Shown here in pieces: positions 1-64,000 of a DNA stretch of 64,000 nt; position 1 is the first letter of the stretch; each line of letters starts with the position of its first letter. The DNA is taken from contig OZ296653.1 of the NCBI GenBank assembly GCA_965655095.1, positions 6,510,001 to 6,574,000 on the forward strand, read 5' to 3'. The notes beneath the pieces were generated by a model. The model was not told where the DNA came from and did no database searches. It was given only the letters and a program-made list of their open reading frames with translations. A program made the translations under genes and the position numbers. The stretch is from Haplodiscus bocki (taxonomy: Eukaryota).

Positions 1-242
1 CTTCCACTCATCGGTCGGGTATGTTACGTAACCGAATCACACTACCTCAGCCAAAAATAATTCAGAAATGAGCTAAAATCGCCTCAGTGAACAATTGGTT
101 AGTAGATCCGTCGGCCAGTTGATACTCAACCACTTTTGAAAACCCGAGACACTGATCACTATCTCCATTTTATACGGGATTTCATTCACGCAATTGCGTC
201 TTGCTCACACGAGTATCAAAGTAAGTAAAATTGCTTCAAATT

Positions 243-2514
243 GGTTACAGGACTTTTGCTACTAGTCCATTTGCTACTACGATATTTGCTACTACGTACA
301 TTGCTACTAGGTCATTTGCTACTAGGTACCATTTGCTACTGCGTAATCGTTGCTACTATAGTCCAAATGCTACTACGCACTCCAAAATTTTTAAAGGCCA
401 TACATGATCACAATCAATTTAAACATTTGCGTAAATTGATTAACAGCCTGCGGTACGCATATCAAAAGCAAAATAGTAAACAACATAAAACACCAGTAAA
501 CAATTCATCACCTTTACTCAATTGTCTACACGTAAGCAGAATGACTTACTCCATTTCAACAAATGCGTAACTTGATTGACAGTCGTTCTTTATTTCGAAC
601 ATGCAGTATGTGTTCCAAAAGCAGAGAAGTAAACATTATACTCCAGCAAACTTTTTTCGCACTCATAAAATTACTCATGCATCAATCAAAAAAACTTATA
701 CGTTGCACTGTTGCTACGATATTGAACCGCCTTTACAATGGCGTTTGTTGCCAAATGGGTACTGCTTGTGCCTGTGAAGTTTATGAAACGAGTTCGAACA
801 TTCCATTTGCCAGTTTTTCTAGGAAATCCGAAATATTCAATTCCAGGTTTACACAAATTCCAACTTCCTGGAGTTTGGAAAAATCGGGTTGCGCCGGGGA
901 AGGGTAGAAAAAACCCTTGACAATGCTCTGATCTAGGCACCAAAATTAGGGCTCTCAATTCGCAGTAGTTTTCGCGAAAATTGCTTTTTAAAAAAAATTC
1001 GAAAACACACCAGAATAAATTATGATCACTTGAATAACAAATCGTGTCAATCAATCACTGGAGATGAGCGATGCTCCTCAGGAGAGGAATGATATTTTAT
1101 TTTCTTTGTTTTCGTCATAGGAATTAATGAGAGTTTGAGCTCGGTCATTCAGCTGTTGATATTTTCTGCGCGGTTTCTTTTGGTTACCAGTCACAGCCTG
1201 CAGGGCATGAACTTATGGAGTAGAGCATCTTGGAAGAACTTCTGGAGGAAAATCCAAACGTCCGGATGACTGCCGCTAAAAAGCGACTGGATTCCATAAT
1301 GCCAGCCTTCAACTGCATTATTTGTCCTCGCTAGCCCTTCAGAAGCTGCAAACTTTTTTTGAAACTTCGTCAGATTTGAGTCTGAGAAGAATGTCGCCTT
1401 CCTCTTCCATTACTAAACTGAAACCGTCTTCAACCTGGTCCACTGGTACCCTCTTCAAGGCTAAGGCCAACTCTGGGGTTGTTGTGTAAGCTTTTTTCAA
1501 GCCGACTTCATTTATTTTGCGCAGAACGGATTGACAAAGATCAAAGTAACATCCAGTAATTTGTGCAAGTGGGAACGTTGTGGAAAACGCATTAACAGCC
1601 ACCTACTCGAAATCCATCATTAGTCTTTCAGGATTTGCATTTGGTATTAACTGTAGTAGGGCTTGGCTAAAATCATGGTACGTTTTTTCCGTTTTGTTTG
1701 GTAAGAGAGCGTATATACAGGGTGGGTTTTAACCGCCAATTGTAGCATGAATTGTGTACAATTGGTAAAACAAGTCCAGACATTGCTTGAACGTTCCGTC
1801 ACCAAGCCATAAGTCCTTTGCGGTTTCAAGCAAAAGAAGCGTCTCTGTCAAGGCAAATATGATGAATCTTTCGGGTTCATCTTTTCCTTTGTCGAAAGCA
1901 ACAAAATCCTTGAACTCTTCGGGAATTTGGAAATCTTTTCCATGGGGTATGTGCGGAAGAGTTGACGCGATGGCCACGTAGTTCGTTGTTGTTAGTGCCT
2001 TTTCTTTCATTTTGTTTTTGGCTGGTCTCGCTTCCGTTGCTCCTGGCTTAAAGTTGCAGATATGATCTTTGGGCGTTTTTATAATTTCACTTCCTGACGT
2101 TATTACTAAACTTCAACATTTAATTTGACGATAATGGCGGCAAATCCAATGTGTTGTTGTGTTCGTTTCTTGCTTTTTGACGTATTCATAACCTTCGTAT
2201 ATGAGAGTTGGGCGTCCTCGGTTGGAAGTTCCAAATTCAATATTCATTTCGATGAGCTAGTTGACAAGTGAGTGAAATCCAACCGATGTCTCACATATAT
2301 ATAGGGAATAGATGATTACTTAATTAAGAGATTAGCAAATTACGTTAATTATGCTAATTATGAAGCGGAAGTGCGTCAGTTTTAAATGTCTTAGTATATT
2401 ACTTGATAATAAGTAGTGGCAACCTAGTAATAGTAGCAAATAGACGAGTAGCAATTATCACCTAGTAGCAAACTGCCTAGTAGCATTTGTTCTAGTAGCA
2501 AACGTCCTGACACC
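243..2514 (-). mobile_element. Mutator/MULE DNA transposon (FLYWCH type), complete ends, decayed transposase
   Basis: Imperfect TIRs GGTTACAGGACTTTTGCTACTAG (from 243) and CTAGTAGCAAACGTCCTGACACC (to 2514), each with tandem TTGCTACTA/TAGTAGCAA subterminal repeats. Perfect 9-bp TSD CTTCAAATT at 234-242 and 2515-2523. Internal MULE transposase relic. Confidence 0.93.
1052..2247 (-). pseudogene. MULE transposase with N-terminal FLYWCH zinc finger, interrupted by stops and frameshifts
   Basis: ATG at 2247 gives MNIEFGTSNRGRPTLIYEGYEY...HWICRHYRQIKC*...HIC (FLYWCH). Then WLGDGTFK..FYQLYTIH, MDFE..AVNAFSTTFP..ITGCYF and RTNNAVEGWH, all typical MULE DDE-core and C-terminal motifs, spread over several frames. 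Confidence 0.9.
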
Positions 2515-2984
2515 CTTCAAATTGCCGCGCATTTTAATTGCAATTTTCCACTGCTTCAACAAGAGGCCACTGGAGATTCAGGATAATTTTACAAATCGCG
2601 ACAATTCCAGAGCTAATTTCGTTCAATTTTCAACTGCTTTCAGAAAAAGGAAAGTTTCCCAGATTTATTTCTCAAAATAAATGACCGCTGTTTGGATGAT
2701 GCGGGCTTCAATGAAACCAGATAAGAAAGTCCCGCAAAATCTTACGTATATTACTGACATTCGAGCGCAGGGAAAGAAATTTTCTATTTGAATTACTATG
2801 ATTCAAATCAAGAGAGTTAAAAATGAATTTGAGTTTCCAGTAGTCTGCATTGGAAGTTAAAAGAGTAATACATGCATGAACTGAACTTTTTTTAAATTGA
2901 AAGTTGAGACTCGCATGGATATACTTTATATGCAACAGAGCTAGTTTCTTCGGCACTCTAACTCCAGACAGGCATTTTCATTTT

Positions 2985-3364
2985 CCACTTCCGCCAATAT
3001 TTCAATATGCAAGGAAAATCATCCAATCCATGCAAGGAAAAGTGCGGTTTTTTTAAGGACACTTGCCAATTGCACTATTCTACGACTGCGGGAGATTCTA
3101 CCAAAAACGTTAAATTTTTGACTTTTCGACTTCGAAAAATTTAACCTACAAATTTTTACCAAATTTGCTGTGTAAATCCGGATACAAAGGCTATATTTTT
3201 TGAAACCGTCTTTTTCACCAAAATTTTGTGTTTTTCAAAAAATAAATTCTTCAATTGGGTAAAAAGTAGTAATATTGCTGTTGAAGGCAGAACTTTTCAT
3301 AAGAACCCATTTTAACAAAGTTGGAAGGCGGAAAATATCCCAGTGGTAGCCGCGCGTCTTGTTT
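2985..3364 (+). repeat. Dispersed repeat family A (HINE/Helentron-like non-autonomous element), copy 1
   Basis: Aligns by eye with 4405-4780, 46284-46805 and the reverse complement of 25870-26463. Ends GGCGGAAAATA-TCCCAGTGGTAGCCGCG-CGTCTTGTT. Confidence 0.75.
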
Positions 3365-4404
3365 ATTCTGTCTAAAAACAAAGACACCAAGGAACTTAGT
3401 ACTAGGATCGCTGCAACAGCTTTTCCAAGAACACAAATCTTGGGCGATTTTATTCTACCGCAAACCGCCCTTTTCATTCTACTACGGAAATTAATCATGC
3501 CGTTTTCGAAAAATCACTCTCAATTTTTCTGGTCCCCAAAGAGATGTCAAAACTAATCGGAGAGTGTCCAAACTTTTTTCGTGGGGCCACCCAATACAAC
3601 TTTGTACTGTTTGACCAAAAATTACCAAAAAAATGTATTACTTGAGATATTCATATTTCTCTAAACCTTCACAACTCCTTTTAATCCTTGATTAAACAAA
3701 AAAAATCGAATCTTGGAATGACGTTAATTTTGAAGATCGAGAATTGTGCTTCCTCGTACCGATAAGGCCGAAATTGAAGCTTTCTCGAAATGATGAGATA
3801 TAGGCCATGAAAAACGTTTTCGTGTTTTGGTAACGAAACCCCAAAAATGACTTTTGAATCTTTTCTTGCACGGAAACCTATGAAGTTTTCGGTGACGAAC
3901 AAAAAATGAGTATACATTATAACTTGTAAAGGCAAGACGACAAAAATGGACGAATTTGAAGTCTAGTGCGACGTTACAGCACTTCGAATACGACAAGATA
4001 ACTTAAGAACAGCAGCATTCTTTAGCGAAAACCCCATCGTAAATGTTTTTGAACACCAACCAAAACAAGTGCATGGCAGATTAGATTCTTTTTGTTACGG
4101 TCATTCAAAAGAAAGCATGTCGCCGGTACATGACAGCATTTCGAATATTTCACAAAATCGTCTTCGAATATGAAAATGTACATGACAGATCAAAGCGTTT
4201 CCACACAGAAAGGCTGCTCAAATCGATATTTGCATTTTTCAGTAGATTACAATGCTCAAGCCACAATATGAATACGATTTCAATAACTTTATACTTGGTA
4301 AATACGGTTTGCGTATCCTCCTCTCATTAACCATTTGCTAACGAAGACGTATGCATCAGAGCGGTCGGTCCTGTACTTCTTACTCTCGTCAGCAATGCTT
4401 CTCA

Positions 4405-4780
4405 TTATTTTCCGCCCATATTTACATATGGAAGCAAAATCATCCACTGCGTTTTTTCAAGTAAACTTGCCATTTGCACTATTCTACGACTTTCAGAGTT
4501 TCCACCAAAATAGTGCAATTCTCCACCTTTTGACATCGAAAATTTGATCCACCATTTTTTAGAACATTTGCTGCATACTGCGGATAAAAAGGTTATATTT
4601 CTTGAAAACGTCTTTTTCCTACCAAAATTAAGGGTTTTGAAAACTGTCAAATTTAAAATGGTTAAAAAGTAGCGATATTGCTGTGGAACGCTAATAGGAG
4701 GGTATTTTTTTGTTAAAAACGCATTTTTACTTTTTGTTGGAGGGCGGAAAATTTCCCGGTGGTAGGCGGAAGCATTGTTG
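4405..4780 (+). repeat. Dispersed repeat family A, copy 2
   Basis: 5' ATTTTCCGCCC and 3' GGGCGGAAAAT form a perfect subterminal inverted pair. Body is similar to 2985-3364 (CTTGCCA.TTGCACTATTCTACGACT; AAAAAGTAG..ATATTGCTGT). Confidence 0.8.
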
Positions 4781-5139
4781 GTTTTCAATTCGAGTAACTT
4801 TGTTTGAAATTAATGAGTTGCTCGAGTGGCATTTCACTCTCTCGGTACTTCTGTAACATTCAATTGCATTTCACTTCTAAATTTGTTTCTATTATGATCA
4901 CTATGACGTAAGTAAGCAACTTCTTTCTACAGCGAAATGACTGCAAAGTGCGAGGTAACCAACATTGCGCCCATCACAATTGTGACCAATTTGTTCAAGA
5001 GCAGCTTGATTGGTCACAAGGACAATTGCGAGCCCCAAGCTACTCTACAATAGTTTTGTTTAGTTTCTCCCAATATCACCTAGTTCTCACATAGTTTAGA
5101 TTAAATAAATTCAATTCGTATAAACTCAACTCCACTAAC

Positions 5140-5620
5140 CGGTGAGGACAGCGACGTCTTGTGTGGTGCTGACAGGGACTTCTTGCCGCTCACTGTCTTC
5201 ACCCACGTTCTGATGCTCGTCTCCTGTTCTTTCGTCTTCCTCTTGATTGCCTTCTGCTTCACCTTCTAATTCCAATTCTTCAACTTCTCCGTGAGAGTGT
5301 CTACTTCTTCCGCTCTTGGCCACTGCTTTCCTCTTCCGACTACTGCTACAGTTATTACAACTACTATCTAGGTTAGCTTTTGGGTTAGTAAGTTGATTGA
5401 GCGCCAGTCCACCTCCACCGACGCCAAGTGCACCTGCCCCAGAGGAGTGGGCTGCACCCGAACACGAAGCGGACTTGTCACAATCTGCGGCTGTTGATCG
5501 CTGTTCTAATTGGTCTCCTTCGGAAGACGCCACAAATGAGGAACCGTGATTGGTACTACTTGAAGTCGCCGTTGTTTTTCTACCAATATCTTGCGACGAG
5601 TCACCAATCTCTAAATTTAA
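5140..5620 (-). CDS. Internal exon of an unidentified gene; Ser/Gly/Glu-rich low-complexity segment with a basic NLS-like patch (RKRKAVAK)
   Basis: Open 160-codon frame with higher GC than its flanks. Acceptor tttttgtttcAG|TTA (phase 0) at 5621-5622 and donor ACC G|GTTAGT (phase 1) at 5139. Confidence 0.65.
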
Positions 5621-5749
5621 CTGAAACAAAAAACACGCCTGCTCAGACTTGTTTGATTATGAGCAAATTTGAAACGGCGCTATGAACACCTGATTTTGAA
5701 AATTAATTGGCAACCATTCAAACTGATGATAGGCGGCAGCATTCGAGAC

Positions 5750-7800
5750 AAATCTGGACGAAAATGAGATGCAACATGGGCAGAATACCATCAAATGTAA
5801 GGCACTAAAATGAACTGCAAGATGCCGAACCAACGGTACTCAGAAGTCTTAGCGTCAGATGCTGGGTTTCTGTTTTAGAAATGCAACTTGGAGCATTGTC
5901 TTGCTGATTAAAAGACCGTCTTATTTTTTTTGTACATGAATACTCGGTTTTGTAGAACTACTTAAACTCAACCTCCTTGCGCTTGCTGGCCTCGCTGTTA
6001 CTAAGGAAATTCAGAGATTTAGAATATACTTCAAAAATCAACTTGATTGGCTGAGAGCGTCATGATTGTTAACATGTACATTCAAAGGGATACACGAAGA
6101 ACACGAAAGAGTTGTCCGAGACCGAGATTTGAAAAAGGTATCAATTAATCATCCCTTGATTACTCAGATAGTTGATGAGGCGATGGTGAAAGAAGTTTTC
6201 ATCTGATGAAGCAAGTTCTTTACTGACATGAGATTTTCACTGCAGAACAGGACACAATAGTAATACGCTTTTTACTTCCAGCATAACTCATGTACACAAT
6301 TCGGGTACGCAGGCTCAACACTAGTTGTCGGTTTTGTGGAGGAAAGGTTACAACCAAAAGAATGTCTATGTTTGTTGAGAGTGCAAACAATGGGGAGTTG
6401 CCAACTTGTGAGAGTAATCCGTATGTGTGGGGCATCTTCACAGGAAACAAAAATGGAGTTTAAGGCACTTAAAATTTCGAAAGTTGTGATGCAGAACCAA
6501 CTTCCTTTCTTAATACATGTAGATAAAAGATCTCAAAAACTACTATAATAACAGTTGTGCAAGTATCAAACAGAAATCATTGTAAACTAGATAAAAATAG
6601 ATGAACTAGAAGAAACTTTTTCTTCGGCCATAATCTGTGATTTTCAGTTGTTGAGTATTACGTAAGTATGTGTATCGTTCCAATATTTGTAGTCACCAAT
6701 AGAAGTTCTTTCTTTTCTCACTCTACAGTAGATCTACTTTCAAAGCGCACTAAAGGAAGCGGGATGTCTACAGCTTGCAAGCCTTTATGAGAAAATATAG
6801 AGGAGAAGTAACAAGGTGCTATTGGCTTGCTCCGTTACATTTAGGGAGAAAAAATTATTTTCTTTTCGTGGTTTTAGGCTATAACTTCTCGGAAGCGACC
6901 AGCCTTAGACAACCGCCGTAATGAGGGAAGTCTGGGTTCTCTAAAATGATTTGGGTGTCCTCTTTGTTTGTTCTTCAGACACCGATTTCTTTGTGCTTTT
7001 GTTTTTAGGAAAATTAGGTCTGGTTAGCAAAAGCTATTGTATCTACGATACGTTGACATTAACTTCTTTAAATTTCAACTATAGTATGACAACTAAGAAC
7101 AATGAAACAAAATTTTGTGTTGTTTACGCTGAATGCAGCGATATAGTTAGGGTTCGATGAAGATCTTCAGACATGCTTAAAATAATCAAATAATCTGAGC
7201 TATCTTACGTGAACGTTCAGAAAATTACGGATGGGAAATAGGAACATAGTCACCAGGGTAATGAAGAAGGTGGCTACTTTGAGATGAATTCCCAAAATTC
7301 ATAAACCACAGATCTCATAATGTTTAAATTTGATGCTAAGGATTGTGTTCTTTTGAGTTACTTTCCACGAAAACAGGTCAGCTTGATAAGTAGTGTTATT
7401 GCAATTTCGACTTTGTTTGAGTGGTTAAACTTTCGTTGCCGCAAATATGGATTCTTATGAAGGCTCACAGGCAGAGGAGATCCAACAAGCCCCAGAATAA
7501 CTTGGAGAAACAATATGACTGAAGACAAGCTGCTGAGATGAAGAAAAGTAGAGGTATTTAAGAAATTGCAGTAGCTGTTTCTCGAGAGCCCAACGGACAC
7601 ATGGCAAATACTGGAACGTTCCTCTTAAAGATCAAGAGAGCAGTGAGATAAGAGTGGTGGCAACGTGTGTCATTGGTCAGAAAAATGGTCGAATAGAGGG
7701 CAATCGGATTACCGAAGGCAATGATCATTGGGAGACTAGAAGTAGCTGGAGACTGTCCTGTATCGAGTGTTTATTATCATATGATGGCAACAAGGCAGGT
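5750..7800 (+). mobile_element. Possible highly decayed Academ-like (XPG/PIN-domain) transposon relic
   Basis: Fragmentary motifs in the expected order: VCSSDTDFFVLL (~6965), VYAECSDIV (~7122), KAHRQR (~7460), RLSCIECL (~7750). Many stops; ends not identified. Confidence 0.3.
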
Positions 7801-10034
7801 AATGAGAGTGTGAGACAACGAGTTTCAAATGTTTACAATGTTTCAACATATGTTTTATAAGAATGTTTCAAAATAAGTTTACAGATAAAAACAACAGAGC
7901 TGGCACGGAATTTAAGAATCAGATAACCGATTGCAGGGTGGCGACAGTCAATTTTAAATGACGTCCATGACACTTCGGCAAAAAGCAGAGAAATTTGGAC
8001 AAATGCAATGATCAAATCAGTAGATCATGCAATTTCATACATACTCCATTTATAAACATCTTTACCGTATTTTGAGCTTCCGCATTTTTTTGTCCAGATT
8101 TTCCAAGGAATTATTTGTTCGGAAAACAGTTTCTAATTTCCGTTCAAAAGTAAAAGTGAAAATTGGAAATATTTTTGAAAATTCTACATGACATTAAAAT
8201 ATTTTCCCTGACACCTACATGGCGTCCATGACAACGCGGCCACCCTGGACTAGTAGTAGCAAGGGAAATGACGGGCGTTGCTTCAAAAATGAACTACATG
8301 GAACTAGGGATGAAACCAAATAAGTCGAAATCAATCAAGAAATTTTGATGTTCGTTAAGGAATATACCTGAACGGTGCAAGGTTAGGAAGATGATTTTTT
8401 CAGTGTATTAACTCCCACTCTCAAGTAAAGACGTGAGTCCACGAAGTCAGTAACTGATTAAGCGGACACGCGTGCTTCTGGAAATTGACTGATTAATTGA
8501 CAATGTTAAAGAAATGACTGCATAAAAGCTGGCAACATTTAAAAAGTTCATTGAACAGTTAAGAACATGTTTCAGAATGAAACTCCATCATCAGGTCTGA
8601 AATGACACAAAACCTTCCTGAAGATGACTAGCAACTAGCATCAAGCAAGTTCTTGGGCATGAAAGCGAGCCAATTAACACAGTGCATGATGATCGAATGC
8701 ACAGCGCGGGGTACCGTTGCCAGTACTCTTCTCTGGCCTGCACCGCAGAAAAGTGAAGTTTGACATCGGAGAATAACTTCTCATATTGAAACTGACGTTC
8801 CTGCAATTCATGCCAAAGTTTGCTCCTGCTTAATGTCGACAGAGCGAGTCATTGGTTTTTTCACATTTTGCAGATTACGAGAAGCGAAGTTTAAGCTGTT
8901 CCGACGTGCGAGGCCACATGTACAGTAGCTAGCGCTGAGTTTAGTTCTCGAACCTAAACTTTAATCTCACGATGGACAGCAAAAATATTCATAGTTCCTA
9001 TTATGGAGGAAAGCATACGTGCTATTATTCTGCCAAAACTTCCGTCGCCGCGGAGGACATCAAAGTTGTTCATGTAAACTATAAGTGCATTTTGTATTAT
9101 TAATTCGAATATTAACCTGTGAGGAGGGAAACGGTGTAGCTGATGAGCTTTGTTTGTGGAAAGTGGAATAGGCGGCAGAATAAGAATCAATTTGCTGGTT
9201 GCAGCTCTTGTCTTTTAGTCTTTGTTCCTCCTCTCCCTCCTTTTGAATATTATCCAGGGTGAATTATGCTGCAAAATGCAATAATTGTTAACAGCTCACC
9301 AACTCGTTGCTTTCCGATGCAGTTCCGTCAACCACATTTGCAATGAGAAGAGGGCTGGAACAACAGGACAACTAATGTGGAAGTAGACGGAGGCTTGTAA
9401 AGCTAGACGTAAATGGATGCTGTGATAATGGCACCGTCCCGTACAATCCAATCGTCAATTAGTTTGAGAAATTAAGTAAGCTATAAATTTTGCAATATTA
9501 ATAGCAGCAGGATAATTATACTGCACTGCAAACTCACACTACGGTGAATTTAGTAGCACCAATGGCGGCAAACAACAATCTTGCAGAATTTAATTTTTAA
9601 AAGGCGAGACTACGTACTACTCAGTGTTACATGATTTAACAAATTGTTCAACCAATTCGTCGCAAAGTCCAATGGTTAATCAAAATGTTTTCACAAATTT
9701 AGACCATTTCAAGGCTTGACTATCGAAGCATTAAAAGTCTAAAGTATCTATCCACCAAACGCTACGATTCCTGCCAGTTTTTTCAAATCAAACGCAACTC
9801 AACAAATTATGCTCGGCAGTGTCGTTTAAAACAAGTGCGCAAAATTGAATTGATAATTATCGAGAAAAGAATTTTGAATGTCGATCCTAGTCTACCAAAA
9901 GTTTTGATTTTTACTATCCGTCGTAAAATATTTCAAAAGGAAGATCATTCCCCCAGTATGTAAGCTTTTTTCTACGTGATTTGCCAATTCAGGCCTCGTC
10001 AACTGCGTCATTTTTGAAAAATATTCGTTCAACA

Positions 10035-10315
10035 TTCTTTTGGACAAAGAATGCAGTTGACAACCCTGCCAAAAGATTTTCGCTCAAAGTCCGAAAAAAT
10101 TCCACCAAATCTGAAAAAAAATCATTCCCCTGTACACGTAGAATGTAGTTTTGACGACCCTGACGAAACGAAAAATCTTAGCTGGGACCGAGAACTTTTT
10201 GCCCAAAGTTCGGAGTTTTTCAAAAATTTTTTTCTCCAAAATGTTCCTGTGGGCTGGATGAATGCAGTTTTGACCATGCCTATGATTTTTCCGTCAAGGT
10301 CCGAAAAATTTCGAT
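10035..10315 (+). repeat. Tandem ~90-120 bp satellite-like repeat (core GAATGCAGTTTTGACAACCCTGCC...TTTTCGCTCAAAGTCCGAAAAA), 3 units
   Basis: Core recurs at ~10049, ~10141 and ~10260. The same core occurs at 18570-18620 and inverted at 26160 and 26280. Confidence 0.8.
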
Positions 10316-12704
10316 AATTAATATTTTTTTTTCGAAATTCTTAATTTTATTCAAGTTTCTTTCCTAAAATGGAAGTGGAAGCTCTAATTTGTGCCACATC
10401 ACAGATAGATTGAGCCTCTCATTGGGCGGTCGATGAGCAAATCTGAAATGGTAGTCACTGCAAAAACAATCTTGAAAAGCGATCACAAGCTTTTTTTGGT
10501 ATTTTTGAACGGGTTGTGTTTCAAAAATGAATGTAACGGCGCCCATATCTGTTCCTTGAGATCTTCTTACATTGTATTTCGCATTTGATTAGGCTTGATG
10601 AACATAACGGCATAAGCAGTCATTGAAAAGAAGCATTATTGAAAACTCCGCAAAGTCGGCAAACGGTGACTGTGAGCAGTTAAAACCATTTGTCGGAAAA
10701 TAGCCCGCTAACATAGGAAACACCAAAAGAAGCAACTAATCTGGGAGTGGTCCTAAATGGTGGACAAAACTTCAGAAATTCTCAAATAATCAAAGAAAAA
10801 AATGTCTAGCAATTTTGACACCCCACCATTCATTATTAAGACGACCTCGTAACTCCGGCATATGTTGGGCCACCCCAACTGGCCCAAAAAGCGCAGAAAT
10901 TGATGTAAGCGATGGACAGAAAACTTGCTATTTTGATCAAAAATCACAGTGCAATTTGCTGGAACTAACACGTTTAATTAAACAAAATGTCCCCCAAGAT
11001 GCATTTTGGGGCGATTGACCAATCTTTTTGATTGAAATTTGTTTTTTGAAAACCCGAACTTCGGTTGAAAGAATTTTTTGTAACATCACTGTTCTTATTG
11101 AATTTTCCGGCCAATTTGTTACATTTTGGTTGACAAATAATTGAGGTCGGAAACTTGATATTCTGCTAATCGCGCAATTGGCAGAATGGTAATCATTGGT
11201 CCCTCACTTTTCGTCACATAATAACTCGGTCAGTTGAAAGTATTTACGTTGAGTAAACTCGCTGAAAAATTCTGTTCATTTTGGAAAGAGTCGAAACGCA
11301 AATGGTTGGGACCGCTAATAACAAACTACATAGGTCGAAACTTATTTGTGATTCTAAAAACTTCTTCATCCATCTGTATTGAAACAAATTCCCTCGGCAC
11401 CTCCAGATAAGCCGCCCTCTCCGCTTCGATATGCGTAGCCTCGCCTAGCACAGTGATACGAACCTGGTTGAATACTGACAGGTAAAAATTTCAAATTCTG
11501 TGGAATAATTACGTTGATTTTCAGACTGAAAGAAAGTTTCGACAATCACAAAATGGGACAGGGACAAAATTGAGGGAGTGAAATAACTAATGATCGTACG
11601 CAGATCTCATGTAAATAACCCTGAACGTTTAATGAATGATTTTTCCACTGACAAAATATAGGCGAAAAATAAGAACATTTTTGTTTTTCGCGCATCTGGG
11701 AGTTCAAATTCAAATTACATAAAATGGAACTTCAATGGCGATCAAGCCCGGAACGCTCAAGTAGGCGGTGCCCACAAAGGTTTATGATATTATAAGGGCG
11801 GTATCATAAAATTGGGTGTTACGTACATAGCAACACCAAAAATTAGCAAAAAAAATGTAATTATCTAGTCTCGAATTGTGTCTATGGCTCACAAACCTTT
11901 TTGTCCTTCTTTCTAGAGCTTTATTACTAAAATTTAAATAGTTTTGATTTTATTACAACATTTGGATCTTTCTTGTAAACAGAAAAGATTCAAACATTTT
12001 AATGAATCTTTTCAAAACATTTTGGACCCTTCAGCAGTAAAAAGTCACTGAATTAGTCGGTTTTTTACTGAAGTAAACCGGCTCTAAAATATAGGCACCC
12101 TCAAAATGGTCTAGCTAAAACAGTCGAAGATTTTCAAAGCTTGAACGGTTTCAAAAAGAGTCGTTGAAATGATTCAACAATGTAACACTGCTAAGTGCAA
12201 TAGATGGATTCTTGGTTGTAGATGGACAGTTGTTTGATAAATGAAAGTGATGTAACAAGTAATGAGAAGAAGGAAATCCAGTAGTTGTAATGCACACAAC
12301 CGTCTGGAGCTAGCGTAAGATAATCATGCAAGGTGTTCAATCGTTTCCATCATCAAGCCAGACAGAGCAATTTTTGGTGGCCCAATCAAATCAGAAGAGA
12401 CGCATATAAACTTCCCTCGATGGCTTGTAAAAATAATGAACAACTAAAAAAAGAAAGTAGAATGAGAAACGACGGATGACGAGAGTGTAATTCAGTTCTT
12501 TGGTGACTTCACTTCGGCGAGAAAGAAACGGATCAGCAAGACAGCAGAAATGAATGATTCAGTGGAATGAGTCGCTCGTTCTTCTTCAACAACTTCTCGG
12601 GGCAAATGCAACAAATTCCGAACCACGACCGACTATATACTACACACAATAGTTACGTATGTGGGGAAGACTACAAAACGACACTGCTCTATAGGCTACA
12701 GTAC

Positions 12705-12782
12705 CTTAATATCGAGGAGACAACCACTATACTTGGAACAGTGAACTAAATTTAGTTGCAGAATACATTTAGGAAGCAGCAT
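12705..12782 (-). CDS. Candidate first coding exon of the gene containing exon 5140-5620
   Basis: ATG at 12782 opens 26 codons (MLLPKCILQLNLVHCSKYSGCLLDIK) to an AAG|GTACTG phase-0 donor, compatible with the phase-0 acceptor at 5620. It sits in an apparently non-repetitive block (12200-14300). No homology support. Confidence 0.25.
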
Positions 12783-14550
12783 CTATTAGTTGGTGTAAAT
12801 GGTAGTCTCGTCTTCCTTCTCTACTGTTGTATAGTGTTGCACGTTCTGTAGTCTTTTTCTCTTCGCCTCTCTAAGGTAGAGGCAGTGGAATAATCTAATA
12901 GGAGCAGGTTATAAAACAATTCTTCACCTTTTACACCAACTATAACTGTAATTATAACCAACCACGCAACGAAGCAATCAGTGTTAGTTGGTTTTTGATG
13001 TGCTGCCGGTATCACACGTAGTACGTCTATTACAGGAAAGGGTACTGTGCAAGGGTATGAAATGAGAAAGCGAGACGAAGAATTTGGTGAAGAGAGGTGA
13101 AAAGTTAAGAAATGTATTTGAAAATGAGATTAACTCTCCTGGACTCGATTTCTTTCCTTTCGTATTATGGAGTGCAGCAACAGACAGCAAGATTGGAGTA
13201 AATGCAGAAACGGAAACAGAACCAGAAGTGACATGGGATTTGCGCACCGAATAAGAGTAGTGCAATAGTTGGTACCAAGCAATAAAACTGCAATGGCAGA
13301 GCTGCGTTTCAAGCACCCATCCAGCCGCTAAAGAACGAAAGAATGACCGATTGATTATTTATTGTACTAGAAACGTCACTCTTACATGTACATATATTCT
13401 CTTTCCACTATATGTTATAATTCCGAGTGTCAATCTGTATAAACAAAGAAACTTGGTTTAAATGTAGACGTAGGAGTAACACGCAGGAGTGAGTAACTCC
13501 TTCTTCCCAATTTCATTTCTTCTGGAATAGGAAAAGTAACACTTTTGAAAGTATATAAAAAACCAGAAGCGAACAGAAGGAAGACTTAGTATGCAATTGG
13601 TATACTCCAGGTATGAGAAGGGTCAAATGTGAACGCGCTGCAACAAATGTTGAACCCTTCACAGCGCCTCTTAAATTCAAGTCCAAAAGCGGCACCGTTT
13701 GAATAATGTTCGCTCAAACAAGGTCGTACTTAATCTATGAGTTTATGTCTTTTGTTCTGTACAATTCTGGATCAGATGTACTGTACTTTTGAGATCAATT
13801 CAATTCAATGCGATACGATCCGACGAGAAGCTAAGGTTACAACTGACATGATACTCCAGATTTTTTGATCTACACGTGGAATAAACAACAAGACTTGCAG
13901 TTATGTCGCCGCCTCTTGTTTCAGTTACCACATTTTGACCTTACATGCTGTGTCATATTCTTTCGTTCTGTTTTCAACTCAGGCCCAACAGAGCAGAAAG
14001 AGGAGCTGAAAAAAAAGAAGACACCGTTGACACTGATTACGTAACCTACTAAACTGCAGTGATCTAAATTATTACCTTACATGCATGTACATGCGTCATG
14101 GCACATGCCAATAATGGCCACATAATGGTCTGATCGTCGGAACCGATTCACTGAGCCAAGTTTGCATCGGTTAATTACAAGTAATTCATTAATATCTAGA
14201 GAACTCACCGCACCGTTTGATAGGCGTACACTGACTGATATGGCCTCACTTTCAAATTGAAAGTTTCAATCTGTTCACCTCCGATGAAGTATCAAATAGA
14301 TCGCTGGTTAAATTTTCCATGTAAAGCCATCTAGTATTAACTTTTCCAAATTCCTCCAAAATAATAATTCAAATCATACTGGAAAATGACAGGTTATTTA
14401 CGTAAAAATATCGAAATTAGGAAAATACAAGAACCATTCCAATTTTTGACCTGTTAGATATTCATAGAGAACGTCTCTGAATAGAAAAAAAAACACTAAC
14501 ATTCAGATGACGTTGGTCTTTTGTGGTAAACAAGAATCTGACAAACTCCT

Positions 14551-14915
14551 ACACAGTCGAAGCTGTGCTTCACAAAACTTGCGCCAACGAAATACTAGTG
14601 AAAAAAATCGACTTAAAATAACCTGATTTTTGAAGGAGCCACGATGATACTAACACTACTGACAACAAGTGTATAGCAACTCGGTTTATTCTTGTACGTT
14701 TATATACAAGTAAGAAACGTTATAATATTTCACTCGGTTCATATTATAAGGAAAAACACATTCTCATGCGACAATGGCACAGTGAGGTAGAGCATGCGAC
14801 TGCTGCCCGAACGGTCACAGGTTTGAGCCTAGGCCAATCCGCTTTCTTTGGTCAAATCTAGGAACTTGTGTCAGTCGTGAATGGTTTGGAAAACTTTAAA
14901 TGCGCAAGTATGAAA
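14551..14915 (-). repeat. Dispersed repeat family C (HINE-like) carrying an internal tRNA-like segment
   Basis: Terminal CGAAGCTGTGCTTC hairpin followed by ACTTGCGC, with the inverted GCGCAAGT at 14902-14909. The same terminus occurs at 47438, 37341 and 39775. Confidence 0.6.
14768..14842 (+). pseudogene. tRNA-derived (SINE-head-like) sequence
   Basis: A-box-like TGGCACAGTGAGGTAGAGC and B-box-like GGTTTGAGCC at tRNA spacing. Acceptor stem does not pair well, so not a functional tRNA. Confidence 0.55.
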
Positions 14916-15304
14916 AGGATGTCTTTTCTCTTGCTCTGTTCACGCGAGAACCAAAATCAACTAAATCAAAGAACGATTTTGGTCGTCTCATAACCAATCT
15001 CACCGACACTTGCAAGTGATGCCTTACAATACAAGAAGGGGTGTAAAATAACTTTTAGACGGCGCTTTACTTAATTAAAAATGCCGACTATTAGAGAGAA
15101 GACAACAGACTCACACTGATTCGATCACACTGATTTGAACAGACTTTTTGGCATTTATGTATCAATGCCTGTTATGGTTCTCTCTAAACTGGTTAAAACT
15201 GAAAAAGCCACTAATACCTTTTCTAGAAGCAAAAACTGTCCAAAAAGTCCAAAACATATTTCCACATTTTCTGGAAAATGATCGTCTGGTTCATATTTTA
15301 TACT

Positions 15305-15368
15305 ACCCAGAGAGTAGGACAAAAGAGCTCCGAAGCCACAGGACGCCGGTTCGAGTCCCGGTATAGGC
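15305..15368 (+). repeat. tRNA-derived SINE-head-like fragment
   Basis: B-box GGTTCGAGTCCCGG preceded by CTCCGAAGCCACAGG. A related inverted copy lies at 52029-52095 (CAAAACGCTTCCGAATCCAGAGGTCGTGTGTTGGAACCCCAGAATATAGGC). Confidence 0.5.
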
Positions 15369-16999
15369 AATAATCTTTTCACATTTTATACCGGAAACTA
15401 AAGTAAAAATCTACCTATTTTCGAAAAAAAAATGAAAATTTGATCCATTTTTTCGCGATACTCCCTTTATAAAAATCACCAAATCGACAAGTAGCGGGTT
15501 CTTATTCCAGCTTAAGCTTTGTTTTATTTTATAACAAAATAATTTACCAATGTACATTTTTTCAAGTGTCAAAAAATCTACTCCGTCCGACGAGTATTTT
15601 GAGCCATACAAGTGATGCTGACTGGCCATTCTTGACTTGTTTTTTTTTAAATTACAGCTGTCAAAAACAATAAAAACATTCACATAGATTTTAAAATTCG
15701 TTATTTTTTCGAATCAACAAGTCAAAGTTTGTATTCACTGCCTATCATTAGAGGAAATTTTGCTCAACAGATTTTTCCGTGCGTGGACAAAGTGTTTAGA
15801 GACATTCTGCAGTCAGTAAAATTGTCAACGGGTTGACATGGCTTTTGATGTGAGTCATTTAGAAAAAAAAAGAAAAATCTTATTACAAAAAACAGTTCCC
15901 AAATAATTTCAGTTGTTTATTTTTGTTAGTTAAAAAAATGAAAAATTATTTTTTTTTCGGTTTGCAATACTACTTTTACAGCCCTGATTACAAGTGTATG
16001 CACTAAAGTGCTGTAACGAAGAAATCGAACATAAAAGCTGTGATAAAAGCAATTCAAGAAAAGCGTGACTGTTTGACGTTCTTCATTTTCACTGCACTTG
16101 CATTGATTGTTCAAGCAAGATAGTATTTTTGGCAATTTGTCCAAAATTCAACAAATTAGCATAGAGAAATGGCTTCGATAAAGTTAGGGACTTTTTTGAG
16201 TCCAAAAACTTCAGAGACTTTTTCTGAGAACACGTAGAAATTGCAAATACGAAAACGGAGTTTATTCTTGTTACTGGAGTTTTTTTGAACCGTCAATGGA
16301 CCACAGTACGGATTCGTACCAAATTAATTAGGCTCTAACTTCACAGCGAGAGCGTTGTGAGTTCTCAATGACGTAATTGTTGTATTGAAGTTCTGATTAG
16401 TCTAGACAAACAAAGCTGTAAATATCATTACCAAACAATTTACAAGTTCCACATTCGGAACGTTATTACATGCGTAAAATCAAATCTGCATTTCACTAAT
16501 TTTGCAGTAAAAACTCAGCGAAGCGAGCCTGGATATTGTATTCGGAACTATTTATCACAACCAGCCATTAAAAAGACATTACGTTTCAATCACAGGCGCT
16601 TAATTATGCTTCCACTTTGAGGCAGTACGTTTGCGCGATTAATAATTCAGAACGAAATCGTTTTGAAACGATTTCTTTCATTATTTTCCACTATTCAAGA
16701 GCATAAATGAGTACGAATTATTCGAGTATGATGTTCGGTGGAAAAATGTTATTCGAGTGTGATGTTCGGTGGAAAAATGAAGAGGAAAATACTTTAGTAC
16801 TCGCAGAACTCACGCCTTCCGAAGATTGCAATATCGAAGTTTCATGGAAGATGATCCAGAGTGGCTGTGCAAATTTGAAACCTTCTGAGCAACAAACGAT
16901 GTGAAGTGACATTGCAGCGCCAATATTGTTAATCTCACAGATGTTTTATTGTCTAATGGCCTTCCATTCATCAGGAAAAATGTTCAAGGGAAAGACGAT

Positions 17000-18310
17000 C
17001 TTTACTGTGAGGGAAATATTACCCGCGTAACTGGAAGCAGTGGAGAGCTCAAAATAAAACTATGCTACAATCTTCACTGAAGCGAATCCAAAACAACCGA
17101 TAGACAAAGCCCGAAATCGACCGTCGTGGGGAAGTGAATCAAAAAACGCTAATAAAAAAGCAAACGATGCGTCTGAAAGAGAAGAAAGGGATCTTCTAGC
17201 ATCTGATTCGGAAGACGAGTTAAATATTGAATCCTACAAGAAAGCATGCCTCGCGGAAACTTCCCCAGACGAAAAACATCTCAGGAAAGTCTTTGCTGGT
17301 ATCTACCATAGGGAGCACGCAACACTAAACCCCATTGAATATTTCCGGTGAAATTTTGTGACTAAATAAGGCGAGAAGGCGAACATCTTTCCAGCCGGCA
17401 AAAAATCAATACATCGTTCAGCATCAAAAAAAAATCAGAGGTCTATATTAGCATTACTCCGTTCCTGAAACTGGTGAAAACGCCGTCAAACAGACGTTAT
17501 TTGGCTTCCGCAGCAAGACACCACCATCAACTCGCTAATTCGATGAGTCGGAATCGTTTCGAGTCAATAACTGCCGGTCTGCATTATGAAGATCTTCTGT
17601 ACCATCCTCTGCCAATAGAAAGATTAACTCTTATTAGAGCCCCAGGTTTGAAATTGGACTCTGAGAGCAAACCTGAAAGAGGGTGGTATTCAAGTAAGAC
17701 GTTGAAGATTCAAGGCGTGAACCTGTATGCAACTAAAAAAGTTTGACAATAAACCGGTTCCCTCTCTTCTTCTGAGCCTGACGGCTCGGTACCAAGCAAC
17801 AAGTACCAGTTTCTAATTAACCATAGTGGCACTACAATGTATCCTTATTTACAAAAAAACAAAGGGATTTCTTGCTGAACTAAACAGCTACTTGGGTGTG
17901 TTCAGACTAACTACCCACTGCAGATTAAGAGCGTATGTTAAAAAATAAAGAACCTTCTTAACATCATTGGAACTAATTGTTGGCTGGAATATAACAGAGA
18001 TTGTGACCAGCAGAATTTCATTGAAACACTAAGTTGTCATTTCATTCGCTAGAATGAATATTTGCAGTCATGCTGCGAAGTCATGGTTTACAAGAAAAGA
18101 TCTCGAAGCAAAAGAGAGGTAGGTGTCACGCGGCGCCGAAAACAGACCCTAGACCCAAAAATCCCACTGACGAAGTCAGATTTCACTGTCTGTCCACTGG
18201 AATTAGGAGCAACAACCTGGGCTCCGAATGCCGAATTAAGGAAGTACGGCGAAAACGGTCCGAAATACAAAATATTGGTACGATACGGGATTGATTATTT
18301 TCCGTCGTAA
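17000..18310 (+). mobile_element. Degenerate piggyBac transposase relic
   Basis: MSRNRFESITAGLHY (piggyBac MSRNRF..I...LHF motif) at ~17543, ELNSYLGVFRL at ~17877 and IGTNCWLEYNRDCDQ at ~17965 (cf. NAWLLY). Multiple frameshifts; TTAA ends not securely located. Confidence 0.75.
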
Positions 18311-18554
18311 TATAATTTACGAAAAAGAGATCAATCCCTCAGACCTAGATCTTTTTCTCCGGTGATTCGCCAACTCGGAGTGAACAAAGTCAGGATTTCA
18401 ACCCCGAAAAAGTCAACCCCAACGTAACTCCGGACACGTTAAATGCCCTATTGACAGAGCTGTCGGAACTCATTTACTCCAAGTCGGAAGAAAAATTGCT
18501 CGTAGTCGGAAAACTTTCCAAATTTACGAAGTTTTGAAATTTTTTTCACGTCCA

Positions 18555-18720
18555 AATTGTTTCACTGGACACCTACATTTCAGTTTTGACAACCCTGTCG
18601 AAAAAATTTCGCTCAAAACCTGATTTTATTCGCACAAAGTCTGAACTTTTTTTCACTCAAAGTACAAAAAAAAAAGTTATAATTTCTTTTGAAAAAGTTT
18701 TCTCAAAATGTTACTAAACA
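18555..18720 (+). repeat. Satellite-like repeat unit (same family as 10035-10315)
   Basis: GGACACCTACATTTCAGTTTTGACAACCCTGTCGAAAAAATTTCGCTCAAA. Confidence 0.7.
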
Positions 18721-21700
18721 TATTTAATCTTAAAATTTCGTTTTGCTGAATGTCGAAACTCACCTTTGTCCATAACTGCATTGTTCAATTGTTCCATCAG
18801 CATCATCGGTTTTTTACTTGAGGAGAAAGTATCAAGAAAAAAATAGTGTTTCCCTTTGAGACCGAATCCTCTTGCCACTGCCAAAAGAAGGTATCAATAA
18901 AAAAAAGTCCCCGGTTTTCGAAAGTATGATACTTCAAATACATCAGCTTGAACTTTGGCATAAAGAGTTCAATGGACCGCTCTTCAACGGAGGAAGGCTA
19001 AAAGAAAAAAAATGAAATAAGTTGCTTCAGTCGAAATCCTAATGGTCCAAAAAAGCTATTAATTTAGACAATTCTCGATATTCAAATTCATATTCATAAT
19101 AACAATTGGCTTCATTTCTTCCATCAAGGTCTCAATCATCAATTTTCTACATATTAAGATCTTCGACAAAAGCAATTATCGATTTACTTTGTGTCGGCAT
19201 CCTGACACTGGCAAAATGCCAAAAATTGATCATAATATTGACACCTCGACATTCAAATCCAAATTCTTTCAACACAACCTGCTTTGCACCTACTGCAAAC
19301 GTAGCAATCAACAAGTTTTACTAAGGGAGGGCTTTCCAAAAACTAATCAGTTTTAGGCAACCTTAACGCAAGCAAAGCGAAGCCTTTTCAGACATCCACA
19401 GCGGAAATTTCAGAGGCAAGTTCTTTCTTTCCTAGTTTCAAAAATTCTAATCGAATCCCGATAATTCTTACCTATTTTAAGGAGTTCTCCAAGTTCTACA
19501 GAAACGTTAAATCAAGGCTCTAATCTATCACAAATTAACTTTTGGTTGTGCGATGATTTTCTGGATAGAAGACCTTGCGAAAGAATCTCGAAAAACGGAC
19601 TGCAGAATTTGACCGTAGTTTTCAATTAATTGAGTTTTTCCTAGTTGTAAAGCTCAATGAGTTGGGATTTTTCACAGGCTTAACGAAGAGGCTCTGTTCT
19701 ATCACATCCTGTACTTCAGTAGCACTCCGTCAAATTCAAATTTTTCGATTTGTGGTCAAGCACTTCAATATATTCGAGTTCAAACAAACATAACAAAGAC
19801 ACTAAAATCTATGAATCTTAATTTTTGTTGTGGTGACGAAGTTTATCGATAGTTTAAGATACTATTTGCGCAACGATCTTAAAAATTGAACATTTTCTCA
19901 TGATTTACCCTGAAACTTTATTCTCTTGTACTGGGAGCAAGTCGGAGAAAAACAATTGATTTGCTAGGGTATGAGAAAAAACGAAAGATTGTTCTTACAA
20001 TTTGGTTGCTGACAGAGAAGTTTTCGCTGCTGTTTATTACGAACGAATCTTGGAAATCGAACTCAAGTTGGTGTTCCCGGATCATTGTCATTTTGAAGTC
20101 TTTTATTTTGGCACGTACGTTTGCGAGTTTCTTTAATTAAATATAGCGTCCACCAAAAATTCCCATTAATGATATAGCAGTTTTTCGTTGCGGTGTCAAA
20201 ATCTCTCGCTAGATTTTTCTGCGAAAATATTCTGAAAATAGAGCTTTGTTGGTATCTATTCAGTCAATTTGTAGTACTTTATATTCGATGGACCAAAAAT
20301 ATTTCATCACTTGCACCAGATTAATGAAAGACTACGCTCGCTTGTCTCTTAGAGTTTGGTAGCGGTCAAAAATTGCAGAATTTTTGAAAGGTTTTTCAAC
20401 GAGAGAAACTTGATATTCGAACTATATTCGGCAACTTTGACCAATTTTAGTACAATGTATCCTAAGATACGCCTGACAAATGCCCAGATTCTGTTTTATT
20501 CTGTTCTAGATTCCAGATTCTGTTTAAGGAGACTGCAGTTTTTATCTGAGAACTCTTGGTGAAAATCTGAATTTCTTTTGCTAGGATTTTTGGTGACACA
20601 ACGTGATAATGGAGCTATTCTTGATATTGTGAAACTATTTTTGTCCATTTTTTTTTATCTTGTGGCAGTTACATCTAAAAACCAACCAAAACTTTCGAAT
20701 AAAGTAATAGGGAGGCTACCATTATTTAACAATTATTTTCGGATCAAAGTTTATCCGCATCTCTTCAACGAAAAAAACTGCCAGATCGGGATTTGATGGC
20801 CATTCGAAAGCATTGTGAATCTTCAACCCTATATCCTGAAACAAGGACAAAGCAAGAGGCCGATTGCGCACTGCGACAATCGAGACACTCCATTGCAGAA
20901 CGCGCTGTGTTTTAAATGCAGTCAGAAGTTTTTTTCTCCTTAGAATACCTGAAATCGATCTATTTTAAATACATTTCGAAAGCTTAGATGCATGTCGAAT
21001 CCGTGAAGCAACGAGGTTTCAATCAAAACATAATGGCACGCTTTCCTTTTTTTTCGGGAGCTCTTGCCCGCGAGCCTAGCACGATCCCTTAGTGCGTATG
21101 TCTTTTGGCTTCCGATTCGTGACCAGCCGAAAATGTTATCACTAATTACATCTAGGTTTTCGAACTCACATTTCTCTACAACTACGAGCTCAAAATCTTC
21201 CATCAAGGGCTCAAGCGACATTTCTGAGCTTCGGAAGAAATACTCGAAAGAAATATGATGGGTCTTGATCCTTGCGCGGAAACCTGATGGTCCCAAAAAA
21301 GCCAAAAGTGATTCACTTTTAACGTATGCCCATATTCAAATTCTTATTTCTCCATAACCATTAACTTGACATCTTCCACTAAGGTGCAAATTGACAGCTT
21401 TTGTTTATAGATGGGACTTCGAATCTGAATTCCTCGATTTTTGCACAATCAACAGAATTTTCACAATAGGCCGAAACGCGCAACTGTTTTTGTTATTTTG
21501 TCGATATTTATACTCATATGTTTCTTAAAGCATTTCTGCGATATAACATGGCTTCCGCAAAGGTATTCAAACCTTATTATAAACTCAATAGAATAAAAAA
21601 TTATAAATTAAAGAATCAAACAAGAAAGTAGACGCTTGAATTTTTCGGACAAGGTCTCAATCGACATTTTTAAATCAAAAATTTTGTGAAAATAATTGTT

Positions 21701-23707
21701 ATTTGTTCAATCAATTATTACCAGACCACTTTGACGGAAAATATCGCTGTGCGAATTCGCCTCTTGCTAAATTTTCATTGAAATTGGCACAGCTGAAATT
21801 TTTTGAAAATTTATTTCGAAAGTAGCCTTTTTCATTTTATTAACTTGACTCAAATCTTAAAAGCATTAATTTTGACGTCTATCGACCATTTAGGGTTAAT
21901 ATACGGTCTGGTTGGAGGCAATAGTTGTATACGATGCTACGGAGGGCGATTAGTGATGACCATTTCTATTTTTTTAAAAGAAAAAATAACTCATTAAATT
22001 GTTGATAATAAAGAAATCAATTGAAATGAAAATGTGAAATACACTTTTTAAAATCAAAGACCTCTTCCACAGTAGTTATCGCTTTGATCAAATGTTTGCC
22101 GGGCCAGAAATGCCTCAGATACTCGATGTAAATTAAATTACTTTTAAATTAATGTCTAATTTTTCAAGAAGTACTTCTGGCAATTTTGTATTTTACGACA
22201 ACTACTTTGACTATTGAAATTGTTTTCGCCAAGGCAAATTATAAAAATCATTTTACATTAACTGAAAATTATTTTAAATTAAGAATAGAAATGAACATCG
22301 AAGGACATCGCTGACTACGGTATAGCAAGATATTAAATTTGATGGAACTGAGGAGGCTTAATTCAATTCATTCAAACTTGATACTCCAATTGATAAATAG
22401 TACAGACCGAAACTCATAAACTGAAACACATTCGGCGCACCATTACGACGTAAGGTGAATGAGAAAGAAGTTGGTGAGATCAAGACGCCTAATTGGTATC
22501 TTTGGACAAGTGCAAATCCCGAAATGTCATTTGTCAATAGTTCCAACAACTTCTACTTGAATAGAAACTAAATGCCAGTTTAATAAACTAAAATTAGCGC
22601 TTTTTCAACCAGAGAATTTTCCAGAGAAACAATCAAAAGTCGATGGAAAGACTAAGCTTTGAAATAAAGATCACGAGTCGAAAGTAGTTCACGCAGTGAA
22701 TTTGACCAGTTCACCAACTTCGCAATAATTTTTGTAGAGACTTGAGCGAATTGATGATCGATGGCCAGTCATTGTCATTGGGTGTTGTCGGTCCCACATT
22801 GCTATTGTCAAAAGTGTCTTCCTATCTAGTCAAATTACTACGAACTATTTTAAATCTCAGCAGCCTTAAACTTTCATCTTGCGCATCAAATTGCAACTGC
22901 TCGTGCCAGGAAAGCCGTCGGAACGCATAATGAAGGTGCCAAGGGCAGCACTGGTTTCAATACTGAACACCAGTGCGTTTTCAAACTCATGGGAATTACA
23001 ATTTACTTCCCCCTCAGGAAGAGCTATACTCACTCATGTATGGCTACTCGCATATTTGCAGCCCTAATGTTATGTATTACGTTCTTAATACACAACGTTC
23101 TCACAAGAACTCTACAGAAATTTTAATACTTCCTCTATGATGTTTCATCTGTTCTCCCTTTTTTAGACATTAAGATGGTCTTAATAACCGAAACATGTTG
23201 TCCCCTATGAATTCTAATATTCCAACTCGAAAGTTCTAGAGAAAATGAGCAGAAATTGTCAGCAGCAAGTTTAATTATTAAATTCAAGGGACCCAAAAAT
23301 TACATTACGAACAAGGCAGAGGCGAAATAACCAATGATTACCGATTCAAGCTCTAGAAATTTCAAAAAAGGAAAATGAATCATCAGATGCGTCAAAACAC
23401 GGAAAATTCTGTCGCTGTTTGTCCACAAGCCAAACGTAGACTTAAAATCAATTCCAAGAATTCGACCATTGTTTCGTAACAATTGCTCCATCATAGGTGC
23501 TACGCTATTTCAGCAATTCTTGACATCAATTTATCCAAAATTTCAAAATGAAACTTCAGTAATTCAGGAAAGTGATCAGCCGGTGAAGCAGCTGGCTGTC
23601 ACGCTGCAGCTGGCAGACTCGAACCCCAGACGAGAATAACATTTACAAAAAATTTAAGAAAATGATAATTTGAAAAAAGACAGTCACCAAAACAGCAAGA
23701 TGAAAAT

Positions 23708-24133
23708 ACAGAGGCGAAGCGGAATGTAGCCACACATTCTGGCTCAGTTGAGATCACGGATCAGCAGTACTTTTGAAACTAGGACCCGAGATGTGATTGA
23801 CACTTTTATAAATACCAGCTTCAATCAAGAGATCGTTTGAAAAAAGCAAATTGAGACAAGTAGCTGGAACACTGCCTGATCATCAAAAACACTGATATGT
23901 CAATCATGTTTTTTTTCAGGCTCCGCCATTTTGCTGCCCAATGTTTAGGAAGTAAACACAGTAGAAAACGTAAAAATGAACAAGTACCTGCAAAAAAGGT
24001 AGTTTTTGACCATTTCCAATAGATGACTAGACTGTCTGATGACGTCATACAAAGAAAGTTTTGGACAAACTACAAAAACTAAGCATCAGCCCGTTTCAAT
24101 ATACATTCTTACTTCCAATCAGAATGTGTGAAA
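23708..24133 (-). repeat. Dispersed repeat family B (HINE-like), copy 1
   Basis: ACACATTCTG ... CAGAATGTGT subterminal inverted repeats, with an AGAGGCGAAGCGG terminus. Homologous to 43760-44170 and 59900-60652; partial copies at ~24440-24737 and ~28480-28820. Confidence 0.8.
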
Positions 24134-25869
24134 ACCAAAATCGCCAAATCTAATCATCCAAATTGTTAGAATTTCCATTACAGGAATAGCTTTACTAAAA
24201 ATAGAAGTTTCTTAGAATCTTATCTAGCTAAGAATAGTTTTTCTGGACTTTCTACAGGCAAAATCAAGCAAGTTAGATAACAAATTTTGACCCGAATTGT
24301 TTTTACCATTTTTCAACATTTCATCAATTAAACGAGTTTTTGAGAAATCTAACAATCAAAAAACCGCTCTGAGTATTCGACCGCATTGATATGGATTGAA
24401 TAAAAATTAATCCAGAAAGCATTTTTTGAGCTCAAATTTGTAACAGATATCGTTTTTCATCGGGTTACCTAGTAACCAAGACACTGAGGACATTGATATG
24501 AACAAAATGACTTTCCAGGACACTATTGTTCATTTTTTTCAGACCGTATGTTCACATAGTGGCACTTTTTGCAACGCGAAAAAGAACAATTGCTTGCGAA
24601 AACGAAGCAACTTTTGATTGTTTTCACTACATCGCTAGACTCCCTCATGACGTCACAATTAGCATTTTTTGGACAGAAAAAAACTAAGCATAGGCCAGTT
24701 TCCTATACACTTTTTCCCTTTCAGTCAGAATGCGTAGAAACGACTAAACCTGCTACTTGCTTGAGTTTCTAAGTAGGGAGTGCTAAATTATATTCCAGCT
24801 ACAGCTGGACAGATTTAATTAGATCAAAATTCCACAATATCTTATTTCAAAACAAACGTAGAAACAGATTTTATTCTTCAATTACAAGACATTTCGCAGA
24901 AAAAACACAAAACACTATCCATGCATATCGAGAGAATCTCCCGGAGGGGATTTTTTGAATCGGCACTGGATGGAGGTAATTGCACCGATAGACTTCGGCG
25001 AAATATATTTGACGAAAGTATCAAATGAAAACACCTTCGGTTTTTCTGTTACAATTTGATTGAAGAATTATGGAAACCGAAGTAATAGAAGACAACCTGG
25101 CACTCCAAAGAGGTTCTAAGTAAGACGAAATCATATCATGTTCGAACAACTAGTTGGTCGAGGCAATCGGACCAAGAGTTCTCGAGAAAATCACAATGAA
25201 TGGGAAGGAGAAAGTGAAAACTTCGTCTCATTTTCAATTACATGTTTGAAATTTTCGTATAAAAAAAGTACAAAATATACAAACCCGGACAATCTACAGA
25301 GTTACCAATTAGGCCGTTTCTGAATTGTGCTCAATATTTAGCTAGGTGGGACAATCCGATCAATAACTTTTTTGGAATAAAACTTTTCACGAACGAAAGA
25401 AGCAACTGAAAGATTCCTAAATTTTGAAGATTAAATAGGCTCTTCAGCAGAGGCTCACGGAAACTAGCAGTTTAAGTAGCGGTGCATTGTCGCAATTTCA
25501 TAAATACAATCTTAACAGAAATTGAACGACTAAAGTGGAAACGTCTTTGATTATTCTATTACAAGGCAAAAACTTATCAAGATGGAAGTAGGAAACAGAA
25601 AATCACCACGTTTTCGTAGACACCCTAGGCTGCGAATGATTGGATTACCTCTGGATGGACTACTCCTTCCACCTTTGCAAAAAGAACCAAATAAATACTG
25701 TTAATTTCCGAAAGACATATTGAAACTTTTTTCTAATTCAACATGAAAGCGGGACTCCAAACTCACCAGTCTTTCCAGCTATCATGTGCTCAAAATATCT
25801 TTGAAAAGTAGCAATACCATCTTTATTTTAGAGACAACTATCGTTCAAAAGAAGAAGGCATTTGGTCAA

Positions 25870-26463
25870 AACAAGAGCCGGCTAACACCGGCATATTCTC
25901 CACCCACCAATTTGGTTAAATGTGCCTTGTAAAAAGATGAAAGCGTTTTTTTTTAAGAAAAACCATACTCTTTTTTCGTCAATTGTCAAATTTTGTAAGT
26001 ACTCAAATTTAAAAGTTCTGATTTTTTTTGCAAAAATTCACAATGAAGGTGGAAAAAAGATTTTGAAGAAATAAAATCAATTGATATGCATTCGACAGCA
26101 AATTTGCCACCTTAACCGATGTTGAAAAAAAACAGGAAGAAAGCAGAAATAAAATTTTCGGCAGGGTTGTCAAAACTGCTATCTGCGTGTCCAAGGGAAC
26201 ATTTTGAGAATATATTTTTGAAAAAAAATATACTTTTACAAATATATTTTCGGATTTTGAGCGAAAAATTTTCGGCACGGTTGTCAAAACTGCATTCTAC
26301 GAGTCCAGACGAACATTTTAGGGTTTTCAGAATTTTTTTACAAACGTGAACGCACATCGATTTAAAACGCGAACGCAATTGGCAAACATCGGGTAAAAAA
26401 AAAACGTTTTATTTGAGCGGAAGATTTTTTCCACATATAATAAATAATATGGCGGAAAATAAT
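25870..26463 (-). repeat. Dispersed repeat family A, copy 3, with nested satellite units
   Basis: Begins AACAAGAGCCGGCTAACACCGGCATATTCTCCACCC (reverse complement of the family A 3' end) and ends ATATGGCGGAAAATA. Positions 26150-26345 hold two inverted satellite units. Confidence 0.75.
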
Positions 26464-29400
26464 AATGTACCTATGGTCCGTGTTCAACCAGCAATCGCCA
26501 AGCTAACAAGCAATCAGGCATGCAGACCAGAAAATGGGTCGTGATCAAATTTGCAAGTAAGCGAGAATGAACAGCTTTATACTAATTATGGCCGGTTGGA
26601 AAAAAGGGTTACACATCGACCGCAATGCACATGCGTTGACCGCTCTTTTCAACTCGCAAGTGTAAAAACCTTCTTTCTTTGACAAATAACTAAAAATAAG
26701 TATGGTATCAGTGGCTTCAGGATATTTAGGGAAAATGTTTGCCGAGAAAACTTAGGAGGCGAATATAAAGAAATAGCCACAAATGGGCCAAAAATATTTG
26801 CCCAATTATCTGAATTAGCCAATAAAATACGATTTCTCAAATTAGGTATAATTTGACTCCTTGGTGCGTTTGTTTTTTTTCACTACTGCCTTTTATTTTG
26901 TGACACTTGCCAGAGTAAGTGTAATAATAAAGGACTCATGATGGGAAGTGTACACTTACATCATAATCATTGTGCTGAAGTCACTCACATGGAGACGAGA
27001 AATAACAATGAAAAAGTGAGGCAGTCTGCAAATGAAAATATGAGGCCACCGCCTGATTTGATTCTTTTGCTAGCTGCACGGATGCGATGACGTCACCAAG
27101 ATGACCTGTAACTGAATGGGTCCAACAGACGGGAAAAGTGAGTGATTTGATCTCGTTGCAGATGATACAACATGGAATCCAAACTCAGTTTAGGTTCACT
27201 GTATTGCACACGGAAAGGGACTGCTGCTGTACAGTAGTGATTTTAATTAATGCGACTAAGCAACTTTGATACGCATGACAAAATCCTAAGTCAAGAAGTA
27301 AATAATAGGAGATCAGAGTAAACAAAGGTACTCTGGGAAAGCTCATTAAAAGGGCTACCACATGGTTATTTCATTTGCTAAAATAAGTACTTCAAAGAGG
27401 TAGAAAATCGCGTCCCAAAGTTGACTAAATAAACTATGAAAGCATTGCGAGTATTGACAAATTTTGGCAGTTTTCGTAAAAAATCTTGACAATGACGCAA
27501 AATAGCAAGAAACAAATTACATAATTTGCTAATTCCCCAAAGCTTTTATCTTTATCACTTTTTTCAAAGCAATGATTTTCAGAAAAATTTGGGAAAAGTA
27601 AAAGTATTAACATCCTATGTTAATAATTAATTGATTTTCAAATTTAGTAGATTCAAGATAAATTGTTGAGTAGTTTTTCAAAACTCTTCCGCCGACATAA
27701 AATCAGCTGTCACAGAAACATCAGAGGTATCTATTGATTAAATAAAAATCCATAATTAAGTTACAAAAATGGAAAATTTGGCCGAAAACGCATCTTCTAG
27801 CTTTTGCTGTTCGTTGGAAATTTTTCAAACAAACTCCATTATAATCTTCTAAAATTTCTAAGAATATTTTGTTTCTGGTGCTTTTGTCCAAAATGATTAT
27901 TCCCGGAGTTATTCGTGCTTAAAGTTGACTTTGCATTAAAGTTGTCGCATTAATTAAAATCATGACTGTACACTGAGCATTCTTGTTGTACTGCTACAAC
28001 ATTTCGCAAACCTGAAAAAGACTCAACTTGTCCTGTTTAGTCCCAATCCAACGACGATTACGTCTCAGATGACTTTTAAAGCATGCATTTGCATTGCTGA
28101 GAATGGAATTTGCTAACACAATAGTCGACGCGATTAGCCAATGATACTGAGCTACTTGCCCTGTTTGAAATTTCATTGCACGACATTTCATGGTCGTTGT
28201 TTTGTTCACTTGGCGCTGTTTTTCCAAACTGTACCTGAAAAAACTTTAACAAGCGGCAAATCTCGCTTTCGTGAATGCATCAATGTGTTGATTGATACAA
28301 CCGCTCGCTGAACAAAATCAGATTGTTAGTCAATGGGAAAATTTGCATAAAGGGCGAAAGTAAAAACACTACTTTTCGTTCTGACAATCGTAACCATGAC
28401 CAGAAATGTGATTGACGCATTCGGAAAAACGAGACAATTGTCAAGCAATCATAAAAAACTGAAATGAGACAAAAACGTGCCACAGTGTCTCATACTCAAA
28501 CGTTTCGTCTGTCAGTCATGTCTTTTTAGTTAACTCCATTTTAGACTCCAATGTTTGAGAAATTTGCACATTTCACAACGCAAAAATGAACACGTACCTG
28601 CCACACTGCCTTATTAAAAAAAAATCATGTTAAACATGACCTTTCAGGACACTGATGTTAATTTTTTTGACCAATGTGTAAAACTTTTTTAGAGCATTTT
28701 AGAGAGCGAAAATAAATAGGCACCAGCCAAATATATCAAGGAAGTTGTTGATTATTTACATTACACTACTAGAGACTCTGACGACGTAAAAAAATATATA
28801 CGTTTTCGCAAATGTCAGACGTTTTGACAGATTCCCTTCAATTGGCAAATTTTCGAAGTACTCACATTGGCCCGGAAGTGATCCTGTTCATTTTTTCGCG
28901 TTATTTCTTGCAGCGGTAAATGTTTTGAAGACATTCCTTCTTTCTAAGCATGGGTATCTTCCGTTCACAAATTCTAGTCAAGTAGTTTTTAAAACCAGCC
29001 TGTGATTTGCATAGCTTGCAACAACTTCTACAGGTGGTTGTTTGGGTTTCTGCTCTTTGCGATCTTGACGTATTCTCATCTCACCCTGCCTGAAGGTCCT
29101 TCCACGGAACAAGATATCTCTCTCTGTACCTGGACGCGGTTTATGGTAGATTCTCCGATTCAGAGTCACTGGCTCTATTCTGTCAGGATCTTGTCCGGAT
29201 TCTTTCAGTAAAACTCTCCATTAATTTGTTGTTTAGGGATCTTCTTCACTAGCATCACTGGATATATTTCCTCGCCATTCCAAAATGAATTTCTCGTGAG
29301 ACTGTTGTTCTTCGGAATTCTGAGTATCTGACGTAATTTAGATAGACTGCGAAGTTCTATTTTTTTACGTATGCTTGTATTCTTGAGGGCCATGCTTAAT

Positions 29401-32400
29401 GGCATATGTTTCGGTTACGTTTCTGCATTTCTCGTAGAGTTTGTTGGTTCTCTGAACTCCAAATCTGTATGAAAAATCAGTCCACGATAAGCATTAATAG
29501 TTTAGTTTCTTTGACTCGCCATACATGGATTGCGCAGTCAAACAAACGAGTGGCTTAAACGACTTCGGTTTGTAATATTTTCGGAGTTTGTTTCGAGTTT
29601 TTTAGCCATCGTCTCACACTTGAAGCTTTTTGTGTTGGTTTAATTCTTCTCTGGATGTCTGTCTGTCGCATTATGACCCAAGGACACGGATGCAGCCCTT
29701 CTGACCAATTTTCGGTGTTCATTTGAGACACAACTGAACAATTATTTTCCAAGTATTTCATCTCTTCGGTTATTGTTCGCTTGCGTAGTTCCATTTCCAT
29801 CTTAAAGTCATGGATGGTGGTGCCAACTGCAGAAAGTACGTGTTGGATTATCAGATTTTTCGTTGCCATACGACCCGCTTACTGTAGTTGCGGAAATAGA
29901 TGACTCTGGGACCCTTGCCTAATATTGATCAAGTTTAAAGCACTCACGCAATCTCAATTGTGAGAAACTCGGAGAAATGTGTGAATTATAAATTAGACAA
30001 AACCGGGTCTTTTTATAAATTTTGTAAGGCCTTGTAGCAAGAAAGTTGATCCAGAAGTCAAAAGAGCTAGAAAATATATAATTGGGAAGCTAACGATTTT
30101 CGAGTTACTTTAAGGCACCACCAAAAACGCATATTTTTCGATACAACTTGAAGACGTCATCAAAAACCACAAAATTTACCCTGCTACATTGATTCCTGCT
30201 AAATTTGTAGCTAACAGCTAATTTGGATGGCAAAAGAGCGAAAATTCGGGAAAGGCTAAATTTAGCTATTTTGAATCGATTTTAAGTTTGACGAAACTAC
30301 TATTTTGGACGAAAGTTTGCAGAATTCTGGAAAATCTTCAAAACTATCTTTTCTATGGAATTGAGCTAGCTGCGTTTCAAAACAGATTTGGAAGGTAAAT
30401 TAGCAAACACTTGGGGAAAGCTGAGAAACAGTTACTTTTGTTAGCTCTTGAACACAATAAAGGAAAATTTTCCAACAAAAACATCAATCATTGAAAAATT
30501 GCCCAAATTGGTTTTTAAGCAAGGAGTACACTTTTAGCTTAACAAGAACAAATCGGAAAAGTAGCTATTTCTCTTTCGCTCTCAAAAATCGGAAAAACAT
30601 CAATGATCAATAATTTTTTTAACTTCCGCTATTTTTGCTCTATTAGTGCTTGTGTATCGCACTAGTTCTCTGACTAGTAACTTGTTGTGATAGTTGTTGT
30701 CGACAAAGAGCGAGAATTCAGAAAATAAATCACAAACCTACTTTCCGCCTATTGTCAGACACCAGTTTTTTCAATTTGAAAAACGCTTCATAATTCAAAA
30801 ATTTTAAAATATTATGCTGAATGCGTAGGTAAATGAAGATAGCGAAAAAGAAAAAAATGTGCGAAAATATCAGGATTTTCCGTAGAAAGGAAAACTCGAA
30901 AAAGTTTTTTTTTTCTGCAAGAAAGAATAATTGTTTTCAGAAACGGTTCGGTTGTCGAAAGTTGAGTAAATATTGTAGCACAGAGTTCGTGGTAGGCAGA
31001 ATACCCAACATTTGAGCAAATATCACAAAATTCGGACACAAATTTTGGAAACACCAATTTTTTACACTCGCAAATCTGCGGTTTTTGCAGCAAAGATTCA
31101 ACTTTATTCCAAAACAGTAAATTCGTTATATGTTGATTATTTTTTGCCTATAAAATTGTTTTGCTAGGCAATACTTGCAAAAAAAAACAGTTCGAAAAGA
31201 GCAAAATTAGCTATTTATGCCTATGTTTGGTCAAGCAAATGAGTTTTTAAAATGTGTTTGTCTATTGATTCAGACTACTCAAAAGTGACAGAAAGTATTC
31301 AGGAAAGTGCACCTGCTGCGTAAAAGTAGTCATCATATCCGGGAGTTCCGAAAAGGTCAGCATAGAAGGACTATTTTGTACTCGTCTCAAAATTGACCTT
31401 CGCGAAAACTTTCTACGGCCTCGTGAAATCCTTTTGCCATTCGCTGGTCAAATGCACAAAATTCAGCCCATTCTGACTTTGAAAATTTTATATCACCAAA
31501 TTAGAGCAAATTTACCGTAGAATGAGAATGAACCGCTCAGATTTCTCAGAAAACATCCGAAAATACGTCTTTGCAGATTGAAGAAAGTTTTAATCTGAAA
31601 AAAACTCGGTTTTTTCAAATTTGAGAAACAGTGGCAAATTTGCAGTGGAATGCCTATAAAATGTATAAAGTTCTTTCGTGCGAGGTGATAGTGATAGTTA
31701 GTGTGTTGCGTGCGTGTGTAGAAGTCGTGTAAAAGGCGCCTTTTTTGACAGCCAGAAGGCAGAAAATCTTTCGGTGATAGTCGCGAGTCTTGCTTCTCTC
31801 ACTCTAGCAGATTGGCACGTTCGCTGCTACAATTTTGATTCCAGTGAAGACAAGAAGCACGATTTGTTAAGTTTTTATATATCCCTTTACGCCTATGAAC
31901 AAACGACACTTTTTTTTGGAACAATTTGGAAATTTGCTCCCGGTAAAATCCCAGCACCCGACCTTCCATACAACAAAAAATAGCTGGGAAACGCTAACAC
32001 CAATATAATCAGAAAATGCTTCTGATATTTTTGGCCCAGGCAGGAGGATATCAAGAAAACCGAAAATTATTGCATGGAAGGGCACTATATGTTTTTCAAA
32101 ATTTATGAAAAATGAAATCTGAAAACCATAGGCCGCAACAATTAAAAGGAAGTTCATTTCCTTACAATATTTCATTTTCAATTAGTGAATAGGTGATAAA
32201 CTTGTTATTATCGTTGTAGGTTAAGACGCTTTCGCCAGAGAAACAATTCATGAAGTGATAAAACCGCAGATTTCTTAGGTGACAAACGGCGGTTTTCGTT
32301 CAAATCAGAAGTTGCCGTTTTGCTCCCCAGGATTTTCCAACTGCACCTTTGCACTGAAAATGCGCGTTATCCCAACTTCAGCGATAACTTTGCTCATGAA

Positions 32401-33879
32401 ATTTATGCTAAAATGAGTTTATCGAGAATTTTTCATGCAACCATAAGAGAAAATATGTGCTAAAAAAGGGAGGAGTTTCAATTTATTTTTAAGTTAATTT
32501 CTGATAATTATTCCTTTTTGGTTTTAGCGCATGATGTAATTTTGATTGAAGTGTAAAGTCTTCCCACATTCCGCTTGTTCTTTATTTACCGCTGATTTCC
32601 ATTTTAGTCATAATTTGTCTTGAATCTCATTAACATTAGTTTGATCTACAGAAATTTAAACAGCAAAATGAGAGTCAAGCGCAGCTAACTTTCGACCAGA
32701 ACAAATAACATGGAGAAAGAAGTTTTTTTTTGAAAAAATTTTTACGGGCTCAGACAAGTACGCGTCACAAAGTCTAACTCCAAAAAGTTGATCTGAGAAA
32801 CATGCATTTTACGTTACGCCCTTTCACAACCCAATTTTCCAGCGATTTGAACACTAAATAACATTGAACAAGTACAGGACCAAATGTCACAAAAAACGGT
32901 AGGTTTTGGCATTGTACACAAAACTCGAGGATGAAGTCAAAAAATGCAAGTTCCGAACAGAATAAAAAATTGCCTGGATCTGTTTTCAATACAAATTCTT
33001 TGCTTCAGTCTGCATGTATAAAAAAGATGGTTTGATTAGGAAACTAAGAAAAAGACTCAAAAAAACGTTTGCTAACTATGCCATTGCGAAATGAGAGCAT
33101 AGATCTTTCGGGAAAGATGCAAAAATGTATCGAGCTGTCAGATGGACTAATGAGGGACCCACAGCCATTCTGGTTAAGTTTCAGAGACCATACGGCTATT
33201 TCCCAGGCGGAAACTTTCCCCACATAGATGTCGTGTAAAAACTACCGTCAACCGATCCGTTACACTGTCAAGAATCGTAAAAATGCCAAACGAAAAGGAG
33301 GCGCATAACGAAATTTGGTGATAGTTTTACCATGAGGGAAGAGAACGTTCGAGGGCAAGTGCAACGCGAATTAACCAATTCCCAAAGCAAGAGGACCCCG
33401 CCTATAATGTTGAGAGCTGAAAACCCCGGACCCAATCAATCTGATTGACTAGCCTCAGCAACTGTTGATATTTCAGTCAAACCAACTTTGATGTCTACTG
33501 GGGCCCCACAAATGGTTGCCTTTTCAAAAGAGAACGTACCTGTTAATAAATGGTATTTGTGGAACGGGCGAGAAGGACAGCTTATCCGCGATTGTCTTCG
33601 AGAAGAAAACTGCTAAACAAGAGAGCTTACGTTGAAGAACCAAGGATGAGATCTTTCATGACTCAGAAGATCAATCACCTCAAATGATCAAGCTTTTGAT
33701 AAACTGAAGGTGCTGCCAAAGACTCAACGCAACCGATCTCACTTATACTGCAATCAAACTTGTTGCAAACTCTTCTTTAGTATAGCAAGTTGAAAATTTT
33801 AGTCTTCGTTAGGCTCGGGACAATCGTTATCTTTCTCCGTTCAAAGGATGTCGCTGATTATAGTTTATATTGATGAATA

Positions 33880-36060
33880 TCGAGGGCTAATCACGCCGCT
33901 GCGGATCAACAGATTCCGAGAACTACAAGAAGAAGAAACTCAAACCATTCCAGGGAAGCAAGGGTTTCATCGACACACAGTCGGTGAATGACGCCGCGAA
34001 GACAAACCGAAAGGTTCTGAGGCTGAAAAAATGAAACTCAAGGTTCGCAACCCCTCAAGAGTTGCCATATACAATGCGCGAACCCTGGCAAAAGAGGGGC
34101 AACTCTTCTAACCAATAAACGGATGCGGAAAATACAGTCTGGAAATTGTTGCCATTCAACAGCAGAGATGGAAAACTGAAATTGACATAGCAGAAACGAG
34201 GAAAGAAAACAACACCTTCTACTATGCCAGTGACAGCGAGAAAGGAGTCGGTGGCGTTGGCATTGTAGTGTCTAAAAACGTCATTGCATGCTTTGCCACA
34301 ACAGAAAATGCTTCCAAGGCAGACAAGGACGAATTCTATGACAAAGTGGTGGAACAACTGAAAGCTTTTTCTAAGCACCACCTTGTCCTACTCCTCATGG
34401 ATCTCAACGCTCGCGTTGGTGCGGACAGTCATAAGACATCTCCAAAAGCTGTCGGACAGCACATATTTCAAAGTGAAACCAACAATAAAGGAGAGCGTCT
34501 AGTTGATCTGTGTCTGAAAACCAATTTGGCACTTGCTTTCACGAGACAGCCCCACAAACCGAGAACTTGCCAACAGACTGCAAGCTCTAAGCGAAAACCA
34601 ACTGTTATACTCTTTTGTGGAAGCTGTCATTTCCAGCTCCCGGGAGACGATCCTGAGGCGCCCGAAAAACGCATAAACTGAGTGGGTCGGCGACAAAACG
34701 AAAAAGCTTCTGGAGCGAAGAACTGAGGCAAAAAGGGCATACCAAAACACCGGGAACAATATCACGCGCACAGAATGGAGAATATTCGCTGACCAATGTG
34801 GAGAGCCTTTGAAGGCAGACAGAAAACAGCAACTAGACGAAATCTGTCAACGTGCAAAAAACGCTGCACAACGAAATAACATGAGCGAAGTTTACAAGAC
34901 CATTCGCAAGATCAGCGGGAAAGCTGAAACGCCTACCAAAAACCCAGGCAAAATGCTCGATGGCTCAGAACCTGATAACGACGAAGCCCTCATCAAAGAC
35001 TGGGCGAAATACTTCGCATCCTTGCTGATTAACGAGAAGTCATCCTCAGACATCGCTCTCGGGGATGCTGAAGAATACTTAGACATCAGCGAAACCGACT
35101 TCTCGATCGCCAAACTCTTGGAAGTGATAGCGTCCATCAAAACAGGGTAATCTGCTGGAGCTGATGGAATCACTGGAGAACTACTGATGTACGGCGGTCG
35201 CCTAATGCAACGTGAAGTTCTGAAACTCTACAAGAGAACAACGCTGCATTCCGGAGTGGCACCAGACGAACGCAAGGAAAACATCATTGTCACGATACCG
35301 AAAAGCGCATCAAACCAGATGACCAAATGCAAGGGAATATCCTTTATGTCAATTGCAGCGGAAACATAACCGCATGCTGCTGAACAGGATACAGCCACAG
35401 CTGAAATACTCACTGCGAGCATTCTAAGCTGGGTTCCGCAAAGGCCGCGGATGCACCGAGCAGATACACATACTAAGAAATGTAATCGAGGGTTTTCAGA
35501 AGAAACAACTACGCCTTGTCGCAACTTCCGTGGACTTATCTAAAGCATTCAAGTCGGCAAACAGGCCCAACATGTGGCAACGCCTATGGCACTACGGCGT
35601 GAGCCGAAAAATCGTACAGGCCATCAGAAGCGTATACCAGAGAAGCAACAGCAGAATAAGAGATGGCCAGCAAGTAAGCGATAGCTTCACAGTGGACACC
35701 GGCATGTTGCAGGGCGACACTCTCGCCCCTTTTCTGTTCATCGTGGTATTCGACCCTGTACTATCCAGGTCGACTGACATGAGAATGCGGGGTACCACTA
35801 CGCGACCAAGATCAAACATACATTGCTCACCTCGACTTTGCCGACGATATTGCTCTCCTAGACGAAGATCTGGAGAGAGCAGAGCGTCACCTGACAACAC
35901 TGATTACCGAAGGAAGCAAAATTGGATTGAACGTGAATTTCAAGAAAACAAAATACATCACACTCAACATGCACGGCGTCACAGACTCTAGATGGTAACA
36001 TGATAGAAAGGGTCGCAGACGTTAAATACCTAGCGGCCCGAGTTATCTCGTCCAGCACAA
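33880..36060 (+). mobile_element. Degenerate non-LTR retrotransposon (LINE, RTE-like clade): AP endonuclease plus reverse transcriptase
   Basis: APE motifs LRVAIYNARTL, GVGGVGIVV, KDEFY and LLMDLNARVG. RT motifs SAGADGITGELL, GFRKGRGCTEQI, VDLSKAF, GMLQGDTLAPFLFIVVFD and DFADDIALL. Many stops, frameshifts and internal deletions; truncated at the 3' end. Confidence 0.92.
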
Positions 36061-36624
36061 ACTTTACCTAATCGCCAAAAACGCAAAAAACCATATTGCG
36101 CGCCTCCGTCTTCCCCAGCACCATCGACAAGAAAGAACATAAAGAGAATTACACGAACAGGCCAGTGAAAGTTTAAACTTACCATGAAAAACTTTTGTAT
36201 TTATGGGCATAAGATCATTATTAAACGTTCCTAGGGGAATTATATTTTCCATTAGCAAGTGAACCTCCTGCGCTCACTATCAGGATTAAGCCAAACACAG
36301 TTTTACGTGGTGACTTCAGTTAAACTTCAGAAGTTATAGACTGCGCTTGAGCCACGTCATGTTATTAATCGACCTCGTCGGTTGCCCCTCATCAAAATTG
36401 CACCCAGTCCGGGCAGCGAACTTTTTGTGGCCCGGAACTAGATTTTTCGTCATTCGCAATTATGTTAACAGAGCTTGGAGCAGTTTTCTGTTACAGACGT
36501 ACTATTAGGTGTATCGAATATGCTCATCCTATAAAACACTGAATGCAATTAAAATAGTTTCAATTTTGCAAATTACGAATTTAAATTCGAGAAAAAAAGT
36601 GAATGAAATAAAAAGCACGGAATA

Positions 36625-36819
36625 TTACAATGAAGAGTCATTTGATGTTGACTTTTCTGTTGAACAATTTTCTTGAGAAGGGGATAGCTTTATACACGTG
36701 CCTGTACCACAGGTATCCAGTGACCACAGCCAGTCCGTACCAAGTGGCGATGTACTCTGCGTGTTTGTTGTATATCTGTATCAACGTCTGTCCCGGCAAA
36801 GGGGATCCCTCATTAACCC
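36625..36819 (-). CDS. SURF1: SURF1 exon 4 (last coding exon; second transmembrane helix)
   Basis: Not in the ORF track. Translates (G)VNEGSPLPGQTLIQIYNKHAEYIATWYGLAVVTGYLWYRHVY...SSL*, matching the SURF1 GGQT...NEHLQYIVTWYGL motif. Phase-1 acceptor gaatgAG; TAA at 36627-36625. Confidence 0.9.
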
Positions 36820-39800
36820 CTCATTCACAACAATGATGACAATCTAATTAGCTTTTGTACTACTTTTTCTCACATTTTTATTAGTTTACTAGCAAACAAT
36901 CAAGGGCAGACAAAAAACTTGAGCAGAGGCATAAAGAGCAGCGAATATTTTTGTCCAGTTGATTTGTTTTTTTTGTCGGAAAAATCTTCAATTGCACTTT
37001 GAAAATCAAAAAAGTCTTTCTTGAAGACTGTTGCTCGAATCTCATCAATTCATTGCTACATTAAGCTACTTTAACTTGTAAGACAACGAAAGAAGTTTTA
37101 ACTTGCACCTTTTGTCAAAAGCGCTAACCTCGAAAACTTTCTATCTGATTAATGTCAATCAGTGAATAGCCGGAAGTTCTGATGACGAACTAGGACATTT
37201 TTTTCCTTTCTTACATTGCCAGCAATTTAAATTCCAAAAATTGACTGGTTCTTCTTGCTATTGATGATGCTATCATTAGACTCATAAACCATGTAAACAA
37301 GACATGTTCTCGGAACCGTCCGCTGGAAATCGCTTTCAGTCTCGCAAGTTTTGCGTAGCACATCTTTGCCTCGTTGTTACACTTGCGAGTCGAGTCTACA
37401 CAACGAAGCAGGTATTTTACGGTAGAATTTTTTCCCATCCTGTCCAAACTAGCACATTTTCCCAGAGTTTAAGACGTTCGGTTTTTTGTTCATGCGCTCT
37501 GCCTTTGTTGCATAGATTTGCTCACATGTTCAAAATCACAGCTCACTTACTTTCCAGCAATGCGGTATTGAATTAAAAAACAGAACGGAAAATAAAACCA
37601 CCCTTTCTGAAATTTAACAAATTTTTTCTCAAATCTACTTCAAAACCGTTTTAGTCGATGTTCAAAAATCTGATTGCAATCAACCAGATGTAATTTCAAC
37701 ACCCGCAGCCAATAGGTCTTGAGGAGGAGCTAGGATGGTCTGTTTATAATTTTCATCCCGATATATTTTTTAGTTATGAACGGAAAATAAAGGAGTTTCT
37801 TACGTGCGTCGTTCGTTTAAAATTTTCAAAACTAGTGGCTGGATCAGCTTCATCCAGCCCTAATTCGGATACTCAAAGCATGAAATTGGCGCTGAGTAGC
37901 AAGGATAGTCAATTTCGTACCATTATTTTAATAAATCTTGACAATCAAATGAAAAACTTAAGATAAATTCACCAGCATCTTTCGTCGAAAATGTTTTTGA
38001 TGACTAGTGGTCAGATTGCATTCATCCAGCTCTAGATCCAATAGTCACACCTAGAAATGCCGAGAAGCAGCTGGGCTGCTCTGTTCTGTTGCTGCATTCC
38101 TAAATACTCTGAGTAATAATTGCAGATCTGATTACTTGTGCTCGGCAGTAACTTGAATATAATTCCAGGACACCGTAAGTTGAAGGTCATCGAAGTAGGT
38201 CTATTTATTCATAACTTCTGAGTAACAATTATGACTTCAAGCGAATCTTCAGATTTTGGAAACTAAGACACTCTTTAGATTTTATTTTGAAGACGAGAAG
38301 TCAGTTCGCGTGCGTCCAGCTCTGATCGAACGTACTATCAGCCAATCTTTGAAAGTATTCTCATAAAGTAAGTTAATAATCAGATGAAGGTCGCTCTGTG
38401 TATCAGCTGAATGGCCGAAGCTCTAATGAGACGGTTGCGGTCGGCGAACAAGAAACTGAGAAATGGAATAACTTAATTTTGGTTGAGATAAATGACAGAT
38501 GTTTTTGAACACAAAGAACGCCTTAGCAATTGCTCAACATATCGTATTATCAATATGGTGCACTATAGCGTTTTTTTTATCCTTAAAACAATGCAAAACA
38601 GTGAATTTTACCGCTCCTGATCCCACCCTGAACTTTAAGGTGCTGTATTTCACGGTCACGCAAAGCTATCGACCTAGTTTTGCAGTGTCGCCTAAATATT
38701 CAGTAAGGACAATCTAAATATCGATTTCAAGCCAAATCCCAGACAAAAAAATTACCAATATCCCTCAACGGCGCACCTTTGAGAAGTATGTATTTTGCTA
38801 AGTTTTGACAGATTGCAACGTCTTTTCCATCTCTCTAATGCATCATTCATTTGATCAAGCTCTAATTAGTCCATTGGTGCTTCAAAGTTCAACAATGATT
38901 GCCATATTGACCCGTTTTTGAGGCGTGACTTGCAAAGAATGTGAAGATTTCACACGTTTTAATGGCAAATTTGACAATTTACATACCTTTAATGACATTT
39001 CCTACGTTTTTCGCCCGTGTTAAATGTCAAATATGATATCACCCACGGACTCTATTCCGCTCCATTTGAGTGCTTCTACAAAAATACTTCTCACCGGATA
39101 CTTTTACTCTGCTCAAAAATCGTATTTTTAGATTATTTGTTACGTTTATCTTGTTAATGTTGCTAAACTTTGTCTGAATCTGAAATCCTTGGATTATTTT
39201 ACTTGGTTTGGTTCCCATGGTAATCCCCTTCTCTAAAGTGTTTTGAGAAGTTTCCGTTTTTGATCTCATGAAAAGTTGTTCAGGAGTTATGCGATGGTTA
39301 AGGTCATTATTTGCTATCTAAACATTGGATATTCTAGCTTAGTTTAGATAGTTAGATAGTATTTGACTCAACAGAATAGGGTCAATCTGAAATTCGATAT
39401 TTTAACCAACAATTCTTTATGCGAGAGCGGTAGGCAAAGTTTCAGTGGAACAGATTTGAAATCAAGATTGCTGAAAGCACAGAAACAGCCTTAAAGTTTT
39501 CGAAAATTCGAATTCGGAACTAGCCAAAGTGGGAGCTATTTCATCAAAGCAAGATTATACAGTCCCTTCAAAACCTATTGAAGGGACCAAGGCCGGAGTA
39601 AAGTATAGGAAGAGTGCTCTTTTATAGCCGTTACAGACACGCAGAGTATTTCCATTTTCAATTCACTCTCCTGGTACCTCGAAGTTCAAAATATCCCTCG
39701 TTGATAACGATGTAACCATAATACCCCCCAAGATTTGTTATTCTATGCCTCCGTGGGGAATTGGTTGTATAGTCTCGCAAGTGTTGAGTAGCGCAGCTTC

Positions 39801-42550
39801 GCCTTTCTGCCTAATTCTCAATGCGATATAACGTTTGAAATCTAACGCGCACCAACCGTATAGAAAACTTCACAATAAAAAGCCAGTGCCAGAAGTTCGC
39901 CCATTTCCTCTCATCGGCAGTGTGACGCAGTTTGCCGACTTCAAATTCGCTCTCAATCATTACGCTATCAATATGAGAGAAAAAAATCCTCGACAAGGCC
40001 CTCCAGTTCCATCATATTAGAAGATGCATCGAACGTTTCAAGTTGGCTGGTTAACAAATTGATCAAAACAGTTCCACATAATTGGTTGATCAATTTGAAT
40101 AAGAAAACTTATTTGAATAACACGAAGTATATGAGAAGAAAAATTATACGAATTTTATCGCAATTCGTACAAAATCACAGGTCTTACTGGTGAATTCTTG
40201 CAGTGTTGTTCCGATCAGTTGAGCGAATTGGTGTCGGATTTATGAACAAAGACTTCTTCAACACATCCTTTTAGCTGAAAATGATCGGTATTCAAATGCG
40301 ACGGAACTTTTTCCCAAGGTAGACTAGTGTCTCGGGTTGAGAAAAATCCTCCAAATTTTGAGGCCAGTTTTGCATTACGTCCAACGAGTATATACACGAT
40401 TCAAAAAATAGGGCATACACGAACTGCACTGGTTTGGCTGACCTTTGCCCATTATTACCTAACCCGTAGCTATTGAGAGCATGCTGAAATCCGTTCATTA
40501 CTACGGGGAGATGCAGCTCGGCTTTAGAGGAGGGTAATAAAGATAGGTAAACCCTCAAGTGAAGATGCAAGTTTTCCACAGCTTTCCGTTTTCGAAATTA
40601 CTTTGAAAATGATACGCGTCTAAGACCCCACCCGAAACAAAGAACTCTTCTAGTAACAATGATCGGTTAATAACCGAAAAGTTCGCGATTTTTTCCGATT
40701 CAGCTTTTTGACTTTGGTATCAAGTTTTTATCCGTACTTTTTCATTCGAAAATCGGCGTTTCACGCTGAACCTAGACTGCATAAGTTAAACAGTATAAAG
40801 GGCAGGTGTTTGTGGATCAGCGGATCCTGTTTGCTCCTCTCTCCAAGCACCTCGTGATCTGTTCTATTTACCAAATTATTATATTCCGCTTATCCTAAAA
40901 ATATAATCATTGTTCAAAGTACGCTAGGGGAAATGAATTTGCCAGCTTTCAAACATTCCATTGTCACATCTAATTTGATCTTCTCTCAAAAAAATCAATA
41001 GCCAACATTATAGTTTTATCCTGGAAAAAATGAGTTTGATTAATGCATAATGTATATGCAGTAAACTAATGTGAAAACTTTGCGCTGGCACTGCTGCCTT
41101 CTGAAACATCAAATTTTCGGTAAGCTCTGGTGACGTGCAAAAATTCTTCACCTGATGACGATTGCTCAAATCTGTTTGATCATGTGTCAGTCATTCCACA
41201 ATATTACCTCTCAATTTTGCTTTGGAAAACGTTGACATCTGAGTGAGAACGGGATGAAAATAAGTGGGCTGAACGATGTGTGCATCAGAACACATGCTAT
41301 GATACTTTTTCCCCTCAATTTCTAACAATTTTATCACGTGTTGAGGTCTCAGCGCCAGAGTCAGTGACACGATTACTCCCTAGATGTCCAGAACCTGTAT
41401 CAAGGCTTCTCTGAGTAACTTCTTCGATCAGCGTTTCTTTGTACATTGCTTCAGGCTAGGCCTGCTAGTTCTCCGAGAATATCTCTCAATTTGTTCTCTC
41501 GTTGGGTAAACAATCCTTGTTTTTACAGGTCAATAAAAGATGTACGTCAAAGTCCTTATTGCAGCCATATCTGAATGGATTTGACGCATGGGAAACCATA
41601 ACTAGGAGAAATATCATCATGGAATTCAATTCTACTCAAGTAAAGGTTGTCGCGAATTGATATCTTCGAAATTAGCCAGCTTGAGTTTCTACCTTTCAAA
41701 TTCCTCTCTTTCGCTTAGCTTTGTTGCTTGCTGACCTTGTTGATTATGTCATACTGTTTCGAATAAATTGCTAGTTTCAGCTAGCGTATAATGCTCTCAA
41801 TGTGAGTGCGGTGATTCATCAATTAGAAATGAATTCATCGCTCAAAACATTTTGATAATATGACAAGCACTATTCGAAGCTTCTAAACTTGACTCTTCCA
41901 ATATTTTTGTTTTCCAAGTCCGAGGCTTCCTTTCCAACCAGGCAAACTAACGAAATATATCATATGTCCTCTAACGCATCGCTTTAAAACAGCGAGTGAA
42001 TTTACATCTCTTGCGTTTCAATAATGGCGTTGAGATTGTAGATTGAATGTGAGAGCGCTTGAAATTGTGATGAGATCCGAGATTTAAGAAAGTTTGTGAC
42101 CACAAGAACAACCCAAACCAAATTGAACTAAATTATGTGATAATCATTATATGTATAGGCGGCAAAAACAATTTTGAGCAAAAGTACCAAAGTTTAGCAG
42201 AGCCTACTTTTCTCCGCCGAGCATTCCAAGAAAATGAGCAATGGATTTTCTGTACAGCGGAAAGAAGAGTGATAACTGTGAAAATAGCCCACGTGAACAA
42301 TATTTTACAACTGTGCAACAATAGACTTTTTTTGCAAGAAAGCGAGACACTTGTGTGATATAACACTTGCTTGCTTGACGTTCATCTCGGATAATCGAGT
42401 GCTGAAATTTACATTGCAAAGCTTTGCAATTTAAACAATTATAGCGGATAATCCAGTGACCGTTAATAGAGAGAACGATGTATATAAACACATCTACTCA
42501 CATGTAAAAATTTTCCGCATGTAGCAACGTCAGCAGTGGTCAGCTACATG

Positions 42551-43653
42551 TAGGGTTGGCAGACTCGTAGACTTTGCGAGTCTCGATGACAGACTCGGAC
42601 TCAGTCTTCGTAAGACTCGGTCCTTTTTTTCAGACTCGGACTCGGTGTACGAGTCCCCATTTTAGACTCGGCGAGTCTTTGATTTTGACAGTCGCGGTTT
42701 CTGTGCGAATATCGAAGAAAACAAAAACATTCTCGAAAATTGTAAATTTTCGAAATTTTTAAGCACATATAGTTCAAAAAAACTATCTACGCAAAACTTT
42801 AGGTTTTTAATCTCAGCTTTGAGGTAAACTAATTCTAGCCACTTAATATGCAAATTCTCGAAAGTCGCTCAATATGTAAACTACAGCCAGGATTTCAGGC
42901 ACTGGATTGCACGTACAGTTTCTGTGTTAAGTCTGTTTTAAAGTGGAGTAACTGTCTGCCCCGATGAAGAGAATTTTCTTTCCACTGAAGTTGATGTCGA
43001 CGGAATTGCAAGAAAATCAAAGGTCAACTTGTGCAAAATGGGAAATGTATTCTCGTTGTTACTCCACCACTTGAGGACATCGCTTGTTTCATTAACGGGT
43101 GTTTGAAGGTAACATGTGTTCAACTCAAACTCTCCGTCGGTAGTCGTCCAATTTTGTAAAATATTTCTACGCTGGACTTCTGTTTTTCAGTAGACGTGTT
43201 TGGAATTTCCATAATGTCTTCCATTATCAAATATCTGTAGTAAAATGCAAATCCAACATTCAGAAAAGAACATCACTAAATCAAAGGTAGCAAACTAACT
43301 ATAGATATTTAATTTAGCAATCAATGGACAACACTAAATTCACATGGGCTGCGTAATTCCACCGTATGCACACACAATACTGAGTGGTTGCATGAATCAC
43401 ATTATTACATTGTGTACCGCTCGAAAACGCATCATTAATACATAATTCTAATTTGTTTTTGCGTAACATAGTTTGTCGGGCATATTCACCGAGTCCCATT
43501 TCACAGACTCGGACTCCCACCGAGTCCAAAAATCTCAGATTCGGTTTCAGGCTCAGTTGAGAATTCTGGACTCGGGATTCGCAAGACTCGGACAGATTCG
43601 GCGAGTCGAATCCCGAGTCTACGAGTCTGGACTCGGGATTCATGCCAACCCTA
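42551..43653 (-). mobile_element. hAT non-autonomous deletion derivative inside SURF1 intron 3
   Basis: TIRs TAGGGTTGGCA / TGCCAACCCTA. 8-bp TSD GCTACATG (42543-42550) / GCTATATG (43654-43661). GACTCGG/CCGAGTC subterminal arrays. Internal hATC fragment VLKWWSNNENTFPILHKLTFDFLAIPSTSTSVERKFSSSG (42938-43123). Confidence 0.93.
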
Positions 43654-43759
43654 GCTATATGTAACTTTGCGCATGCTGCATGTAAGCAATGAACAATTTT
43701 ACCTTTTGAAGCACAAACTACAATTTCGACGTTACAATTCATCGATTTAGATGTCCGAA

Positions 43760-44170
43760 CACAGCGGAACTTCGCAACACATTCTGACTTGTCCGTTGAG
43801 ACTACAGATCCCAAAAGACATTTGAAAACATAATTGGAGATGTGATTGACTCTTTTGGAAAGACTAACTACATCAGCCCTCAATCAAGAGGTTGTTTGAA
43901 AACATCAAATTGAGACAAGTATATGTCGCAGAGTGACATACTCAAAAAATTGATGTCATTGATGTATTTCAGGTTCCGCCACTTTGCTGCCAATAGTTTA
44001 CGGAATTTGCACAATAAACAACGCAAAATGAATTACTATCTGCCAGAAAAGGCCCTTTTTGACCGTTCACCCTCGATAATTACTCTGATTTAAAGTTTGA
44101 ACAGGATTTTAAAAAATTGGGCACCAGTCGGTTTCTGTACACAATCTTTCTTTCAGTCAGAATGTGTAAA
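43760..44170 (-). repeat. Dispersed repeat family B, copy 2
   Basis: GCGGAACTTCGCAACACATTCTGAC ... TTTCAGTCAGAATGTGTAAAA; body aligns with 23708-24133. Confidence 0.8.
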
Positions 44171-44860
44171 AATATCAAGGCATGTCCTTATTATATAGAA
44201 TACCTTCGGCTTCGATATTAAGAACAACCGAAAAATGCGGGAAACCCCCGTTTCATATCGTGGTTTGTTAAATTCAATATGCGCATATGTATCTACCGCA
44301 GTTACGTACTTTTACAATTTTGACGTTTGAGGATTTTGAGGAAACGTTTACAATTTTGAGGAAAATAGTTAGGTTTGCATGCAACTGAATCCAAGTATTG
44401 TATTTAAGCAATGTAGCGGACGTAAGCACGGCACCGCACAACACACACACGCAGAAAGCGACCACACACACTGCAACCAACCCGCCACACAACGTGGCTG
44501 ATGATTTAATTTGATGTCCGAAAAAAACTCAACACATCTCCCTATAAATATCGAATGCTTTCGGCTTCGATATTTGAAACACACAAACAAATTTTGAAAA
44601 CACCCAAGAGCCCTCAGCCCCCTTACGAAGTTTTTCGGAAGTGTCAGAATTTTTCGACCAAAAATAGTGAACACCCACTTTTATGCACCTGCCTCAGGTA
44701 AAGTGAGCCTTATGGGCAGCACCAAGTTGGCTCGTTTACTTACTATCCGTTCAATAACTTTTAACTATTTATGTTCGCACTGTGTTATATTCCAAATGTA
44801 ATTCGGTTGAATCTAATTTTTTTGACAATGAAAAATAGTCATCATTGTGTGCTGGTTCAC

Positions 44861-45139
44861 CTCCGGACTCTGAGTCCAGTTCTATCATCACTGGCTCACT
44901 ATCACACATTTCAGCCATGGCGGTGACGTCACGGAATAAATAGGTTCTGGGCTTGTTTTTGTTGTTGGTTTCTTGAATGAGAAAGTTGAGGAATTTTTTT
45001 TCGTCTGTTCTGATGAATCCACTCACAGTTACAGTGTCCTCTATTTGTCCACTCTGTCTCTTAAGGGGGTCCACTTGAGTCTTGGGTACCCAGCCCCTGT
45101 TGACTAGGATCCTCAGAGGAGATTTCATTTGGCTATCCG
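44861..45139 (-). CDS. SURF1: SURF1 exon 3
   Basis: RILVNRGWVPKTQVDPLKRQSGQIEDTVTVSGFIR...FRDVTAMAE (SURF1 signature). Acceptor gtattAG|CG and donor GGA G|GTGAAC, both phase 1. Confidence 0.93.
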
Positions 45140-46283
45140 CTAATACGAATGTTGTGCAAATCAAACATATTCAACCCTCGCAAAGCAAAAAAGAATCAAA
45201 TTTACGTAAAATGCGTGATACTTTGAGAAAACAGAAAGCATTCAGCGAATGAAATTGACAAGCTTCAGAAAAAATTTGAATACATTAGTGAACAGAATAA
45301 ATTTCCAGCCACTCAGTGTTTGGAATTTTGCTTTTCTTGCCAACGTTTCGGATTTTTTTGGATTATACTAAAATTTTAGCCAAGGTCTTCGCAATTATTA
45401 TAGCCAAGAAGTCCAGGAATTTGCTTAGACTTCTTGGCAAGAGCAACAAACAATCCTGTCGTTCTTGGCAAGAGCAACAAGGTAAACTATGCACAGACAT
45501 CTTATAATTTCTTTTACAATTTATTCATTTCAAAAACTTTCTGAAACAACGGATGAAAGATTCCGAAGCATATATATGTCACCATATTATAAAATAGAAA
45601 GACCTAATTTTCACCGAAATACCGGTAACTGACCAAACAATGATTGACCAAAATTGTCAAAAACAGTACCCATTGCTAGATTGTGCGCTATCTTGTTCAA
45701 TATATCGAAACTCCTCGAAATCGAGTCGCAAATTTGTTTTTTTTATAAGCTGCTCGTAAAATGCATCACAAGTGGCTACTAGGGTACCAAGCAGTACCTT
45801 TCATTTTCAACGAAGTCGAAAATTTTAAGAAATGGGAGAATACGCTTTGTTTCCTTGCAAAAATCTTGACTTCTTTCCAAGAACTTGAAAAGTCTTGCGC
45901 GCCTTGTCAAGAATAATTGCCAAGATCTTGGCAAGAAAACCCTGGAAAACCAGGATACCAAGCACTGGGCGGGCACTCGTGGAAATTTTCGGTTACTAAC
46001 TAGCAAAGTAGAATTGAATGAACGAAATTACCACGGAATGTTTTTCACTTTAGCGCTCCGTCGGTCTCGAACATCGAATAAGGTCAATAAGGGTGGATGT
46101 TGGAAGAACTATGATTTGTGAGCGAAACTTTTTGGAAGATCAAACTCTGATTAATCAGTGGAAAAACCACTTTCACATGTTATCCCTAATTTTCTAAAAG
46201 TTTTGCTTAAGGCGTGGAAACAAAATTCCGAAGTTTTGATACCAGAGGTGTGTGGCTTTTTTCCTATTCCCGCCACATGTTAG

Positions 46284-46805
46284 TATTTTCCACCCATATT
46301 TAAAAATGGAAGGAAAATCATCCATTAAAGTGAACGTTTTTCTACGTTTCTTGCCAATTGATAATGTCCGAATGTCAGCATCCGGCAAAATGACGAAAAA
46401 GACGATTCTGAACCTAACTTTTTTAAAATCAATAAAATATACCAATTATAGCGTAGAATCTACTCAAATAGTAAGATTTCTCAAAAAGTAGTGCTATTTC
46501 TCAAAAGATACGAAATCTGGGTCTTCTTTGGAAAACAGATGCGTTTTGATTTTTGAAAAACTTGATTTTTTTTCAAAATCCTTGAAGGTGGCAAACTTGC
46601 TGTAGTATCAAATGATATATTTTTTAAAAGTGTCTTTCCAACCTTAATTGTGAAGTTTTTTGCAAAAAACCAGAAATGTTTTATATTTGGAAAAACTACA
46701 ATTTATATGAAACATATTTTTGTCAAAGAAAACCTTTTCATCCTTTGAAAAGGCAAACAAAACTAGAGGGCGGAAAATATGCCGGTGCTACCCGGCCGTC
46801 TTGTT
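46284..46805 (+). repeat. Dispersed repeat family A, copy 4
   Basis: TATTTTCCACCCATATTT ... GGGCGGAAAATATGCCGGTGCTACCCGGCCGTCTTGTT (subterminal inverted repeat plus GCCGG/CCGGC hairpin). Confidence 0.8.
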
Positions 46806-49800
46806 ACACTTACTCTGGCAAGTGTTCCACAATAAAATGCATTAGTGATGAAAACAAACGCACCAAAGCGGTCAAAACACACGTAGCCCGCCGTCTTGTT
46901 CATTTTTCAAGAAAAAATTAAAAATTTTCAAAAAGAATGGACCATTTTCGGCAAGATTATTCAACATTTCCTCATTCAACGTGCGAAATGTTTTTTATTC
47001 ATTCAAAAATCTATGTATAAAAACACTTGGTAAAATGTCCTGCGGGAAGAAAAAAACTTCCGCGCCAGCCATGCTATTACAAGCAAAATTTCGGCCGCCA
47101 AAGGCAATTGGTATTAGCGAACGAAAGAAGTAGTAGCGAAGCTATTTGCAAGTTCGAAACTTTCTGTCTATTCTAAAAACACCAAACATTTGAGAAGTGG
47201 CCCGGAGCTTGTCGTCGAATAAGTTATCATCAACGTAAAAAAGGTGTCTAATACCGTGGCTGCTTCCTTTGAAACCGCGAAACATTTCATTTACGTGGTA
47301 CTAGTTTTATCAATTAATATATTAAGTATAATGAAAATTACTTGATGATCAATTCAATTGTTAACAAGCGTGAGCGATTCATCAGAGGTAGATTTTTCAA
47401 CAGGAATCATACCCTCATTTTATAAAATTCAGACACAGGGGCGAAGCTGTGCTACGCAAACACTTGCGAAACCAACTATCACAGTGGGAAAAAATTCTAA
47501 AATAACTTAACAACGTATTCGCAGTCCCACTCAAATTTGCCACAGTTGTCACTTCTTTCGACTCAATTGCCTAAAACAACTGCTCAAAAAAGAGGCTGCA
47601 AGTAATTGAATTAGAACTGGATGGAGCTGAAACGAGTACCAGCCATTGAGAAAGACATTTCCGAACAAGCACAAAAGTATAAACTTCACGAATCTCAAAA
47701 AAATCCAGATTTTTCGAAAGTAAAAAATGAAGACAGGCCCTCCAAGATACTTTGGGACACTCTACGCCACAGGTATTTTGATCCGCGCTGCATCAAGCCA
47801 AGGCAAAAAATAGTCATGGAAGTATATTTATCGAACTACGAAGAAAAAAGCATCTTCGATATTTAGGTTTCAGGTCTAACACAAATCCGAGATAGACAAT
47901 TCGAGCAACTCCTCAGGGCCTTCAGGTCACCATTATTTGAATGAGCGCCTGATTGAAGCAATGCGATTACTAGTTACGGGGAACATTTGTTGTAACGAAC
48001 AATACGAGAAAAAGTATCTGCGATTTCTCAAAACCAAATTAAGATTTTTCGGATAAACGTATAAAAGAGACCATTCAAGCTGCTCTGCAAAACAGCTCAG
48101 ACGTGAGCAGTTTCATCGGCGCTGAAGCGAAAAACTGCGCCATCACTCACTGAGAACAGTTTCGACCAACAACCCGAAAATAACGATCATCGCCGTTTCA
48201 ATTACAAGTCGGTTCTTGGCAATAGAATTCAATATCAACAATTATAAATAGTGTGAAGTATCTCCTGTATTAAAGCAAAACGGAAAAAAATACTTTAATT
48301 TGAAGTCAGCATCGCGCAGCACTACCGAGATCAATTGAAAACGTGACATTAATCAGCACGGAAATTTGCAGTTTTGAAGCAGCGGATAAAAATGGCTGCT
48401 GAGTCCGATTGCTTATCTCAAGCATGGAAGTTCTCCGAAAACAGGCGGGACACACAACGGATTTCTTGCTGACAGTCACGAATGTCTGAGACTTGATGTT
48501 TTTAACATAACCAACGACAGTTAGTAACATTTTGACTCAAATTGATAAAAATTCGAAAGCTATAAGACGACAAACTGTTAGTAACTAAAACGTTTAATCT
48601 TCCTGATAAACATGCAATAACGGACATCCGATCAGTGGTCTTCGAAAGCATTTTTGACAAACAACGCAGCATACTCCAAGAAAAAACGGACGAAAGACGC
48701 AAGAAACCTTTGGGAGTTTGAAGTACATGTCAAGATACTTGATGAAACAAGAAAAATGAACAGACCGACTTTTTCACCCTGTAACAGTCTGATGTTCTCT
48801 GAATAGTCTAAATATTAGAAACGAAAGACTACATAGAGATTGCGACGAATTGTTTTCAAGAAGAACGCCTCTGATGAATGAGGAAAAAAGTTCTTAGGTG
48901 TCTTACCAGCTAAACTATTCTGCCAGGAAAGTTTAGACTATCCCTGCTCGCCCAAGGATCTCCCGGGCAGCTATCAGTCCATTTAACCAAGAATTGACTA
49001 CATCCGAACAATGGTCTCAAAAAACGCCTTCGACCAACAACAACTTCTTCGATTATTCAAACAGTAGTAAAGATAGTTCGGGCTGAAGGTTGAAAAAAGC
49101 CATCTTAGCCTTTTGCCAGAAAATCTCGGCAGCAACTAGATAAGTCAGCACTGGATGGACTCAATCCGACCATTAGTCATGAAGAAAAAAATGACAGACA
49201 CAAAAAACATTTCGAATATTGAGAACAAGTTTTCGGCAACAAAATTTGACAAAACGCGATCTCAGACTTTGTCAGAGACTCCCTGGACCGAGTACATGAA
49301 CCGGCACTGGATGGACCCAATTCGCACAGTAGTTTTTCACAACAACTCTTGAAGCCAAGGACGAAAGTTTTCGTGAAAAAGATATCAAACGGCTATTCCC
49401 TGACACTCCACAGGACCTTTAGATACCAAGAAATCGAATCATTGCAGGAATGACACGACCATAGCGTTCCAAAAAAACCAATTTTGACAGAATATTGCTG
49501 AAAAATTCCGTCGCTCGACTTATCAATTAGATTATCCTCAGACCTTTCGCAGAAAAGCTGTAGTTGATTCAATTCACAACGAATTTAATGTTAGTCCACG
49601 TGCACGAGAGAGGCCACGACGCTGCATGAACAAATATTTGTGACCAAAAGAAAGGGCATGAACACATTGGGTGATTACGAATTTAACAAAAATTGCGAGA
49701 GACGCACGGAAAAAAGGGAAGCCGTCCGAATACTCCAGGCAAAGAAGAATGACTCGTCGTATTTTCACTTGCAAATGTAATGCCCTGCAAGTCTCATTCT

Positions 49801-49968
49801 GCAATCCGAGACAAAAGCTTTTAAAGGATACCTTAAAACTAAAATTTCAAGCAAAAAAAAACGAACTTTTGAGCAAAAAAAGGATACCAACTGAAATTGT
49901 TTTTGCTGCCGAATCTTTTGATTCAAATTGCACAACACTATTTACTAACTTAGTTATACTCTACTAAC

Positions 49969-50193
49969 TAGAATTGAAGTTCATTCTGTGGGCGTCCTGT
50001 TCGTCGACTACGAAGGGAGTGATGACATGTGCCCCGTAGTTACCTTTGGAGGACTTGGACCCAGCTGAGAGAGTCCACTGAGAAGACTGGTGGTCTGTTT
50101 TGATTGGGTGTCTGAAATCCACGTACATCTCCTGCTCATGTTGGAACCTCCCTCGCACAAACACTCGCCGGTATTCTTCGCTCTTCAAACTGT
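49969..50193 (-). CDS. SURF1: SURF1 exon 2
   Basis: DSLKSEEYRRVFVRGRFQHEQEMYV...GAHVITPF (cf. EYRPVKVRGCFDHSKELY...GAYVVTPF). Acceptor gatattAG|AC and donor TCT A|GTTAGT, both phase 1. Confidence 0.92.
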
Positions 50194-51163
50194 CTAATAT
50201 CACATTCACATGTAAGTACAGTGTCATTTTCAATGTTATTACTGAAAAAATGATCCATTTTAATTCAAATGACTCAGTAGCTTAAATTGTTAAAGTTTCT
50301 GATTTTGAACAGATTCATCTAATAAAGAGCAGCCAAGAACCTGTCGATCTAATTCACTGACGGCACTACAAAGAGCTATTATTTGATTTGAAAATTCTTG
50401 CATTTTGGTACTGTGATCATATTAAATTTTCAAGCTTGGTCGATTTTATGCATGTGTGAACATGGATTCCTTTAAATTTTTGTTCTGCTTTAAATCGATC
50501 AAAGGCCGTTGAAAAATCAAAATGTACATCACTCTGTACACTGCAGGTCTACACGTAGGACAAATAAATTACACAACTTCAAAGAACGACTTTACAAAAA
50601 ATTCAGGCTCAAATAGGAACAAGAGGGGAAGAATTGAAGTGGAACAGTCCACTTGAAATTCTATGTCAACGAAAGATTGACGATGTTAGTTATTCAAGGA
50701 TTATATGGAAAACTTCTCAAACAGTCATTGTCTTGGGATAGGACAGGAGGTTGAGGTGCAATGTCGACATTCATAATTTTATCAAGCACATATAAGAAGC
50801 CTCTAATAAATGAAAAACTACTACGACCCCACCCGTTGCGTTTTATTCCGTGCACAGTGGGAACCAAAGTTTGCAACATCAGATGGTCCCTGTGCACAGT
50901 TTCATGTTCTGAGGCCTCATGCACAAAGTGGGTTCGAATCTCACGGAGAAGCAATAGGCTTCCGACTAAAATTTACATATCGACTACTCTTGTAGCAAAG
51001 TGGTTATATAACATACAAAAAATGTACGCGTGAAATTTTCGAATTCCCAAAGTAGACGATGTTTGTTTCGACATAGCAGCTAAATTCAATATCAGCTTTT
51101 TTCGTGAGCTAGTTAGTATTCAATGTATTAATATACTGATATTATTGCACTCTGTTACTTTAC

Positions 51164-51385
51164 CTGTGCTGAGGTTGATGTGACTGAGATGAACGGGTTC
51201 TGCATTGTATCTCTTCTTGATGTTATCAATGATCTGCAACTTCTGCTTCAGTCTCGCAATCTGCCAAGTTCCCAGACCAGTACACACCAAGGGCGCTACC
51301 ACCAAATACCGCATATGCTCATACCCCGAAGTCGACCTCTTCGCACCTTCAGCACAGCAGCAGACAGGGTTGGCAAAATCTTCAT
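51164..51385 (-). CDS. SURF1: SURF1 exon 1 (first transmembrane helix); start codon ambiguous, apparent 1-nt frameshift near 51340
   Basis: YLVVAPLVCTGLGTWQIARLKQKLQII (SURF1 GLGTWQ motif) and donor ACA G|GTAAAG (phase 1). ATG 51385 encodes a targeting-peptide-like leader in a different frame. In-frame ATGs exist at 51443 and 51314. Confidence 0.85.
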
Positions 51386-52028
51386 AATTCTTACAATCAT
51401 CAATCTGTTCGATATTTACGACACACAGTCGTATGATAAACATAAATTGACTAAACGCAAAAAATTGCCGTTTTTGGAGCTCAATGTCTCAAAAAAACTA
51501 CTACGAAGATTCCTCGAAAATGTTCGTTCTAAACAAGTAGAAAGTAACGAAGCTAAAGCCAAGTTGATTTGGTAGTTAAAAGCAAAGTTCGTCCCATTCC
51601 TCTTGTGCGAGTTTTTTTTATATCAAGACAAGCACGCCGGGAACGGCCTAAGCTGGTAGGTGTCAAATATTGTGTCGAGAAAAAATTGTCTCGCAGTACA
51701 GAAAAACATAGTAGAGTGGCTTTTGATTCATAAAAAACTCTGGGTTCCAAAGAAGTTTGATAGTGCAAGGGGGGCTATCACGACTTCAGTCGGAAAATTT
51801 GCTTCAGTAAGAAATTCGTTTTGGCCTTCTGGAAGGCTAAACTATCGGCGCATATAAGGTTCAGCATACTTCACGAGCGAGGAGCCTTTGAGTGTTGGTG
51901 AAGTTTTCGGGACATCTGTATCAGGGAAAAGTGGAACCAAAGGTCCAACATTTATTCGTAAATGGTAGGTTTTTCTTACCCTTTTTAGTATAAATGGTAA
52001 AAGAAAGCCTACAAAATTTGAATATACA

Positions 52029-52095
52029 GCCTATATTCTGGGGTTCCAACACACGACCTCTGGATTCGGAAGCGTTTTGTCATTCCAATTTGGCA
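52029..52095 (-). repeat. tRNA-derived SINE-head-like fragment (related to 15305-15368)
   Basis: Similarity by eye to the 15305 copy, including the degenerate B-box and the TATAGGC tail. Confidence 0.4.
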
Positions 52096-52419
52096 ACAGG
52101 TATGCCATTCGAGCAAAAAAGATATAATCATACAAACTGGTTCAGTTAAATTACACATAGTGGACAATCACGCGACCCAATGAAATTTGTTAATACAATC
52201 GGCTCAAAAAAACGGAGCCACTCCAATTGTCGGACTTGTTTAAACGCGACGACTAAAAACGGTATTGCGCAAAGCTTTGGCCGTCTTTAAATGAATCTGC
52301 ATAATCAAAAATTGGTGAAAACATGGTCGGACAGGTGAAACCAGCTTAAAAAAATTAGCATTTCTCTGTGACTTGTCAAATCAGAACTACTGTTTCATTC
52401 AAGTATGATTGGTTTGTAG

Positions 52420-52570
52420 ATGCCTCCGTGGAGAGTAGAGATCTGTGGACACAAGGACTCATCCAGGCTGACTGTCAGAACTTTGCCAGAGGACTCACCG
52501 AGATGCCCTCCAATCACATGAGTCCAGAAGCATTCGTGCAAGAAGTTGTCAACATGTTCGAGCAATACAG
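52420..52570 (+). CDS. Isolated M17 leucine aminopeptidase exon on the strand opposite to the LAP gene
   Basis: ggtttgtAG|...CAG|GTACC, 151 bp, open frame DASVESRDLWTQGLIQADCQNFARGLTEMPSNHMSPEAFVQEV (cf. LAP3 AWQKGVLFASGQNLARQLMETPANEMTPTRF). Whether it is expressed is unknown. Confidence 0.75.
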
Positions 52571-53709
52571 GTACCACTGATTCCTTCTCACCATTTTTAA
52601 TAGATGCTTTCACTTCGGTAAAAATGCCCAATTGTTGCGCCGACTAGTTTTTTTCACCGTGTCGAGAAATGTTTCACGAAAATGAAGAAGCAATATTTTT
52701 TGTATTCCCGAAAGTATCAATTTCGAGAACATGTTTCTACTTAAAAACTAATCCATTAACGAAATGTACGCGAGATTTTTTGTATTCCCCGAAGAGTGAC
52801 CATGACATAAAGCGGCCTTTCGATCCAAATAGTTTAAATCATTTTCCTTTCAATGATTATTCCTTTTCATCTTTGCAAAAAAGGAAGAGAATGGAACCTC
52901 ATACAAGCATTATGGCTACTGACTCTGCAACATTTCGGACCAAAAGTTTAAATTGGGCCAATTTGTTCCGATAATTAACTTTACCTAATTAGAAAACAAA
53001 CATACGCGTTTTTATCAACTTACAATTCGCCTATTCTTTTAGACGGGAAAGTTGAACGTACTTTAACATTGACTAACCTCGTGTATGCAGCGTAACGAAT
53101 AAACCAAATGATAAAAACATATTGTTTTGATCAGATTGGCAAAATGCGTGTAAACAAATGACGCAGTCACAATGCGTTCAAAATGGGTACACCTTTCAAA
53201 CTTGAATGACGTCAAAACGAAATCAATATACTAGAGACATCCTATTACATAACTTTTGAAGTCGAACAGGACAAATAACCAGCTGCACCTAATTTTAACT
53301 GACGGTTTGGAACTTGACTAAAAGAAATCAGATTCAATTTGCATCTCACTAGGACAGCAACCTTGAAGGGACTTTGATTTCTTGTCACTGGGTTTGAACA
53401 TTTTTCTAAATGGTTAGTCAGCCCTTACTCCAAATGTACTTCCGATCTCACAAAACACAGTGCCTCTTGCATTAAACTGTACAGTCAATCATGTTAATCT
53501 TCTGAAACCCAGTCCGGGAGTCTGCAAGGAGGCGTCACGACAAAAAATCAAGTATCTCTTCATATGCTTTTTTCATGTTTTTCTCAAAAACTATCGAATT
53601 AAAAAATACGAGAACTAAAGCTGAGTTATATTCAAAACAAATTTAACACAAAGAACAATTGGATATAATACAGGTGAAAGTTTAAAATACTTTACAAAAT
53701 CAAAATTGT

Positions 53710-54560
53710 TCGAGAGTCCGTTAAGCGCGAGCTCAATTTGACTGTTTTGGTAACCCTCGAGGATGTTCTTAATTGTAAGGGTATTTTTTTGGGAATTCCT
53801 TCCCCGCTTGCAAATTAATTAGTTTGTTCTTTGCCACGCTTTGTTCTCGTCGCAGAAAATCAATAAATTTGAAAATTGTAGGATAAACATATCCTAAACT
53901 TCCTTTTATGGCACGGTGCCACCCTTCAATAGCGTTTTTGGTTTTTTGGCGCATTTCTTTGGCGTTTTCAAATTGGCACCAAATTGAAGGCGCGAAGGAG
54001 GCCTCAGTTCGACTCCCTAGCTAAATTTTTCTCCCAACCGCGTAGCCTCAAAAAAACTCACTAAATCTGCAAGTTTTTCATTTGTCGTCTCGGCTGTAAA
54101 TTCCTTGAGTTCTTGAAATCCGAGAGAGATATCTTTTTCCGGGATTAGTGCAAGAGCTTCCATCCACTTCCCATTTTGCGGAGAATTCTAGTTCTTGTAA
54201 GTTTTGCCTAGTAAAAATGAAACGATTGGCATATATTTATGCGCAGCAACTCTTGCGTCGAATACGACGCACCATTGTTCTTTGATTAAGCATTTGAGCA
54301 ACTGCCTCTTCAGTTGAGTTGTTGGTTGACATCTGTACGACAACTCTCGGTGGTTCTAAGCATTGTGCAGCCCTGCTTTCTATTGCTTTTTCACTGTGTA
54401 CTAGCTCCTTTTTTGCAGGGTTGGCTTCATGGTAGTGAGGATTGGTTAAAAGAAACTCGAAAGAGCGTTCAATGGTCTTGTCAACACCTTTGCAACGTCT
54501 ATCTGTGCATCTCCACATCGCGATTGAAGTGTTTTCATTTTTCCGTTTTAGGAAGAAGCG
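53710..54560 (-). mobile_element. Second MULE/FLYWCH transposase relic with internal deletion
   Basis: WRCTDRRCKG...PHYHEANP (FLYWCH) followed closely by LALIPEKDI..GF and KTKNAIEGWHRAIK....PTIFKFIDFLRREQ (MULE C-terminus). The DGTF core is not seen. Confidence 0.85.
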
Positions 54561-57500
54561 TCAAAAAACAAAAAAAAACGAAAACACTGAGCACTTCTTA
54601 AATCTAAAAAATTTTCCGAAGTCTTCAACACAAACTTGCGTTTCTGAAGATTTTTTCCGTTTCATAATCTTTGATTGATTCCGAAAAAAAAACGGTTGTC
54701 CTCAATTCTGGACAAGTTTGTCGAAGATACAGACGGCAAAAGAAAATTTATTCGATTTGAAAAATTTGGACCAATTGCAGCCAATTTCTTAATGTCAGCT
54801 AAGCAAGTAAATATTGATCAATACTAGTTGTTAATGGCCAGAAAAAAACGTTTCCAGCATGAACACCAAATACGCTGCTGAACACCCTTGACACGGCTAT
54901 GGTCCAATTATCCCAGGAAAAATTTACGTGTGTTTGTTTTTCGCTTTCCACTAATGCCTTATGGTCATAGTGAGCTTAGGAAGCTCCTCCACTAAGCATA
55001 TTCGACAAATAAAACTTGATCAAAAAGGCTCATTGAGAGCCATCATCGATCGAAGCTGTTTTTCAAATCATACATATATATCGCATAAATATAATTGAAT
55101 TACATCAATGGATTTTCATCACCCAACCCTGGGAAGAAGACGCATCTACTGATAAGGGTCGACGCCATTTGGGGAACAGCTTGCTCACAAAAATTGAAGA
55201 GTCTTTGCAACAGAACATAGACGCCTGCCTCAATTCTCTGCCACTCATTTTGTTCATATCATACAAGTTGTCTGAAAAAAGAAATATCTATACTAATCTC
55301 TCAATTTCAACCCTCATTTTGAGACTCTTCAAAGCGCTGAAAAAATTGCAATTCTCCATGGTTAACCCATTACTTAACGACGCTTTGGGAATCAATAATT
55401 CTCCGGCGCCCGAATATAGCCACCGGTGCTTGGACTTCGAAGCGAGTGATTTGAAAGATTTGCAAATTAACCTTCAAATAGTACCGAAAAAAAGTCAATT
55501 TCAGCGCTAAGGAAGTAACAAAGTCAAAGGAGGAGTCGAGCCAACTTCACGTATTGTGATAGATAAAGACAAAGATATTGAACAAAAAAGTTGAAAAAGC
55601 ATGTATAAAAAGGGAAGTGTAAAAACCTCATTTTAAAAAACTAGAACATATCTTGTATTACCTAGCATCCGACAAAAACAAACGGCCACTAAATTAATGA
55701 TGAAGATTTCAGCGATAGACTAGATAACCACAGAGGCAAAACGAATTATTACAAAAAAAATTATAATAACATAAACGAAGTCGGATTGAAACTCAATCTT
55801 TACCGCAGTTGACAATTCATTCCACTGAAATCTTCCGAGCTTCTCAGCTGAAAATATAGGCCACAAATAGTTGAATCACCTCTAGAAGGGTTGAATTCGA
55901 AGTGTCAATGAAAAAATCATTTTTGATAAAAGTCTTGAATTTAACAAAAAAAAATCCTATCCGTAGAAAAATTCAAAAATAGGCTCCAGCTACTCCACAG
56001 ACACTCTAGATGGCCAGAAAGTGAATTAGCGCCCGACTGAGCGAATCCGACCAATATTCGTTGACCACAACAAGTTTATCGAACGAAAGCAAACGCGTCC
56101 TCAATTTTTCTTGAATTCCAGTCGAGATGTCGCAACAAAATCCAAACAAAAGCGTTCAAAGCTAATAAACAGGAACTTTAGAACGAAATTGATTGAGACA
56201 GCGCTACTTGGACACAATCCGGAATAGCAAAGAAACTTGCAGTTATGTACGGTCGGAAAAAGTCTCGGCTTTTCCCGATTCCAAGACTCTTGCTGGACTG
56301 CAAGATTTCCAAGCGGCGCAGAATATTCTACTCATCTTCTCCGGCTTTCTAATCACAAGTCGAACTATTTTGAGCGGGAATAATATTATAATGTAATTTT
56401 TTCTCAAAAACTTGAAATAAAAGCATCCAGCATGCTAGGCAATAAGAGCCATGAAATGAGAAAGGTGAAAACGGAAAAGGGAAATTTAGCAAAAATCAAC
56501 TGATAATACCGAAGAATAAAAAAATGCAAATTAAATGGACTAATCAAGTTATTTGAATCAAACACTACACCTACTGAAAAAAGCAACAAGCGAATGATGA
56601 TGTAAAGAGCCATAAAATGTACTGGATTGAATTTTTCTAATAACTGAACTATATCTATCTACTTCAGAGCCATCCACGAATCCATTTGCAAACAGGCACG
56701 AGTAAGCCATAGAAGAAAAGGAAAAATTAGCCTTTAAGCTTATCAGCTTAATGCTCAAAAAGAGTCATCAGATATTAATGTAAAAGGAGCAATTTTTCCA
56801 GCTTTTCCCCAAAAGGGTAGCTAAAAGCTCATAGATAACTTTGTATTCCCAAAGCTCCTTTAAAAGGTCTGTCTCGGTTCGACAAAATTGAAGCTCTTTT
56901 CAGAAAAGGTTGAAATATATACGGTAGTAAAGAAGCTGAAATGGGAAATTCAGCGGAGAATTATGATTTTGCGACGTTTTCTTCAACAAAAACAGAGCCA
57001 ATATTCAGTTGTTCAGATAGCAAAGATAGTTGGAAGTGGGAGCATTCCACTAATTCTGCGAAAGAAAAAGTGATTGAATGTTCTTAACTCGTCAAAGATA
57101 CCTCACGCTGCCTATATTCTGCTCCTTTTACTTTCAACTGGGAAAAATTAAGGTCCTTGATTATTTGCCGGCATAAAACTCTGAATAAAGTCAAAAAATG
57201 CTTTCTCCCCGATATTTCCTTCGAAAACTCCCAACAAACACAAGCAGACGACCAAAAACTCAATAACCAGAGTTATAAAATTTAATGCATGGAATAAGGT
57301 AGATTCTAGAATCTGTGAAAAAAAGCAAGTCTTTGGATGAATTTTCAAGGTTTGCATTGACAAAAAGATGTCTTCAGAAGATGGAAAACATTGAAGAAAC
57401 CTCGAATTGTTTCTAAATCATATCTAACGGTGTTGAGGAAAGTTTCAAGATTATTTTCTCGCTGGAAAGATTATAAATTTAAAATATCTTTTCAGCCGTG

Positions 57501-59076
57501 GTGAAAAAATAATAGGAGCGTGTCGAAAAAAGTTTCCACCACACAGTCTGGAAGAAGCAAATCTGAACTGATTTTTAGTAGATAGGGTGCAGAGAAAGAC
57601 TGCCGTCATGACTTTGATTGAGCGCGCTTTGTTAGTAGTGCGCAAATTGATTGATTGAACGCTACCTGCAAAAAGTTCAAATTTTGAAAGGATAAAGCAA
57701 TCTCCACTCGAGCAAAAAAAAACGATTTTGTACCGGTTCTTCTTTGGAAACACACAAAATTCCCAATTCAGATAAAAGATAAATATTCTCTGAAAAAACT
57801 ATATTTTATCAGTTTCAACTGTCCGAAAAAAGTGTTGCCCACCTGCTCCTAAAGGTAAATAGGCCGGGAGATAAAAGTGTTTCGAAAAAAAAAACGATTA
57901 TCCGCCAGCACGAGAAATACAATATTTCAAAATGTTTCGTATAAAAAATCCATGGCGGAGTCTTCGAAAAAAAATTCGGCAGGAAAGTAGCTCATCATGC
58001 AAATTTTTGTATGAAAAAAATTTTAGGTACCACAATCCTACTCGGAGATAGAGATGTTTCAAAAAATTACGAGATGACACGTTTTCTGCGAAAATTCCAT
58101 TCGCTCGAAGCCTTGAAAAGACTTAGAAGCTGGTTTCAATAACATATGCTTCCCTTCCTTCAAAATGTGTAAAAACAGTATTAGAGACTTTCAAATGTTC
58201 AAAAATCAATTTTTCCATGCGTAGAGGAAAGGCTTAAAGCATTTTTTGGGGAAAATTTCAAATTTTACATGTTTTGTGCATGGTGAAGTTTTTTCAGACG
58301 AAGTCCGAGGATGTTGAGAGAATGAGAAATGGTGACGACAAAATACTACCAGCCATTACGCGCTGCATTGGAGTCGCCTCGCAGTAAGTTGAACCAAACC
58401 TGATTTAAGGAAAGAGCAAATTTCACAAAGTCACATTACAACCACAATTGCTGCGATGTAGCCGAGCGTGTCTGCAAAAAGGTCAAGTGATAGTGTGATG
58501 ACATCGATATCAAAAATGGGATGTTAGATCAGAAAATGAAAGTCTCGAAAAAGCCTTTTAGTACTAGCCTATCGAGCACCAGGATCCTCCAGAATAATTT
58601 GCATTGCACTAAAATTTTACGAAAACTTAAAAAAGAAATAAAAAACTCTATAGTAACATTTTTTTACTGAAATGAAGATCCGATCGAAAAGTATAACATC
58701 ACAGTTTTGAAAAAAAAAAGAAAACTTAGAGTAGCGAGATTTGAATCTAGACACTTTTTTTTATTCTCCTTTCAGTCCGGATACCGTGGGTGAAGTTTGC
58801 GAAAAATTCAGTAATTTATATTAACCTTTTTATTCTTTGACCGTATTTCAAAAAGTTTTGAAATATCAATACAATCATTCAATTTCATTTGCATTCAAAT
58901 CAATTTTTTCAGAAACAAAATCAAAAATCATATTCTGGTTCGCTTAGCCAGCAGTAAATGAAAGAAAATAAATTTAATACTTTCGAAAAAATGGCAAAGA
59001 ATGAAAGATAGAAATTCAGTTTTGCTGGCACCTCTGAAAATGCAACAAGAAAAGTTCTTAGCTTCAACGATTCTGT

Positions 59077-59419
59077 TCACGTGCTTGTAGAACTAGAGCT
59101 GAAATAGTTTTTGCAGAATTCAATCATAGTCCGTGTGGGTCTCCCGCTCATACCCTTGCCAGTGCCCCCCAGAAGGTTTGATGATTCGGAGGCAGGGGGG
59201 TGGTTGTAGACTCCAGCTATGTCGAGATGGGCCCAGTGGGGACACTTCACAAACTGGGACAGGAAGGCGGCCGCGGTACAGGCTCCCCCGTCTCTGGAAC
59301 CAGATGCACCCTTGGCGGTGTTGATGACGTCAGCAAGGGTAGAATTGGTGACTTGGTCCACGTAATAAGTACTCAAGGGCATTCGCCACACCTGGTCCCC
59401 TGTCACGTGACCACTCTTC
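59077..59419 (-). CDS. LAP3: M17 cytosol/leucine aminopeptidase, last coding exon
   Basis: TGDQVWRMPL...ADVIN...GGACTAAAFLSQFVKCPHWAHLDIAGV...GMSGRPTRTMIEF. Acceptor tttcttcAG|G (phase 2) matches the upstream donor. Confidence 0.93.
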
Positions 59420-59899
59420 CTGAAGAAATAGAAAAAATAGAAAATACAAAATTAGAGAATCGTTTCTTCAATACCTTGGCAAAAATACCTTAATGATTTT
59501 AGTTCAGTCAAGCCATGTCTGAAGTGTAGTTTTTTCAAATATTTGTTGCTGTCAAGTTTTTGGGAATCAGAATGTTCATGTTTCATGATGACTTTTCACT
59601 TGGATGATTAACTAGTGAACATGCAGTGTGCTATCGCCAGTTTGAGCTCATGAAAATACACACAAAAGTCCAAGAAAACTTCACTATTCACTAAAATGCT
59701 TCTGTAGAAAAATGTCGTAGGAAATTCTAGATTTTTCTAGATTTCTCCATCTCATACTTTCACATGAATTTGCACTTTGCTAGAGAATAACCATGATCGT
59801 TACAAAATGAAAACCGATCATAAGAATTTTGAACAATTAACTGCCTGTCAGCCTTTACACTTTTTGCGCAAATGCTTCATTGAGACATGGTAAATGAGA

Positions 59900-60652
59900 C
59901 ACAGAGGCGAAGCAGAGATTCGCAACACATTCTGACCTGTTAGTTGAGATCAGAAATCTTAAACAAATCAAAAGCCCTGAGAGACATTTGAACCTTGATG
60001 GGATACACCATTGACAATTTCCAAAATACTACACCAGAGGTCCGTCAAAAAGTTGTTGGAAAAATTGAATTGAAACAAGAACCTGTAACAGTGTCTGATA
60101 CTCGAAAAGTTGATCTGTCAATCACGGCTTTTTAGATTCTTTATTTTGCGGCCCAATCTTCAAAAGACTTACGCAACAAACAACGCCAAAAAATAAACGA
60201 CACTATGTGTCGTATAAAAAATTACATGAAAAACTTCAAGCACCAAATGGCCAATGCTGTCAACAAGAGGTTAAAACAACTTCAAAAGTTTTTTTCATTT
60301 CCGATGTCTTCCTTACTAAAATTAACCATTGTCAGAGCTATAAAATTTTACAAGTAATGTTTTTTGGGGACAACTAATACATTACCCACACTGTCTAATA
60401 TTCAGAACATTGTCATGTGAAACATTAATCTTTAGAACGCAGTTGTTAATTTTTCAAAACAATGCTTTGAAACTTTGCACAGTTCAGGACGCGAAAAAAA
60501 ACAAGTCCCTGCCAACATTTTTGAAAAGGGCCATTTTTGACCGTCCACACTAGATGGCTCTTTTGATGACGTCACAAAATGAAAATTTTAGGCAGGATGG
60601 AAACTATGCAAAAGCCTATCAATACAAATTCTTCCTTTCAGTCAGAATGTGT
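59900..60652 (-). repeat. Dispersed repeat family B, copy 3 (longer, internal insertion) in the LAP intron
   Basis: AGAGGCGAAGCAGAGATTCGCAACACATTCTGAC ... TTTCAGTCAGAATGTGT. Confidence 0.75.
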
Positions 60653-61135
60653 TTAAAAAAATCAGTCATATCGCTCGGACCGAAATGAGAAAACGTTCAA
60701 TATTTCAAGTGAACGTTTGCTAATTCCCTTATGCATAAGGCGTTTCCTGAAAATATCTTCAACGGTCAATTTTCGAAAACTCCACGTGCTGTCTCAATGG
60801 ACCTGTGATCTTCAGGTAACGAAGTATTCATTAGTTTCCGATACATCGGATGCGCCAAACGAAAAACTTTCAAAGAAAACCGTAAAAACAGCTTAAAAAA
60901 CAGGAGTCAAAGATGCTAAGCATTGAGCACTGGGAATTTAGCAGAGTAAAAAAATGGAAAAGAGCCACAATTATCAAAATTTGATACCTAATTTTGAAGA
61001 AGCAGCAAGATGCGACTTAAAAGGACTAATTTGAAGAATATTTAAATCAATTGTTCGAGGAGTCAATAAAGCGCGGAAGAAGCCACAGAGTGAAGGGGAA
61101 TATTTACTTCGAATCGAGAGAATTAAAAACAAATA

Positions 61136-62252
61136 GGAGGAAGGAATAAGATCTAATCAGCAAAGTGGACTAAAATATAATGGAATAAGATCTGAAGGTA
61201 ATCATTTCGAGAAAAAGATCTAATGGAATAAGATCTGAGGGACTATGATCTAATCGGAGAAGATCTGTGGAAAAAAGATCTAATGTATTAAAATCTGAGA
61301 TAATGAGACCTCGTACATCTCAAATATCGATATTATCAGCCAAGATCAATCAGCTGACAAAATTTCAGATCAACATGAGCAATGAATTCATTTCAAAAAG
61401 ATGCACAAATAATGCAAAGATAATACAAAAATTATTCGAATAAAATACATTGGAGCAAAAATGACAAAAACCATTGTAAATCGCCAAAACCAATTACCAT
61501 GTTATTGCGAACTGAATATTCATGCCGTCGTTGTGAATTGGATACGATGAAGGCATAGAACATAGGAATTAAAACGTCAGAAAACAAAATGCATCATTAG
61601 CCTCAGGTAATTTTTTTGGCAAAATTCTAGAAGTATCATCCGTGTCTGAATAACGGACATATTTTGCATCTGCTGACAAGTCATTTTACCGGAAAACAGT
61701 AGAAAAAAATCATCAGCGACTTTGCCCATTTCGCTAAAACGCGGTGCAATTGCTGCAGATCTCCTTAAAGAGCATTTTTGAATCCTTCAGGATTTGCGGG
61801 TATGGGAGGTAAATTGTTTTTCCTGCGCTTGATCAATGCCCATTTCAGTTTCAAAAAAAAAGTTGAATATTGGAGTACAGGGCCGCAAAAATGTCATAGC
61901 TGTGAGGTGTGAAAGTTGAAACTGCAGTTGAACTTTTCTCGACTTCGGACACCCAGGTTTCATGTTGGCATTTAATATTTCCATAGAAACGGTTTTCTTG
62001 GATGAAAGCAAAGCCTTTACAGCCATCTCACATCGAAGGCCCTTAATCTATTTAGGGCTTCGGAATCGTTTTTCGTATAAATGAAACCTTCAAAACCAAA
62101 ATTGACTGAGCCTCTTACTTCTTCAAAATTTGACATTGCAAAATTTCCCGCATGAATTAGATCTTATTCCACGTTAGATCTTGTTCAACCACAGTGCAAC
62201 TGACCTTGTCAAAATTTTAGACACTATTCCATTAGATCTTATTCCACCCTCC
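61136..62252 (-). mobile_element. Foldback-type MULE derivative with tandem GGAATAAGATCTAAT subterminal repeats
   Basis: Left end GGAGGAAGGAATAAGATCTAAT with arrays at 61136-61285; right end ATTAGATCTTATTCCACCCTCC with inverted units at 62156-62252. Internal FLYWCH-like remnant EGFIYTKN...RCE/DGCKG. TSD is imperfect. Confidence 0.75.
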
Positions 62253-62982
62253 AAATACAAATGAATGAGAATAAGTAAAAATTAGTTCGCTTCACTCTCT
62301 CACTCAGTCAGTTAGTCACGAATCAATTTCCAAAAAGAGCGAAGCAGCACGAAAATGCGAAGAAAATGAACTCTTGCTACGAGCTTAATGCCCAAAAATT
62401 TCTCGGAGAGTATTGAGCGTAGAGTAATCCCACAGCGAATTAATGAATTATCTCATGACTGCTTCGTTCTGTATGACATTTCAGAATTTGAAACAAGAAG
62501 ACCAAGCGTAACAGAGTCAAAATAACCACGGGGATCCCCTTCTTTCAGTGCTGAAAATTTTGCAAAGCCATTTGATAGGCCTTACAAAGTCTATTGTTCC
62601 AAGTTTTTCAGGACACCATTTTCTCCAAATAGTATGTAATAATGAGTATCGGGAGAAAAAGTAAAGCGGAGCGAACAATTGGTCATCGACGCTCTGAAAA
62701 AAAAACGAAATTCATTGCAATAATCGGGTACGTTTCTTTCGGAAAGCGAAAGTTCAAAAGGAGTAAAAGCCTCCAGCAATCACTAAATTCCTGAAAAATG
62801 ATGCGCCCATGGTTGGAATTATTTACACGTTTTAACCTCAACTCTTCCAGATGTCTACCGCTTCGGCGAATATTGGAAATAAAAAACGTTTAAGGCAGGA
62901 ACCAAGTACGCAACGGCGTAAGAACTGCGTGAGCTCTAGGAGCATTGAACAAAAAGTTGTTGAAAGGGTGGCGGCAGCTCAC

Positions 62983-63284
62983 TTGAGATTGTCGAATAAT
63001 TTGTTGGTGGTGCAGAAGGTTCCAGTGAATGCAGCCCCGAGAGAGACCACCATGGCTCCAGTGAGAGTGGCCATGTCAACCACCGCACCGGGCTTGAATG
63101 AGTCACTGTAGTCCAACACATCGGCCAGCACTACTCTTCCCTCCGCATCCGTGTTGTCTATCTCTATCGATTTGCCACTCCTCGACACGATGACGTCACC
63201 CGGCTTGTATGCTGTGCCTGAGGGCATGTTTTCGCAAAGACCCATTAGACACACTAGTCTGCCGTGCACGTTCAACCTCATGGC
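62983..63284 (-). CDS. LAP3: M17 cytosol/leucine aminopeptidase, penultimate coding exon (catalytic NTDAEGR motif)
   Basis: CENMPSGTAYKPGDVIVSRSGKSIEIDNTDAEGRVVLADVL...DMATLTGA. Acceptor ggattcAG|GCC and donor CTC AA|GTGAGC. Confidence 0.95.
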
Positions 63285-64000
63285 CTGAATCCAAAACCGC
63301 ACATAAAGCATTTAATGAAAGCAATCATGAAGTGGCAACTCCAAAATATGTGACGAAAAGAAACTCCCATCTTAATACATTCATTCAAACTAAATTCAGA
63401 ATTGTACACTTTTCATCTGCAATAATTTTATCCCTCCCTAAAAGTTTAAAGCAAACATTGCTGTAAAATAAAGAACTTTCAAAGAAGTGTTTGAGATTAC
63501 TTTTTTAAGAAATTTCCAATTTTTTCAGAATTACGCAAAATTACGTGTCCATTTATTCACAATAAGTTGCCTTCCCTCCTCAAGCAACTGTAAAGGACAT
63601 GTTCACACCAAGGGTACTTTCAAATGTCCCACTTTTGAGTCATAGCTCTTCCAGCTTCATTCAAGTTCGATGCAATTTCACCGACAAGTACAAGAAACTT
63701 AACATTTTTTGTGAGCAATCTTCAAAAACGAAACTTGATTACAAATAACTCGTTTATATCTATTTCCTTGTCGGTTATTTGGAGAGCTTTTTAGTAGCAG
63801 TTTGATGATTGTAATTTTAATTGAAGAGTTGTGTTCAGTTACAGCAACAGTCTTTTCAAGTATTGCACAGTAGAGACTCCAAGGCAGTGCTGTCCCTTCA
63901 AATAATTGTTTTAAAACAAGTTTAGAATTTTTAAATCAGAACGTTTCGTTTAAAAAGCGAAAGTTCAAAACTTCGCTGTTTAAACCATGATTGAAACACA

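What the first reader, a model, noticed from the sequence alone, without database searches (positions are those of the whole stretch)
52420..52570. Intact leucine-aminopeptidase exon on the opposite strand, downstream of its own gene
Seen: a 151-bp + strand exon with canonical AG/GT ends, no stops and clear M17 similarity (W..G....CQNFAR.LTEMPSNHMSP..F). Known: in LAP3 this segment starts the catalytic domain, well N-terminal of the NTDAEGR and WAHLDIAG segments, which here lie on the minus strand at 63284-62983 and 59419-59077. The exon is therefore inverted and out of order, 6.5 kb beyond the LAP stop and ~1 kb from the SURF1 start in divergent orientation. I found no other + strand LAP exon in the window, and nearby non-genic DNA is heavily decayed while this exon is clean. 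Inference, four options: (a) a split gene completed by trans-splicing from the opposite strand, as in Drosophila mod(mdg4), perhaps transcribed from a bidirectional SURF1 promoter; (b) a recent inverted exon duplication or an inversion breakpoint; (c) one exon of an interleaved antiparallel paralogue with very long introns; (d) local misassembly.
Basis: partly seen in the sequence, partly recalled or inferred. Interest (0 to 1): 0.75.

Follow-up and report, generated by a model that had tools for sequence, protein, structure and literature searches.

The report
Leucine aminopeptidase gene scrambled by inversions
The stray exon is real and is the only copy found of exon 3 of this worm's leucine aminopeptidase gene; the gene's six intact exons now lie in three pieces on both strands, so it was either recently broken by inversions or is assembled from separate RNAs.

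Summary
Window 52420-52570 (+) is a clean 151-bp exon with AG/GT ends that encodes the start of the M17 catalytic domain.

I read past the window on an ENA contig that is 100% identical to the window over 19.8 kb. The gene has six exons:
- Exons 1-2 lie about 184 kb upstream of exons 4-6, on the same (minus) strand.
- Exon 3, the finding, lies 6.5 kb beyond the stop codon, inverted, about 1 kb from SURF1 exon 1.

No second exon 3 appears in the 28.8 kb after exon 2 or the 10 kb before exon 4. In five loci from related species the same exons are collinear.

Joined in order, the six exons give one open 541-codon LAP3-like frame. All splice sites are canonical, all phases fit, and all 49 near-invariant residues are kept. 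Skipping exon 3 gives a stop at codon 184.

Inverted copies of a 1.07-kb repeat bound the exon 4-6 block, and a Polinton-like element begins 1.7 kb after exon 2.

Best reading: two nested inversions scrambled the gene. Duplication, an antiparallel paralogue and misassembly are poorly supported. No RNA data could be reached, so I could not tell a recent break from an eri-6/7-like trans-splicing rescue.

The parts
52420..52570 (+). Exon 3 of the LAP3-like M17 gene, 151 nt. It starts with 2 nt of a split codon and ends with 2 nt. Acceptor AG at 52418-52419, donor GT at 52571-52572. It encodes the start of the catalytic domain.
62983..63284 (-). Exon 5 (NTDAEGR metal and catalytic motif), Pfam Peptidase_M17 positions 121-221 of 310.
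59077..59419 (-). Exon 6, the last exon (WAHLDIAG, stop codon TGA), Pfam Peptidase_M17 positions 228-310 of 310.
53482..54549 (.). Solo copy of the 1.07-kb repeat R. It is inverted relative to a tandem array of at least 8 R units (period 1156) that starts 1.8 kb upstream of exon 4, at window-equivalent 67719-75980. The solo copy and the array bound the 13.2-kb exon 4-6 block.
52900..54700 (.). High-copy repeat zone. K-mer depth is 50-250 times that of the single-copy flanks. Short unitigs cannot bridge it.
51120..51443 (-). SURF1 exon 1 (profile positions 2-41), divergent from exon 3 and about 1 kb away. The breakpoint of the large inversion is inferred to lie between 51443 and 52420.
49964..50233 (-). 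SURF1 exon 2.

Best explanation
The 151-bp segment is the genuine exon 3, and the only copy I could find, of a six-exon LAP3-like M17 aminopeptidase gene that genomic rearrangement has scrambled.

Shown:
- Exons 1-2 lie on the minus strand about 184 kb upstream of exons 4-6.
- Exon 3 lies 6.5 kb beyond the stop codon on the plus strand, next to SURF1.
- Relatives have all these exons collinear.
- The exon 4-6 block is bounded by inverted copies of a 1.07-kb repeat.

Inferred: two nested inversions produced this layout. The first, about 198 kb, had one breakpoint in the short exon 2/exon 3 intron and the other just upstream of SURF1. It turned exons 3-6 around. The second, about 13 kb and bounded by the repeat copies, turned exons 4-6 back and left exon 3 alone inverted.

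One collinear transcript cannot produce the mRNA from this layout, and skipping exon 3 shifts the frame. I think the layout is most likely a young and possibly polymorphic break, and that exon 3 is a stranded, still undecayed exon rather than part of a dedicated mechanism. That last step is the weakest.
For: Layout beyond the window:
- ENA contig ctg88737 (loci L003, L004, L005) is 100% identical to window 44237-64000.
- Exon 4 is at window-equivalent 65618-65912 (-).
- Exons 1-2 are on the same contig at record 82598-83410, 184.5 kb upstream of exon 4 on the same strand.

No second exon 3:
- None in the 28.8 kb after exon 2.
- None in the 10 kb before exon 4.

Relatives: five loci (L001, L002, L007-L009) have exon 2, 3, 4, 5, 6 collinear, with an exon 2/3 intron of 0-400 bp.

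The pieces complement one another:
- Pfam matches tile without overlap: M17_N 66-128, then M17 1-26, 32-118, 121-221 and 228-310.
- The conceptual join is one 541-codon ORF aligning to profile positions 30-521 of 560.

Repeats and mobile elements:
- Inverted R copies bound exons 4-6.
- A Polinton-like element with several 730-bp terminal-repeat copies starts 1.7 kb after exon 2.

DNA support: unitigs from two samples chain without a break from SURF1 exon 2 through exon 3 to 53015, and run from 54693 onwards on the other side.

Against a dedicated trans-splicing design: the intron halves show no complementarity beyond chance.
Against: - All six exons and all ten splice sites are intact.
- All 49 columns that are at least 97% conserved in 191 homologues are kept.
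- The solo repeat differs from the array units by about 4%, spread evenly. If that divergence dates the inversion, a dead gene should already carry lesions. This argues for continued selection and therefore for some way of making the mRNA.
- No second LAP3-like gene of this genome surfaced, though the searches were limited.
- 146 kb between exon 2 and the array was not read.
- The far side of the array may be misjoined, because its units are up to 99.8% alike.
- The large inversion has no repeat or other footprint at its inferred breakpoints.
Confidence: 0.6

Rival explanations
1. The gene still works as a split gene. Separate pre-mRNAs are joined by spliceosomal trans-splicing: exons 1-2, exon 3 from the plus strand (perhaps driven by the divergent SURF1 promoter), and exons 4-6. 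This would resemble C. elegans eri-6/7 after its inversion, but with an internal exon supplied in trans, which needs two trans events.
For: - The join is a perfect 541-codon frame with compatible phases (exon 2 ends ..C and exon 3 starts AT.., giving His; exon 3 ends ..AG and exon 4 starts A, giving Arg), and all sites are canonical.
- No conserved residue is lost.
- dN/dS of exon 3 is at most 0.2, like the other exons.
- Earlier notes of this scan call the genome an acoel. SL trans-splicing affects 30% of genes in the acoel S. roscoffensis (PMC9911081).
- eri-6/7 is a precedent for rescue of an inverted gene part (PMC11414722).
- A plus-strand transcript running on from exon 3 would be antisense to exons 6-4 and could pair with their pre-mRNA. 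This is inference.
Against: - No RNA evidence at all. The four runs found were DNA.
- Two trans-splicing events around a 151-nt internal exon have, to my knowledge, no precedent in animals.
- The repeats are inverted in the DNA, so they read in the same sense in the two RNAs and cannot pair.
- No other complementarity lies near the splice sites.
- dS to the relatives is saturated, so the low dN/dS cannot tell recent relaxation from constraint.
Confidence: 0.15
2. Exon 3 at 52420 is a duplicated copy. The working exon 3 sits in the unread 146 kb between the Polinton-like element and the repeat array, and the gene is cis-spliced across giant introns.
For: - Part of the interval was not read (record 112.2-257.8 kb).
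- In one sample the unitig over exon 3 has about 1.5-2.3 times the depth of its flanks.
Against: - In relatives exon 3 follows exon 2 within 0-400 bp. Here there is none in 28.8 kb, including 1.1 kb beyond the far end of the Polinton-like element, and none in the 10 kb before exon 4.
- The second sample shows no excess depth.
- A 184-kb intron would be about 70 times the 2.5-kb mean reported for an acoel genome (PMC9911081).
Confidence: 0.08
3. Assembly artefact. The exon 4-6 block or its surroundings were placed in the wrong orientation at the repeats.
For: - The block is bounded by repeats present 50-250 times in the genome.
- Array units are up to 99.8% alike.
- Short unitigs do not bridge 53015-54693.
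- The ENA contig may come from the same reads as the window's assembly.
Against: - The solo repeat zone is only 1.8 kb and 96% like the array, which long accurate reads span easily.
- A separately deposited contig-level record is identical over window-equivalent 44237-75981.
- The SURF1-exon 3 adjacency lies in single-copy DNA and is seen in two samples. Flipping the block would make exons 3-6 collinear but would still not bring exon 3 next to exon 2.
Confidence: 0.07
4. Exon 3 belongs to an interleaved antiparallel M17 paralogue on the plus strand with very long introns.
For: None beyond the strand of the exon.
Against: - No other plus-strand M17 piece lies in the 64-kb window or the 12 kb beyond it.
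- Exon 3 fits the minus-strand exons exactly in phase and in domain tiling.
Confidence: 0.01

Closest known systems
C. elegans eri-6/7 (gene split by a Polinton-associated inversion, repaired by trans-splicing; PMC11414722)
   Same: - A single collinear gene in relatives.
- Part of the gene now lies on the opposite strand.
- Repeats bound the inverted block.
- A Polinton-like element with several terminal-repeat copies sits in the broken intron.
- The host lineage has SL trans-splicing.
- The exons stay intact.
   Different: - Three pieces here, not two, with an internal exon displaced.
- The pieces are up to 198 kb apart.
- The repeats are inverted in the DNA, so the RNAs are not complementary, whereas eri-6/7 uses direct repeats that pair.
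- No Polinton remnant lies next to exon 3.
- No RNA evidence that the pieces are joined.
Human F8 intron-22 inversion (recombination between an intronic repeat and inverted copies outside the gene; from my own knowledge)
   Same: One repeat copy lies inside what was an intron and inverted copies lie outside the flipped block. The result is a gene whose exons are intact but no longer collinear.
   Different: Here the repeat copies are only about 96% alike, with no long identical tract. A breakpoint inside a former array explains the layout as well as homologous recombination does. A second, larger inversion is also needed.
Drosophila mod(mdg4) and lola trans-splicing
   Same: Exons of one mRNA are encoded on both strands of one locus.
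   Different: There, alternative 3' exon sets are joined to a common 5' part in one trans event, as a conserved design. Here a constitutive internal exon is displaced in one lineage only.
Giardia split genes (Hsp90, dynein heavy chains) joined by trans-splicing (from my own knowledge)
   Same: One protein is encoded in several distant pieces, each with splice sites.
   Different: The Giardia intron halves carry long complementary stretches. None is present here.

Membership tests
M17 leucyl aminopeptidase (LAP3-like) gene | Peptidase_M17 catalytic domain covered end to end, with the M17 N-terminal domain before it | tested here: met
   Pfam matches tile across the exons: M17_N 66-128 of 129 (exon 2), then M17 1-26, 32-118, 121-221 and 228-310 of 310 (exons 3-6). 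The joined ORF aligns to my full-length profile at 30-521 of 560, E 3e-169.
M17 leucyl aminopeptidase (LAP3-like) gene | Metal-binding and catalytic motifs (VGKG..FD.GG..IKP, MRGDMGGAA, NTDAEGR) and other near-invariant residues | tested here: met
   The motifs can be read in exons 4 and 5. All 49 columns at least 97% conserved in 191 homologues are kept.
Genic trans-spliced split gene (eri-6/7, mod(mdg4) type) | Pieces lie in separate transcription units, on opposite strands or far apart | tested here: met
   Exons 1-2 and 4-6 are on the minus strand, 184 kb apart. Exon 3 is on the plus strand.
Genic trans-spliced split gene (eri-6/7, mod(mdg4) type) | Intact donor and acceptor sites and compatible phases at the broken junctions | tested here: met
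   Exon 2 donor C|GTAAGC, exon 3 acceptor AG|AT and donor AG|GTACCA, exon 4 acceptor CAG|A. The frame is kept across both joins.
Genic trans-spliced split gene (eri-6/7, mod(mdg4) type) | A mature mRNA that joins the pieces | not testable with these tools
No transcript-derived protein of this species turned up.
Genic trans-spliced split gene (eri-6/7, mod(mdg4) type) | Sequences that pair the pre-mRNAs (direct repeats in eri-6/7, complementary intron halves in Giardia) | tested here: not met
   The best complementary stretch is 11 nt, equal to shuffled controls, within 1-1.8 kb of the sites. The R copies read in the same sense in both RNAs.
Repeat-bounded inversion (recombination between inverted repeats) | Inverted copies of one repeat at both ends of the inverted block | tested here: met
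   The solo R at 53482-54549 is inverted relative to the array at window-equivalent 67719-75980.
Repeat-bounded inversion (recombination between inverted repeats) | A long tract of near-identity, or a chimeric copy, marking the exchange | tested here: inconclusive
   Identity is about 96% with mismatches spread evenly, and the longest identical tract is 87 bp. The solo copy is closest to the most distal array unit read. That also fits a breakpoint inside a former array.
Duplicated exon or pseudo-exon | A second copy of the exon in the normal position | tested here: not met
   None in the 28.8 kb after exon 2 or the 10 kb before exon 4, by profile, tblastn and blastn. 146 kb remains unread.

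The most novel reading that the evidence does not exclude
An essential-type metabolic enzyme gene in an acoel is encoded in three dispersed pieces and is rebuilt at the RNA level. A 151-nt internal exon, transcribed from the opposite strand beside the SURF1 promoter, would be inserted between exons 2 and 4 by two trans-splicing events. This would be an eri-6/7-like rescue carried one step further, in a second animal lineage that has spliced-leader trans-splicing.
Probability: 0.12. Interest if true: 0.9.

Novelty: new member of a known kind. Interest (0 to 1): 0.55.

Why it matters
A gene whose exons are all intact but can no longer be read from one transcript has one of two histories. It may be a very young loss of a normally conserved housekeeping enzyme. 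Or it may be a natural case of a rearrangement repaired by RNA trans-splicing, so far documented for very few animal genes, with eri-6/7 the clearest. The locus makes that question directly testable, because only two junction sequences need to be looked for in RNA reads. It also adds a case in which satellite-like repeats and a Polinton-like element sit at the edges of gene-breaking rearrangements. For annotation, gene predictors will report this locus as fragments, so it should be flagged.

Tried and rejected
- **Second copy in the window.** Self-comparison by tblastn and blastn for a second exon 3, or for plus-strand copies of exons 5 and 6: none. A weak minus-strand match at 52324-52280 to the DYSDSFKPG stretch of exon 5 (E 0.49) is taken as chance.
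- **Own proteins of this species.** A profile-plus-word search for a full-length or transcript-derived LAP protein of this species: none among the listed hits. A search with exon 2+3 peptides for a second exon 3 ORF found only unrelated fragments.
- **RNA evidence.** The single run search returned four runs of unknown kind. Laid on 49900-55899 they proved to be DNA: even cover of introns and no splice joints.
- **Pairing between intron halves.** A blastn-short test against shuffles showed nothing above chance.
- **Shared repeats at the large inversion's breakpoints.** No repeat is shared between the exon 2 side and the window or array side.
- **Published acoel spliced leader.** The 32-nt sequence (PMC9911081) has no copy in the window or loci, so I did not verify the species.
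- **Nature of repeat R.** My guess that it derives from a transposase gene got no Pfam support.
- **RNA genes.** tRNA and Rfam scans around the exon found nothing.
- **dN/dS.** Synonymous sites are saturated against all relatives, so the break cannot be dated this way.
- **SURF1 exon 1 ORF.** It is not on record as a called gene.

Full report
**1. The observation.**

Window 52420-52570 (+) is preceded by a pyrimidine-rich tract ending in AG and followed by GT. Its third frame is open for all 49 full codons. The peptide matches M17 proteins at four levels:
- bovine lens leucine aminopeptidase residues 149-187, E 4e-4;
- the first 26 positions of Pfam Peptidase_M17;
- a profile I built from 191 full-length M17 proteins, E 2e-8, in a six-frame scan;
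- the orthologous segment of related species, E 1e-18 and 62-69% identity.

SURF1 exon 1 is at 51120-51443 on the minus strand. Nothing else in the window resembles M17 on either strand.

**2. Reading beyond the window.**

The 110-residue ORF over exon 5 is on record as a called gene on a 685-kb ENA contig, ERZ26859043 ctg88737. Loci L003, L004 and L005 from that contig are 100% identical to the window over 44237-64000, in reverse orientation. Record coordinate equals 333811 minus window coordinate.
- Exon 4 (Pfam M17 positions 32-118) lies at window-equivalent 65618-65912 on the minus strand, with a CAG acceptor.
- Upstream of exon 4 come 1.8 kb of unique DNA and then a tandem array of at least eight units (period 1156), reaching past the end of the fetched DNA.
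- No exon 3 lies in those 10 kb.

**3. Finding exons 1 and 2.**

A word search with the exon 2 peptides of two relatives returned a 122-residue ORF on the same contig. It lies at record 83134-83502, on the same strand as exons 4-6. The DNA there shows:
- exon 1 (ATG ... CAG|GTAAGC, L006 9465-9751);
- exon 2 (L006 10030-10277, donor C|GTAAGC, Pfam M17_N positions 66-128).

Exon 2 therefore ends 184.5 kb upstream of exon 4. It is 197.8 kb from exon 3, which is on the other strand. Two further hops along the contig (L010, L011) showed no exon 3 in the 28.8 kb after exon 2.

That stretch is filled by a Polinton/Maverick-like element:
- it carries an integrase core, fragments of a protein-primed polymerase B, and a weak A32-type ATPase hit;
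- it has 730-bp inverted terminal repeats about 19 kb apart;
- extra terminal-repeat copies occur, the first only 1.7 kb after exon 2.

About 146 kb (record 112.2-257.8 kb) was not read.

**4. Relatives.**

Five loci from other samples carry the same gene with the exons collinear on one strand: L001, L002, L007, L008 and L009. The exon 2/3 intron is 0 to about 400 bp. The scrambled order is therefore derived in this genome.

**5. The pieces still make one gene.**

Joined 1-2-3-4-5-6 (in a script only), the exons give 1626 nt with a single stop at the end.
- The 541-residue product aligns over positions 30-521 of the 560-position profile and is 43-49% identical to fish and mussel LAP3.
- The phases fit at both broken joins: exon 2 ends ..C and exon 3 starts AT.., giving His; exon 3 ends ..AG and exon 4 starts A, giving Arg.
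- Leaving exon 3 out gives a stop at codon 184.
- All 49 columns at least 97% conserved in 191 homologues are kept.
- The Pfam matches of the exons tile without gap or overlap.
- dN/dS of exon 3 against relatives is at most 0.2, like the other exons. Synonymous sites are saturated, so this says nothing about recent history.

**6. How the layout arose (inference).**

The solo repeat R at 53482-54549 is inverted relative to the array upstream of exon 4. The two bound a 13.2-kb block holding exons 6, 5 and 4.

Two nested inversions from the collinear ancestor reproduce everything seen:
- The first, about 198 kb, runs from the exon 2/3 intron to a point just upstream of SURF1. It puts exons 3-6 on the other strand, with exon 3 beside SURF1.
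- The second, bounded by the R copies, turns exons 4-6 back.

The second inversion may have arisen by recombination between inverted R copies or by a break inside a former array. The copies are only about 96% alike, with no identical tract above 87 bp, and the solo copy is most like the most distal unit read. I cannot choose between the two routes. I found no footprint of the first inversion.

**7. Is the assembly right?**

The four public runs that hold the exon are DNA from two samples of one study.
- Their unitigs chain without a break from SURF1 exon 2 through exon 1 and exon 3 to 53015, and run again from 54693 onwards.
- Depth shows that 52900-54700 is repeated 50-250 times in the genome, so these unitigs do not bridge it.
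- Linkage across that 1.8-kb zone rests on the two long-read records, which agree but may share reads.
- Array units are up to 99.8% alike, so the distance of 184 kb is less certain than the local order.

Even if the 13-kb block were flipped, exon 3 would still be far from exon 2.

**8. What it does now.**

The layout cannot yield the mRNA from one collinear transcript. That leaves two possibilities.

*A young, perhaps polymorphic, break.* This is the simpler reading. In its favour:
- rebuilding the mRNA would need two trans events around a short internal exon;
- there is no pairing sequence;
- the R copies read in the same sense in the two RNAs.

*Rebuilding in trans.* In its favour:
- every exon and splice site is perfectly preserved;
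- earlier notes of this scan call the genome an acoel, and SL trans-splicing is reported for the acoel S. roscoffensis (PMC9911081);
- C. elegans eri-6/7 is a precedent, where a Polinton-associated inversion of part of a gene is repaired by trans-splicing (PMC11414722).

The scan's earlier notes call this genome an acoel. I did not verify that, and the published leader has no copy in the window.

**9. Verdict.**

The best-supported reading is an inversion-scrambled gene whose exon 3 is the original and only copy found. Duplication, an antiparallel paralogue and misassembly are unlikely. Trans-splicing is open and is the reason the locus deserves an RNA check.

Noticed in passing
window 53482-54549; L004 1-8262: A 1,068-bp repeat unit occurs once in the window and as a tandem array of at least 8 units (period 1156, units 96-99.8% alike) just beyond it. 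K-mer depth suggests 50-250 copies genome-wide. Its ORFs (93, 61 and 48 aa) have no Pfam match.
   Followed up: partly
L011 1131-1857 and 20525-21253; L006 12000-20369; L010: A Polinton/Maverick-like element of about 20 kb with 730-bp inverted terminal repeats (93% alike), an rve integrase, pieces of a protein-primed polymerase B and a weak Pox_A32-like ATPase hit. There is also a 4-kb partial duplication of its polymerase end. It begins 1.7 kb downstream of LAP exon 2.
   Followed up: partly
L003 7400-7420 (window-equivalent about 65892-65912, minus strand): Exon 4 has an in-frame ATG five codons after its acceptor. A spliced-leader mRNA of exons 4-6 alone could therefore encode a catalytic-domain-only protein starting MRLEVKIRNEEW. 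This is speculative and untested.
   Followed up: no
window 52689-52770: An 80-bp deletion variant is seen in one DNA run (X3), between two copies of a short direct repeat (TTTTGTATTCCC at 52695 and 52775). Several SNPs flank exon 3 (52133-52328, 52600, 52800-52841), but none of the listed ones falls inside it.
   Followed up: partly
window 51246: In two runs of one sample, a contig matches up to 51246, inside SURF1 exon 1, and then continues for more than 255 nt with unrelated sequence (CAGCAGGGAGTTTTC...). That sequence is absent from the window and all fetched loci. It may be a paralogous fragment or a structural variant.
   Followed up: partly
window 34050-36000: A GC-rich stretch (0.47 against about 0.37) holds decayed LINE ORFs: endonuclease-like and reverse-transcriptase-like pieces. 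Ordinary.
   Followed up: partly
L006 7087-8661: Two ORFs with reverse-transcriptase (RVT_1) hits lie 0.8-2.4 kb upstream of LAP exon 1, on the same strand.
   Followed up: no
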